NCBI GenBank assembly: GCA_030390025.1
Contig: CM059432.1
Coordinates: forward strand, 37,946,001 to 38,010,000
Reading direction: 5' to 3'
Length of the DNA stretch: 64,000 nt
Source: Squalus acanthias
Taxonomy: Eukaryota
The notes beneath the pieces are model-generated. The model saw nothing but the letters and a program-made list of their open reading frames with translations. It was not told where the DNA came from and ran no database searches. The first letter of the stretch is position 1; each line of letters starts with the position of its first letter. Both the position numbers and the translations under genes were made by a program. This document shows, piece by piece, positions 1 to 64,000 of this stretch.

Positions 1-129
1 GGAAATCTGCAAGGTCCCGCACAGGTCGCACACTGATTTTTACATTGTAAATACTGCGCATGCGCAGAAATTTAAAGGGACCGCACATTAAAAGAAACAG
101 CCAACGCAGAACAAAGTGCAGCTGAGACA

Positions 130-1165
130 ATATTGCTCTGGAGTCCCCAAGGATCTATCCTTGGCCCCCTCCTATTTCTCATCTACATGCTGCCCCTCGG
201 CGACATCATCCGAAAACACATCATCATGTTCCACATGTACGCTGACGACACCCAGTTCTACTACTTCTCTCGACCCCTCCACTGTCTCTAATTTGTCACA
301 TTGACTGTAAGACATCTAGTACTGAATTAACAGAAATTTCCTCCAACTAAATTTTGGGAAGACAGAAGCCATTGTCTTCGATCCCCGCCACAAACTCCGT
401 CCCTAGCCACCGACTCCATCCCTCTCCCTGGCAACTGTCTGAGGCTAAACCAGATTATTCGCAACCTTGGTGTTGCATTTGACCCCGAGATGAGCTTCCG
501 ACCACATATCCGCTCCATCACCAAGACCGCCTAATTCTACCTCCGTGACATCGCCTGTCTCCGCCCTTGCCTCAGCTCATCCGCTGCTGAAACCCTCATC
601 CATGCCTTTGTTACCTCTAGACTTGACTATTCCAATGCACTCCTGGCCAGCATCCCATCTTCCACCCTCCATAAACTTGCACTCATCCAAAACTCTGTTG
701 CCTTAATCCTAACTCGGACCAAGTCCCATTCACCCATCACTCGTGCTTGCTGACCTACATTTGCTCCCGGTTGAGCAACGGCTCGATTTTAAAATTCTCA
801 TCCTTGTTTTCAAATCCTTCCGTGGCCTTGCCCCTCCCTATCACTGTAAAAATAAAGCATGCCCTACAACCCTCCGAGATATCTGCGCTCCTCCAATTCT
901 GGCCTCTCACACATCCCCTATTTTAAGAGCTCCATCATTGGCGGCTGTGCCTTCAACTGCCTAGGCCCTAAGCTCTGGAATTCCCTCCCTAAATCTCTCT
1001 GCCTCTCTTTCCTCCTTTAAGACACTCTTTAAAACCTACCTCTTTGCCTACCCTAAAATCACCTTATCTGGCTCGGTGTCAAATTTTGTTTGATAACGCT
1101 CCTGTGAAGCGCCTTGGGACATTTTACTACATTAAAGGTGCAATATAAATGCAAGTTGTTGTTGG
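130..1165 (+). mobile_element. L2 LINE, degraded 3' portion (RT C-terminus and 3' tail)
   Basis: Fragmentary translation [25 protein letters not shown]...YADDTQ; ends in the L2-type tail ATAAATGCAAGTTGTTGTTG. Confidence 0.85.
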
Positions 1166-1269
1166 TATTGGAGGTTGTCACTGTCAACCAATCAAACATG
1201 CTTTATTTGGAATTTAAATGGGAAATGGAGCTGGAGTGAAGTCCAGACATTAAGCAGGAGTTGGAAGAG

Positions 1270-1790
1270 ATAGATACGTGGCCGAAGAGGTAAAGTTTGA
1301 TGAGTCTCTTCACGTGCTAAGAGATGTAACTAGGTGGAGGAATTTAGGGAGAGAGTTGCATAGTGCAGGTTCCTGGTGCAGAAAGCTCTGTCACTAAAGG
1401 TGGAGGATGCATTGTAGACCAGAGCAGGAAGAGAGATGGGGACAAACTGGGGCACAAGGCTGGAGGAGGTTGCAGAGATGGGGTGGACAAAAGCCCCAGG
1501 GATTTGTAAATGAGGATAAGGATTTTCAAGCTGGAAGACGGTTAGGTGGGAGCAGGACATAGTACGGACTAGGATGTGCACGACAGAGTCCTTAGATGAA
1601 ATAGAGTTTGTGTGTGGTGGTGTTTGGAAGGAGACAGTTAAGAGAAGTCGAGCCTGGAGGTAACGAATCATGAATGAGGGTTTGAGTGGCAGTGGGGTTG
1701 GAGTAATCATTCAGGTGGGAAATGCTGCAGTGATGGAAATAGGCAGTCTGGAGGTCAAATGTTATCGTGGGTCGTAAGTACAGAGTGCCA
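1270..1790 (-). mobile_element. Old L2 LINE fragment
   Basis: Diverged reverse-complement similarity to the L2 at 130-1165; boundaries approximate. Confidence 0.6.
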
Positions 1791-1963
1791 GGATCTGGGG
1801 CAGGCGGGAAGCGCACGAGACAGTGCCAGTGGAAGGCCCAGGCCATTTACCATGTTGCAGCATGGACTCCTGCCCAAACCCGGTGGGAGTGAGGAGTAAG
1901 CTGGCAGGCTGGCAGGTCGCCACCGGGGACCAAAGGAACCGTCCCTGGCACTAAAGTAAGTTG

Positions 1964-2195
1964 TGATGCGGAGATGCCGGTGTTGGACTGGGGTGGACAA
2001 AATTGAGAGGTCGCACAACACCAGGTTATAGTCCAACAGTTTTATTTGAAATCACAAGCTTTCGGAGCTATCGATTTGCTCCTTCCTCAGGTGAAGTAAA
2101 AACTTCACCTGAGGAAGGAGCAAATCGATAGCTCCGAAAGCTTGTGATTTCAAATAAAACTGTTGGACTATAACCTGGTGTTGTGCGACCTCTCA
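1964..2195. mobile_element. Penelope-like element terminal fragment forming an inverted repeat, with hammerhead ribozyme cores
   Basis: Perfect 94-bp arms at 2004-2097 and 2102-2195; CTGAGGA-stem-GAAA core; direct repeat CACTAAAGTAAGTTG at 1949-1963 and 2194-2208. Confidence 0.85.
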
Positions 2196-3000
2196 CTAAA
2201 GTAAGTTGACAGGAGATATTTTCAGGTTCAGAGTCACCAGTTACTCCTTTAAGCAAATCTTGAGTCCTCTATGATCCGAAGTGTACATTTGTACTCCCAA
2301 TAATTGGATGACCAGGAATTCTAACAGAGAAACCTACTCCATACACCGGCTATTGAAATAGAACGCATGCATACATAAAACCCTCCGAAATCACACTGGG
2401 CCAGACTTTAAAATACAGACAGCCTTTTCCTGCTGGCTGCCCAAAATCATGATGCTCCATGACAAAGACAGAGCGTCAGACTGCTTGTTCTCAGGATTGT
2501 GGGTAAACAGTATATCTTTCATTATTTAGTTAACCTAGAATGGCTGTCTTCATTCAATATTGAATGAAGGCAATCTTTATTGATAACCCAAGATGCTTAA
2601 CAATGAATGTGACTATTTCAGCTAACCGACCCCCGGGAGTTTCACAATGTTCACATCTTTTACAATATTCATAAATAAGCAACAGCAACAATGCTGTCAC
2701 GTCTACATTAGAATGACTGTGATCTCCCCCAAAATAACAAATGAACACTTCAAACCCCTATTGCAATCAGACCGGTTCCACACGGCTGGCTCGTTGTGAC
2801 GAAAGGATGTTGTGTGCAGCTTTGGTAGTTAACTCCTTATATGCTGAATCAAATATTACAGAAATACAAGTTACAAATTACAACTGAAGCAACCCAGGCA
2901 AATTCTAATTTACCACAGGTTAAATAAAAAGACATACACTGCAAAAGATTACGTTTGTGCCACTTCACTGTATTGAGAGAAGAGAGAGAGAAAAAAATAT

Positions 3001-4110
3001 TGGGCCAAAAATTCGGCCCTTCCCGGGTGAGTACACAGTGCGTACTCACCCGTAAGGCGTCCCGAAGTGCCGGTTTCCTGCATGCACTGCGCATGCGCGG
3101 GAAACCGGAACTTCCGGTCTGGTGAAGGGAGCGGTTCAGAGGTGAACCACGTGCGCGGTAGAGGCTGCGCGCAAGCAGCAAACTTAGGTTTTTTTTCAGG
3201 TTTCTACGGGAGGGTAAGTATTGAAGAACCTGCACATTTAAAAAGGAGGCACAGGAGCCGTTTTCAACAAGGTAAGTGGTTAATTAAGAATAATTAAAAA
3301 AAATTTCAACAGGTTTATCTTTTTTAGATACTTTAAAGAAAGGTAAGTTTATTTTTAGCACTGTTAAAAAGTATTTAATTTTTTCAAAAATTTAAATTTT
3401 TGTTTTAATTTATTTAACTATAGTTATTTTATAAATGTGATGGGTTTTAAAAAAAATTATTTTAAGTTTAGCTGTTCTTTTGGGGTCGATTTCAATTCAT
3501 ACATTTGACAGGTCTTCCTGTCAAATCTATGAATGAAAGATGGTCTGCTGCCATTGGCTCTCCATGGCCCACGTGATCCCAGGGGACGCATCGCACTAAC
3601 TGCACCCCTGGGACACGCACGCACTGCGCGCTGGCAGTTGGGAGAGGCCCAGGAGCTGAAGTTCCCGTGGGCCCAAAACACAACGGCAGGCGCGGTAGAG
3701 GTAAGTGCGCGCGCGATCCTTACCCCCGCGGCAAGCCGGAGAGGCGAATTTCAGGGCCATTGAACTGCACAATATTTCCAAATACACACCAGCACAAAAC
3801 TAACAGGCGAAGAGTTTTGTTAGTACTCCAATTAAACCAAGAGTTTGTCTTGGCTAGGGTTCAATCTACAAGTGAATCTACACTGGATTCACTCTGGAGT
3901 AAAACTCAAGTGCTGATTTTCCGAGTTTGCACAGCTGGTGGGGACTCTCACCCAGGAATGTGCGTACCAGGAATTGCTGGCCTGACGCTTACAATTTTCA
4001 ATGCACTTTTAGTGGATTGAAAATCATGGGCAGCATGCCCGTGATTTCCTGATGCACGCGTTGGTGGGCAAGGCTTCCTGCTGGCAGCACGATTTCCGAA
4101 ACTTGGCCCC
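3001..4110. mobile_element. Non-autonomous Harbinger-type DNA transposon
   Basis: Imperfect TIRs GGGCCAAAAATTCGG / CCGAAACTTGGCCC; 3-bp TAT on both flanks. Confidence 0.65.
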
Positions 4111-4372
4111 TATACCACCGACAGCAGCTAAAATGGCTGACCTGGCTATTCTGGTGCAGCTAGCTTCAGTTGAAGTTACAAATCATTCTTAGATCACAAT
4201 GTTTTAAATATAAATATACCATTTAACATTTTATTTTCATTGCTACAGCAAAATGTCTAAAACATCAGTAAACTGCATCAACATGGTAAGCAAATGCCCA
4301 AATATAAAAGTTAATCTAAGTTATCCTCCTCAACCCAAAGCTCCCCTTCCTTAACCAAAGAAACGTCCTTAC

Positions 4373-4454
4373 CAGTTTAGATAATGCCCGGGAACCCGCA
4401 TAGATATTACCAACAAACAGTAATGCACCAGGGAACCAGGAAAACTTGGCAGAC
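4373..4454 (-). CDS. TMEM241: TMEM241/SLC35D4 coding exon 4
   Basis: 82-bp exon with AG/GT ends encoding SAKFSWFPGALLFVGNIYAGSRALSKL; phase matches exon 3; resembles human WLPASVLFVGIIYAGSRALSRL (recalled). Confidence 0.92.
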
Positions 4455-5197
4455 CTATCAAAGTTTAAATAACATGGTTAGCTACAAAAGTCAAATACTA
4501 TTATTGTAATGTATCTGTTTATATCATTTCTTGGATCTAATGTTACTTAACTAACAATGTTCATCTTTTTGTCACTTGACTAGTCAGAAGTTCATTTCCC
4601 AGCAATATTTTGCTAACCAAGTTTACACTGTTTCAGCTTCTTGATTCACTAAGATACAGATGCTGGAAAGTTCCTCGAAGCTCTCCCGATCGGCCACCAT
4701 AACTTCAGCAGATCAGCAGAAACTCGGTTTATGGTGTCTATCCGGGGTTTCCACTGATTTTCTGTCGGAGTTACGGCGGCAGCAGCAGATCGGGAGAGGC
4801 CGCAAGGAATTTCCCAGTGAAAATTTATCTTACTCGGACTACTCAAATAAAATAGGTGGGTTGCTAGTGATAAGTCCCAAACTTCCACACGATGAGCTAC
4901 ACCAGATTTGTTTTTAATTCATTCTCAGGATGCGGGTGTCGCTGGCAAGGCCAGCATTTACTGCCCATCCCTAGTTGTCCCGAGAAGGTGATGGTGGGCC
5001 GCCTTCTTGAAAATGGTTTGATATAACTGAGTGACTTGCTAGGAATTGGGAGTTTCTGTTTAAACTTGAATTGCGATTTATGTATTCAGCTCAAATCAGT
5101 AATTCTAAGCAATGAAAGGTGTGTGATCGCTGGATCTGAAGCCTGGATCCAGTATGTATTTTAGTTCCAGTGAATGGTATTATCACAATTCCCTTAC

Positions 5198-5278
5198 CAT
5201 AGAACATTACTTCTGATCTCCACCCATCCTAGTTTCCAGGCTAACTGAAGCAATAAACATCCCACAAACGTCTGCCAG
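5198..5278 (-). CDS. TMEM241: TMEM241/SLC35D4 coding exon 3
   Basis: 81-bp exon with AG/GT ends encoding WQTFVGCLLLQLAWKLGWVEIRSNVL. Confidence 0.93.
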
Positions 5279-5388
5279 CTGTAAAAGAAAAAGGGGGAGG
5301 AGGCGGAGAAGTAATTACAATTCACAACAAATCATGGACCAGTTCAAAAGTTCTAAACTCTACAAAATTACCTGTGGAGAATACTTAC

Positions 5389-5435
5389 CCTTGAAAAAGT
5401 GTGGGATAGGTAAACTTCAGTACTGAAAGGACATA
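5389..5435 (-). CDS. TMEM241: TMEM241/SLC35D4 coding exon 2
   Basis: 47-bp exon (tttcag|...|gtaagt) encoding YVLSVLKFTYPTLFQG, the same as the human TMEM241 segment as I recall it. Confidence 0.95.
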
Positions 5436-5984
5436 CTGAAAAAAATGAAAGATTAATTAGATATTTGTGTGTTACAGTAAGACCAATTACAGAATTTCAA
5501 ATCAAAATGTTTAAAGTGGTGCAGCTCTGGAAACAGATGTTCAAACTCTGACATCCCAGTGTGTGAGTTTCGTCAACTGAAGCAATGTCATCTACTGCCC
5601 CTAATTCAGCACAGAAATTAACCACTAGGTTTACGCAGTGCTGCATATCTGGCTTTCAGGTTCATTGTCCAATGGCCCTTGCTGTTAATTCTTACAGTAG
5701 ATGTGTCCTTTATCTAGAAATTATCAGTAGCACAATCCTTTTAGCATTGAGTATACAACACAATTATCAGCTTTCAGTGGCCCAACTATTTATATAGTGC
5801 CTTTAACATTGAAAATGTCCCAAGGCGCTTCACAGAAACATAAGATGACATAAATTGTTATAGAGCAAAAGAAGTATATTAGGACAGGTGACTAAAAGCT
5901 TGGTCAAGGAGGCAAGTTTTAAGGAAGGTCTTAAAGGTGCAGAGAGAAGTGGAGTGGCTGAGGGAGGGAATTAGGCAGAGTCAG

Positions 5985-7240
5985 TGTTGTCTTATGAAAG
6001 GGAAATCATGTTTGACAAATCTAGTGTTTTTTGAGGGTGTAACGGACAGGGTAGATAAGGGGAACCAGTGGATGTAGTATATTTGGATTTTCAGAAGGCA
6101 TTCGAAAAAGTGCCACACAAGGGGCTGTTACACAAGATTAGGGCTCATGAGATTAGGGGTAATACATTAGCATGGATTGAGGATTGGTGAACGGACAGAA
6201 TGGAGGAATAAACTGGTCATTTTTGGGTTGGTAGTGGTAGGTTGTAACTAGTGGAGTGCCGCAAGGATCAGTGCTTGGGTCTCTGCTATTTACAATCTAT
6301 ATCAATGACTTAGAGGAGGGGACAGAGTGTAATATATCCAAGTTTGCTAACAATACAAAGCTAGGTGAGAATAAGCTGCGAGGTGGATACAAAGAGGCTG
6401 CAATGGGATATAGCCCAATTAAGTGATTGGGCAAGAAGGTGGCAGATAGAGTATAACGTGAGTAAAGGTGAAATTATCCACTTTGGTAGGAAGAATAGAA
6501 ATAATTTTTATAAAGGTGAGAGACTATTAAATGCTGGTATTCAGACGGATTTGCGTGTTCTTGTACACAAATCACAGAAAGTTAACATGCAAGCAATTAG
6601 GAAGACAAATGGAATGAAGGTTAGCCTTTATTGCAAGGGGGTTTGAGTATAAGAGTAATAACATCTTGCTGCAATTATATAGGGCTTTGGTGAGACCACA
6701 CCTGGAGTACAGTGTACAGTTGTGGTCTTCTTACCCAAGGAAGGATATACCTGCATTAGAGGCTGTGCAACGAAGGTTCACTAGATTGATTCCTGGGATG
6801 AGGGCTGTCCTACAAGGAGAGATTGAGTAGAATGGGCCTATGTTCTCTGGAGTTTAGAAGAATGAGAGGTGATCTCATTGAAACATAAGATTCTGAGGGG
6901 GATTGACAGGGTAGACGCTGAGAGGTTGTTTCCCCTGGCTGAAGTGTCTAGAACTAGGGGGCATAGTCTCAGGATAAGGGGTAGGCCATTTAGGACTGAG
7001 AAGAGGAGAAATTTCTTCACTCAGAGGGTTGTAAATCTTTGGAATTCTCTCCAGAGGGCTGTGGACGCTCAGTCGTTGAATATATTCAAGACGGAGTTCG
7101 ATAGATTTTTAGACATTAAGGGAATCAAGGGATATGGGGATAGGGTGGGAAAGCGAAGTTGAGGTAGAAGATCAGCCATGATCTTATTGAATGGCGGAGC
7201 AAGCTCGAGGGGCCATATGGCCTATTCCTATTTCTTATGT
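5985..7240 (+). mobile_element. CR1 LINE, 5'-truncated and degraded
   Basis: RT remnants ([17 protein letters not shown]) and C-terminal RTRGHSLRIRGRPFRTEKRRNFFTQRVVNLWNSL; CR1 3' tail. Confidence 0.88.
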
Positions 7241-8100
7241 TATGAATTCAAGAGCTTAGGATCTAGACAGCTGATGGCATGCCCGCCAATGGTGGGGTGA
7301 AGGGAGTTGGGGATACACAAGAGCAATGCTCCCTTTAAGCTGTGCGGCCGCGCGGCGCTCCAGGCAACCCGCGCAGCCGGCATTTCAATGTAAAAACCAC
7401 GCATTGCCGGTATTTTGAATGGCCCGCACAGCCCCAAAAAATTACAGCAAGCACTGCACAAGAGGCCAGAGTTGGAGGAAGGCATTGTTCTTGAAGGGTT
7501 GGAAGAGGTTAGAGGTAGTGAGGGTCTAGGCCCTGGACGGATTTGAACTAGAGGATGAAAATGTTTAAATTGTGGCATGGTCAGCGAGCACAGGGGCGAT
7601 GGGTGAGCGGAACTTGGTGCGGGTTAGAATACGGGCAGAAGAGTTTTGCATGTTTGAAAGTTTATGGAGAGCGGAAGATGGGAAGAACATTGGAGTAGTC
7701 GAGTTGGAGGTGACAAAGCACGGATGAGGGTTTCAACAGCAGATAAGCTGAGGCAAGGGCAGAGACAGGTGATGTTACAGAAGTGGAAGTAGGCGGTCTG
7801 TGATGGAGAGGATTATGGGGTCAAATAGAATGCCGAGGCCGCAAACAGTGCAACCCGAAACAGTGGCCAGGGAGGAGGATGGAATTGGTGGCGAGGGAAG
7901 AGAGTTTACGGCGGGAGCCAGAGACAATGGCTTTGGTCTTCCCAATGTTTAATTGAAGGAAATTGCGGCTGATCCAGGACTGGATTTTGGTCAAGCAGTC
8001 TGACAACACAGAGGCAGTGTAGGTCGAGAGAGGTAGAGCTGGGGGTCGTCAGCATACATGTGGAACCTGATGTCACGTGTTCGGATGATGTCACTGAGGG
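7240..8100 (-). mobile_element. L2 LINE fragment, interrupted by a hAT MITE; probably continues at ~5790-5970
   Basis: Minus-strand YADD-like and LSDCLTKIQSWISRNFLQLNIGKT motifs. Confidence 0.75.
7324..7456. mobile_element. hAT-type MITE
   Basis: Termini CAATGCT / AGCACTG; 8-bp TSD CACAAGAG at 7316-7323 and 7457-7464. Confidence 0.8.
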
Positions 8101-8696
8101 TTTGGAATGCCCTGAGGATGTGGAAGGCGCTATATTACTTCCTTGCATCCCTCACCACTCGCTTCCCCTTCCTCCTTCCTACTTCCTTCAACGACCGCCC
8201 CTGGAATTACTGGTCACTGTTATATTGGCAAACACGGCAGCCAATTTTTACACCGTTAGGGCCCACAACATTTGATTAACTTTTTAGTGATATTGGTTGA
8301 GAGATAAATATTGGCCGAGGGATAAATATTGGCCAGAACACCTCCCCTACTCTTCTTCGAGTAGTGGCATGGTATCTTTTATATTCACCTGAGACAGTAG
8401 ATAGGGCCTCGGTTTAATGTCTCATTGCAGTGTCAGTCAAGATTATGTGCTGAGTGAGGACTGATCCCACAACCTTCTGACTCAGAGGTGAGAGTACCAC
8501 GACTGAGCCAGAACTTTGCTGTTAACTCCAGAGACTCCCTGCAAGCATTCCACTCCAAACTCTTAATACCTGGTTTTCAAGGTTCTGAAAGCATGAATTA
8601 CTCAAATTCACTTACTCAATCAGATGCTATACATTGTATGACTCATCTTTCTTAGTGCATAAAACAAACCAAAAATTTATTTTCCTAGATATTTAC

Positions 8697-9075
8697 TGGG
8701 TACGGTAGCGTAGTGGTTATGCTACTGGACTAATCCAGAGCCCTGGACTAAAGATCCAGAGATAGGCGTTCAAATCCCAGCACGGCAGTTGGGGAATTTA
8801 AGTTCAGTTAATTGAATAAAATCAGTCATTGTGACAGACTACCATGAAACTACTGGATTATCGTAAAAACCCATCTGGTTCACTAATGTCCTTTAGGGAA
8901 GGAAATCTGCCGTCCTTACCCGGTCTGGCCTATAGGTGACTCCAGACCCACAGCAATGTGGTTGACTCTTAACTGCCCTCTGAAATGGCCTAGCAAGCCA
9001 CTCAGTTGTCACCACCTTCTCAAGGGCAATTAGGGATGGGCAATAAATGCTGGCCTTGCCAGCGACACCCACATT
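8697..9075 (+). mobile_element. tRNA-derived SINE
   Basis: A-box-like GGTAGCGTAGTGG and B-box-like GTTCAAATCC head; 3' tail GGGCAATAAATGCTGGCCTTGCCAGCGAC is also seen inverted near 4920-4970. Confidence 0.7.
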
Positions 9076-10454
9076 GCAGAAACTATCATTTTGTTCACAT
9101 GTAGCAGTGTCTGTCCAAAAAGGACTGATTAATTAGGGGCCAATGATTATCTGGGAATGATTTCGAAGTAGTCATCTATTCAAAAGGTGATGAGGTAGCA
9201 TCATTTTCAATTCTGTCCCTCGAGTGCTTTGTTTGCATTTTTTTTAGAAATAGCTACTTTTAATGATTTGTGTGTCTGTACCCCAGATCTCTCTGTTGCA
9301 CTACCCCATTTAGACACTTGTTTTCCATAGGAGTATGTGGCCTTTGTCACGTTAGCTTTGACAAATTTGTGATCATCCTACTTTTATTCTGACTCGGCCA
9401 AATTTATACTACCACAACTGATTGAATCATTCTTCCTACATGATGACTACCAGCCCTGAGTTCCACTTTCTCAAGTGAAGGCAACAGAGAAGTTAAAACA
9501 AATTACAAAAAAATTGAACTGCTCTAGGCTAGGTGTACATGTAGGAATTTTTTTTTTTTAAAACACAATGAATTCTTACAAGTAGGATAATTTACAGTTT
9601 CTATTACCTGAACTCAGCTCTCTTTCTTGTAAATGCAAATCAATTTCAAAATGCTGGTTCACCAAGAAAATACCAGTTCCACAACATGCATCACACAATT
9701 CAGCATTCAATAAAACAAAGCCAGGACTGTCATCTGCAACCTAACCCATTATTCCCTTCAAGAATGCAGAACAATGACACCTCCTAGCCTTAAAGGGGAA
9801 CACACCTGCATTTTATTTTACGTGCTACAACCCCTCTCTTTATAGAATAGTGCATTTCTGGCTTACTGCAAGCAGTACCACAGGTGATTCACTGATATAT
9901 TTTATATACTAAAAGTACAAGTAGTGTTGCCATTTGAATTGTACAATTGATTTTCTTTAAGCAAAGGTATCTTGACATTTCTGATACATAAACAAGATGA
10001 CATTTTTCCTGTGTGCTATAAACCCATTTAAAAAGTCTCACTTTATGATTTTGTTACAGAGCCCAGACAAAATCATCCCACCAAAAGTCTGTTTTCACTC
10101 CAAAATAGAGGTTGTCCCCTACACTCCCCCGCCCCTCCAATTGGTTTGTCTTTGATGCAGAAGAATTTAAGATTTCCAGTAACGTTCAGCATCAGAAAAT
10201 ATTACACCAGAACAGAGACCCCCCCAATCACACCACCATCCCACCCCCTCTTCAGCACAGAGACTTGGCTCAATATTTTGCCTCCCTTTGTATAATGATT
10301 CTGGCTCCAAAGAGCTGCACTTATGTTAGAAGCACCACTGCAAACTTCAGCTGAGTGGCAGCTCCCTCCCAGAGCCACAACAGGACTTTTATTTATACTT
10401 GGATTATTTAAAAAGCCAACCTAGACTAGCAGGGCACTGAATAAAATGGAAGAG

Positions 10455-11090
10455 TGAGCAGAGGCTGGGTCAGGCTGAAGCTGGGGTGGGCCAAGCTGAA
10501 GCGAGCAGGGGGTGGGGTGGGCTGAGCTGGGGCAGGCTGAGGTGGGTGAGCTGAGCTGGGTTAACTGAGCTGAAGCGAGCAGGGGGTGGGGTGGGCTGAG
10601 CTGGGGCAGGCTGAGGTGGGTGAGCTGAGCGGAAGCTGGGGTGGGCTGAGATGAAGCTGGGGTGGGCTGGGATGGGCTGAATGAGCTGAGATGAAGCTGG
10701 GGTGGGCTGAGATGAGGCTGGGATGGGCTGAATGAGCTGAGATGAAGCTGGGGTGGGCTGAGATGAGGCTGGGATGGGCTGAGATGAAGCTGGGATGGGC
10801 TGAATGAGCTGGGGTGGGCTGAGATGAGGCTGGGATGGGCTGAATGAGCTGGGGTGGGCTGAGATGAAGCTGGGGTGGGCTGAGGTGAAGCTGGGGTGGG
10901 CTGAGGTGAAGCTGGGGTGGGCTGAGGTGAAGCTGGGGTGGGCTGAGGTGAAGCTGGGGTGGGTGAGTTGAGCTGAAGGTGGGTGGGCTGGGGTGAGCTG
11001 AAGGTGGGTGGGCTGGGGTGAGCTGAAGGTGGGTGGGCTGGGGTGAGCTGAAGGTGGGTGGGCTGGGGTGAGCTGAAGGTGGGCTGAGGC
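10455..11090. repeat. G-rich minisatellite of GAGCT/GGGCT/GGGGT pentamers in TMEM241 intron 1
   Basis: Tandem ~21-23-bp units such as GCTGAGGTGAAGCTGGGGTGG and GAGCTGAAGGTGGGTGGGCTGGGGT. Confidence 0.9.
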
Positions 11091-11158
11091 CGAGTTGAGT
11101 TGGTGCTGGTAAAAGTTCAGTCCGACTCCTGCTCGCTGCCTGTTCCCATCCACCTCAC

Positions 11159-11224
11159 CTTGTTGGTAAAATAGGAAGCGATGAATAGGAGCGAGAGGCA
11201 GAGCTCAAGTCCCTTTAACCACAT
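11159..11224 (-). CDS. TMEM241: TMEM241/SLC35D4 coding exon 1
   Basis: ATG at 11224; encodes MWLKGLELCLSLLFIASYFTNK, then donor AAG|GTGAGG; joins exon 2 in frame (TNK-YVLSVLK). Confidence 0.9.
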
Positions 11225-11234
11225 CTGTGTATTA

Positions 11235-11450
11235 CAAGCGCCTAGCCGCCACGACGGCCCCGCATTACGGGCACACTAGAACCCACAGCAGCTTATCTGC
11301 TAAAAGCCGTATCCTTCGCACTGAGGGCGAGCGCTCCGAAGCCATCTTAGAGACACGTCGCTCTGCCGAAGAGCCAATCGGCGGCACATCCTGCTCCGGG
11401 CCGAGCTCTTAAAGGGGCAGCGCGACTGCACCGGCTGGACAGGCATCAAT
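11235..11450 (-). promoter_or_regulatory. CpG-rich promoter / 5' region of TMEM241
   Basis: Local CpG enrichment immediately upstream of the ATG; CCAAT box at ~11374 and YY1-like GCCATCTT at 11341. Confidence 0.65.
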
Positions 11451-11713
11451 CACCCTGGGACCAGCAGAGCAGGACCAGCAGAGCCCTGTCCACCAGCACC
11501 TCCAATAGCGCCAGTATTAACACGGCAACCTTCATATGGCTCTATTCCTTTAACCACGAATCACTATACTTGGCCTAATTAAAAATTTAGATCCCTTGCT
11601 GGAGATTGGGTTTAAGAAGTGGGTTACTGTGTTGCTCAGAGATGTGAAAATTAGGGCTCAAGACAGGTTTCAGATGTCATAAACAGCCAAAAACAGATCT
11701 CTTGTTTTGATCA

Positions 11714-12388
11714 TGGGCCAGATTTTGCTGTGAGCAGCAAACGAAGCCCAAAGACTTTCTGTGGGCTTTTGCAGGGCAATTTGCTGCTGTCAGCCAAACA
11801 TCCAAACAGCACAGCGCCCTCTACAGGGCATCGGGGGCCTGTGTGAACAGGGCAAGCAACCGCAGCTCAGAGACTGAACCAGGAAGTGTAATTAGAATCG
11901 TGAGTTCAATGTCAAATCAGGTACAGGAAAGCTAAATAAAGATAGGAAAAGAAAGTTTGGATTAAGAGCGAGAGATAAAAGAGACAGAAAAAGAAAGTAA
12001 AACATTTCCTTTATTTAATTTTTTTATCATCTCCAACAATAATTAAAATCTGAAGGATTGAGAGTCCACACTCGTAAAAGTAAATTTTCAGTTCCAGAGA
12101 GGTTGTTTGGCAGTAATTAAGACTCACCACATTGTTTAAAGGGTACTTAGACTGGAATGGACAAGCCCTAACTTTCTGTGGCGAGTTTAGTCCATATCTC
12201 TGAAGTCAGTACAGGAACTTCACGCCGTTCAATACATTTGAATGGGGAGCCAGACGGCGAGATGCCGTTTCCGTGCAGCTCACGGAGCAGCGGCGCATCT
12301 CAGATAGTAACTTCTGGATTTTCGCATTTAACTGCGCATGTAAGCTCGCCGGAAGTTGCTGTTCAATTTGCACATAAATAATGGTGAG
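11714..12388. mobile_element. Harbinger-like non-autonomous element, right part missing (cut by the Gypsy LTR)
   Basis: Begins with TIR-like GGGCCAGATTTTGCTG; the matching right TIR is not found. Confidence 0.45.
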
Positions 12389-12666
12389 TGTGGCGGATCG
12401 CCACCTAAACGAGCATAATCCACTCTTCTGTCCGTGGAAAAAAATCCAGCACCTTCCCTTTAAGGCACCTTACCTTTAAGGCAGGAGTGGGCGGGGCCTC
12501 AGAGTTTACCCAGAGAATTCTGGGAGCTTTCGGTGTAGCCATTTTTGTGCCATGCAGTTGAATTAAAGTTTCTTGTTTTCCACATATGGATTCAGCCTCC
12601 ATTCGTGTTTCGCGGCAGCCTCAACATTGGTGACCCCGACGCTCAGAACGTATTCCGAGCACTGCA

Positions 12667-13335
12667 ATGGCGGACATGAACGCAGTTTCCGTGAAACTGC
12701 CGGAGTTTTGGGAAAACCAGCCCGAAGCCTGGTTTCTCCAAGCTGAATCTCGCTTCCGGCTGCGAAATATCACCACAGATGGGACGAAGTACGACTATCT
12801 CGTCACATCACTCGGTAGCGCCGCAGTTTCAAAGGTTTGGACAGCGCTGCAGAACCCACCAGAGGAAGGCAAGTACGCACATCTCAGGACAGCGCTCCTT
12901 AAAAAATTTACGGCCTCGGCATATCAGCGAAACTGCCACCTCCTCGACCTTCTAGGCCTCGGTGATGCCTCACCGTCAGACCTCCTCTCCCACATGCTCT
13001 CCCTCACCGACGAGAGCCCACCCGGATCACTCTTCCGCATGCTGTTCATCCGCCCGCTCCCTCTCAGCATCCGCCCAGCGATCGTGGCGTCCGGCCTCAC
13101 GAACCTGGAAGCCCTGGCCGATGAGGCCGACAAGCTGCTGTCCGCTCACTCCAGCCGCGACGTCACTCCGGACCTGGCAGCCAATGCCTGGGCGCGCCCC
13201 TCACTGGCAACCACGCGGCCACAAGGGCCAGCCACCAGGCCCACGGGCCTTCGCGCCCCACTAACCCGGGCCACTGTTACTACCACGCACGGTTCGGCGC
13301 CAGAGCACAACGGTGCACACCTCCCTGCTCTTTCA
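12667..13335 (+). CDS. gag: Gypsy Gag with CHCC knuckle (one frame change before the knuckle)
   Basis: AVSVKLPEFWENQPEAWFLQAE N-terminus; CYYHARFGARAQRCTPPC at 13275 lies in the pol frame. Confidence 0.85.
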
Positions 13336-13361
13336 AGTCCGCCCCCGTACCAGCCCCCGCG

Positions 13362-15593
13362 ATGGCCGTGGGCCACGCGGGCTCCCTGCTGTTCGTTACG
13401 GATGACAAAACCGGCCGCCAGTTCCTGTGCGACACTGGGGCTCAGCACAGCATCATCCCGGCCTCCTCCCTCGACATCCAAAAGGGCGAACGAGGACCGG
13501 CGCTGGCTGCTGCTAACGGCTCGGAAATCTGGACGTATGGCACCCGGACAGTCACCCTCGACCTCGCTGGTTGCCGCTACCGATGGGAGTTCATCACTGC
13601 CAAGGTGCTCTCCCCTCTCATCGGCGCAGATTTCCTGTGCGCCCACGGCCTACTGGTAGACATCCCCCGTCACCGCCTCGTGGACATGAACACCATGTCC
13701 CCCATCCTGGGCACCATGGCCCCCCGTCAACCCGCCGACATGGCGTCACAGTGCCACGCCCGGGCCACGGATGACTACTCGGCACTCCTGGCCGAATTTC
13801 CGGCCCTTACCAATCCGACCTTCTCCGCGGAGGCCGCCAAACACGGGGTGGAACACTTCATCCCCACCACAGGCCCACCAGTGTACGCCCACGCCCGCAG
13901 GCTGGACCCGACCAAACTGGAGATCGCGCGGACCGAGTTTGCCACCATGGAACAGCTCGGCATCATCCGCCGCTCCAACAGTCCCTGGGCCTCCCCACTC
14001 CACATCGCCCCCAAACCAGGCGGAGGTTGGCGCCCCTGCAGGGATTACTGCCGCCTCAACGACGCCACCACCCCTGATCGGTACCCCGTGCCGCACATTC
14101 AGGACTTCTCGGCTAGACTGGCCGGCCGCTCAGTCTTTTCCAAGGTCGACCTGGTGCGCGGCTACCACCAAGTCCCTGTCCACCCCGCGGACGTCCCCAA
14201 GACGGCCGTAATCACCCCCTTCGGCCTGTTCGAGTTCCTGCGGATGCCCTTCGGCCTCAAAAACGCGGCCCAGGCATTCCAGCGGCTCATGGACTCGGTC
14301 CTTCGGGACCTGAAGTTCCTGTTCATCTACCTGGACGACATCCTGGTAGCCAGTTCCTCCAAGCAGGAACACCTCGAACACCTTCGCATCCTGTTCGGGC
14401 GCCTCAGCGACCACGGGCTCATCCTCAGCCCAGCCAAATGCCAGTTCGGCCTGGACAAGATCGACTTCCTCAGCCACCACATCACCCATGCTGGGGCCAT
14501 TCCCCTGCCCACCAAGGTGCAGGCCGTCCAACAATTTCCCCGCCCCACCACCATCAAAGGCCTCCAGGAGTTCCTCGGGATGGTGAATTTCTATAACCGC
14601 TTCATCCCCAAAGCGGCGTCCCTCATGAGGCCCCTGTATGAAGCCCTCCGGGGCAGGAGCGGCAAGATGGCGGTCGAATGGACGGCAGACGCATCCGCCG
14701 CCTTCGACTCCACCAAGACCGCGCTCGCCAACGTCATCCTGCTCGCGCACCCACGGCCCAATGCCAGGGTAGCGCTCACCACGGACGCCTCCGACCACGC
14801 GGTCGGCGCCGTGTATGAGCAGTGGGTCGACGGCGCCTGGCAACCACTTGCCTTCTTCAGCCGCCAACTACGCCCCCCGGAGGTCAAGTACAGCACCTTC
14901 GACCGTGAACTCCTCGCGCTGTTCCTGGCGGTCCGCCATTTCCGGTTTTTGCTTGAGGGCCACCCCTTCACTGCGTTTGTCGACCACAAGCCCCTGACAT
15001 TCGCAATGGCAAAGACAACCGACCCCTGGTCCGCCAGGCAGCAGCGCCAGCTCGCGGCAGTGTCCGAGTTCACCACGGACATCCAACACGTCTCCGGCCG
15101 AGACAATGTGGTAGCCGACTGCCTCTCCCGCCCCGCCATCCACGCCGCACACCTGGCAGTCGACTACGCTCAACTCGCAGCAGACCAGATCACCGACCCT
15201 GATCTGCTCTCCGCACCCACCAACCTACCAGGGCTACGCCTGGCCGACGTCGCCTGTGGCCCGACCGCAGTCACGGTCAAGTGCAACATATCCCTATGTC
15301 AACCTCGGCCCGTTGTCCCAGCGTCCTGGCGCCGCCGGGTATTCGACATTCTCCACAACCTCTCCCACCCTGGCGCCCGCGCATCCATCAAATTGGTAGC
15401 CAACCGCTTCATCTGGCGCAGCCTTCGCAAGGATGTGCGCACTTGGGCCAACTCCTGCCTAGCCTGCCAACGGGCCAAGGTACAGCAACACACGAAAGCA
15501 CTCCTCGAGGAGTTTACCGTCCCCTCGCGGAGATTCGACCACATCCACGTGGACGTCGTTGGGCCCCTGCCGCCGTCGCAAGGCCACACGCAC
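13362..15593 (+). CDS. pol: Gypsy Pol (protease, RT, RNase H, integrase N-terminal part)
   Basis: FLCDTGA, KVDLVRGYHQ, MPFGLKNA, YLDD, TDASD, HNLSHPG...CLAC, HIHVDVVGPLP; cut at 15593 by the retroviral LTR. Confidence 0.95.
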
Positions 15594-17206
15594 TGTAAGG
15601 GATTCTGACCCTGCGTGTCTCGCAGCCTGTGAGATTCACGCGGCTCTGTGCAGCCTGTATGTCAGTGCGGGTCTAGGCCTTGTTGCCTGTTCTGGTCTCC
15701 AGCCAGTCTGGGAACACTAGACACACCTGTGAGTGGTTCGAATCACTCTCCCTTACGGTTCTAGACACTGGACTTAGATGCGAGAGCAGTAATGGAGATG
15801 AAACTCATGTAGACTTGGTTTGAATGGTACGAAATGGAAAATCTTTATTGCATGATACTTAAGATTATGAAATTCATGTCATAAGCACAGATTAATGACA
15901 GTACAATCTTACAGAGTTATATAGTCGATCTTAGGGAAACGAGGAACGAACGGCACAAAGTAAATAGGGGCACACATTACAAATATCCTTAATCCTTAAA
16001 CCCTCCCCTATCAATATCTATCCTAAACTAGATTCGTAGGATTTCGAGACTCATGCTCACCACTCGTGATAACTCGGAGAAATTCCGAATAGCTGATCGG
16101 ATGTTTTTCACCGCAGCACCCACGTGTCGGTCAGGAGATCTCCTGGTCCCACTTGTTTACTTGCTTCTGCTGCTCCGGCTAGCAGGCTGGACCGTCTGCT
16201 GTGATGAAGATCTATATTGGTTGGTTTAACAGGTACTCTTCGAGCACAGTTGTCGATATCGTCGATACGATATGTTTCCTTGCAAGTTCGAAGAAGTCTT
16301 CCTGGCGAGGAAAACTTGGCTAATCGACCTACAGGCGCGGTCGGGATTTACTGACCGTGGCGATGGATATGGTCTTCCTCTCTTCTCATCTCATCTCATC
16401 TCATCTCGGGCCTTCGGTTCCGCTGCCAGTTACCAACATAGGTCTTCGTTACGCGACACGAGGTAGATCCGAACGGATCAGAAAGTTCAACAGTCTTTTC
16501 AGAAGAGGCAACAGGCAAGCAGAAGCCCAACTACGAGTACACAGGGGCAGCCACGATGATAAGAGCAGCAAGAGAGAGAATGGACGGTTTGGAGCCTGCA
16601 ATTATAGTGCAAAATCTTCCGTTTCCCGCCCAACTATAATGTCCATTCTTTTGTTTAGGGTTTGGCGCTCAAATGTCTTGTATGGGTGATCTCCGTTCTT
16701 AATGGGTTTCGGGGCTACTCGTAAATGTCTGAGTACCTGTTAATATTTCTCCCATTGTTAAATCGGTCGGTGTTCTCCCTGGAGGGGTTTGGGGCTTCCA
16801 AGTGTCCTGTATAACTACCTGCTAACGGCTCTCTCATCGTAGAGTCGTTGGGATTTTACATATTAATGTCTTTTGGATGGGCCCTTGATTACTCGGTACA
16901 ATGGCTTTCCTTTGTACCTGGGAGACCGATTTCAGTATCTATGTGTATACTGCAAACCCATAATGTCTTGTGTATTATCTTCACTGTGCTGAATCTTAAT
17001 CGATCTTGCACAAATGTTTATTGGAACGCCATCTTGTCTGCCTGTTGAAAAGTCTAGAATGTTCTGTCACGAGGTGCGGCGGCCATTTTACAGGCTGCTT
17101 GTGTCCACTTTAAACCTGCCAGCATTCTACTGAAATAAAAGCTGTTTGAACGAAACTCTGTGTTTTCTCCTTATTAATAAAATCGCGATATATTGCGAAT
17201 TCTACA
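15594..17206 (-). repeat. 3' LTR (1613 bp)
   Basis: Direct repeat of 23277-24946; minus-strand AATAAA at 15844-15849; preceded by PPT-like AACAGGAGGGAC at 17207-17218. Confidence 0.95.
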
Positions 17207-17647
17207 GTCCCTCCTGTTGATGCGAATAACTCCGCTTATCGTATCAAAAATCATCGTGGTGAGCAATATTATCTCGATTTCTCTCCGAATCCAGTAAATT
17301 AATCCCATAATTTTTAACTTAGCTAGGGTCTCTGTGTCGTCCTTATTTCCCAAGAAAATCACATTTTATATCACCGTAGGCATTATTTGCCCTTAAACTT
17401 ACACCACTTGTTTTCCTTCCCGGCGTAACCAGGCCGATACCCCTCGTATCACCTGTATATTTGTCTTTTATTCAGGGAAAGGAAAAAACAAAACCCAAAA
17501 CCAAACAATCAACACCATCACCAAAATAATCAAACCCCAACTCTTAAAACATGTCGAGTTCCCAACGTATTTACAATCTCTGAAAATCTTATATGAGTAC
17601 AAACTTCCGCGGCGCACGCGGCGAGCGGGAGTGACGCCATTTTCCGA

Positions 17648-19999
17648 TTACACGGTGCTCTCATCGTGCACGCGCACGTAACGTTCTCGCCACTCTCCCG
17701 TGTTTTCATGCTTGGTGAGGCGCTTGTCTCTTTTACAATGTATGACCAATAGGTACACTACAATAAACACTTGACATACGACTAAAATGTGGGAGGCTAT
17801 TCTGATCCATGAAGGCACTTCAATATTAGTGAACAGATTCCACCACGGTGGAACTACTATGTCCATAATGTCTGTTCCTATTTCGACAGTTTTCTGCTCT
17901 AATGTATAAAAATGTTTCTGTGATACCGCGACGGCTTTCAGAAGTTTGGTTAAGTGTTCAGGGAGAGGGGGAATGAGGTATCCAAAATGCGCGACAAATC
18001 GCTGCAAGTCGGTGAAATTCTCTTTTACTGTGAGATGAACAGTGGATGGTTCAGGGATTGGGATAATTCGCTGTTGTGCTACTTGAACTTCAGCCCTGGG
18101 TTTAAAACAGAAACTGCTGTCACTCACCGGACACCGGCTACGGTTTCCATGCTGGTAGTGTTGCGCTGCAGTGGTAACACAATATGTTCCACCCCCGATG
18201 TATGCTACCTGCGGAGGCACATGATCTTGTGCCATTGCCTCCATGGTGCAATTCATGGACTTGGCGCCAGCCGTTCTGAACCCGCACTGTGGTGTTAAAA
18301 AGGCATTCAAGTGCTGGGGGCACAGTATTATGTGCGCTCCCCTGCCACGACAACCAGAGAGATCTGTACCTGTCATCGTTTGCTCCCAGCGGATGACGTA
18401 AGGTGGAACCGCTGCGTAACGAATGTGGGCTCCCCCCTGAATGACACCAATGTTCTCTACCCGATATACCGGGGCGGGCTTTGCTGTGTCGCCCAAAACC
18501 GGCATGCGTAATACTATTCCCATAATAGTATGGTTTGAACGTCCGCAGTCCACGGGGACTGGGTAAGCTTCTGAAGCTAGCCTGAGCTGGCACGGGTTTA
18601 ATGTGTTCTGAAAAGGGTGGAGCGCCCGTAGGTGTTTGTTACTTATCCAGGACGGAACCAAACCTTGTTTTAAATCCTCCAAATTACTGCGGCCCTCGCC
18701 CAGTAACCACGCCCCGTAAAGCACGCACACCTCGTTCTGCGCAGCTTGATCGGATGCATTCCGATCTTCCCTGATCAGGGCATTTACCGTACGCGCATGT
18801 TTCTCCAGCTCTGCTATAATTTCCTTTAAATGGAGAGTCATGGCTTGGTCCTCGTGTAAACCCGACCCTACCACTTTATTCTCATCTGTTAGAATGTCTT
18901 TTAACTGTGTTTTTAAACCATTAATCTGGGTCTGCAGCTCCACACTGTCTAGAGCGTTGACCACAGATGTCCCTGTGTTAAAAGCAGTGAACGCATCGTT
19001 CACCAAACCCCTTCTTTGCCTCCCTACTTGATCCAAAACTTCCTGCGGTGCGGTGTACAAACTTGTCTTATCAATTTCTGCAAAATCAAACTCGTAAAAT
19101 TGTCTGAACATCTTGGTCAACAGGACCTGATACAACTGTTCCGTCTTTTTGGGGCACCACTCTGGTAACCGTACCTCAGTGAGATTTAAAATCACCGAGG
19201 CCACCGCGTAATGTACCCCCTGAAAGAGTATCTGGTCTGTGGGGACCAGTACCAAACCATTCCCGGGTCCCTTACTAGTTTTAGGGCACCCTTCTTCCTC
19301 AGCTAGAACCACCGGAATCGTGGGCGGGGCTTTGCGTGGGCGCGTAATGAGTTCAGTGGCATTTACTGGGATCGGGGAGAATGGGGCTCCGCACCCCCTG
19401 GTGCTCGCATCCCACCTCATCCCCTGTCCGTTATCCTGCCATTGATTAATAAAAAATATGGAGATGCCTTTGGGGCAAACGTACTTTGACCCCCACATAC
19501 ATACATAAATTCCCTCATCCGGTTCCCACCATTTGTCCCAACAGACTTTCACTTGTCCGTCTGTCCCCGTAATTGTCCGATGGGTATTATTACCCAGTCG
19601 TTCCCACTCGACCGAAGAGTTTCTCATAGTTTTGCTCAGCTTTCGCAGCCACCACCATCGGCTCAATGGGACCTTCCCACTACAAGTCAAACAAATCCGT
19701 TTGCCGACGGTGACGCTGATCCTGGGTGCGATGATCCTTACTTTGGGGCACAGTAAAGAAGTCTCTTGGTAGGCAAACCCCGATGTGCTGGAATACTCCG
19801 TTGAGTTCGTTCCCAGCCATCCTGGCCACCTTCCCTTGTGGAAATAGGTGCTGGTCCCCTCTGCCTTCCGTCTTCCGGTCCCATCCACCGCGATGGGGGC
19901 CGTGTCCCCGGAACATCCAAACACCACGACATCCTTGGTGCGGCCTCGATAGGCCAATCCACATCCGATTGCCACGAGCAATACTAGAATTCGTTCCAT
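17648..19999 (-). CDS. env: Envelope glycoprotein: signal peptide, Ig-like domain, class I F-type fusion protein, TM anchor (ORF open from 20158)
   Basis: MERILVLLVAIGCGLA signal; CLTC...WWW...DEGIYVC; furin site RQRR (19010-19021) followed by GLVNDAFTAFNTGTSVVNAL and a heptad repeat; Cys-rich region; C-terminal hydrophobic ILVVCQVFIVVYLLVI. Confidence 0.88.
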   Translation of the reverse strand: MERILVLLVAIGCGLAYRGRTKDVVVFGCSGDTAPIAVDGTGRRKAEGTSTYFHKGRWPGWLGTNSTEYSSTSGFAYQETSLLCPKVRIIAPRISVTVGKRICLTCSGKVPLSRWWWLRKLSKTMRNSSVEWERLGNNTHRTITGTDGQVKVCWDKWWEPDEGIYVCMWGSKYVCPKGISIFFINQWQDNGQGMRWDASTRGCGAPFSPIPVNATELITRPRKAPPTIPVVLAEEEGCPKTSKGPGNGLVLVPTDQILFQGVHYAVASVILNLTEVRLPEWCPKKTEQLYQVLLTKMFRQFYEFDFAEIDKTSLYTAPQEVLDQVGRQRRGLVNDAFTAFNTGTSVVNALDSVELQTQINGLKTQLKDILTDENKVVGSGLHEDQAMTLHLKEIIAELEKHARTVNALIREDRNASDQAAQNEVCVLYGAWLLGEGRSNLEDLKQGLVPSWISNKHLRALHPFQNTLNPCQLRLASEAYPVPVDCGRSNHTIMGIVLRMPVLGDTAKPAPVYRVENIGVIQGGAHIRYAAVPPYVIRWEQTMTGTDLSGCRGRGAHIILCPQHLNAFLTPQCGFRTAGAKSMNCTMEAMAQDHVPPQVAYIGGGTYCVTTAAQHYQHGNRSRCPVSDSSFCFKPRAEVQVAQQRIIPIPEPSTVHLTVKENFTDLQRFVAHFGYLIPPLPEHLTKLLKAVAVSQKHFYTLEQKTVEIGTDIMDIVVPPWWNLFTNIEVPSWIRIASHILVVCQVFIVVYLLVIHCKRDKRLTKHENTGEWRERYVRVHDESTV

Positions 20000-20012
20000 C
20001 CTTCCTTGGTTC

Positions 20013-20085
20013 CTGTGATCAGATAGAATGAGGTAGCCAGCCTCGCAAGAGTCTCTGGCTTTTGTGAAGGGTGAGCGGGTCCCCT
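20013..20085 (-). promoter_or_regulatory. Putative env splice acceptor
   Basis: TTCTATCTGATCACAG|GAACC just upstream of the signal-peptide ATG; acceptor and upstream CCCGCTCACCCTTCACAAAAGCC conserved at 59166-59235. Confidence 0.6.
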
Positions 20086-20311
20086 GACCTCGCCTCACGT
20101 AAACTTCAACGTTTGCTGAATAAACTTCCTCTAAACCTAACCTTACAACTCCCATCATTCATCGTTTTCTGTTAAAAACACTACAAACTTGGCCTTATTA
20201 AAATTACAACCTTAACCTTGAACTATAAACTTAAAACTTAACCTTGTTACTTATAAACTTAAAACTTAAAACTATAACTTTACAGTGCCGCCCGTTCTCA
20301 GGGCGGCCCCT

Positions 20312-21460
20312 TTAAATTCTGAGAAGGCTGCTGCGAGCTCTTCCCGACGGTGGGAGGGCACTGACCCTTCCCTCTGATCTGCCGCAGCCTGTTGCTGCGC
20401 TGACTCTTCCCTCTGATCTGCCGCAGCCTGTTACTGCTGCGATGTGGCCGGTCTGTACCCGGGTTATCTTAACCTGAAGTCTACGCCTTGGGGCAGTCTG
20501 GGGACATGACCACATCCTCCTGGGCTGGGGTTCTCTGCTTGACCTACGGGGAGTTGCTATGGGCGGGGGTTCCGTGACGGACGGACCGGGTTCCGAGACC
20601 TCCAACGGGATGACCTGGGGTTCCATCACAGTCGCCGGCTCCGCCTCCGCTGACTCCGCCTCCCTAACCTCGGGGCTGGCAGTTCGTGGCTCCGCCCTGC
20701 TCGGCCCAGCAAGCGGCCCTTCACTCGTGATCTCTGCCTCCCCTGAGGACTGGACGTTCAAAGCGGGCGGCCACATCTCTGGGAGCCACATCGGTACTCT
20801 CTGTGCTCCTATAGCGGCTGGCCCTGCCTCCTCTAGCTCCTCCCTCCTGTCCTCGGGACCTGCAGCTGGTGTGTCCACCCTGTGTGGATCTCTACCTATA
20901 GGCCCCATTCCCCCCAGACCGTTCCTCAGGAACCACCCGTCATCATCACTATGCTCATCTGCACTATCCTCATCTGACCAGGGTACCCTGGGTTCTTCCT
21001 CATCTAACCCCCAACTCCAGAAAAACGCTGCATGATCGTCCGGGATGTCCCTTCCCCTGATGCAAGCTGCTATGCCTGCCTGTGTGCCTTGTGGTCCTAC
21101 CTGGGGCTGTGCTTTCCCATTGGCGGGATTTACCCCTGTAGTTTTCCCCTGCGCACCCGGCTGGTACAGTTTGCATTGGTTTACATCCTCATACTCCCGG
21201 CTTTTGGCTACCCTGTAGGCTGCTTTTATCTCACTAAGCTGCGCTTCTAGCCTGAGCACGTCTAACTTTCCCATTGCTCGGGCGTTCTCCTCCCGCAGGG
21301 CCTGCTCTCTAAGCTGCCCTTCCAGCCCATCTATTTTCCCTATTAAGCGGGCGTTCTCCTCCCGCAAGGCCTGCTCTTTTAACCTGGCCTCCTCACCGCA
21401 GACCCCCTCCTGTGCGTGTCTTTTAAAAGGACACAGGTAGGCAGGCTGCGTGGGCTCTAG
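20312..21460 (-). CDS. Residual pol-frame ORF (~382 aa): Pol N-terminal stub + coiled-coil + integrase C-terminal and acidic/Pro-rich tail; in frame with gag
   Basis: No stop from 21460 to 20312; LEPTQPAYLCP and VNQCKLYQPGAQG match the two ends of pol in the 58-64 kb copy. Confidence 0.75.
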   Translation of the reverse strand, partial: LEPTQPAYLCPFKRHAQEGVCGEEARLKEQALREENARLIGKIDGLEGQLREQALREENARAMGKLDVLRLEAQLSEIKAAYRVAKSREYEDVNQCKLYQPGAQGKTTGVNPANGKAQPQVGPQGTQAGIAACIRGRDIPDDHAAFFWSWGLDEEEPRVPWSDEDSADEHSDDDGWFLRNGLGGMGPIGRDPHRVDTPAAGPEDRREELEEAGPAAIGAQRVPMWLPEMWPPALNVQSSGEAEITSEGPLAGPSRAEPRTASPEVREAESAEAEPATVMEPQVIPLEVSEPGPSVTEPPPIATPRRSSREPQPRRMWSCPQTAPRRRLQVKITRVQTGHIAAVTGCGRSEGRVSAATGCGRSEGRVSALPPSGRARSSLLRI

Positions 21461-23272
21461 TCATTGGGTACTATTAGACGGTCCTGCGGCACCTACGGGG
21501 CCGGTTGCGACCGCCACCTGTCCACGCGCATTCAAGACTAGCTTGCGCATGGCTCCTAACACTGCTTCGAGGTCGTCGGGAGGGGTGGGTGCCTTGGCTT
21601 CCTTAGCCGGGACCGGCGCCTGGGCTCGCACCGCGGGATTTTTATCCTTGGAATCCTTCCAAGGGTTCCTGCAATGCTTGCGCCAGTGCCCTGTCTTCCC
21701 ACACCCGTAACAAGCATTACTTGCCTGTGGGGCGCGATTACCCTCCTGATGCCACTCTCTTTGATACGGGGCTGCGGGTCGTACCTCATGTACTCTTCCC
21801 TTAAAGGGACGTGTCGTCATACCCCTTATATTACGATAACCTAACGTGAGTCGATTCAAGACCGACTCTTCCGTAAGGTTGAGGTCATTGGGATCAAACC
21901 ATGCTTTTGCCTGCTCTCTAACGGCTGGTAAACTGTTGGCTATTATGCACCTAAGCCAATGAGTTAAAGCGGCGCCTTCCACATCTTCGCGCTCGGGCGC
22001 ACCTAGACAGCTGCGCTCATATACTGGCCACAGCCTGTCGGCAAAAACCTTCGGGGGTTCTCCCTCCATCTGCACTGTCTGTCCCACTCTAGCAAACGGA
22101 CCTCCGTCGTTCGCCCCCAACACTTCCAGGACCTCATTCTTTAATTCCTCATAACTCTTGGTTCCCCTCTTGCTCTCGCCTGAGAGACACTGAAGGACCG
22201 AGCTGTCTAATGAGAACAGCAGCATTTTTGCTGTTTTCCCATCATCGCAGCCGTTAATGGCCGCGGCTTGCTCAACTTCTCTGAAATGTACGGAAGGGTC
22301 GTCTGCCTCGGTCAGCTTCCGTACGTGATTTATCATAGCTCTCAGCTGATGTGAACTGTGAGGCAACACCAGCTGTCCGAGGAGATCCCCCGGTTCTTCC
22401 CCACCGTTTCTGCTTGGGCCCCTTTTAATACCCGTTACTGGATACAGCGATCCCTTTTCTACTTCCTTTTCAATGGGCTCTTTTGTTTCTTCCATTGCTT
22501 CCTCCCTAACCCAGGTTTCTGAATAGCTGGGTGGCGCGGAGGGCGCAGTGGCTACTACTTCTTCTGCTTTACTTGGTGGGGATTTTCTAAATCTCTCATT
22601 TACTAGCGGCTGGTGCGCCGACGGATTGATAAGGCACACCATGCCGTTCGCATTGTTCACGGCCTTTTTGAGGTTCTCTATCTCCCTTTGGCAGGCGCTA
22701 TGGTCGGCTCCCTGAAACTTATCCTCAAGGGCCAACTTATATGCCGACCTAACCCCCATTAAGCTCTCTTCTTGAGTTCTTATCTGGGCAGCTTGGCGGT
22801 TACATCTTTCCTTTAACCTGCTCTCATTCAATTTTGCCTCAGTGACCTGGCACTCGAGATAATCTATCCTTGTTTTAAGGTGACTGGAGACTTCCTGGCT
22901 TTCCTGGTGTAACTCATTTAAATTCTTAATGAGCACCTCCCCTCCAGAAACCTTCTCCTCCATTTCTCCCTCTAAATGACTGATTCGAGCTACTAGCGCT
23001 GTAATGGTCTGGTTTGAAATCTGAACCTGCCTTTTGTAGCACATAAGCCAGACTGCTTTTTCGACTGTCTTTTTATGTTCCTTACTATCTGTCCACCTTT
23101 CGGCTGCCTCTAGTGGACTCTTATCCGCTAACAATTCACTTATCCATTTCTTGGTTAGATTAACCTTTCCAAACACATAATCCGCTATCTTTTCCTGCAT
23201 AACATTTCGTACAGTCATTCCAAAATCTAACACACTACCCTCTCGCTGCCAGTGTCCTGCCGCGGTCGCCAT
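21461..23272 (-). CDS. gag: Gag, 603 aa from the first ATG: coiled-coil region, capsid-like region, CCHC knuckle
   Basis: CYGCGKTGHWRKHC; PSAPPSY late-domain-like motif; heptad-rich N-terminal half; located between PBS and the pol frame. Confidence 0.9.
   Translation of the reverse strand: MATAAGHWQREGSVLDFGMTVRNVMQEKIADYVFGKVNLTKKWISELLADKSPLEAAERWTDSKEHKKTVEKAVWLMCYKRQVQISNQTITALVARISHLEGEMEEKVSGGEVLIKNLNELHQESQEVSSHLKTRIDYLECQVTEAKLNESRLKERCNRQAAQIRTQEESLMGVRSAYKLALEDKFQGADHSACQREIENLKKAVNNANGMVCLINPSAHQPLVNERFRKSPPSKAEEVVATAPSAPPSYSETWVREEAMEETKEPIEKEVEKGSLYPVTGIKRGPSRNGGEEPGDLLGQLVLPHSSHQLRAMINHVRKLTEADDPSVHFREVEQAAAINGCDDGKTAKMLLFSLDSSVLQCLSGESKRGTKSYEELKNEVLEVLGANDGGPFARVGQTVQMEGEPPKVFADRLWPVYERSCLGAPEREDVEGAALTHWLRCIIANSLPAVREQAKAWFDPNDLNLTEESVLNRLTLGYRNIRGMTTRPFKGRVHEVRPAAPYQREWHQEGNRAPQASNACYGCGKTGHWRKHCRNPWKDSKDKNPAVRAQAPVPAKEAKAPTPPDDLEAVLGAMRKLVLNARGQVAVATGPVGAAGPSNSTQ
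23254..23271 (-). promoter_or_regulatory. Primer binding site, tRNA-Arg(TCG)
   Basis: TGGCGACCGCGGCAGGAC, 5 nt after the LTR end; complementary to the vertebrate tRNA-Arg(TCG) 3' end GTCCTGCCGCGGTCGCCA (recalled). Confidence 0.85.
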
Positions 23273-23276
23273 TTTC

Positions 23277-24946
23277 TGTAAGGGATTCCTGACCCTGCGT
23301 GTCTCGCAGCCTGTGAGGTTCACGCGGCTCTGTGCAGCCTGTATGTCAGTGCGGGTCTAGGCCTGGTTGCCTGTTCTGGTCTCCAGCCAGTCTGGGAACA
23401 CTAGACACACCTGTGAGTGGTTCGAATCACTCTCCCTTACGGTTCTAGACACTGGACTTAGATGCGAGAGCAGTAATGGAGATAAAACTCATGTAGACTT
23501 GGTTTGAATGGTACGAAATGGAAAATCTTTATTGCATGATACTTAAAATTATGAAATACATGTCATAAGCACAGATTAATGACAGTACAATCTTACAAAC
23601 AGTTATATAGTCGATCTTAGGGAAACGAGGAACGAACGGCACAAAGTAAATAGGGGCACACATTACAAATATCCTTAATCCTTAAACCCTCCCCTATCAA
23701 TATCTATCCTAAACTAGCTTCGTAGGATCTCGAGACTCATGCTCACCACTCGTGATAACTCGGAGAAATTCCGAATAGCTGATCGGATGTTTTTCACCGC
23801 AGCACCCACGTGTCGGTCAGGAGATCTCCTGGTCCCACTTGTTTACTTGCTTCTGCTGCTCCGGCTAGTAGGCTGGACCGTCTGCTGTGATGAAGATCTC
23901 TGTTGGTTGGTTTCACGTACCAGTCTCCTTAGACACAGTCCCGTTATCGTCGATGCAATATGTTTTGTTAAAAGTTCAAAATAGAAATCTTCCTGGCGAG
24001 GAAAACTTGGCTGATCGACCTACAGGCGCGGTCGGGATTTACTGACCGTGGCGATGGATATGGTCTTCCTCTCTTCTCCTCTCATCTCATCTCATCTCAT
24101 CTCATCTCGGGCCTTTGGTTCCGCTGCCAGTTACCAACATAGGTCTTCGTTACGCGACACGAGGTAGATCCGGACGGATCAGAAAGTTCAACAGTCTTTT
24201 CAGAAGAGGCAACGGGCAAGCAGAAGCCCAACTACGAGTACACAGGAGCAGCCACGAGGTTACGAATCGACCGGATAAAACACAGGAGCAAGCGAGCGAA
24301 TGCAAGAGCAAGAGAGAGAATGGACGGTTTGGAGCCTGCAATTATAGTGCAAAAATCTTCCGTTTCCCGCCCAACTATAATGTCCATTCTTTTGTTTAGG
24401 GTTTGGCGCCCAAATGTCTTGTATGGGTGATCTCCGTTCTTAATGGGTTTCGGGGCTACTCATAAATGTCTGAGTGCCTGTTAATATTTCTCCCATTGTT
24501 AAATCGGTCGGTGTTCTCCCTGGAGGGGTTTGGGGCTTCCAAGTGTCCTGTATAACTACCTGCTAACGGCTCTCTCATCGTAGAGTCGTTGGGATTTACA
24601 TATTAATGTCTTTTGGATGGGCCCTTGATTACTCGGTACAATGGCTTTCCTTTGTACCTGGGAGACCGATTCCAGTATCTATGTTTATACTGCAAACCCA
24701 TAATGTCTCGTGTATTATCTTCACTGTGCTGAATCGTTATCGATCTTGCACAAATGTTTATTGGAACGCCATCTTGTCTGCCTGTTGAAAAGTCTAGAAT
24801 GTTCTGTCACGAGGTGCGGCGGCCATTTTACAGGCTGCTTGTGTCCAATTTAAACCTGCCAGCATTCTGCTGAAATAAAAGCTGTTTGAACGAAACTTTG
24901 TGTTTTCTCCTCATTAATCAAATCGCGATATATTGCGAATTCTACA
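23277..24946 (-). repeat. 5' LTR (1670 bp)
   Basis: TGTAG...TTACA on the minus strand; direct repeat of 15594-17206. Confidence 0.95.
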
Positions 24947-25629
24947 AGGCCCACAATACAGTTGTCACTGTGACGTCCACATTCAGCTCAGAACAGCACC
25001 TACCCCTGTTTTCAGTAGACATAGGTACCAGAGTGTCTACCGGAGTCATAACTGATGGGATACCTGTCTGGCCCGGCAGTGGCCCCTGACATGCCTCCAA
25101 ACTACTGTCAAGATATGGGAGGGCAGGGGAAGAAGCATCTGCACCCCCTTGATTGAAATTTGCTGTGGTCTTGTGAATGGGATGTAAAACTGGTGGATCT
25201 GTGTTCCGGCCTGAATTCCGATGCCTCTGCCTTCACTACAGAAATCCACCCAAGAAGGTGTCGAGTTTGTAGCCTGGTTTATTTATGTCCAAACAGCAGC
25301 TTCCGTCTCTTATCTTTGATGGTTCCACTCCTAGTCCTTCATCTCAACATATTTGGGCCAGTGCCCTTTCTGATCCCAAATGGAACACCCACAGCTTCTC
25401 CATTGCTAAAGCTGCCTCTGACAAGCTTGTTTTCCTCTTTTTTTGCCAAATACTTATTTTTATTAATAGTTTTTAACTCTCCATAAAGTGCAATTTCATC
25501 CAAGACTTGAACCCTTCTCCCAGTACTTGGGAGTACTCTTGCACACTTGGACAGGCTTACTAGAAAATTATTCTATTTTTTTGACTCACCAATGTGCCAG
25601 CATTTGTGGGACGAGTTCTGGAATTTATT

Positions 25630-28600
25630 TTATTTGTTCTTGGGATATGGGCACACGGACGTGACTGCATTTATTGACGATCTCTAGGGGCCTTCTTCTT
25701 GAACCACTGCAGTCCTTGTGGTGATGGTGCTCCCACACTAGTGTTAGGCAGGGAATTCCTCAATATTGACCCAACGATGCTGAAGGAACAGGGATGTCCA
25801 AGTCAGGATGGTAAGTGACTTGGAGTGTAACTTGGAGGTGATGGTGTTCCCATGATATTGCTGCTCTTGTCTTCATTGGTGGTAAGGAGGTGCTGTAGAA
25901 GTAAATGTGGTGAATTGCTGCACTGCATCACATAGATCACATATAATACAGCCACAATGTGCCTGCAATAGAGGGGGTGGATATTGAATTCAGTGGCATG
26001 GGTGCCGATTAAGCGAACTGCTCTGTCCTGAATGTTGTTGAGCATATTGAATGTTTTTGCAGCTGCACCTATGCAGGCTATTTATGAGCATTCTATCACA
26101 TTCCTGACTGAAGCCTTGTAGATAGAATCATAGAATGACACAGCACAACTCTGCGTTTTTTTTCCCTTCAAGTATTTATCCAATTCCCTTTTGAAAGTCA
26201 CTATTGAATCTGCTTCCACCACCCTTTCAGACAGTGCATTCCAGATCACAACTCACTGTGTAAAAAAATGTCTCCTCTTGTCGTCTCTGTTTTTTTGGCC
26301 AATCTTAACTCTGTGTCCTCTGGTTACTGACCCTTCTGCTATTGGAACAGTTTTTCCTTATTTACTCTATCAAAACTGTTTATGATTTTGAACACCTCTA
26401 TCAAATCTCCTCTTAACCTTCACTTCTCTAAGGAGAACAATCCCAGCTTCTCCAGTCTCTCCAAATAGCTGAAGTCCCTCATCCCTGGTACCATTCAGGT
26501 AAATATCCTCTTCACCCTCTGGTGGAGAAGCTTTGAGAGGTCAGGAAGTGAGCCACTTGTCACAAAGTACTCAGCCGCTGCCCTTCTATTTTAGCTATGG
26601 TGTTGATATTGTAAAATTCGCAAATTATCACGATTTCGAAATAACGAGAAAGAGAGATACAGATTCGTTAAAACAGTTTTATTTCAGCAAAATGCTGTCA
26701 GGTTTCAAAACGGACACAAGAAGCCTGTAAAATGGCCGCCGCACCTCGTGGCAGAAGTTTCTAGACTTTTCAGTAGGCAGACAAGATGGCGTTCCAATAA
26801 ACAAGATTGGACAATGCTCAGCATAGATTGATATAAGACAAGACGCGATCGTTTTGCATTTTGACACCTAAGCAAGAATTATAAGTACTGGAATCGGTTC
26901 TCCATGCACAAACGAGGGCTATTGTACTGAGCAATCAAGGGCCCATCCAAAGACATTGATACGCAAATTCCCCGCGGCTCTACGATGAGAGAGCCGTTTG
27001 CGGGTACTCACAGCAAGAATTCGGAGGCCCCCAAAACCCCTCCAGGGAGACTCCTAGCCGGTTCCACAATGGGAGAAATATTAACGGGTACTTAGACAGT
27101 TACAAGTATCACCGAAACCCATTAACGACAAGAACCACCCCATACAAGAAGTTTGAGCGCCAAAACATGACAAAAGATGAACATTAAGATTGGGCGGGAG
27201 ATAAGGAATTACAGTACTATAACTGTAGTGTCCAAACGTCCATCGCTCTCTTATTCTGTCATTCGCTTGGAATCGACTCTTGGCTCTTATCCCGGACGAC
27301 CGTTATTCTCTCTTGTTCCGCTGATCCCTTTTTGGGGTCGACCTCGTGGCGCGCTGCGAAATCGGGTGCACCATCCCGAAGGTCGGTAAACGGTGTCTGG
27401 ACCCGAAGGCCCGAGGAGATGAGATGAGATGAGAAGAGAAGAAGAAGAATCCACGTGCCGCCGCGGTCAGTAAACCCCGACCGCGCCCGTAAATATAAAG
27501 ACCATTTTTGAACTCTACAGGTTACTGCATGAACTGGTCAAAGACTCTTCTTTGAATTCTACCGGCTAACTGGTGTCGGTCCAGAAAGACTTTTCTTTGA
27601 GTTCTACAGCCGGGCCCGAGCACTGTCGAGTTCTTCATGACAACGGGGAGCCCAGCCTGCTTGCAGCAGCAGAGAAAATAAACAAGTGGGGTACAGAGAC
27701 CCCTGGTCAACACGTGAACGGTCAGGTGTTGCAGCGAAAACAGCCGAGCACCGTTTTAGAATTCTCCGAGGTATTACGAGTGGTGAGCATGTTTCTAGAT
27801 CCTACAGATCTAGATTAGAGCAGGCATTGATAGGGGAGGGGGGTTTATTAAGGATAATTATAATGTGTGTCCCCTTTTTCGATGTGTCGTGTGCTCCTCG
27901 TTTCCCTAAACCTAGTTTAATAAACGTATGTAAGCTTGTACTGTCATTAATCTGTGCTCATGACATGTATTTCGTAATTCTGAACAATATGCAATAAAGA
28001 TTTCCATTTCGTACTATTCAACCGGGTCTACCTGAGTTTTCTCTGCATTACTGCTCTCGCACCTAAGTCCAGTTTCAGAACCGTAAGGGCGAGTGGGTCG
28101 AACCACTCACAGGTGTTTAGTGCTACAAGGCTGGCTGGAGACCAGAGCAAGCAATAGTATTAGGCAACAAAGGCCTAACCCCGCACAAGCACCCTGAACC
28201 GTAACCCCTTACAATATGGCTGATCCTGTTAAGCTTTTATTCAATGGTGGTCCCCAATATGCTGATAGTGGAGATCTCAGTAATAGTGGTGCCATTGAGT
28301 GACAGGATAGATGACTGGGCTTTCTTCTGTTCAAGAGGATCATTACTTGGAATTTATTTAGTGTGAATGTTATTTGCCATTTGTTAGTTCAAGCCTAGGT
28401 GTTGTCTTGGTCCTGCTGGAGGCTGACATGGGCTGCTTCATCATCAGTGGAGTTTAAATGGAGCTGAACACTAAAATTGTCAGTGGATCAGCCCCTTTCC
28501 TGATCTTATGACAGAGCTGAAGATGATTGGGCCGAGATCTTCAGCAGTGATGTCCTGGGACTGCGATGGTTGGCCTCTGATAACCATAACCATCTTCTTT

Positions 28601-28850
28601 TGCTTTGGGTGTGACCTCAGCCAACCCTTTGGCTCCCATGGACCTCAGTTTTTATTAGGGTTGCTTGGTGCTGCTTTGATGTCAAGAGCACCTCTCACCT
28701 CTCCTCTGGCCTTCATCTCTTGCGCCCATGTCTGGATGAGGCTGTGATGAGGTCTGGAGCTGAGTGGTTCTGATGGAAGCTGAACTGAGCATCAGTAAGC
28801 AGATTATTGGTGAGCAGGAATTGCTTGATGGCACTATTGATGATTCTTAC
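25630..28850 (-). mobile_element. Degraded non-LTR retrotransposon, interrupted by a CR1 3' fragment (~26122-26520) and the solo LTR
   Basis: RT-like IKQFLLTNNLLTDAQFSFHQNHSAPDLIT; LNNIQDRAVRLIG; sequence reads continuously across the solo-LTR TSD. Confidence 0.6.
26610..28213 (+). mobile_element. Solo LTR of a diverged subfamily of the same retrovirus
   Basis: TGTAAAATTCG...CCCCTTACA, colinear with the proviral LTRs; 4-bp TSD ATAT at 26606-26609 and 28214-28217. Confidence 0.92.
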
Positions 28851-29394
28851 AAACTGTAAGATGTAAGCATGGTTGCTTATCACAAAATAAATCTCAATTA
28901 CCACATTAGTGTTAGGATGAGTACACTTCGGGAGACTGAAATTCTTGTCTTTGCTAATTTTAACAAAAAAAGTAGACATGAGTAAACAGTAAATTAAAGT
29001 TTATAATATCAAATAATTGAATCCATAATTCCCTCTAGCTATCACAGGGTTCAGGGGCTTATAGGAGCTAAATACCACTTTTGATTCAAGCCAACTTCTT
29101 CAAATTTAGTGACAATAGGAACTTCAGCTCCCTAGGAAAGCTCAACAAACAATGACAAGTATTTGGAGCACACAGGTACACACAGCTGGAGTAATATTAT
29201 TATAAACAAGAATATTTGTGCTTTCATCGTACAAGAAGGGTGAAACGCTCATGAAGTAGTACATCTTAAGATTTAGTAGACTGCCACAGGAACAAATCTT
29301 ACCTAATTCATTCTATTCATGTTTAATCAAAAACGTGTTTGCCACAAAATTCAATTCCATTTTCTTGAGTCTTAGGGATTAGTGTCATGCTAAT

Positions 29395-30190
29395 TGTCTT
29401 CTTCTCTTCTTAGGCAGTCCCTCAGAACCGAGGATGACTTGCTTCCACACTAAAAATGAGTTCTCAGGTGACTGATGAGTCCAATGCGGGACCTACAGTC
29501 TCTGTCACAGGTGGGGCAGACGGTGGTTGAAGGGGCATGTGGGTGGGGTGCTTGGGTTGACGTGCGCTCCTTCCGCTGTTTGCGCTTGGCTTCCGTTTGC
29601 TCCCGGCGAAGAGACTCGAGGTATTCGGCGCCTTCCCAGATGCTTCTCCTCCACTTTGTGCGGTATTGGGCCAGGGATTCCCAGGTGTCGGTGGGGATGT
29701 TGCACTTTTTCAAAGAGGCTTTGAGGGTGTCCTTGAAGCATTTCCTCTGCCCACCTGGGGCTCTCTTGCCGTGTCGGAGCTCCGAGTAGAGCGCTTGCTT
29801 TGGGAGTTTCGTATCGGGCATGCGGACGATGTGGCCCGTCCATCGGAGCTGATCGAGCTCGGTCAAAGCTTCGATGCTGGGGATGTTGGCCTGAGCGAGA
29901 ACACTGACGTTGGTGCGCCTATCCTGCCAATGGATTTGCAGGATCTTGCGGAGGCAGCGTTGGTGGTACCTCTCCAGGGCTTTGAGGTGCCTGCTGTACA
30001 TGGTCCATGTCTCTGAAGCATACAGGAGGGTGGGTATCACTACTGCTCTGTAGACCATGAGCTTGGTGCTGGGTTTGAGGTCCTGGTCTTCAAACACTCT
30101 CTTCCTCAGGTGACTGAAGGCTGCACTGGCACACTGAATGCGGTGTGGACTTCGTCATCGACGTCTGCCCTTGTTGACAGTAGGCTCTCG
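29395..30190 (-). mobile_element. RTE (BovB-like) LINE, 5'-truncated
   Basis: 215-aa ORF with KLMVYRAVVIPTLLYASETWT...RWTGHIVRM...CPTCDRDCRSRIGLISHLRTH; short GAA-repeat tail. Confidence 0.88.
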
Positions 30191-31399
30191 TATGATCATG
30201 TTGTAAGTTTGCTTTTCTCTGCAATATTGTTTTTGAATTATGTTATGTAATACTTTTTCACTTGCTGAGGGTGGAAAAATTGTGCTAGCTGTGTTGTTCT
30301 TATATTGTTGGTAAAGTTCCCAATAATCCAGAAAGAAAAAATAACCAGATTCTTATGATTTTAAACAACTTTATATATAGTAGTGTTCAGCAACTCCTAC
30401 TGATTTACAAACTCCACATTGTAGACTTTCTGACTTGTTGGGTTGGATTTACACAGGATTACATTACACAGGATATACGGCACAGAAACAGGCCATTCGG
30501 CCCAACCAGTCCATGCCGGCGTTTATGCTCCACTCAAGCCACCTCCCGTCTTTCCTCATCTAACTCTATTTGCCTATGAATTACAACCTATTTTCTGCCA
30601 ATTGTAGGGCTAGAAATGGAGTAAAATGGGGTGGTAATGCCTAATATTTCAAAACTACTGGTCTAAAATGGCACCAGAAATAGCCTCCCAAAAATCGTGA
30701 GTGTCCTTTAAGGCCCATCAGGAGCCTGTCTTGCTGCATTTAAATGGGTCATGTAGGCATTTCCACTGCGAACTCGCACCAAATTATTACCACCATTATA
30801 TAATTAGATTTATGAGCACCGATAAGGTATGCCTGAGGCAGATACTGCATTAAAGAAGCCATTTTGGAGCTGAGGGTCATCCTCCACTAAAGAACAGCAC
30901 CAGAGTGGCCTGCATGGAGGTGGGTAAAAGAGTCAATGCTGTGTCACCTGTGCACAAAACGTGGGAACAGATAAGGAAAAATTTGCCCGTGTCAGGAAGG
31001 ATGTCAAGGTAATTTTTATTCTTATTTAGTTTAATTTTATATTGTTGCGTTCAAGACACCAATTGAAATTCATGGCGACAGTACAGAAGCAGAATACACA
31101 GAACTCTGGCAACGACGAACAGACGGAATTGATGGACAGGAAAGACCAGCTGGTCCATCAAGCCTGCCTCACACCATGATGGCTGGAGCATCATGACTAA
31201 CACTTCTTCCCTCCCCCTGCACCTCCCACCCACCTCCACAGCCATGTAATCTCCTGGGAGAGGCAAAAAAAGAGAAAAAAAACCCAGGGCCAATAAGGGA
31301 AAAAATACTCAGGAAAATTCCTCTCCGACCCCATAAGGCAATCAAAACCAATCCAGGAGATCCCATGGACCAAGTGTTACCTACACGAACACTTACCTT

Positions 31400-32765
31400 C
31401 TATATCTAATTTGATCGAGTTTTTTGATGAGATAACAGAAAGGGCTGATGAGGACAATGCAGTTGACGTGTTGTATATGGATTTCCAAAAGGTGTTTGAT
31501 AAAGTACCACGTAATAGGCTTGCCAGCTAAGTTGAAGCCCATGGAATAAAAGGGACAGTGGCAGCATGGATACGGAATTGGGTAAGTGATAGAAAATAGA
31601 GAGTAGTGGTGAACGGTTGTTTTTCGGACTGGAGAAAAGAAAGAAAGACTTGCATTTATATAGCGCCTTTCATGATCACCGGATGTCTCAAAGTGCTTTA
31701 TAGCCAATGAAGTACTTTTGGAGTGTAGTCACTGTTGTAATGAGGGAGGTATACAGTGGTGTTCCCCAGGGGTCGGAACTAGGACCACTGCTTTTCTTGA
31801 TATATATTAATGACTTTGACTTAGGAGTACAGGGCACAATTTCAAAATTTGCAGATGACACAAAACTTGGAAGTACAGTGAACAGTGAGGAGGATAGTGA
31901 TAGACTTGAAGAAGACATAGGCAGGCTGGTGAAATGGGTGGACACGTGGTAGATTAAATTTAATGCAGAAAACTGCGAAGTGATACATTTTGGCAGAAAG
32001 AACGAGGAGAGGCAATATAAACTAAAGGGTACAATCCTAAAGGGGGTGCATGAACAGAGAGACCTGGGGGTATATGTGCACAAATCGTTAAAGGTGGCAG
32101 GGCAGGTTGAGAAAGCGGTTAAAAAAGCATACGGGATACTGGGCTTCATAAATCGAGGCATAGAGTACAAAAGCAAGGAAGTTATGATGATCCTTTATAA
32201 AACACTGGTTCGGCCTCAACTGGAGTATTGTGTCCAATTCTGAGCTCCGTACTTTAGGAAGGATGTGAAGGCCTTAGAGAGGGTGCAGAAAAGATTAATG
32301 AGAATGATTCCAGGGATGAGGGACTTCAGTTACGTGGATAGATTAGAGAAGCTGGGGTTGTTCTTCTTAGAGCAGAGAAGATTGAGAGGAGATTTGATAG
32401 AGGTATTCAAAATCATGAGCGGTCTAGACAGAGTAGATAGAGAGAAACTGTTCCCATTGGCGGAGGGGTCGAGAACCAGAGGACACAGATTTAAGGTGAT
32501 TGGCAAAAGAACCAAAGGCGACATGAGGAAAAACTTTTTTACACTGCGAGTGGTTAAGATCTGGAATGCACTGCCTGAAAGGGTGATGGAGGCAGATTCA
32601 AGTGTGGCTTTCAAAAGGGAATTGAATAAGTACCTGAAGGAAAAAAATTTGCAGGACTACAGGGAAAGGGCAGGGGAGTGGGACTAGCTGAAGTGCTCTT
32701 GCAGAGAGCCGGCACGGGCTCGACGGGCTGAATGGCCTCCTTCTGTGTTGAAACCATTCTATGAT
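31400..32765 (+). mobile_element. CR1 LINE 3' portion, with a small L2-tail insert at ~31640-31740
   Basis: [37 protein letters not shown]1 tail. Confidence 0.88.
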
Positions 32766-33052
32766 ATGATGCGATCTCTGCACCAGTCAAGAACCAGTCC
32801 AGCTCCCTCTTGAAGGCGTACAGAGAGTCAGCACCCACCACACCAGCAGGCAATATATTCCAGAGGCTCACTACTCTCTGAGAAAAGGAGAACTGCCTAA
32901 CATCCAGTCTGTTCCTACTCTTACGTGTCCCCTGGTCCTCTCTAATCTGTTAAACTGGAATAATCTATCAATAGGGACACTATCCAGCCCTTTAATTATT
33001 TTATAGACCTCTATCAGGTCACCTCTAAGTCTACGCTGCTCTAAAGTATATA

Positions 33053-33148
33053 TGATGTGGAGATGCCGGTGTTGGACTGGGGTGGACAAATGTGAGAAGT
33101 CGCACAACACCAGGTTATAGTCCAACAGCTTTATTTGAAATCACAAGT
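33053..33148. mobile_element. Penelope-like terminal fragment
   Basis: Near-identical to 1964-2060; AAGTATATA repeated at the junctions. Confidence 0.75.
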
Positions 33149-33294
33149 ATATAGACCAAGGTTCTTGAGGCTAACTGCTTATGTGCTTTCCAAATGTATA
33201 GGCATGCTCATGCTTTACCAGGACATACTGTATTGTTGCCATGACAATGTATTTGCCTTGTGGCCCATTACACGTGTTAAGGAACAAACACTAA

Positions 33295-33942
33295 GGGCTG
33301 GATTTTGATACTGGGGTGGGTTGGGGTCGTGTCATCCACTTTTCGTGTTATCCACCCGACTGCAATTGGATGTGAGAGATTGATGCAATTTTCACCTAGT
33401 TGGGCAATTGAGTTCCAGCATGTGGGAACCCATGACCCAATTAGTGTTTTCAGTCTGAAAGTCGCCTCTGATGATGTCATCATTGCTGCTGCATTGAAGG
33501 TCTTCAAAGACTGCCTGGCCTTTGCTGTGAGAGGACCTGCAAAATGAGCAGCAGCAGTCCTAAGTCTGCTCCCAGATATTTTTACACCACCACTCCCAGA
33601 TATGTCTCCTCTCTAGCCAGCCTCAACTATCCATATCCAAAAGTGCTCCCGCCAGGTTTCACAATCGTGGTTCAGAACAGGCGTGCTTCACGTAGAACAA
33701 GGGTTAAAATCACAAAAGCCTTTCAAAATGGCATTATAGAGCCAATTTAGTGCTTATTAAGGGCCTTAACAGCCTATCCCACCTCTTAAAGGCGGGACGC
33801 AGTCGGGACCAACAGACACGATTTAATGAAAATTGCGTGGAGGCGGGATGGAGGAGGACTTGTGCCCACCCGCCAGTTTTCGCAATTTTAACCCCCCACA
33901 CGCCTCCAAACCCGCCTCCACGGGTCAATGGAAATCCAGCCC
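33295..33942. mobile_element. Harbinger-type MITE
   Basis: TIR GGGCTGGATTT at both ends; TAA TSD. Confidence 0.85.
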
Positions 33943-34922
33943 TAAGATTCCGCCAGCACTCAGTATCTGCATGGCGGAACTGGCTCAAGCGGCTGAATAG
34001 CCTCCCCTGTTCCTATGTTCACAGATTCACATAAGATGACTGTTGGCCTGAACAATTTAGTGTCACATATTCTCACAAATTCTTCTTTCCAAAATATACT
34101 TTTCCATCTGCTTGCAGGAGAAGGCCACACATATCATGCAGCAGTGCCTGAAGCCTGGAGGGTGAGTCACCCAACTCCTTAAAAGGAGATCCTGGGCAAT
34201 CGAGAGAGGCTTCTCCTAAACTCATGTCTGATATTATCCTTTGCTTTACATTCTTCATATCCTTACTCACGCAGACCTTCATCTCCTCCCACACAAACAT
34301 CTTACCATCTAAGCCATTTTTCAAGGATTTCTTATTGACAGCATTTTAAAATTTCTTCTTCTTCTGTTCCTGTAGAGGAGGAGATTCCAGGGCCCAATGC
34401 GTGACCTCAAGCAAGCACCTCACAGCATTCTGTGGCAATCATTCCTACAGTGGCAACCACCATCACAAATACATACACACCATTGCAGGAGGGAGTACTC
34501 ACTGAAGCACAAAGCATGCGTGAGGAGGAGGAGGAAGTGCAGGTGGAAATGGAACAGCTGCAACTTACTGGACAGAGGGGCATCTTGGGGGCATCAGCAG
34601 CTGCTGAACCCAGGGCTTTGGATCTGATAGGGCCTGACTACCAACATAGTTTGATTGCTCAACATTAGCAGTTCATGCAGCCATTTGCTAATTTGCCAGT
34701 TTGGACCTATGCAGGAGTGCACAACCCGCATCTGGAGAATGGTGCTTGATCACCTGATCGAGCTGCAGACCACCATGAGATGTACAGCCACTCCAGGACT
34801 CTACAGCGAGACACCCTTGGTCAAGGTGACCCATAGCTTCCTTAACCAGTGCTGAGGTTTTAGAGACCTTGGGTTCCAATCTACATCAGTCTGTCTTCTC
34901 TGCATTCACGATGTTGGAGAAC

Positions 34923-35180
34923 CAGATCAAACTGTCAGGACGGAGAGTGAAGAGACTCAGATCAAACTGTCACAGGGCAGAGTGAAGAGACTCAGATCAA
35001 ACTGTCAGGATGGAGTGAAGAGACTCAGATCAAACTGTCACAGGACGGAGAGTGAAGAGACTCAGAGCAAACTGTCAGGACGGAGTGAAGAGACTCAGAT
35101 CAAACTGTCACAGGACGGAGTGAGGAGACTCAGATCAAACTGTCAGGACGGAGTGAAGAGACTCAGATCAAACTGTCACA
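34923..35180. repeat. Minisatellite, about 7 copies of a 35-39-bp unit
   Basis: Variants of CAGATCAAACTGTCA(CA)GGACGGAGTGAAGAGACT, just upstream of CR1 ORF1. Confidence 0.9.
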
Positions 35181-36484
35181 GAAGTGTATTGTTTTAATTT
35201 AAATTAATTAAAGGGTAAATAATATTAATAAATTTAATTAATTACATAGAATGGGAGAGCAGGTGATGTGTTACTGCTGCAATATGTGGGAGCTGGTGGA
35301 CACCATTGATGTTCACGGTGATCACATTTGCAGTAAGTGTTGGCTGCTCGAGGAACTCCGGCTCCGTGTTGATGAGCTGGAGTCCGAGCTTCAAACACTG
35401 CGACACATCAGGGAGGGGGAGAGTTACCTGGACTCTGTGTTCCAGGAGGTAGTCACACCAATTAGATTAACTAATTCAGATGTAGCCCGTGATCAGGGAC
35501 AGGAGGGTGTGACTACGAGTGAGGCAGGTACGGGGATCCAGGAGGTAGTGTTGGAGGAGCCGCAGCCCTTGCTCTTGTCCAACAGGTTTGAGGTTCTTAC
35601 TCCCTGTGAGGACGGGAGCAGGGACTGCAGGGAGGATGAGCAACCTGGCCACAGCACCATGGAACGGGGGGCCATTCAAGAGGGGGGAGTAAATAGAAAT
35701 GTTGTAGTGGTAGGGGATAGTATCATTAAGGGGATAGATAGGGTTCTTTGCAGCTGAGAGCGAGAGTCCCAAAGGCTGTGTTGCCTGCCCGGTGCCAGGG
35801 TTAAGGACATCTCCTCTGGGCTGGAGAGAAACTTGGAGTGGGAGGGGGAAGATCCAGTTATCGTGGTCCATGTTGGTACCAATGACATAGATAGGACAAG
35901 GAATGAGGTTCTGCTGAGGGAGTATGAGCAGCTAGGGGCCAAATTAAAAAACAGAACCTCTAGGGTAGTAATCTCTGGATTACTACCTGAGCCACGAGCA
36001 AATTTGGCTAGGGTAAATAAAATCAGAGAGTTAAATGCGTGGCTCAAAGACTGGTGTGGGAGAAATGGGTTTTGCTTCCTGGGACACTGGCACCAGTACT
36101 GGGACAGGAGAGAGCTGTTCCGTTGGGACGGACTTCACTTGGCCAGTGCTGGGACTAGAGTCCTGGCGAATCGAATAACTAGGGCTGTAGAGAGGGCTTT
36201 AAACTAATTAGTGGGGGGGAGGTTTCAAGAGAGCAAAAAATAAAAATGTCAGCGGAGAAGGCAATAGAGCAAAGTAGCAGTGGGATAATTAAAAACCAGA
36301 GCGTGTCAGGAAGGGACAGAATATATAAAGATAAAGGTAAAGTAGTAAAGGGGGTAAAAGCAGGAATAAATTGTCACAAAACATATTTAAAAGTTCTTTA
36401 TCTGAATGCACGCAGCATTCGTAACAAAATAGATGAGTTGACGGTACAAATAACTACGTATGGGTATGATCTTGTGGCCATTAC

Positions 36485-36790
36485 AGAAAACATAGAAACA
36501 TAGAAACATAGAAACATAGAATCTAGGAGCAGGAGTAGGCCATTCGGCCCGTCGAGCCTGCTCCACCATTCAATACGATCATGGCTGATCATTCAAATCC
36601 AGTACCCTGTCCCTGCTTTAATCCCCACAGTACACATATCCCACCCTACCCCCGTAACCCCACGTATTTAATTCCCCCTAACATATCCCATCCTATCCCC
36701 ATAACCCCACATATTTAATCCCCCCCTAACACTAAGGGTCAATTTATCATAGCCAAATCAACCTAACCCGCACATTTTTGGACTTTTTTT
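36485..36790 (-). mobile_element. HE1/V-SINE-like fragment with CR1 tail, inserted in the CR1 endonuclease domain
   Basis: (AGAAACAT)n tail; GGGCCGAATGGCCT 3' motif; GGTTAGGTTGATTTGGCTATGATAAATTGACCCTTAGTGT core. Confidence 0.65.
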
Positions 36791-46834: not shown

Positions 46835-49276
46835 CACCCTTTGAGTGTACTCTTTTGAGCAACCCATAAACAAATAGACTGTAACTAAACTTAAAACATT
46901 AAATTAAACTTAACAATTTAAATTGAAATTTGGTTGCTGGGGGTGATGATGCACTTCAGTCCCCGCGGTGCCCACCGGTCGCGGAAGACCTCGAGCGTGC
47001 CGGCGGACACCGTGCGCTCCATCTCCAGGGCCACCCGGGCACGAATGTGGCCGTGGAAGAGAGGCAGGCAGTCGGGCCGAACAACCCCCTCGACCGCCCG
47101 CTGCCTGGACCAGTTGATGCCCACTTTGGCCAGGCCCAAGACCAGTCCCACGAGGAAGTCCCCCGATCTGCCCGCTCCCCTCCGCACCGGGTGACCAAAG
47201 ATCAGGAGCGTGGGACTGAAGTGCAGCCAAAAATTGAGGAGCAGCCCCTTCAAATAAGGGAAGAGGGTCTGCAACCTCTCACACTCCTTATAAACATGAA
47301 ACACGGACTCCTTCAGGCAGCAGAAAAGGCAGGCGGCCTGGGAGTCCGTGAACTGACTTAAAACTTTATTGCACGAGACTGCCCCGTGTAACACCCTCCA
47401 GGCCAAGTCCCCAATAGATAAAGGGAGGACTCCCGTGTAGAGAGCACCCTTTGAGTGTACTCTTTTTATTGGGCACAAAACCAAATCACTGTAAATCAAT
47501 AAAACTTCAAAGGAAACTTAAAAAATTAAATAAAAATTTGGTAGCCCGGGGTGACGATGCACTCCAGTCTCCGCGGCGCCCGCCGGTCGCGGAAAAACTC
47601 GAGCGTGCCGGCGGACACCGCGTGCTCCATCTCCAGGGCCACCCGGGCGCGAACATGGCCGCGGAAGAGAGGCAGGTAATCGGGCCGAACGACCCCCTCG
47701 ACCGCCCGCTGCCTGGACCAATTAATGGCCTTCTTGGCCAGGCCCAGGAGCAGTCCTACGAGGAGGTCCTCCGACCTGCCCGCTCCCCTCCGCACCGGGT
47801 GACCGTAGATCAGGAGCGTGGGGCTGAAGTGCAACCAGAAATTGAGGAGCAGCCCCTTCAAATAATGAAAGAGGGGCTGCAACCTCTCACACTCAATATA
47901 TATATGAAAAACGGACTCCTCCAGGCCGCAAAAATGGCAAGCAGCCTGGGAGTCCGTGAACCTATTTAAAACCCTATTGCTCTGTGCAACACCCTCCAGG
48001 CCAAGTCCCCAATAGAATAAGGGAAGACTCCCGCGTAGAGAGCACCCTTTGAGTGTACTCTTTTGTTTGGGTACCAAATCAAAAAACTGTAAATCAATAA
48101 AACAATAAATGAAACTTAATAAATCAAATTAAAATTTGGTAGTCCGGGGTGACGATGCACTCCAGTCCCCGCGGCGCCCACCGGTTGCGGAAAAACTCAA
48201 GCGTGCCGGCGGACACCGCGTGCTCCATCTCCATGGCCACCCGGGCGCGAACATGGCCGCGGAAGAGAGGCAGGCAATTGGGCCGAACGACCCCCTCGAC
48301 CGCCCGCTGCCTGGACCAATTAATGGCTTTCTTAGCCAGGCCCAGGAGCAGTCCTACGAGGAGGTCCTCCGACCCGCCCGCTCCCCTCCGCACCGGGTGA
48401 CCGTAGATCAGGAGCGTGGGGCTGAAGTGCAACCAGAAATTGAGGAGCAGCCCCTTCAAATAATGAAAGAGGGGCTGCAACCTCTCACACTCTGTATAAA
48501 TGTGAAACACGGATTCCTCCAGGCCGCAGAAATGACAAGCAGCCTGGGAGTCCGTGAACCTATTTAACATCCTATTGCACGGGACTGCTCCGTGCAACAC
48601 CCTCCAGGCCAAGTCCCCAATAGAATAAGGGAAGACTCCCGCGTAGAGAGCACCCTTTGAGTGTACTCTTTTGGATTGGACAGAAACCAAATTAGCTGTA
48701 AATCAAATTAAAATTTCAAATGAGACTTAATAAATCAAATTAAAATTTGGTTGTCCGGGGTGACGATGCACTCCAGTCCCCGCGGCGCCCACCGGTCGCG
48801 GAAAAACTCAAGCTTGCCGGCGGACACCGCGTGCTCCATCTCCAGGGCCACCCGGGCGCGAACATGGCCGCGGAAGAGAGGCAGGCAATTGGGCCGAACG
48901 ACCCCCTCGACCGCCCGCTGCCTGGACCAATTAATGGCCTTCTTGGCCAGGCCCAGGAGCAGTCCTACGAGGAGGTCCTCCGACCTGCCCGCTCCCCTCC
49001 GCACCGGGTGACCGTAGATCAGGAGCGTGGGGCTGAAGTGCAACCAGAAATTGAGGAGCAGCCCCTTCAAATCATGAAAGAGGGGCTGCAACCTCTCACA
49101 CTCAATATATATATGAAAAACGGACTCCTCCAGGCCGCAAAAATGGCAAGCAGCCTGGGAGTCCGTAAACCTATTTAAAACCCTATTGCATGGGACTGCT
49201 CCGTGCAACACCCTCCAGGCCAAGTCCCCAATAGAACAAGGGAAGACTCCCGCGTAGAGAGCACCCTTTGAGTGTA
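46835..49276 (-). repeat. Array of four ~600-bp Tx1-clade 3' ends (zf-RVT domain + 3' UTR) separated by five identical 15-bp repeats
   Basis: CACCCTTTGAGTGTA at 46835, 47445, 48043, 48651 and 49262; units encode (LAWRVLHGA)...CxxC...ESVFH...EC. Confidence 0.92.
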
Positions 49277-51424
49277 ACGTCAAAGAGCTTGGGCTTTAAG
49301 ACGTGAATTAGGACGCCAATCATTTTTTTTGAGCAGTGAGCATGAGTTTTGCATGCAGTCTAAAGCATTAGTGCCTGGCGCTAATTATCCAACTTTTCTA
49401 CTGATACCGCCCATTCCTTGGCTATAATGAATTTCTAGCCCTCTTTGGTTGGAATTGAGAAACAATAAAGGAGATATTACGCTACTTGGTGTATTGTACA
49501 GGCCACCAAATAGTGGGAAGGAATTAGAGGAGCAGATTTGCAAAGAAATTACTGAGAGGTGCAAGAACTGTAGTGATAATGGGAGACTTTAACTACCGCA
49601 GTATTGAATGGGGCAGTGATTGTGTTAAGGGCAGAGAAGGAGAGGAATTTCTGAAGTATGTTCAGGAGAATTTTTTGATCAGTATGTTTCCTGCCCAACG
49701 AGGAAGGAGGCATTGCTGGATCTATTCCTGGGGAATGAAGTGGATCAAGTGGAGAATGTCACAGTTGGAGAGCATTTCGGGAATAGTGATCATAGTATCA
49801 TAAGATTTAGATTAGTTATGGAGAAGGACAAGGAGCAATCTAGAATAACAATACTTAACTGGAGGAGGGCTAATTTCAGCGATATGAGGAGGGATCTGGC
49901 ACGGGTAAATTGGAGTCAAAGACTGGTAGACAAAAATGTAATGGAGCAATGGGCGGCCTTTAAAGAGAGATGGTTCGGGTACAGTCTACGTACATTCCTA
50001 CAAGGGGGAAATAGGAGGGCAACCAAAACCAGAGCTCCCTGGATGACGAAGGAGTTGGAGAGTAGGTGAAGCAGAAAAAGGGGCATATGACAGATGTCAG
50101 TTCGATAATACAAGGGAGAATCAGGCTGAATACAAAAAGTACGGAGGAGAAGTTAAAAAGGAAATAAGAGGGGCAAAGAGACAGTACGAGAACAGATTGG
50201 CAGCTAACAAAATGGAATCCAAAGGTCTTCTATGGGCATATTAACAGTAAAAGGGTTGTCAGAGGAGCGGTGGGGCCGATTAGGGACCAAAATGGAGAAC
50301 TATTGGTTCAGGCAGGAGGCATGGCTGAGGTACTAAATGAGTACTTTGCATCGGTGTTTACCAAGGAAGAGGACTTTGCCAACGCTATGGTAAACGAGAA
50401 GGTTGCTGGATGAGATAAAAATAGATAAAGAGGAAGTACTGTAAAGGTTGGCGGTAATTAAAGTGGATAAGTCACCCGATCTGGATTTGATCCATCCTAG
50501 GTTACTGAGGGAAGGGTAGAAATTGCAGAGGTGCTGGCCACAATCTTCCAATCCTCCTTAGATACAGGGGTGGTGCCAAAGGACTGGAGCATTGCAAATG
50601 TTACACCCTTGTTCAAAAAAGGGGAGAAGGAAAAACTTGGCAATTACAGGCCAGTCAGTTGTCGGTGGTGGGGAAACTTTTAGAAACAATAATCCGGGAG
50701 AAAATTAACAGCTAATTGGACAAGCATGGACTAATAAAGGAGAGCCACCACATATTTGTTAAGGGCACATCATGTTTGATTAATTTGATTGAGTTTTTTG
50801 ATGAGGGACAGAGAGGGTGGATGAGGGCAGTGCAGTTGATATTGCGTATATGGACTTCAAAAGGCGTTTGATAAAGTACCACATACGAGGCTTGTTAGCA
50901 AAATTGAAGCCCATGGGATAAAGGGGGCAGTAGCAGCATGGATACAAAATTGGCTAAGGGATAGAAAACAGAGAGTTGTGGTGAATGGCTGTTTTTCAGA
51001 CAGAATGGACGTATACAGTGGAGTTCCCCAAGGTTCAGTACTAGGACCATGGCTGTTTTTGATATACATTAATGACTTGGACTTGGGTGTACAGGGCACA
51101 ATTTCAAAATTTGCAGATGACACGAAACTTGTAAGTGTAGTGAACAGTGAGGAAGATAGTAATAGACTTCAAGAAGACATAGACAAGCTGATGGAATGGG
51201 CAGACACATGGCAGATGAAATTCAATGGAGAAAAGTGTGAGGTGATACATTTTGGCAGGAAGAATGAGGAGAGACCATACACACTAAATGGTACAATTTT
51301 AAAGGGGGTGCAAGAACAGAGAGACCTGATGGTGCTTGTACACAAGTCTTTGAAGGTGGCAGGACAGGTTAACGAAGCAGTTAATAAAGCATATGGGATC
51401 CTGGGCTTCATGAATATAGGCTTT

Positions 51425-52268
51425 GGGCTGGATTTTCATTGACCCGTGGAGGCGGGTTTGGAGGCGTGTGGGGGGTTAAAGTTGCAGATTCGGGGGTCCT
51501 GACCCCATCCTGCCCCCAACCCGCCTCCATGCCAGTTTCGCTGGAGGCGGGTACCTGACCTGTGCTGGGACCCACCTCCCCGAGGCGGGAAGGGGATTAG
51601 TGACAATTAACTGCCTGTTAACAGGTAGTTAACAGGCAGTTTTTTGCCTAATCCCTATTTTAATGGCTGAAATGTGGGCTTCCCGACAGGTCCCAACCAC
51701 GCCGTTTCAGCGAGGCGGACCGTGGGTCTGCAGGGGTTGGAGGGGTCGATATGTCCGGTGGGCAGGTGAGTGATGGGTGCATGTGTGCAGAGGTAAGTGT
51801 GTAAGGTAAGTGTAAAGTGTGGGAAAAAGTTTTACTTACCTTAACTTCCTCCTGCAGGTGTCAGCCCTTCAGGTCTCAGGAGTCAGAAATCTCACCGGCA
51901 CAGAAAACAGAATGGCCGTTGAGCTGTCAAAAGTTGCAGCCTCTGTTTTCTGTGCTTGATTGATTTCTAACTCAGCCTGAGAGGAAGGACTCAAGTTAGA
52001 AGACAGATTGTCAGTGTTTGACAGCTTCACAGAGCTGTCAAACGCTGATATTTCATCTGTCAAAAGCTCTTGACAGATGAAATGTCAATCTGTGACGTCA
52101 CCTGTTGCCGGGTGGCCCTTAATTGGCCTGCTGAGCCCACTGGGCGGGCTCAACAAGGTCAATCAAGTGAAAATACAGTGGGTTGGCCACAAGTCGATGG
52201 AGGCGGGACTACAACCCAAAAAGTGGGAGTCCCGCCTCCATCCCGTCCCCAGTATCAAAATCCAGCCC
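51425..52268. mobile_element. Harbinger-type MITE, same family as 33295-33942 in the opposite orientation
   Basis: TIR GGGCTGGATTTT at both ends; subterminal sequence shared with 33295-33942. Confidence 0.8.
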
Positions 52269-53479
52269 ATAGAGTACAAAAGCCAGGAAGTTATGCTAAA
52301 CATATAGAAAACATTAGTTTGGCCCCAGCTGGAGTATTGTGTCCACACTTTAGGAAGGACGTGAAGGCTTTGGAGAGGGTACAGAAGAGATTTACTAGAA
52401 TGGTTCCAGGGATGAGGGATTACAGTTTTGTGGATAGACTGGAGAAGCTGGGGTTGCTCTCCTTGGAGCAGAGAAGGCTAAGAGGAGAATTGATGGAGAT
52501 GTTTAAAATCATGAAGGATTTAGATAGAGTAAATAAAGAGAAACTGTTTCCAATGGGTGAAGGGTCGATAACGAGAGGGCACAGATTTAAGGTGATTGGC
52601 AAATGAACCAGCGGCGACATGAGGAAAAACTTTTTACGCAATGAGTGGTTAGTATTTGGAATGCACTGCCTGATAGGGTGGTGGATACAGATTCAGTAGT
52701 AATCTTCAAAAGAGAATTGGATAAATACTTGAAGGAGAAAAAATTGCGGGGATATGGGGAAAGAGCGGGGGAGTGGGGCTAACTGGACTGCTCATTGAAA
52801 GAGCCAGCACAGACTCGATGGACCAAATGGCCTCCTTCTGTGCTGTGCTATTCTATAATGCTATGTGAATAGCTACAGTAATGAAACCAAATACAGCATA
52901 AAATAAACCCTGAGATCGCTGGGTGCACATGCAGCTATTTGCTGCACCTACCAGGCAGACACCTCTTTAAAGAACAGCAACGATTATGGCTGAATGGGCC
53001 AGCCATGCAGTGTCTGCTTTATATGAGCGCTAAGCTCCAGCAGCGCTGGTTAGGCACTGATGCCACATTATGGATGAAGAACTTCATTAACATTTATTCT
53101 TAGCTTTAATGAGCCCAGCACACATCTGATGTGCAACCACTTGGTGCCGCTGTATTATACGGAGTAACATACAGTGTTACAGGTGGTCTCAGCATCTGAA
53201 TATATGAGTCGCCTGCACCTAATATGCAATAGCACAATAAGTGCTGAGTGTTAATTGTACTTAAGTGGTGTATAGCAATTGAGTGTTAATTATATGCAGG
53301 TGATGGGAATTAATTGGCAACTCATTTGCTCTCATATATATGGAAGTAGGCTGGGGAAAGGTTGTGGGGTGGTACAGTATGTCTCTGTGAATAAAGGAGT
53401 CTAAAGATGAGGCTTTAGTTTTCCTACTGGCAAGTAGGGAGAAGGTGAGCAATTTGCTTGTTGGCCCTCTATTGGGAGA

Positions 53480-56400
53480 GGGAGAACTACAACTTCGACA
53501 ACAACTGGAAGAAAATAACATCTACTTGGAAGGAGAGAGACCACAACCAACTAAAGATCAACATAAGGTGGGTGTTGGTGCACTTTCTCTTCAAGGCTAT
53601 TACCTGTAGGTGGGGGGAGGGAAGAAGATAAAGGTTGAAAGATTGTGAGGGGAATGTATTTGCTCTTTCAAAATCAACTAGGCCGCACACACTTTTAAAC
53701 ACTGCCCCCGCCCCCACCTCCCTCCCTCTGCCCCCACCTCCCTCCCTCTGCCCCCACCTCCCTCCCTCTGCCCCCACCTCCCTCCCTCCACCCCCGCCCC
53801 CCCAAATTGCCTGGCCTGGGACAGCTGGAGCTGCCTGGGTGAAGTTTTTCTTTCTATTCCCATTAACAAGACTTGGTGGTGGACTGTGCCTGGGTGTTTC
53901 CAGCTGTCCCAGGTGAAGACACCTTCTCTCTTTCCCCCCCCCCCCCCCCCACCAGAAGAACATAATCGTAATAGACTTTGTGATTCCATTGGAAAGTGCA
54001 CCCCTGCAAGCAAGCACCCACCACTGAGTGGTGACCCTGCCCCTGCTCTCTCTCTCTCCCTCTCTGAGAAGCATCTCATTTTCTTAAATTGATTGATTAT
54101 TGAGCTTGGGGAGAAGGCCCCTCTCCCATCAGCATATAAAAGGGAGAGTTGTGTTTTCATTTGAGAACACCCTCTGCTCAAGGAGCATAAAACCTAAAGC
54201 CATAATTATGAACATCGGGCCTAAGACTTGGGGTGAGTGTAGCTCTTAAAAATAGAACAACCCTGCTATGGCGACTCCATCTTCACCGGTGGCGGGGCCA
54301 GCGAGGACATACGCAGGTGTGGCAACCACAGATGCTCCTGCTACCCCGTCACCTTTTAAACTAATTACCAAAAGCAAGAGCTACACTCACCCCAACATGA
54401 CAATCGAGGCTTGCGTGAAAGCCATGGCTGGGGTTGTCGGCCCCTCAGCCATCGTTGCAGCCTTGAAAATGTACGGGAAGGCGGTGTTCTTCCTGGGGTC
54501 GGAGCGTGTGGTGTCCCTGGCCCTTAATAAGGGGCTCACGGTGGGCGGGACCTTCCTGCCGGTGGACCCCCTTGAGGCTACCGCGCAGCGAATCGTACTC
54601 TCCAACGTCCCGCCCTTTGTCCCCGTTGAGCAGCTCCTTCCCCACCTACGTCAACTGGGGGAGGTGAGGTCAGGGTTGACGCCGATCCTGCTCAGCTTCA
54701 GGGAGGCCAGCCTCCATCACGTCTTCTCCTTTTTATTCAGCTGGCACGGGAGGAGGACACGGAGGGTGCATTTTTGGTGTACCGTGAGGGGACAGCCTAC
54801 TGCTTCTTCTGGATGTCAGACGGTGTACGGTGTCACGCCTGTAAGGAGGTGGGGCACGTACGTAAAAACTACCCCGTCACCAAGGCCGCTAAACCACCTA
54901 AAGCTGCCGAGGCTGGTGCTGCCAGCGCACCCCCCCCCCCCCCCCCCCCCCCGCCGTTCCTATCCGCGTGTCGGAACCAGTAGATGCGCGGGCGATGTTG
55001 GAGGCCAATACTATCGCGGCCTCCAGCGGGGGGGGGGAGGTAGAGCGCCTGAGCGGAAGGAAGGCGTGGAGAAAAAAGAAACCTCGAGAGGCGGGGTCCC
55101 TTGGACAACCCAAACAGCCCCATAACCGCGCTCATCCCTGGCCCCGTGGCGACCGTGAGCATGAGGGATCCTGTGCCCGAGCCCGTGACTGCAGCCACTT
55201 CTGCGGAGAATTTACAACCCGCCCGGGAAAGATAAAAAGAAGGAGGGGGCGGAGGCGGAGGCCGACATGAAGGTTTCCTTACCTCTGCATCCCTCCAGAA
55301 TAAAAAGGAGGCGCCGCTCCTTGGAAGCAGAGGAGGACCTGGAGGAGGGAGGTCCCTCCGTGCGGGAGGAGTCGGCGCCCGGCGCGGGTCCCCCCCCCCC
55401 CCCCCCCCCCCCCCCACCACCGTCACCAACATGCGCCGTCAGCAGGAGTCACCGGTCCCTCGGGAGGGTGAGACTGTTGCGTCTGTCCGGCCTGTGCCTC
55501 ACGGGGATGGGGAAGAAGCCCTGCCCGTGGGGTTTGCGGAACCGCCCACCATTGCTATCTCACCACAACCGCTACTCGTCGCCGGATCGGGCGTCCTGGG
55601 GGCTGAGACGGGCAAGGCCGATGAGGCTGAGCTCACCCAGTCACACCCCGACATCGCCCAGGAACTGCTCGACCTGGTGGAGGATTGTAATAAAAACAGC
55701 CCGCCCGCTGGGCTGGTGGCGGGGAGGGGGAGCGCCCCCTAACTCCACCTCTGAGGCTGGGGCCGGGTGTGTTGGAGGAACTGGGTATAGTTTTCTCCCC
55801 GGTTTCTCCATTCCGCCCGGTGCCTGGGGTGGAGGGGGACCCCTAACTGCTGCCACCTCCTGGCCAGGCACCCCCGGAGGACTCCTGCCGTCGATCCTGG
55901 GGCTGGGATTGTGACGGAGATAGGGCTGGCTGGTGTGGCCGAGCCATTCGCTCTACCCTGTGTGGTGGAAGGATCGGGCGCTGGCGATGACCTCCTGGAG
56001 GAGGAAGGGGGCTCGGTGGAGGGCACTGGGGATGATTTGGACTCCATCGCCAGCGAGGCCCCCACCGAGCCGCCCCTCATTCCCGTTGCGGAACTCCAGG
56101 AATTTCTGCTGGTATGCCTGGGTCGTCGAGACAAAATCCAGCGAGCCCTCGACAGGAGGTCAGAGCTGGTGCTGCTCATCAGGTCTGTCCACGCCGCTGT
56201 TAAGACCCTGGGCGCAGACAAGGATGCGCGCAACCGTGAGCTATGTCGGCTCAAGACGTTCCTCACTGAGCTGCTGAGGGAGTGGAGGATAACGCGTGAC
56301 TCCGCTCCCTCCCCACAGTAGATTAAGTAGAGGTTGCACTATGCTCTTGTCATGCAACCTCAACATCAACGGCATCAGAGAGGCGCACCGCAGATTTAAT

Positions 56401-58087
56401 AACTTCTCGATCCTTAAAGAAAGGAAGTATGTGGTGTGCTTCCTGCAGGAAACCCACACCGTTGCGGGAGATGAGGCTAAGTGACTCCTGGAATGGCGAG
56501 GAGGGGTCTGCTTGAGCCACCTCGCTACCACTTCTTGCGACGTGGCTATCTTGCTGGCCCCACATTTTCAGCCAGAGATCTTGGGTGTCAAGGAGCCTGT
56601 TCACCTGGGGGAACGTGCCGCTCCACCTAGTAAACGTACACGCTCCCCAGACCGGTGCGCAGCAAGTGCACTTCTTTGAAGAAGTGTCCGCTCTTTTAGG
56701 CTCCAACGACGCCAGCGAGTGCATTATCCTCGGGGGGGGGGGGGATTTCAACTGCACCCTCGAGGCGAGGGACCGTTCTGGTGCCCCGCACAGCATGGTG
56801 ACATTGGGGAAGTTGAGGGACCTGGTCGGGTCCGTCGACTTGGTGGACATCTGCCGAAATCTCCAGCCCGACTCCAGCGCCTTCACTCACGTGAGGTCTG
56901 GAGCAGGAAAGTCCAGAAACGCCCGCCTTTACATTTCCCGGGCGTACGTCTCCCACGTTTGGGCGACTTCCATGCGGCCGGTGCCATGCTCGGATCACCA
57001 CTGGTGCAGGCGGAGCTCGCTCCACCCCGCGCGGGGGTGGGGGGGTCTGCATACTGGCATTTTAACAACCTGCTGCTGAACGATGAGCAGTTCCACGATT
57101 CGTTCTGTTGATTCTGGACTGACTGGAGAAGGAAGCAGGGGGGCTTCCCGGCCTTGAGGCTATGGTGGGACGTGAGCTCTGTTCTCTCTAGATCCACAGT
57201 TTTGTGGAGGATGCTCACAGAGTTTTGTGGGAGGACCTGCCGAAGGGCAGCCCAGAGGGCGCCGAACAGCTTGATGCTCCACTCAGCCTGGCGGAGCCTT
57301 CGGCCAGCTCTCGATGGGCAAGTTCCCGGGGCTGGACGGGCTGACAGTGGAGTTTCATATAGCGTTCTGGGACGTCCTGGGGGGGCGACTACACACAGGT
57401 CCTGGGGGAAAGTCTGGCGACTGGAAGACGCCGCTCTCTTGTCACAGGGCAGTCATCGTCCTGCTGCCCAAGAGGGGCGATCTCCGCCTACTTAAGAACT
57501 GGTGCTTGGTCTCCCTCCTCGGCACGGACTGCAAGATCTTTGCCAGGACAATGTCTGCTCGCCTTGGCACCGTGCTGGCCCACATGATCTACCCCGACCA
57601 GTCCAACACGGTCCTGGACCGGACCATCCATGACAACATCCAACTGGTCCGGGATCTGGTCCACCACTCCTAGAGGGCTAGCCTGTCTGTCGCTTTCCTT
57701 TCCCTGGATCAGGCGAAGGCGTTCGACAAGGTGGATCACGAGTACCTTTTCGGGACTCTGCGCGCCTTTGGATTCTGGATGCATTTTGTCGCCTGGAGTG
57801 TCTGATTAAAGTTAACGGGTCTTTGATGGCGCCGTTTGCTTCGGGAGAGGGGTGCGTCAGGGATGCCCCATGTCTGGCCAGTTATATGCCATCTGCATGG
57901 AACCTTTCCTGTGTCTCTTGCGGAAGAGGTGACGGGACTGGCTCTGCAAGGGCTGGGGGTGGAGGTCGTCCTCTCAGCTTATGCCAATGAGGTGCTCCTC
58001 ATGGTCACGGATCTCATTGACTTGCGGAGGATGCGCGAGTGCCAGCAGGTCTACTCTGACACGTCCTCTGAGGATCAACTGGGATAA
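53480..58087 (+). mobile_element. Tx1-clade non-LTR retrotransposon, degraded and 3'-truncated; 5' boundary approximate
   Basis: ORF1 from 54268 (KMYGKAVFFL, IVLSNVPPF, CHACKEVGH); ORF2 from ~56340 (LNING, FLQETH, GDFNC, SDH, DQAKAFDKVDH, GVRQGCP); many frameshifts. Confidence 0.9.
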
Positions 58088-58089
58088 AT

Positions 58090-58433
58090 GTCTTGTTGCA
58101 GTTGTACAGGGCCTTGGTGAGACCACACCTTGAGTATTGTGTGCAGCTTTGGTCACCTTATCTGAGGAAGGATGTTCTTGCCATGGAGAGAGTGCAGTGA
58201 AGATTCACCAGACTGATACCTGGGATGGCAGGAATGACGTATGAGGAGGGATTGGGTCGATTAGGCTTATATTCGTTAGAGTTTAGAAGAATGAGAGGGG
58301 ATCTCATTGAAACTTATAAAATTCTAACAGGACTAGACAGACTAGATGCAGGAAGGATGTTCCCGATGGCGGGGGAGTCCAGAACCAGGGGTCACAGTCT
58401 AAGGATAAGGGTAAGCCATTTAGGACTGAGATG
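58090..58433 (+). mobile_element. CR1 internal fragment
   Basis: GMTYEEGLGRLGLYSLEFRRMRGDLIETYK...RTRGHSLRI. Confidence 0.85.
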
Positions 58434-59153
58434 GTTTTAGGGCACCCTTCCTCCTGAGCCAAAGCCACCGGAATCGTGGGCGGAGACTTGCGTGGGCGCG
58501 TGATGAGTTCAGTGGCGTTTACCGGGATCAGGGAGAATGGAGCTCCGCACCCCCGAGTGCTGACGTCCCATCTCACCCCTTTCCCGGCATCCTGCCACTG
58601 TTGTAGGAAAAATATGGATATACCCTTGGGGCAAACGTACTTCGATCCCCACATACAAACATATATTCCCTCATCCGGCTCCCACCATTTGTCCCAACAG
58701 ACTCTCAATTGTCCGTTAGTCCCCGTAATTGTCCGATGGGTATTGTTACCCAATCGTTCCCACTCGACCGAGGAATTTCTCAGTCTTGCTTAATTTCCGT
58801 AACCACCACCATCGGCTCAATGGGACGTTCCCATTGCACACCAAACAAATCCTTTTGCCGACGGTGACGCTGATTCTGGGTGCAACGATCCTCACCCTGG
58901 GACACAGTAAAGAAGTCTCTTGGTACGCAAACCCGGATGCGCTGGAGTATTCCGTCGAATTCGTTCCCAGCCATCCCGGCCACCTTCCCTTGTGGAAATA
59001 AGTGGCGGTTTCCTCAGCCTTTCGCTCCCCGGTCCCATCCGTCGCGATGGGGGCCGTGTCCCCGGAGCAACCGAACACAATGACATCCTTGGTGAGGCCC
59101 CGATAGGCCAATCCACATCCGATCGTTGCGAGCACCACCAGAATCCTTTCCAT
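58434..59153 (-). pseudogene. env: env 5' fragment (signal peptide + Ig-like domain), frameshifted
   Basis: MERILVVLATIGCGLA...CLVC...WWW...DEGIYVC...EEGCPKT, closely similar to the first env. Confidence 0.88.
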
Positions 59154-59429
59154 ATCTCCTGGTTCCTGTGATCAGATAAAATGATGTAGCCAGCCTCCCA
59201 AGAGTCTCTGGCTTTTGTGAAGGGTGAGCGGGTCCCTTGACCTCGTCTCCCGTACAAGACATGTATACTGGATAGATCTTAACTGTTCCTATCACTAACT
59301 CCCATCATTTTACCATTCACTTACAAAATTAAACTACATTCTTAACCGGGTAATTAAAACACTATATAAACCTAAACTTATCCTCCTAAAATAACTGTAC
59401 AGCGCCGCCTGTTCCCAGGGCGGCCTAGC

Positions 59430-62400
59430 TAAATCCTGAACAAGCTGCCACGAGCTCTTCCCCGTTGCGGGGGACACTGACCCTTGTCTTTGATCCGCCG
59501 CAGCCTGTCTCTGCTGAGCTGGGACTGGGACTTCCCTGGGCTGCCTTGAACTTACCCCTGGGGGTGTACGAGGGATCTGACCACAACTTCCTGGGCTGGG
59601 GTGTCTGACTCGACCTGCGGAGGGCCACCTTGGGCAAGATCTCCAGGACTGACGGACCGGGACTTCCGCCGTCACGGCCTGTGGTCCCACCACAGCCGCC
59701 GGCTCTGTCTCCCCTGGCTCCGCCCCCCTGGGCTCGGGATCTGCGGTTTCCGACTCCACCCTACTTGTTTCTCCAGTAAGTGGAACTCCACTCGCAATCC
59801 CTACCTCCCCTATGCTTGGGTCGAGGGCGGAACCTCCGTCCTCCGACCCCACCACCTCTCCGACCGGGTCACTAACTTGGTTGAGCCCTCCGAGCTCTTT
59901 CTCATCTGAATCCCAAGAAAAAGAAAAGATCCTACACTTTTCCAGAATGTCCTCTCCCCTCACGCAGGCTGCTTTACCGGCCTGTGTGCCCTGCGGTTCT
60001 ACCCGGGGCTGAGAGTCCCCACTCGCAGGTTTGGCCCCTGTGCACCCGGTTTATACAGCTTGCACTGGTTAATGTGGAACCATTTTGTGCGCCGGGGTAC
60101 CTTTACGGCATACACCATGGGACTCGCCTTATCTACAATACTGTAGGGTCCCATATATAGCGGCTCCAAACTCCCTACTCTGGCATAGTTCCTAACCATG
60201 ACCTGATTTCCGACTTCCCACTCCTGCTTCTTACGGGGTTCCAGCAACAGGCGATTGCCCTGATGCTGTCTTCCCATGTTCCCAGCCGCCTGCTCGTAAA
60301 CCTGCTTCAGGCGTTCCAAGAGGGTCTGGACAAACTTGTCCTGTTTCACCTCTTGGAGCTGACCTCAGTGAGCACCGGGGCTAGTACATGCGTGGGGGTT
60401 CGCATGATCCTCCCAGTCATCACCTCGTACGGGGAATACCCCGTACTCTTCGACTGGCTGGCCCGGATTCCCATGAGGACTAGAGGCAGGACCTCCGCCC
60501 ATTTTTGGGGCGAGTTCATAGTCTCTTTCCTCAGTTTTTCCTTGAGGGTCCGGTTCATGCGTTCAACAATCCCTGATGACTGGGGATTGTTAGCCACTTC
60601 CCTTCAATGCCCAAAAGCATGAGGGTGTTCTGCATCACCTGGCCGGTGAAATGACTCCCTTGGTCTGACTCCACGAAACGGGGAAGTCCCCACCGCGAGA
60701 ACACTTCCCGGACCAAGATCTTGGCAGTACCCAGCGCCGTAGCTGTTCTACAGGGAAAGGCTTCTACCCACTTGGAAAACACATCCACCAGGACGAGGCA
60801 GTATTTGTAGCCTCCCTGGGTGGTGGGCAGGGGCCCTATGTAATCGATTTGTATCGACTGCCATGGTCCCTCCACCCTCCTGATGTGCCCCATGTGCACT
60901 TTCCTTTTCTGGGGGTCTGGGTTGTTTGCAGCGCACACAAGACAGCTTGCACAGAACTCGCGGACCTGATCCCTGAGTCCCGGCCACCATCCCGCTTGCT
61001 CTACCCGTTGCCAGGTAACCTCAGGCCCGGGGTGCCCTGCCCCTGGCCCTTCATGAGCCAGCTGGAGGATTCCCTCCTGTGCTGCTGTGGCACAACCCAC
61101 TGTTCCTCGTGGAACAGCATGCCTTCTTTAACGGAGAGGGTTGCCGTACTGTACGGGACCTCTACCTGCTTGCCCTCAGTAATCGTTCTGAGAACTGCTT
61201 TTAGGGCGGGATCCTGGCTCTGGACGGTCTTAAGGTCTAGTGGCAGTGCTACCCTGGTGTTCCCGGGATTCCCTTCCCTGCCTTGGATCGCTGCCACGGG
61301 TCCATAGGGGTCCCAGAAAATGCCGTTACGGGCACCCTCCCTGGCTAGCGCATCCGCCTGCTGGTTGCCCTCCCCGCGGGTTCTGTGGAGGAGTGAGCCT
61401 TCACCTTGTGGATGAAAATCTCCCCTTCCTCCCCCACTGCTGCTAGGATCTTTTCCAGCAAGGGCTTCACCGTTAAAGGTCGCCCGTCCGCGGAGGTGTA
61501 GCCACGGCGGGACCAAATGGCCAGGTATTCCGTACACGAATTGCACGTAAACATACTGTCCGAACAAATCGTGTATGGGGTTGGCAAGATCTCTGGGTGG
61601 GTAACTGCGTACGCCACCGCAGACAGCTCAGCCTGCTGCGCGCTCATCGTGCTGGGGAGTTTAATTGCCAAGACAAGGTCTGCCGCAGGGTCATAAACTC
61701 CACACCCTGTGAGTCGTTCGCCAGCGGACACTGTGCTGGAACCATCGACATAAATCTCGCGGCCCGTGGGATGTATCCCGGCCCGCAAACCTATGTTGAC
61801 CTCCCACACCCCTTCAACCTAACACTGGTGGGCTGTTCCGGGGTATACCAGGTTGGCCGCGAGCTTGGGCTCGCAAAGACCTTTAACTCTGAGATCCATC
61901 TGGGAAAGGAGAAGGGTCCAGCACGCAATGTGGGTGCTGCTTACGGTCCCATCCTTAATCCTCCCATCCAGAAGCATCTTGGTTGGCGTGTGATGGGTGA
62001 GGAGAGTGATGGGAGAGAGCCCTGTGAAGATCGCTGATCTTTTCACAGCCCAATGCGTGGCTAAAAGATGCCTTTCGCAGTTGGAAAACTCCTTTCCACA
62101 TCCGTTAACACCCTGGATGAATAAACAACCGGCCTCAGCCTGCCGTGACGCTCTTGGAGCAGCACGGCGCTCAAGCTATCTCTGCTGGCGGCTACCTCCA
62201 GGAAAAACTCCTTCCCCCCAACTATGGCCCCTAAAGCTGACGCGGTCTGCAGATCCCTTTTTAACTTCTCGAATGCTGCCTGACAACCCTCGTCCCAAGA
62301 CCACTCCACTCCCTTATGGAGGAGTCGGAGCAGTGGAGCTGCTGTGGCCGCATAGTCTTCGATGAAGTCTCTGCAGTACCCGGTCAGTCCCAGAAAGGAC

Positions 62401-63679
62401 CTCACACCCGTTATGGTGTTGGGAATCAGTAACTCCTGCACTGACTCCCTCCTAGCCTTATCTATGGCTCTTTCCCCAGCGCGAATGGTCAACCCCAGGA
62501 ATTTTACTTCCTGCTGACCGATCCGTGCTTTCTTAGGGTTCACTTTAAAACCCTTTCTCGCTAGCAGCTCCAATAACTCGGCCAGCAGTGGTCCATGCTC
62601 CTCCCTTGAATCTGTGAACGGGAGCAAATCATCCACGTACTGCACTATCTGATTGGGCTGACTAAACTCCTTTAAACTTCCTGCCATACACTGATGGAAA
62701 ATACTGGGGCCGTTGTGGAAACCCTGTGGCAAACAGTTCCATGTGTACTGTTGTCCTTTGAAAGTAAAGGCAAACTTGTACTGGTCCTCTCGCCGCAGCG
62801 GGATGGACCAAAAACCGTTCGAGATATCCAGCACCGTGAACGTGGTCGCGGACGCTGGGATACCCCCTATTAGGTCAGCAACTGCTGCTACTGTGGGCGC
62901 GCAGGCGGGGATGTTACTGTTAAGGACTCTGTAGTTCACCGTGGCCCTCCACGAATTATCCGGCTTCCTTACCGGCCATAATGGGGAGTTCACGTGTGTG
63001 GCTATCGGCCTCAACATGCCCTGCTGCACCAATGAGGACATTGCTGTCTCCATGTCGGGTTCTGCTTCTTTGGGGAAGTTATACTGCTTTTGGAGCCGGG
63101 TCATGGGGTCCCCGTCTACGCTGACCTCAAACCCGGTAACCCTTCCACAATCGTGCTTGTGGGTTGCAAACGCGTGCATATTATCTGACACGTACGTTTG
63201 CATGTCTGTTGGGACATCCGCGACCATAAGCCCAAGGTCGTAACCTCCGGATGGCTTCATGGTACACAGGGCCCCTTTTCCTTCTTTCCCTGGGATTACA
63301 ACTACCTTGCCTTTCCCACCCTTGGCTCCCCAGAGACAGTGATTCCTAAGGTCCACGAGGATCCCGTGTTCCGCTAGGAGATCCGATCCGAGGATACCTT
63401 TGCCACCCCCCTCTTGCCATTTCATCAGGATGCACTTCCATGTGGTGTGGAGTGCTCCTAAATGAATGGAGAGCGGAATGGAGAATGCGCCAGCCTGCTC
63501 TTTTCCTGTGAACCCTGCTAATGTGAATGGGACCTTGATAGACAGTGGTGAGTCAAAGGGGCTATCTGTATGAATCACGGTGCATGAAGCTCCCGTGTCC
63601 AACAAGTAACTACCCTTCTGCTTCTCTACCTCCATCTCCAGCTGAGCGGACACAGGTAGACGGGCTGCGCGGGCTTTAG
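59430..63679 (-). pseudogene. pol: Retroviral pol with several frameshifts
   Basis: YLLDTGAS; LDISNGFW; LPQGF; YVDD; degenerate RNase H FFLEVAAS; second RNase H IYVDGSS/SAQQAEL/ICSDS/KVKAHS; HHCC; IDYIGPLP; SDQGSHF; VERMNRTLK; GPY. Confidence 0.92.
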
Positions 63680-64000
63680 TCATTGGGTACTGGTGGGCGG
63701 GGTTGTGGCATCTGTGGGGCTGGTAACGACTGCCACTCTCCCGTGCAAAATCATAAGAGACCGCATGGCTCCTAACATTGATTCTATCGCATCGGGATGG
63801 ATAGGCACACCAGCTCCTTTCTCAGAGACAGGCGTTTGGGCTCGAACTGCGGGAGCTTTTTCCCTGGAGTCCTTCCAGGGATTCCTACAGTTTTTACGCC
63901 AGTGACCTGTCTTCCCGCACCCGTAACAAACACTACTGGTTTGTGGGGCGCGATTACCCTCCTGATGCCACTCTTTCTGAGCTGGAGCTGCGGGCTTTGC
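63680..64000 (-). CDS. gag: Gag C-terminus (partial)
   Basis: EWHQEGNRAPQTSSVCYGCGKTGHWRKNCRNPWKDS...STQ-stop, homologous to the first gag. Confidence 0.88.
   Translation of the reverse strand, partial: AKPAAPAQKEWHQEGNRAPQTSSVCYGCGKTGHWRKNCRNPWKDSREKAPAVRAQTPVSEKGAGVPIHPDAIESMLGAMRSLMILHGRVAVVTSPTDATTPPTSTQ

Follow-up and report, generated by a model that had tools for sequence, protein, structure and literature searches.

A predicted F-type fusion glycoprotein with a probable Ig-like N-terminal domain in an endogenous retrovirus of Squalus acanthias

The env gene of a provirus from Squalus acanthias most likely encodes a single-chain attach-and-fuse glycoprotein, in which an F-type core is joined to an arm of ~220 aa that carries a probable Ig-like domain, the likely receptor binder. 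The gene lies in a window of 64,000 nucleotides (assembly GCA_030390025.1, contig CM059432.1, positions 37,946,001 to 38,010,000), the whole stretch of DNA analyzed here. Coordinates below are positions in this window, and all features given with coordinates lie on the minus strand. An Ig-plus-F layout had been supposed to be unreported, and no description of one was found in the literature searched; the supplements of 10.1101/2023.10.26.564294, 10.1101/2024.03.17.585361 and 10.1101/2021.11.23.469661 might hold such models.

Results

The env open reading frame

The env ORF (17648..19999) was translated as 783 residues followed by a single terminal stop, in agreement with the intact gene read in the initial annotation. 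The frame remained open 5' of the Met at 19999, up to 20158 (836 aa). This Met immediately preceded a hydrophobic leader, and Met plus hydrophobic run were kept in relatives; a putative signal peptide was read from the sequence at aa 1-19 (MERILVLLVAIGCGLAYRG; 19943..19999). It was followed by an arm segment of aa 20-84 (19748..19942), with a GRWPGWLG-NST-YSS pattern conserved in alignments of relatives, by the probable Ig-like domain of aa 85-185 (19445..19747; C106, W117, DEGIYVC167 and a conserved CLTC), placed from sequence and profile matches, and by a linker with a Pro-rich stretch and low pLDDT (aa 186-237; 19289..19444). The F2-like part (aa 238-326; 19022..19288) was modeled with a beta hairpin (aa 249-272) and a helix (aa 284-306) at pLDDT 86-91.

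A furin-type cleavage motif, RQRR, was located at aa 327-330 (19010..19021). A basic site was present here in 6 of 8 aligned relatives and was missing from relative P0038; the one other R-X-K/R-R motif in window Env, RDKR, was found in the tail (aa 757). The cleavage site was followed immediately by the predicted fusion peptide (aa 331-348; 18956..19009; GLVNDAFTAFNTGTSVVN, starting GLVNDAFTAF); N348 within it and D351 just after it were invariant across aligned relatives. The remainder of the protein comprised a heptad-repeat-A region with a long central helix (aa 349-444; 18668..18955; model helices aa 349-375 and 383-444), a beta-rich, Cys-rich core assigned to F domains I/II (aa 445-655; 18035..18667; pLDDT 85-96) with Cys invariant among aligned relatives (C550, C560, C572, C584, C607 and C631), a predicted heptad-repeat-B helix (aa 679-713; 17861..17965), a transmembrane segment (aa 731-755; 17735..17809) and a cytoplasmic tail of 28 aa (17651..17734), read from the sequence. 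The transmembrane segment was assigned by hydropathy, the Kyte-Doolittle mean of 19-mers exceeding 1.5 solely at starts aa 728-740. Ten N-glycosylation sequons were counted in Env, 4 of them in the arm (N65, N127, N137 and N213).

Motifs named in the initial annotation were recovered at their places: the Ig hallmarks ISVTVGKRICLTC (aa 94-106; 19682-19720) and EPDEGIYVC (aa 159-167; 19499-19525), the Trp cluster (W115-W117), RQRR and the transmembrane segment, with helices predicted where heptad repeats had been called. The subunit left after RQRR cleavage measured 453 aa, against an estimate of ~450 aa. Env contained 23 Cys, no two of them adjacent, and is therefore without CX6CC, as had been read. 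On this ground, and with no retroviral TM family matched in Pfam, assignment as a gamma-type Env was rejected.

The F-type fusion core

The C-terminal two-thirds of Env are a predicted F-type class I fusion protein, an assignment made because the AlphaFold model of this part matched paramyxo- and pneumovirus F in both Foldseek and VIA-align. The model covered aa 226-740 (515 aa) and was computed from a 46-sequence alignment, with a mean pLDDT of 73.5 and 152 residues at or above 90; pLDDT was low in the fusion-peptide loop, as is usual for that loop. Foldseek against the PDB returned 248 matches at E <= 0.001, led by hPIV3 F (1ztm, E 2.5e-11) and then by postfusion RSV F, Langya F and NDV F. 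In VIA-align, 193 chains were matched at Z >= 8, including 1ztm_A (Z 13.2) and 8tvg_A (Z 12.8, rmsd 6.1 over 327 residues); the best 50 rows were all paramyxo- or pneumovirus F, and from model residue 20 on, the F2-like part was aligned to paramyxovirus F2. A search of BFVD gave 53 matches at E <= 0.001. Walleye epidermal hyperplasia virus 1 was represented among them by its Env (E 2.9e-8), as was walleye dermal sarcoma virus (E 1e-5); baculovirus F (Ld130), paramyxovirus F0 and arli/lispi-like glycoproteins were also matched. The paramyxo/baculo-F-type fusion protein proposed at the outset is supported by this predicted structure.

In sequence searches, window Env gave no match to Pfam Fusion_gly (PF00523) or Baculo_F (PF12259) at E <= 0.1; relative P0041 matched Baculo_F at 0.0011, under the cut-off. 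The sole PDB sequence reached by the family profile was foamy virus Env (8rm1_D, E 0.0057). Other features of F-type class I proteins were found: a three-domain fold with HRA and HRB helices in the predicted structure, a polybasic site leading into a fusion peptide, and a C-terminal transmembrane anchor.

The N-terminal arm and its Ig-like domain

The arm probably holds an Ig-like domain at aa 85-185, because the hallmark pattern, a profile match to CRTAM and Pfam Ig_3 matches in 5 of 5 relatives point the same way. C106, W117 and D161-C167 stood at the usual spacing, in register with CRTAM Ig-V. In 200,000 shuffles of Env, DxGxYxC alone was obtained 339 times and the ordered pattern C...W...DxGxYxC 114 times. 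The best phmmer match in the PDB was JAM (1f97, E 1.5, aa 80-169). When a 5-sequence profile of aa 75-200 was searched against the PDB, CRTAM Ig-V (4h5s/3rbg) gave the two best rows (E 0.0059 and 0.011), with an alignment that covered the whole domain and lined up C106, W117 and DEGIYVC. Ig-superfamily proteins made up 6 of the 10 rows, the other 4 being non-Ig. Ig_3 matches (best E 0.0015) were all under the curated cut-off, window Env scoring 15.7 bits against 30. The ESM-atlas neighbors were Ig families (0.88-0.90), and the Chiloscyllium relative P0014 is named 'Ig-like domain-containing protein' in UniRef.

The AlphaFold model of the arm, built for aa 18-240 from 8 sequences, had a mean pLDDT of 33.6, with no residue at or above 70 and values of 22-28 over most of aa 20-84. 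In this low-confidence model, strands were drawn at CLTCS, WWWLRK, WERL, RTITGT, QVKVCW, GIYVCM and SIFF, which map onto Ig strands B-G. Searched with Foldseek, the same low-confidence model had no match at E <= 0.001; the rows obtained were almost all Ig V domains at E 0.016 or worse. A wide VIA-align search with it found generic beta-sandwiches only, the best (bacterial pilin domains) at Z 5.1 and none at Z >= 8. The Ig domain of the initial annotation is probable from its sequence hallmarks, CRTAM profile match and Ig_3 matches, and falls short of the Pfam cut-off and of a confident arm model.

Alignment of the arm to frog arms, P0014 and P0013 by hhalign was not significant (E 0.04-0.1, probability ~1%). 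Visually, three words of the arm (CxTC, WxW and W..(F/W)W...G.I.C) line up with P0014. A profile of another arm alignment reached zinc-finger proteins only in the PDB; that alignment held the chimeric ZNF gene model P0005, and the search was hence uninformative.

Sequence comparison indicates that the N-terminal arm is an add-on to the F core, because relatives aligned to window Env only from ~aa 221-237 on, and because an F2 start is found both in relative P0038, where the F2 part comes directly after the signal peptide without an arm, and in published lokiretrovirus Envs. Of the 23 entries in the lokiretrovirus supplement (PMC7947760), 17 were compared, one being a C-terminal fragment; the arm was absent from 16 of 16 N-termini and is, within these entries, not a reported feature of the family. 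It was common to elements annotated in the Rhinoraja and Pristiophorus genomes, at 50-73% identity, and a word-indexed search with the alignment of relatives added only 7 more close relatives. Exhaustive phmmer of 1.84 billion representative proteins returned no host Ig protein over the arm at E <= 0.001, the matches there being Env relatives and chimeric gene models only, which does not bear out the earlier suggestion of a host-derived module in any recent sense. In the part of Fernandez et al. 2024 (PMC11468914) covered here, F is described as a minimal scaffold to which receptor-binding modules are added N-terminally or between subunits.

Provirus, genomic copies and selection

LTR comparison placed the 3' LTR of the env-carrying provirus at 15593..17206 and the 5' LTR at 23276..24946. 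Across 1676 aligned columns the two differed by 59 mismatches, with a further 61 columns gapped; this is a divergence of ~3.5% (59 mismatches/1676 columns), with env still open. No target-site duplication was matched at the LTR ends as placed. From these two observations, this provirus is not itself a fresh insertion. Its gag (21461..23272) encodes 603 aa with a CCHC knuckle and an N-terminal coiled-coil-like stretch. Protease, RT, RNase H and integrase have been lost, and the pol remnant (20312..21460), which shares the frame of gag and is separated from it by one stop, consists of the tail behind integrase only. A second copy of the env arm (58433..59171), downstream of a degraded pol, was broken by one frameshift and truncated, ending after ~aa 241 in the numbering of the 783-residue Env (294 in that of the ORF); its arm retained 86-88% aa identity, in line with the conservation first noted. 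No second glycoprotein was encoded in the provirus or in its pol-bearing relative.

The endogenous retrovirus to which this env belongs is young and present in many copies. Of these at least 57 are intact, 57 of 57 scored genomic matches being full length and stop-free at 99-100% identity; they were spread across many contigs, some in tandem arrays, each in proviral context. Candidacy for co-option, raised in the initial annotation, is not supported, given this number of near-identical copies in such a context. The same pol deletion was present at 7 of the 12 best loci, so the pol-deleted form was itself copied.

Purifying selection on env has been strong, above all in the Ig segment. Eleven other copies each showed 8-15 synonymous codon differences from this env but just 2-4 nonsynonymous ones, a count biased against nonsynonymous differences since the 11 were the best by protein score. 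Two dN/dS comparisons were free of that bias: against the second copy in the window, dN/dS was 0.125 (Ig segment 0.10), and in the comparison with the env of an element from another contig that retains pol it was 0.084 (Ig segment 0.037; F1 0.081). The segment of aa 20-84 gave 0.14-0.19. An immune-decoy role, also suggested initially, sits badly with an Ig segment that is the most constrained part of Env.

In read runs X1 and X3, which are RNA only by guess, env bins were ~4-5x deeper than gag/pol-tail bins, a difference not readable as expression. No canonical splice joint was seen in the read data.

Classification of the element

In this element gag and pol lie in one frame parted by a stop, and gag-pol of epsilonretroviruses is likewise in one frame separated by a stop. 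The pol of the pol-bearing relative (1496 aa) carried RT_RNaseH_2 (aa 470-558) and RNase_H (aa 650-792), that is, a dual RNase H, which is also found in canonical retroviruses and not in lokiretroviruses alone. Against PDB sequences, pol stood about equally near to Ty3 (1.4e-72), MLV-type RT (4.6e-70) and foamy PR-RT (2e-63). The RT motifs, by word look-up rather than from a tree, point to the snakehead-retrovirus (SnRV) clade over lokiretroviruses: two words of the RT, the 10-mer LDISNGFWSI and LPQGFH, were confined to SnRV rows in the printed RT alignments covered from the supplement of Wang and Han, and ~36 of 58 RT residues were identical to SnRV by eye. The integrase 8-mer VFSRWGLP was common to 6 of the Loki Pol entries printed there. 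Likeness to PF00523 and an F2 placed right after the signal peptide, which mark lokiretrovirus Env in the entries covered, were both lacking in window Env.

Discussion

Proposed mechanism and alternatives

In the reading that we favor, the signal peptide would send Env into the ER, and a furin-type protease would cut at RQRR. By analogy with paramyxovirus F, this cut would leave arm and F2 (aa 20-330) still attached to F1 (aa 331-783) and would put the fusion peptide at the new N-terminus of F1. The Ig-like domain (aa ~85-185, with a predicted C106-C167 disulfide over W117) may then bind a cell-surface molecule. The metastable F core would be set free on binding or at low pH and would refold to the HRA/HRB six-helix state, as drawn by AlphaFold. 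In paramyxoviruses, attachment is carried out by a separate HN, H or G protein, and an armless F needs such a partner.

It is possible, and is offered as speculation, that a lineage of cartilaginous-fish retroviruses with relatives in frogs made the F scaffold self-sufficient through an N-terminal cell-adhesion-type Ig domain, which would dock onto a host Ig-CAM (nectin/JAM/CRTAM-like) as those dock together. Such a lineage would be infectious now or very recently, and would have given rise to a parasite with gag and env only, its Env still working and its polymerase borrowed from full-length kin.

The domain could be Ig-like and act as a prefusion cap or glycan shield, with attachment located elsewhere or performed by another protein. 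The 4 of 10 sequons in the arm would suit such a role, as would the high constraint on the arm, unlike that of many receptor-binding domains in an arms race; we consider it unlikely, however, given that neither the provirus nor its pol-bearing relative encodes a second glycoprotein and that an armless F of the paramyxovirus type needs a separate attachment protein. Other F-scaffold proteins, moreover, bind their receptors through N-terminal or inserted modules, as described in the part of PMC11468914 covered. Alternatively, the arm may lack an Ig fold, the pattern and weak Ig matches having arisen by chance in a beta-rich segment that has many Cys and Trp and folds in some other way. The failed arm model (pLDDT 33.6), Pfam matches that are all under curated thresholds, the pilin domains as best wide structural match (Z 5.1) and the non-significant hhalign comparisons with other lineages would fit this account. 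Against it, independent methods converge on the Ig superfamily, the alignment to CRTAM covers the domain from end to end and keeps the three hallmark positions in register, the ordered pattern is reached in only 114 of 200,000 shuffles, and UniRef names P0014 as Ig-like; a non-Ig arm is accordingly thought improbable.

Two further accounts are judged very improbable. One is that this env copy is on its way to becoming a host gene, either a co-opted cell-cell fusogen or a receptor-blocking restriction factor. An ORF that is intact in a provirus without pol, and still open between LTRs that have diverged by ~3.5%, would fit such a gene, but the copies at 99-100% identity (at least 57 intact, on many contigs and partly in tandem arrays) and the pol deletion common to 7 of the 12 best loci, so that the form itself was copied, argue otherwise. 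The other, equally improbable, is recent capture of the Ig domain from a host gene of Ig-CAM type (CRTAM/JAM/nectin-like). Host cell-adhesion Ig domains are indeed the best PDB matches, but at E 0.006-1.5 only; no host protein was found over the arm at E <= 0.001 among the 1.84 billion representatives, and the arm was already present, at 50-73% identity, in Rhinoraja and Pristiophorus elements. The single-chain glycoprotein with a probable Ig-like arm as its likely receptor binder is retained as the preferred reading.

Significance

F-type proteins are known either as bare fusion machines that need a partner, as in paramyxoviruses, or as scaffolds with large non-Ig receptor-binding parts, as in coronavirus S and foamy Env. 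If the preferred reading is true, a small, classical-looking Ig head on a retroviral F-type Env would be a new, compact solution to attachment plus fusion, and the loki-, epsilon-, foamy- and SnRV-like Envs of fish retroviruses would be joined in one structural family. It would also extend the idea of the F fold as a module-accepting scaffold, as set out in the part of PMC11468914 covered. A very young and very abundant family under strong purifying selection is a rare natural system for the function of non-mammalian ERV env. Its gag-env form without pol prompts the question why env is retained by an element that is not autonomous.

Comparison with known systems

With paramyxo- and pneumovirus F (1ztm, 8tvg, NDV 3maw and RSV 3rki), window Env shares a signal peptide, a short F2, a polybasic site, a fusion peptide, HRA, beta-rich domains I/II, HRB, a transmembrane segment and a short tail. 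It differs in sequence (~10-15% identity in structural alignments, PF00523 not matched) and in being retroviral with an N-terminal arm of ~220 aa, whereas paramyxo- and pneumoviruses have a separate attachment protein. Lokiretrovirus Env, in the portion of PMC7947760 covered, is likewise an F-like protein of a vertebrate retroelement with a signal peptide, R-X-K/R-R, fusion peptide, coiled coil and transmembrane segment, and its F2 start (PGP..GIVL) resembles GPGNGLVLVP of window Env; unlike window Env, it matches PF00523 (2.2e-7). In the same portion (Wang and Han 2020), no lokiretrovirus is listed for the 3 orectolobiform sharks tallied as Chondrichthyes. SnRV-like ERVs are known from a chondrichthyan, as elephant-shark CmiERV lineage I (Han 2015, PMC4422223, in the part covered).

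Foamy virus Env gp130 (8RM0/8RM1) is also a retroviral Env with an F-fold fusion subunit; according to the part of PMC11468914 covered, it has a leader peptide and a receptor-binding part between the subunits, whereas the module of window Env is N-terminal to F2. The epsilonretrovirus Envs (WEHV-1 Q9WHI8 and WDSV A4GTG3) belong to fish retroviruses as well, and their predicted structures match the F core of window Env, but they are 1159-1317 aa long with a much larger surface part, and no sequence similarity to window Env was found. In host Ig-CAM V/I-set domains (CRTAM, JAM), the Cys of strand B, the Trp of strand C and the DxGxYxC of strand F are in register with the arm; the similarity is weak (E 0.006 to 1.5), with no sign of recent descent. 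The RBD-C of gamma-type Envs (MLV, FeLV and Env-Pb1) is an independently folding, IgV-like N-terminal receptor-binding domain, like the one proposed here, paired with a TM that carries CX6CC and Ig-like in structure only, as given in the part of Hotzel 2024 (10.1101/2024.03.17.585361) covered. Window Env, in contrast, combines a predicted F-type scaffold, free of CX6CC, with classical Ig sequence hallmarks.

Envelope open reading frame

The envelope gene (env) was translated from window 17648-19999 on the minus strand and gave 783 residues followed by a single terminal stop, in agreement with the initial annotation, which had called the ORF intact. The open frame extends upstream as far as window 20158; the Met at 19999, however, lies immediately ahead of the hydrophobic leader, and a Met is found at the same place in relatives. 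Every motif named in that annotation was present in the Env translation: the Ig-hallmark segment ISVTVGKRICLTC (aa 94-106), WWW (aa 115-117), EPDEGIYVC (aa 159-167), the RQRR cleavage site (aa 327-330) and a single strongly hydrophobic stretch that begins at aa 728-740. The subunit C-terminal to the predicted cleavage site is 453 aa (~450 aa previously estimated), and none of the 23 cysteines are adjacent, so the gamma-type CX6CC motif is absent, as had been noted. Ten N-glycosylation sequons were counted. In 200,000 shuffles of the Env protein, DxGxYxC arose by chance in 339 and the ordered pattern C...W...DxGxYxC in 114.

Predicted F-type fusion core

Searches of the window Env protein matched no Pfam family, and phmmer against PDB sequences returned nothing significant (best match JAM, E 1.5). 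The region from aa 226 to 740 was modelled with AlphaFold using 46 sequences (mean pLDDT 73.5; 152 residues ≥ 90). In this model F2, the part ahead of the cleavage site, forms a beta hairpin and a helix; the cleavage/fusion-peptide loop is disordered, and beyond it come a long central helix (aa 383-444), a core rich in beta strands and, towards the C-terminus, a further helix (aa 679-713). Foldseek against the PDB returned 248 matches at E ≤ 0.001, led by hPIV3 F (E 2.5e-11) and then by postfusion RSV, Langya and NDV F. By VIA-align, 1ztm_A scored Z 13.2 and 8tvg_A Z 12.8 (rmsd 6.1 over 327 residues), and all 50 of the matches listed were paramyxo- or pneumovirus F. The best predicted viral structures were glycoproteins of arli-/lispi-like viruses and a fish filovirus, baculovirus F and paramyxovirus F0; epsilonretrovirus Env polyproteins also resembled the core (WEHV-1, E 2.9e-8; WDSV, E 1e-5). 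One PDB sequence was reached by the Env family profile, the foamy virus Env 8rm1_D (E 0.0057), which belongs to the postfusion structure of Fernandez et al. 2024 (PMC11468914). The earlier proposal that the C-terminal part of Env is an F-type class I fusion protein is thus well supported at the level of predicted structure.

Probable Ig-like domain of the N-terminal arm

Alignment of distant relatives to Env begins only at about aa 221-237; the first ~220 residues (the arm) are therefore an add-on to F2. A five-sequence arm profile searched against the PDB gave CRTAM Ig-V as its top two rows (E 0.0059 and 0.011), with profile positions 13-104 aligned to chain residues 7-97 and C106, W117 and DEGIYVC in register; six of the ten rows were Ig-superfamily and four were not. 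Pfam Ig_3 was found in 5/5 members, in each case below the curated cut-off (best E 0.0015), and the ESM-atlas neighbours of the arm were Ig families (scores 0.88-0.90), matches that the tool treats as leads only. An AlphaFold model of the arm (aa 18-240), for which just eight sequences were used, failed (mean pLDDT 33.6); at this low confidence, strands were placed where Ig strands B to G are expected. Foldseek with the arm model gave no match at E ≤ 0.001; almost every row was a V domain of an antibody or NAR, in a PDB rich in antibodies, and a wide VIA search returned generic sandwiches only (best Z 5.1). The Ig-like domain claimed initially is supported by its hallmarks, the insignificant JAM match, the CRTAM profile match, the sub-cut-off Ig_3 hits and the ESM-atlas leads, with the arm model counting against it; we consider it likely that aa ~85-185 (the Ig segment) adopt an Ig fold.

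A CXXC sequence, CLTC (aa 103-106, window 19682-19693), lies in the predicted B strand and is invariant in 5/5 close relatives; its counterparts in other shark lineages are CFTC (relative P0013) and CTC (the Chiloscyllium relative P0014). An extra disulfide of a CLTC cysteine with C153 is possible. One contig of a sequencing run, of a type only guessed, skips 436 bases (window 19376-19811), almost exactly the Ig-like region; its shorter side is only 27 letters, neither end is a canonical splice site, and the contig may reflect a deletion variant or an error of assembly.

Among distant full-length relatives, N-terminal arms of their own were found with weaker Ig signs. Four distant arm segments were searched against Pfam, giving Ig_3 in two (best E 0.0072), V-set in one (0.0015) and I-set in one (0.019), and the same four also matched two non-Ig chance families. 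A frog arm segment had the same ESM-atlas neighbours as the window arm (0.87-0.88), and the UniRef name of the Chiloscyllium relative is 'Ig-like domain-containing protein'. Homology between the window arm and the arms of distant relatives was not shown by hhalign, and one relative (P0038) is entirely without an arm. In the Pelodytes relative (P0021), aa 1-66 comprise a charged stretch, a hydrophobic anchor (aa ~26-43) and REKR (aa 62-65), after which the arm begins; this N-terminus is reminiscent of the cleaved leader peptide of foamy virus Env.

Provirus structure and copy number

The env gene belongs to a minus-strand provirus with LTRs at window 23276-24946 and 15593-17206 (both minus). 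A gag with a CCHC knuckle (23272-21461, minus) is followed in the same frame, past one stop, by a 382-codon frame (21460-20312, minus) and then by env. A domain search of its frames found no protease, RT, RNase H or integrase. In the degraded second copy (window 58433-64000), PR-RT-RH-IN lies between the end of gag and the start of env. The pol-bearing element L017+L018, on another contig, carries a 611-aa gag and, past one stop in the same frame, a pol of 1496 aa (Pfam RVP, RVT_1, dual RNase H as RT_RNaseH_2 + RNase_H, Integrase_H2C2 and rve), LTRs 99.0% alike and an env interrupted by one frameshift. Comparison with these pol-bearing copies indicates that the 382-codon frame is merely the pol tail behind integrase. 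The same pol deletion was common to 7/12 of the best env loci, the window's included, and integrase-coding sequence lay upstream of env in the other five; the non-autonomous gag/pol-tail/env form has thus itself been copied many times with env kept intact.

Gag and pol share a frame across a single stop (window 21461-21463, minus; L017 5201-5203), which suggests stop-codon readthrough. The gag ATG lies two bases past the LTR repeat (window 23270-23290, minus; L017 3387-3395), and a primer-binding-site-like stretch with a TGG start (TGGCGACCGCGG...) extends over the first codons of gag. The N-terminal third of Gag (aa ~90-200; window 22900-23200, minus) is coiled-coil-like with weak Pfam matches only; an SMC-like coiled-coil region ahead of Gag has been described in some lokiretroviruses (Wang and Han, PMC7947760).

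The window LTRs show 59 mismatches in 1676 columns, plus 61 gap columns, and no matching target-site duplication was found at the LTR ends (window 15592-15608 and 24946-24960). A Gypsy-like pol ORF (13125-15608, plus) adjoins the 3' LTR and is not resumed on the far side of the 5' LTR. Two insertions may have recombined to give the provirus, or its site may have been rearranged. Inverted fragments at window 26609-27267 and 27725-28154, 78-81% identical to the LTR of the env-bearing family, represent older remnants of a related element beside the provirus. A LINE with a 770-codon open frame (window 36989-39301, plus; endonuclease and reverse-transcriptase domains) is unrelated to env.

The env family is very abundant in the 3.7-Gb genome. 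A genome search gave 12,927 first-look candidates, of which 57 were scored; all 57 were full length and stop-free at 99-100% amino-acid identity, so there are at least 57 intact copies. RT matches were scored in 108 cases at 95-100% identity, many in open frames of ~1495 aa. Env or RT matches occur on one strand in pairs or triplets at 7.7-12.4 kb spacing (C792, C6, C9, C7, C15 and C3716), which suggests tandem arrays of proviruses with common LTRs.

Exhaustive phmmer gave 50 Env relatives at E ≤ 0.001. The nearest is annotated in Rhinoraja longicauda (75% identity), other near ones in Pristiophorus japonicus, Mustelus asterias and Chiloscyllium punctatum, and farther ones occur in frogs (Pelodytes, Mantella, Xenopus), a distribution that points to a cartilaginous fish as the likely host. 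Public gene models P0004, P0005, P0012 and P0041 join Env pieces to Niban 1-like, ZFP2-like, cadherin and fbxo15 sequences, and such chimeras probably arose during annotation, where proviruses lie within or close to genes.

Selection on env and origin of the arm

The 11 other best genomic copies differ from the window env by 8-15 synonymous and 2-4 nonsynonymous codons each, a figure biased by their choice on protein score. Comparisons with the second copy and with L017/L018 are free of this bias. Against the second copy, dN/dS was 0.125 for the arm and 0.10 for the Ig segment. Against L017/L018, 168 synonymous and 60 nonsynonymous changes gave 0.084 for the gene as a whole; the values by part were 0.037 for the Ig segment, 0.082 for the linker, 0.081 for both F2 and F1 (the part after the cleavage site) and 0.19 for the first 84 residues. 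Strong purifying selection therefore acted on env, most of all on its Ig segment, during divergence of the lineages, a pattern that fits a protein needed for spread.

This selection does not fit a decaying relic, and the Ig-segment value of 0.037 is at odds with a fast-changing immune decoy, a role the initial annotation had considered. The same annotation raised a host origin for the Ig module. With phmmer, no host protein matched over the arm at E ≤ 0.001 in a library of 1.84 billion proteins, all arm matches being Env relatives or chimeric gene models. Recent capture is hence unsupported; an ancient capture may have occurred.

Comparison with known retroviruses and envelope proteins

The RT words LDISNGFWSI and LPQGFH occurred only in SnRV rows (3/3 occurrences) in the printed Wang and Han RT alignments, and about 36/58 surrounding residues were identical to SnRV by eye. 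SnRV-like ERVs are reported in elephant shark (PMC4422223). The integrase word VFSRWGLP is common to this family and six printed Loki Pol entries, and the PDB sequences of Ty3, MLV-type and foamy enzymes resembled pol to about the same degree. On these grounds, membership of the SnRV clade is a lead and identity as a lokiretrovirus is unproven. In Wang and Han (PMC7947760), the Chondrichthyes tally has no lokiretrovirus positives among three orectolobiform sharks, and Callorhinchus is also in the genome list.

In the best-supported reading, Env is a single-chain attach-and-fuse glycoprotein on an F scaffold: furin-type cleavage would prime the scaffold, the N-terminal Ig-like module would likely bind a receptor, and triggering would then lead to membrane fusion. 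The present analysis adds the pol-deleted architecture, domain-wise selection, links to epsilonretroviruses and foamy viruses, the lead towards SnRV and the armless Loki N-termini. Among 17 of the 23 published lokiretrovirus Env entries, one being a C-terminal fragment, 16/16 N-termini lacked an arm: the consensus runs from the signal peptide directly to a PGP..GIVL...PGLLIT start, with an R-X-K/R-R site ~90-115 residues later. In the window Env, the similar word GPGNGLVLVP (aa 244-253) lies behind the arm. The initial annotation cited no earlier description of this architecture, and our literature search found no paper on an Ig domain in an F-type retroviral Env; the main text of Wang and Han (PMC7947760) contains neither 'immunoglobulin' nor 'Ig-like'. 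IgV-like receptor-binding domains are described on gamma-type Env in the Hotzel preprint (10.1101/2024.03.17.585361), a different scaffold from the F-type Env studied here. The attach-and-fuse reading agrees with the view that F is a minimal scaffold able to take on receptor-binding modules (PMC11468914).

Follow-up and report, generated by a model that had tools for sequence, protein, structure and literature searches.

A young pol-less endogenous retrovirus family in Squalus acanthias with an open frame behind a putative readthrough stop of gag

The genome of Squalus acanthias harbors a young, high-copy family of pol-less endogenous retroviruses (ERVs), comprising about 1000 copies, in which a short insert and the last part of Pol continue the gag frame behind the gag stop codon. 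We are highly confident of this architecture and of the dependence of the family on pol-bearing helpers, as judged from sequence comparisons. In the reading that we prefer, with a probability of about 45%, the family is a satellite that depends on helpers, and passage of ribosomes through the frame is of greater importance to it than the resulting protein.

Structure of the element

The analyzed window, a stretch of 64,000 nucleotides (GCA_030390025.1 CM059432.1:37946001-38010000), contains one member of the family and part of a pol-bearing relative:

15594-24946, minus strand: whole element, LTR-gag-UGA-CUAG-ORF2-env-LTR; the gag, ORF2, and env frames are all open
23277..24946, minus strand: 5' LTR, TG...CA, ~1.67 kb
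23254..23271, minus strand: primer binding site, 18 nt; overlaps the gag ATG
21461..23272, minus strand: gag, ATG at 23272, 603 aa; stop-to-stop frame 21461-23356
21457..21463, minus strand: UGA-CUAG stop context, predicted readthrough site
21391..21454, minus strand: predicted RNA hairpin spanning +10 to +73 relative to the gag stop; 3' arm inside the insert
20312-21460, minus strand: ORF2, 382 aa, stop-to-stop
21428..21460, minus strand: protease remnant, 11 codons
21184..21427, minus strand: insert in place of pol, ~81 codons, containing a 23-codon tandem duplication
20312..21183, minus strand: last integrase residues and acidic, Pro/Arg-rich Pol tail
17648..19990, minus strand: env, 780 aa when counted from the probable start of the signal peptide
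17648-20158, minus strand: env stop-to-stop frame, with a further in-frame ATG at 20158
15594..17206, minus strand: 3' LTR, with a short purine-rich tract just before it
58434..64000, minus strand: decayed pol-bearing relative of the older subfamily A, continuing beyond the window end

As described in the original prediction, gag ends in STQ-TGA-CTAG and the same frame stays open for the 382 codons of ORF2. The first 11 of these codons match the protease start in pol-bearing copies. DNA similarity between the element and the pol-bearing copy ends at ~21429 and restarts at ~21181-21184, which agrees with the earlier observation that the end of ORF2 matches the integrase end of the other copy. 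The duplicated segment reported within the insert is real and measures 69 nt (23 codons). Pfam searches detected PR, RT, RNase H, and integrase in the pol-bearing copy but none of these domains in ORF2; gag, ORF2, and env are stop-free, as had been stated.

The primer site is the complement of a host tRNA 3' end, by eye that of Arg(TCG). Its complement combined with a tRNA arm motif had 422 genome matches, and those listed were mostly in tandem on one contig. ARAGORN made no tRNA call on the 96-nt fragment read as Arg(TCG), which lacks the 5' end and has an apparent intron. The window copy has no target duplication and its LTRs differ by 44 mismatches and 65 gap positions, so that it probably arose by recombination between two insertions.

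Family size, age, and independent insertions

Exact genome matches numbered 960 for the junction between protease remnant and insert and 1290 for the intact protease junction, with tandem copies and unplaced contigs included in both counts. A junction unique to this locus, or an artefactual one, is thereby ruled out. Among 20 close copies fetched from 40 top matches, 18 carry their own 4-bp target duplication, and the stretches of the other two do not cover both ends. LTR pairs showed only 0-6 mismatches in 17 of the 18 measured. Copies that share the junction and differ in their target duplications thus exist, and the postulated non-autonomous, multi-copy lineage is well documented. The family has the hallmarks of a provirus, namely two LTRs, a tRNA primer site, and a target duplication (the latter in sister copies, absent from the window copy), together with those of a non-autonomous ERV: no pol of its own, recent independent insertions, and a matching helper.

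In a set of 34 full-length copies, which were picked by similarity and are thus biased toward young intact ones, 33 had an open ORF2, 26 an open gag, and 21 an open env; all three frames were open in 16. No gag or env frameshift was common to two of these 34 copies. The many recent insertions, dispersed in their hundreds, and the tandem arrays are consistent with selfish spread, and it is very improbable that a host function, such as a developmental Gag or Env, maintains the family, with ORF2 riding along. The precedent for such a function is BHIKHARI: zebrafish embryos require its Gag, which is encoded by young copies without pol (bioRxiv 2024.03.25.586437).

Helper proviruses and exchange of tails

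Three pol-bearing subfamilies were seen, A (resembling the decayed copy in the window), B, and C. The tail of subfamily B is 73% identical to the ORF2 tail of the window. Subfamily C had 568 motif matches in the genome, and in four short stretches its identity to pol-less copies was 99.5-99.75% where the LTR ends and gag begins, 97.7% where gag ends, and 99% over the tail. The helper assumed by the original prediction is thus likely subfamily C, near-identical to the pol-less copies wherever sampled.

The window ORF2 tail (20312..21183) and the tails of helpers are 94-98% identical. In a set of 30 copies with the insert, two had tails 96-97% identical to B, several had tails 97-99% identical to C, and many were intermediate; hence, the same insert occurs on different helper backgrounds. 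Length variants of the pol-less tails are also found in helpers. Altogether, the sampled stretches of LTR, primer site, gag, and tail are 97-99.7% identical between helpers and pol-less copies. We interpret the tail swaps as likely traces of repeated recombination in co-packaged RNA, and the sequence sharing together with the swaps suggests mobilization by helper Pol.

The gag stop codon and the gag-pol frame

Of 29 distinct junction stretches with the insert, 28 retain TGACTAG. UGA-CUAG is a known leaky context, with ~1.3% or more readthrough in human genes (PMC13517186). A junction row was obtained for 29 of 30 pol-bearing loci, and in 21 of these 29 the protease follows TGA-CTA in the gag frame, counted as such when the protease start could be read on to the LLD-T/M-G motif region. 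The remaining rows showed local deletions or early stops. Frames free of stops for 1437-1496 codons through the tail were present in 2 of 15 and 1 of 3 sampled pol-bearing stretches. The original prediction had left the expression mode ambiguous, as the protease of the decayed copy continues in the -1 frame. This point is now settled: the decayed copy is 25 nt shorter at the junction than most of its sisters (401 vs 426 bp), and its -1 frame is due to this private deletion, so that frameshifting or reinitiation was rejected as the route to pol.

The hairpin predicted at +10 to +73 reached z-scores of -2.7 (134 nt) and -1.9 to -2.7 (75 nt) in the commonest pol-less variant. The prediction was weaker in rarer pol-less variants, and the folding signal was not significant in pol-bearing copies. 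Readthrough at UGA-CUAG is predicted from the stop context, the frame, and this putative hairpin.

Separately, contigs from runs guessed to be RNA were seen to span the junction, with no clear env splice joint; they were not counted as evidence.

Origin of the insert

Comparisons of the insert with its own element and with the sampled pol-bearing loci (DNA and tblastn) gave no match, and an origin from the family's own gag or pol was rejected on these grounds. A profile of the N-terminal part of Gag gave the insert a score of 25.4 bits (best of 1000 shuffles, 18.5; reversed, 11.6). Along 41 ungapped residues it was identical to the Gag of family D from the same genome at 17 positions, to P0026 at 18, and to its own Gag at 11. 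By these sequence comparisons, the insert is a homolog of the last part of the N-terminal coil in the Gag of a more distant family. The resemblance to Gag noted earlier was thus genuine, with the qualification that it concerns the Gag of another family and not the element's own. At the DNA level, family D gag is only 61-65% identical to the insert, so that the exact donor was not found.

The earlier description of the insert as a heptad-like coiled coil holds in part. It agrees with the homology to a predicted Gag helix, whereas the insert showed no clean heptad register (best a/d aliphatic fraction, 0.30). The label "coiled coil" thus derives from homology to a Gag segment that is modeled as one long helix. 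The 23-codon unit is duplicated in the family and triplicated in one copy.

Other proposed sources were discarded. Derivation of the insert start from inverted post-stop sequence was weak (61/2000 shuffles), derivation from a protease relic was not significant (850/2000 shuffles), and the lokiretrovirus "smc" gene lies upstream of gag in one supplement entry (PMC7947760). A homolog search with ORF2 returned none, and its best ESM look-alike (0.81) was uninformative.

Selection on the open frame

For a sample independent of similarity ranking, 32 copies on chromosome 1 were chosen by the gag-stop motif alone from 45 listed; the 13 left out were 10 already similarity-ranked matches, one tandem neighbor, and two dropped copies. 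The insert was present in 30 of the 32. Of these carriers, 27 had a frame open for 358-405 codons, one was open past the stretch end, and two were truncated. In an insert-ranked search, the frame extended over at least 368 codons in 131 of 150 copies. Four different 3' insert junctions (in 9, 8, 12, and 1 of the 30 copies) are all in frame, and a 6-nt length variant and the third repeat unit also preserve the frame. Shared length variants were multiples of three in 11 of 11 cases in ORF2 (64 copies) vs 6 of 49 in non-coding regions (34 full-length copies). No stops occurred among 253 shared codon alleles in the tail, with 9.9 expected; for the insert, 0 of 24 with 1.0 expected is uninformative. 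Shared variants are not independent events.

The constraint on residues was uneven. The dN/dS ratios of shared variants were 0.34 for gag and 0.10 for env, compared with 0.56-0.63 for the insert (p = 0.12-0.19, not significant) and 0.96-1.2 for the tail of pol-less copies. In pol-bearing copies the tail ratio was 0.86, near-neutral except for the first 50 columns. As these values are close to one and tails are re-acquired from helpers, the proposed sequence-specific, non-enzymatic role of the Pol tail is so far unsupported. Residues of ORF2 appear barely constrained, while its frame looks selected.

Much of this pattern could also arise passively, if a single founding in-frame replacement were too young to have decayed and helpers kept refreshing its tail. 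The LTR pairs are indeed very young, tails are up to 99% identical to those of helpers and have length variants in common with them, and the tail dN/dS is ~1. Moreover, three unlinked loci whose sequences differ by 4-11 nt have in common a 1-nt deletion near nt 530 of ORF2, outside a long homopolymer, which suggests that a broken tail can sometimes spread; all three loci lie outside the 64-copy set. However, insert-specific events that could not have come from a pol-bearing helper (the four 3' junctions, the repeat duplication and triplication, and the 6-nt variant) all keep the frame, non-coding indels mostly break the multiple-of-three rule, and the stop context is conserved in nearly all stretches. 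A passive origin is thus quite unlikely. Because helpers can import already filtered gag, env, and tail variants, neither dN/dS nor the open tail is clean evidence of selection in pol-less copies. Only the insert junction events are clean evidence for selection on pol-less RNA, and these may have kept the frame by homology-guided switching. On balance, the selection for an open frame that had been suggested is supported by the in-frame junctions, the length variants, and the stop-free tails, and we consider it probable that it acts in the pol-less lineage itself.

What is selected could be the extended Gag protein, consisting of Gag, a captured second Gag coil, and the disordered Pol tail. This product would take the position of Gag-Pol in particles and serve as a scaffold, a spacer, or the carrier of a basic targeting motif. 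In line with this idea, the insert is read in its Gag-homologous frame, has undergone an in-frame duplication, and persists as tails are swapped. Its dN/dS (0.56 at the lower end) leans toward protein constraint and against a reading by translation only, and a motif, RRS-R-PQPR-W, is visible in the tails of subfamilies A, B, and C. In addition, disordered tails can tolerate substitutions and not truncation. However, the constraint on the insert is not significant at p = 0.12, and the 25-column window with most of the motif has a dN/dS of 0.87-1.16, even though the tails compared had been chosen for having the motif. A clean heptad register, ORF2 homologs, and informative look-alikes were all lacking. 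The choice of frame is no proof of protein function either, since the native frame of the donor is the one likeliest to be stop-free. We regard selection for the extended Gag as somewhat unlikely. Of our confidence in selection for an open frame, a little over half falls to translation mattering more than sequence.

Proposed mechanism

According to the preferred reading as a helper-dependent satellite, the family would spread with enzymes borrowed from near-identical pol-bearing relatives. The element's own Gag and Env would build particles, and pol-less RNA would be packaged together with helper RNA and Gag-Pol, which would give rise to the tail swaps. Ribosomes would read through UGA-CUAG at a low rate, possibly assisted by the predicted hairpin. 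By analogy, the open frame may act in cis, either by stabilizing the RNA against nonsense-mediated decay or through a cis-preference of the IAP 1Δ1 type. Readthrough elements are known to shield RNA from decay (PMC10141005). Such protection would be only partial here, because ~4 kb of 3' sequence would stay untranslated even with readthrough.

A more far-reaching version is a true satellite with its own capsid and envelope and borrowed enzymes. In this version the Pol readthrough slot would have been converted into a new structural protein (a Gag coil of a distant family plus the Pol tail) with a rebuilt hairpin, and the module would have been carried across successive helper subfamilies. We consider this rather unlikely.

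Gag, Env, and Pol

The structural model of Gag (mean pLDDT 74) shows a single helix at residues 68-183 and a capsid-like domain, and the protein has a CCHC knuckle. The best Foldseek rows were MLV capsid, with E-values of 0.003-0.005 that fall short of the 0.001 cut. Gag is 51% identical to a protein of Rhinoraja longicauda, and its named relatives are from skate, catshark, horn shark, and Xenopus. For Env, the ESM look-alikes were Baculo_F, Gypsy env, and Fusion_gly at 0.93-0.95, Pfam gave a weak Fusion_gly match in a sister env (E = 0.035), and RQRR precedes a hydrophobic stretch. A comparison with PDB sequences yielded no match, and the single-sequence fold was unusable (pLDDT 36). On the basis of language-model features and the weak Pfam match, Env appears to resemble F-type class I fusion proteins.

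Helper Pol contains PR, RT, tether, RNase H, and IN (Pfam), and its best named matches were NYNRIN-like proteins of frogs and coelacanth (40-43%). In a tree of 51 rows with midpoint root, the helper RT fell on the retrovirus side with a 100/100 split from gypsy rows; deep nodes were unsettled, and snakehead retrovirus (SnRV) was not among the rows. The helper motifs LDISNGFWSI, LPQGFH, and QYVDD match, by eye, the SnRV RT printed in a supplement (PMC7947760). Affiliation with lokiretroviruses was rejected, as the helper RT does not have, by eye against printed rows, the loki signature R-x-PFGY-x-NS / IYVDD. Judged by eye on these motifs, the helper RT appears snakehead-retrovirus-like and not lokiretrovirus-like.

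Comparison with known systems

SnRV-like ERVs (clade Huo) and CmiERV lineage I share RT motifs, as judged by eye, as well as tether and RNase H with the helper, and SnRV-like ERVs are known from elephant shark (PMC6001957; PMC4422223). SnRV has an in-frame gag-pol stop, as do the pol-bearing copies here, but in the context UAG-GGC instead of UGA-CUA. The long Pol tail and the pol-less satellite are further differences from the SnRV-like ERVs described. Lokiretroviruses and BHIKHARI resemble the present family in their F-like Env (apparently so in the present family), NYNRIN/CGIN1-like Pol matches, dual RNase H, coiled-coil Gag N terminus, and young pol-less families. In a lokiretrovirus survey, 0 of 6 chondrichthyan genomes were positive (PMC7947760). 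Gag-only helper-dependent ERVs are known from zebrafish (bioRxiv 2024.03.25.586437); gag is the only ORF of Bik-1, and Bik-2 lacks pol and env, whereas the present elements have gag, ORF2, and env.

The mouse IAP 1Δ1 form is likewise a non-autonomous deletion form with an in-frame gag-pol fusion, which acts in cis and dominates new insertions (PMC6466679). In contrast to the present family, it is a simple deletion extending into gag, env is absent from most IAPs, and no captured segment or stop readthrough is described in that review (PMC6466679). Helper-dependent ERVs with a swapped center are known from cattle, koala, and mouse: in RecKoRV, bovine ERVK[2-1-LTR] D-type, and ETn/MusD, the center is exchanged for a piece of a retroelement, the elements are trans-complemented, and they recombine with the helper, as is likely here (PMC10924933). 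According to the same source, these elements keep only portions of the flanking genes and the bovine D-type has no intact ORFs, whereas gag, env, and the replaced frame are open in the family studied here. Type II UGA-CUA(G) readthrough is known from alphaviruses and mammalian genes (PMC13517186). The present family has the same stop context and a predicted hairpin starting at +10, both known here from sequence alone. The retroviral stop contexts given in that paper are UAG-G, UGAAGA, UGACGA, and UGAAGU (PMC13517186). The literature covered, which included few subscription papers and did not extend to Repbase, contained no account of this family or layout, and no ERV in which gag and env persist and a foreign Gag coil fills the readthrough frame.

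Implications

Known helper-dependent ERVs mostly lose their genes. The family described here keeps gag and env, refills the Pol readthrough frame, and has reached a copy number close to that of its helpers. With ~960 replicates, it offers a natural test of the reasons for which a defective retroviral RNA has to remain translatable in cis, and also of what long disordered Pol tails do. Finally, the pairing of an apparently SnRV-like RT with an apparently F-like Env bears on the origin of retroviral envelopes.

Junction variants and the start of pol

In the longer junction class of the pol-less element, about 28 additional codons replace the integrase end (ORF2 nt 265-355). The class consists of L179, L183 and 10 other chromosome-1 copies, and its extra codons had no match among the loci collected for analysis. 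Several pol-bearing relatives (L050, L053, L055-L057, L059-L061, L095 and L096) share short deletions directly after the protease start, near the position of the pol-less junction. The region just past the protease start is a possible rearrangement hotspot.

Genomic arrangement and neighbouring elements

The pol-less element is arrayed in tandem with a period of ~7.75 kb, and pol-bearing copies likewise occur in tandem arrays, with a period of ~11.1 kb. Such arrays and two neighbours of the element within the window are as follows.

C16:35.63-35.65 Mb, C1:143.65-143.67 Mb and others (searched genome, G000): tandem arrays, from genome matches
12634-15593 (window): Ty3/gypsy element, integrase interrupted at the 3' LTR of the pol-less element
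26610-28154 (window), plus strand: LTR-like stretch, ~72% identical, in opposite orientation

The Ty3/gypsy element is cut within its integrase and its remainder was not found anywhere in the 64-kb window, which fits a deletion through recombination between two proviruses. The LTR-like stretch probably represents an older subfamily's solo LTR.

Env and related families

The F-like Env (window 17648-19990) occurs together with the RT of the pol-bearing relatives, which by eye is of the snakehead retrovirus (SnRV) type. Near the fusion peptide it resembles by eye the Env of lokiretroviruses, and its ESM look-alikes include F-type proteins; PMC7947760 describes an F-like Env as a lokiretroviral feature. 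Another multi-copy family with a related Gag, family D (L213-L215), includes a cluster of copies at about 46.6-47.2 Mb on C6. Between 65 and 85% of the words sampled from window 21000-21600 were present in sequencing runs under four coded organism labels, which are not necessarily four species.

Primer binding site and gag start

23254-23276 (window), minus strand: overlap of gag ATG and primer binding site, ATG 4 nt past the LTR

A large tandem array at C26:39-42 Mb (G000; period ~1623 bp) carries a tRNA-Arg(TCG)-like gene, which matches the primer site and apparently contains an intron. The related proteins P0001 and P0003 have N-terminal residues similar to the Gag start of the pol-less element. 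This element lacks a leader between LTR and gag ATG; its packaging signals would be expected in the LTR or in gag.

Follow-up and report, generated by a model that had tools for sequence, protein, structure and literature searches.

Four equally truncated copies of a Tx1 retrotransposon are stacked at one 15-bp site inside a Harbinger DNA transposon of Squalus acanthias, and their common 5′ start was probably inherited from the copy that already occupied the site. The array is likely to have been built by serial target-primed retrotransposition with resident-primed joining of the 5′ end. It lies in a window of 64,000 nucleotides, which is the whole stretch of DNA that was analysed (assembly GCA_030390025.1, contig CM059432.1, positions 37,946,001 to 38,010,000 of the forward strand). 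The array is a real feature, the locus consists of transposon debris without function, and the likeness to a CRISPR repeat-spacer array is one of layout only. In positions of the window, the locus is organised as follows.

44740 to 45518, plus strand: broken Harbinger transposase gene (DDE_Tnp_4, E=1.8e-15 for 45201-45518)
45736 to 46834, minus strand: Harbinger segment downstream of the target, including a Myb/SANT-like gene (ORF 46175-46771; PF13873, E=4.7e-6)
46835 to 46849, minus strand: 15-bp target copy 1, the 3′-most target-site duplication (TSD) in element orientation, running on into Harbinger; exact match, as at empty sites
46850 to 47444, minus strand: unit u1, 595 nt, Tx1 ORF2 C-terminus and 3′ UTR; old subfamily and probable founder, by divergence and separate clade
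47445 to 47459, minus strand: 15-bp target copy 2, exact match
47460 to 48042, minus strand: unit u2, 583 nt, with a 10-bp deletion near its 5′ end; departs from the u1 type at most 17 nt after its start, by alignment and tree
48043 to 48057, minus strand: 15-bp target copy 3, exact match
48058 to 48650, minus strand: unit u3, 593 nt; identical to u2 over its first ~59 nt, 3′ UTR of a type of its own
48651 to 48665, minus strand: 15-bp target copy 4, exact match
48666 to 49261, minus strand: unit u4, 596 nt, the 5′-most unit; last 90 nt as in a copy on a different contig (L100 unit 3); zf-RVT
49262 to 49276, minus strand: 15-bp target copy 5, the 5′-most TSD; preceded by T, as at empty sites
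49277 to 49441, minus strand: Harbinger terminal ~165 bp, upstream of the target, from the alignment of empty-site loci

Exact matching bears out the five identical 15-mers of the earlier note, spaced 610, 598, 608 and 611 bp apart, and with up to two mismatches allowed no further match was found within the window (0.12 expected by chance). The note had also given one start nucleotide and one end for every unit, and the four-unit alignment agrees: all start with CTCTCTAC, at reference position ~6688, and end in AAAAGAG. They encode the end of Tx1 ORF2 plus the 3′ UTR, and align at 86–94% to the 3′ 590 nt of the full-length copy L096. The unit protein matches zf-RVT with E=1.5e-5 and 26 bits, just below the curated Pfam cut-off of 27.5. 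An open zf-RVT frame had been claimed for each unit. The deletion in u2 is indeed present (alignment columns 63–72), but it shifts the frame, so that u2 is open only downstream of it. As had been noticed, the 3′ UTRs are clearly different, array mates sharing about 72–83% identity there (73–83% over the last 90 nt), and the leftmost unit, u1, is the most diverged. It is the 3′-most in element orientation and is 84–85% identical to u2–u4, versus 93–95% among the latter. Its distance from a young full-length copy is 12.6%, compared to 2.6–3.8% for u2–u4.

The array site is located ~165 bp inside the end of the host element. Hallmarks of PIF/Harbinger transposons are terminal inverted repeats and a 3-bp TWA target duplication. 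The host combines a DDE_Tnp_4 transposase with a Myb/SANT protein, and both flanks of the array are contiguous Harbinger, which supports the host assignment made earlier; a profile search of ORF 44740-45363, in the transposase region, gave no match. The 15-mer occurs in 1,417 exact copies in the 3.7-Gb assembly, versus 11 for the reversed control. Among the first 30 of these 1,417 loci listed, 27 are uninterrupted, empty Harbinger sites and three adjoin Tx1 sequence; the predicted empty site thus exists, and most of the sampled copies carry zero units. The empty-site loci align without a break across the array and end near 49441 (49262-49441/49447), the single sharp terminus that they have in common. 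Contigs from four public runs yielded repeat-derived fragments only and no piece spanning the array locus, and a sigma-70 promoter scan, a bacterial-type model that is inapplicable to a vertebrate, was empty.

Tx1 elements possess two ORFs, with a CCHC knuckle in ORF1 and an APE endonuclease, a reverse transcriptase (RT) and a C-terminal zinc-binding region in ORF2. In the full-length copy L096, matches to Exo_endo_phos, RVT_1, zf-RVT (below cut-off) and zf-CCHC were obtained, with a zinc knuckle in ORF1 and APE and RT in ORF2, and the young copy L111 has an intact ORF2 of 1,299 aa. The best full-length named match of the family ORF2 is the Xenopus Tx1 149-kDa protein (50% identity over 100% of the length), and protein neighbours from shark and ray reach 69–74%. 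Judged by these matches, the units belong to a non-LTR retrotransposon family of the Tx1 clade, as the earlier note had recognised.

A search around the 15-mer, as the note had suggested, identified 81 places in the genome where a Tx1 3′ end is joined exactly to this target. After arrays had been merged and three duplicated loci, about five read-through products and one 7-nt insert dropped, ~60 Harbinger-site loci remained, 14 of which carry more than one unit. Of the 3′ ends collected, a sample biased by locus retrieval, 99 of 134 are followed by TACAC. Exact Harbinger junctions make up 9 of the 100 matches listed for 3′ junctions of one UTR type, while among 18 further junctions of that type, 3 lie at variants of the Harbinger site and the other 15 at unrelated TACAC sites. 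Compared to ~1.6 million TTACAC sites, a rough figure extrapolated from 27 in the window, Harbinger sites are enriched about a hundredfold. The Harbinger site is a strong hot spot of a family with genome-wide TACAC use; a strictly Harbinger-specific family, like Tx1-9_AMi, was ruled out by these counts. The suggested retro-parasite of a DNA transposon therefore survives as a strong preference for Harbinger, but not as a dedicated parasite. Founder TSDs measure 11–16 bp (34 of 44 at 14–16), in line with the proposal that the 15-mer is a regenerated TSD. In an automated TSD table, used solely for the base before the TSD as long and nested copies gave spurious rows, that base is a T at the upstream TSD in 57 of 60 cases, and the element's own G precedes internal TSDs.

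Units of equal length separated by identical spacers could be expected if a single insertion had simply been duplicated in tandem and had then decayed neutrally. The spacers, however, show no decay whereas the units differ by 5–16%, and the units are not monophyletic. In a tree of 62 copies covering the unit length (a sample of loci, UTRs removed and shorter copies left out), the four require three changes and form one clade in 0% of 200 bootstrap trees. Over the last 90 nt, their identity to dispersed copies is 0.89, 0.92, 0.90 and 1.00, versus 0.73–0.83 to array mates; the UTR of u4 matches a copy on another contig at 100% and its mates at 74–82%. Because the units do not group together and each 3′ UTR is nearer to dispersed copies than to its mates, they represent separate insertions. 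The repeated independent insertions of the earlier note are thereby upheld, and simple duplication, ruled out by tree and UTR comparison, retains a negligible probability. The u2 and u4 units cluster with one dispersed copy (99/90 support) and differ at 7 of 400 body nucleotides. Part of one of them may therefore be an intra-array copy or exchange, and u2, u3 and u4 could have arrived in more than one order.

The fixed 5′ end had been attributed to either a non-autonomous Tx1 derivative of defined length, ~600 nt, or joining guided by microhomology between target and element. The single start nucleotide in all four units would fit both, as would the AGGG found near the junction in target and element alike. 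Against this, all four genome matches to the target joined to CTCTCTAC (one mismatch allowed) fall in this array. Of 30 sampled loci with the 17-mer of the unit start, 28 extend at least somewhat upstream into element sequence and none follows the Harbinger target. Target and element have only one nucleotide (G) in common at the junction. Furthermore, starts at the Harbinger site, 45 when taken per locus, are scattered over reference positions 5551–7147, with 3 of 990 start pairs between loci identical and 10 within 2 nt, and other arrays have periods of their own, from 252 to 3,070 nt. A junction unique to the array, together with single insertions that start anywhere, excludes both the derivative, for which dispersed loci lack a common 5′ end, and the microhomology hot spot; unless such copies are missing from the assembly, the chance left to either is minute.

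Within arrays, starts are shared. Truncated neighbours at Harbinger sites have exactly the same start in 13 of 14 pairs: three in the window, two in L103, and one each in L067, L069, L084, L102, L125, L129, L168 and L169. The last two were retrieved later as a test, chosen for closely spaced junctions alone, and both proved to be same-start. In every same-start pair the 3′ UTRs differ, with identities of 75–91% (72–83% in the window). The bodies are 86–96% identical, L168 and L169 differ throughout, and none of the 13 pairs is near-identical. Periods are locus-specific, ranging from 252 to 797 nt in Harbinger-site truncated arrays and from 252 to 3,070 nt over arrays at all targets, and shared starts are also found in arrays at non-Harbinger targets (L100, three times; L105; L108). 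In the fourteenth pair, L164, the upstream unit opens with the resident's first 25 nt, after which it continues, across a 3-nt microhomology, in a distant part of the element. Similarly, the first unit of L107, which starts elsewhere, has the resident's first bases and jumps after 4 nt. These two exceptions indicate that the top-strand primer would reach into the resident. Where one partner of a neighbour pair is full-length, starts are not shared (three cases: L095/L096, L104 and the L110 family).

Chimeric units point in the same direction. The upstream unit of L125 has 10 rare alleles in common with its resident in the first 287 nt and none after, with dense differences from position 328, near which the donor switches. 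Pooled over 15 pairs, neighbours differ at 31 of 746 sites in the first 50 nt (4.2%) versus 379 of 5334 beyond 100 nt (7.1%), which gives a Fisher p=0.002 with sites taken as independent and position-dependent conservation uncontrolled. Long TSDs, formed from downstream DNA, were observed at founder insertions as well: 140 bp in L072, ending in a 10-nt match; 165–178 bp in L096, L104, L127, L161 and L163; and ~850 bp in L164, where a 348-nt unit (a 99% copy) and ~500 nt of the next are followed by a young donor. From the chimeric upstream units and the target duplications of 140 to 850 bp it would follow that a newcomer inserts into the upstream TSD and joins its cDNA to the 5′ end of the resident. 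As founder TSDs are clustered at 14–16 bp, a second nick fixed there would not by itself reach the resident. In the window array, the resident-derived tract of u2 from u1 measures at most 17 nt and holds no shared rare allele, and u2 and u3 are identical over ~59 nt at the 5′ end. Since the tract is this short, the case for the present array rests on the family-wide pattern.

The ordered insertion record that the note had envisaged is roughly present. In 12 of 14 arrays, or in 10 of 12 (p=0.019) without two incompletely fetched ones, divergence is highest in the 3′-most unit, with divergence from a young copy serving as the measure of subfamily age and small margins in L101–L103. This statistical polarity suggests that new copies are added mainly at the upstream TSD and that 3′-most units are usually the oldest, although, to judge by the L110 family, some copies may have entered a 3′ TSD.

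Serial insertion with 5′ joining to the resident could proceed as follows. Firstly, the Tx1 family with the AAAAGAG 3′ end would nick T^TACAC, with the Harbinger site as a hot site; the junctions are observed. Secondly, the first insertion, u1, would be an ordinary, randomly 5′-truncated copy with a 14–15-bp TSD, a pattern that is seen genome-wide. Thirdly, later copies would go mainly into the upstream TSD, given that it alone retains the preceding T. There, the DNA beyond the TSD would be the 5′ end of the resident, with homology to the incoming cDNA. The top strand, cut or unwound within the resident, would anneal to the cDNA through the action of ORF2p or host repair, and second-strand synthesis would begin in register. 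The new unit would then consist of a TSD, a resident-derived 5′ tract of <20 to >300 nt and a 3′ part from the donor, products of which are seen at other loci. As the newcomer copies the start of the resident, independent insertions would be of equal length; the outcome would be a fixed, locus-specific period with varied 3′ UTRs and growth mostly at the 5′ side.

Exact duplication and 3′-end replacement both occur in the family, which makes a combination of the two a serious rival: one insertion would be duplicated in tandem between TSDs, and the units then overwritten, either by 3′-end replacement (target-primed reverse transcription at the 3′ junction, after which the cDNA would anneal further upstream) or through ectopic gene conversion with dispersed copies as donors. 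Plain duplication is exemplified by three identical units in L101 and by (AB)n in L107 at 99.7–99.9%. In L100, unit 3 (L100:2944-3927) has an old-subfamily body with the 3′ ~150 nt identical to u4, by all appearances a 3′-end replacement by a younger donor. The close bodies of u2 and u4 fit such a history too, and chimeras with shared 5′ parts are likewise predicted by it. However, with none of the 13 Harbinger same-start pairs near-identical, every duplicate would need to have been overwritten. No polarity is predicted, while 12 of 14 arrays display it, and no explanation is offered for L164 and L107, where the upstream unit has no more of the resident than its first bases, or for the long TSDs that run into Harbinger DNA. 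Duplication with overwriting is thus considered unlikely, and serial insertion with inherited starts is preferred.

At L158, L150, L120, L135 and L146, a Tx1 3′ end is followed by the Harbinger 15-mer at non-Harbinger sites, with a second short unit in L158 and L150. By their structure these are 3′ read-through transductions, which would imply source copies in a Harbinger site whose RNA carried the target sequence. The two products with a short following unit lend some support to a whole array inserted in one go from a read-through or template-jumping concatemer. This is nevertheless very improbable for the window array, as both flanks are contiguous Harbinger, the units come from subfamilies of unequal age and a source with the array junction is absent elsewhere in the assembly.

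Other insertions of the family were encountered along the way. L060 contains one copy at a TACAC site inside the apparent 5′ region of its own family, and at L106 two copies lie within a simple tandem repeat that contains TACAC. Multi-kb tandem amplifications that include Tx1–Harbinger junctions are present at L110, L136–L139 (C17, 41.29–41.37 Mb) and L113 (C27), with a period of 7,668 bp and of ~5.6 and 13.7 kb. A young sister subfamily (L097–L099, L111, L112, L114 and L101) inserts before AACACC in a repeat that we take to be Penelope-like. It forms near-identical full-length 7.17-kb arrays with ~70-bp target duplications, as well as truncated same-start arrays of 2,289 and ~3,075 nt. All full-length copies examined keep a 20-nt inverted repeat around the ORF1 start codon, with 128–151 nt between the arms (window 54228–54247 and 54376–54395; L096, L097, L104, L111, L127, L160, L161 and L163). 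TACACTCA lies in the downstream arm, which resembles the junction of the element's 3′ end with the target; the repeat could possibly fold into an RNA hairpin. The window further harbours an older, decayed near-full-length Tx1 copy at 53550–58091 (plus strand; 70–83% to L096), cut at 58091 by CR1-like sequence, and, judged by eye, LTR-retroelement pol-like sequence at ~58400–62500 (minus strand).

At the Harbinger site, the long TSD of full-length copies (L096:287-461, L104, L127, L161 and L163) is made up of 165–178 bp of Harbinger sequence from downstream, and the join falls at a purine-rich repeat. The duplicated region is the Harbinger DNA before the Myb gene start, and full-length heads at other sites (L031 and L032) retain a short Harbinger-like leader piece. 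Promoter borrowing from Harbinger by full-length copies is possible. A broader reading can be put forward only tentatively, and we would lean slightly against it: the family might routinely finish integration by homology-directed joining to DNA beyond the nick, with TSDs of 15 to ~850 bp. At occupied sites the breakpoint of the resident would be copied, leaving a 5′-polar record of donor subfamilies. In full-length copies, the 165–178 bp that precede the Myb start in Harbinger would be duplicated in front of the new element, so that targeting would both borrow and regenerate a host promoter. The available text of a study of L1 sites interprets 1–10-kb duplications as large TSDs that arise via break-induced replication (bioRxiv 10.1101/2024.12.14.628481), which would be an alternative route to the long TSDs described here.

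How LINEs join their 5′ end and prime the second strand is an open question, and these arrays constitute a natural repeated experiment in which one and the same nick is made either next to homologous DNA or not. Where homology lies beside the nick, the outcome is almost fixed, so that the priming step becomes testable, and this bears on precise 5′ joining in retroelement-based gene insertion. The arrays weaken a common inference, by which equal truncation in tandem LINE copies reflects duplication. They also provide a route to mosaic subfamilies, and a locally ordered series for subfamily dating. The literature searched contained no description of this Tx1 family in sharks or other cartilaginous fish, and no report of inherited truncation points, within a reach that ended short of subscription papers, Repbase and the supplements of PMC4494074. 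That Tx1 elements target Harbinger and that insertions stack at TSDs is already published; the inherited truncation point is a well-supported twist that appears to be unreported.

Among known systems, Tx1-9_AMi of crocodilians is a Tx1-clade LINE with a preferred insertion ~300 bp from the Harbinger 5′ end, and the same source, in its available text, interprets tandem SINEU-3 copies that sandwich a TSD as sequential insertion (Kojima, 2015, PMC4494074). The dogfish family resembles Tx1-9_AMi in its position near a Harbinger end, although at ~165 instead of ~300 bp. Compared by description and not by sequence, it differs in also taking TACAC sites outside Harbinger, and stacked LINEs of equal truncation with an inherited breakpoint are not described in the available text on Tx1-9_AMi (PMC4494074). 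The type element of the clade, Xenopus Tx1L, inserts in Tx1D, a piggyBac-type DNA transposon (PMC4494074, available text). Both families target a DNA transposon, and the ORF2 identity of 50% over 100% of the length relates them, but the target is of piggyBac type in Xenopus, while the window family uses Harbinger and generic TACAC sites.

The stacking itself has precedents. In the accessible part of their preprint, McGurk and Barbash explain TE dimers by double insertion, where the TSD regenerates the target and permits stacking, and distinct 5′ truncations in 6 of 10 jockey dimers are taken as evidence of independent insertion (bioRxiv 10.1101/158386). Independence is thus marked by distinct truncations in those dimers, whereas the truncations in Tx1 arrays are identical. 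For L1, pairing of cDNA with homology near the target likewise leads to chimeras and duplicated sequence, but it is sporadic there, while it would be usual beside a truncated Tx1 resident and would repeat to build arrays. Gilbert et al. reportedly described chimeric L1 copies with duplicated sequence in 2005. Annealing of L1 cDNA to nearby homologous DNA, in an SDSA-like manner, is attributed to that work in the available text of a later preprint (Gilbert et al., 2005, as cited in bioRxiv 10.1101/2024.08.27.596794). Lastly, R1 arrays in Drosophila 28S genes are formed by a site-specific APE-type LINE, with a 14-bp TSD between copies and new ones going into the TSD next to the resident's 5′ end, and flexible top-strand cleavage and microhomology priming are described for them (Stage and Eickbush, 2009, PMC2718515, available text). 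The polarity of Tx1 (12 of 14 arrays) fits this polar addition at the resident's 5′ TSD. R1, however, belongs to another clade and has another target, and the available text describes neither a takeover of the resident's truncation point nor a TSD that extends into the resident (PMC2718515).
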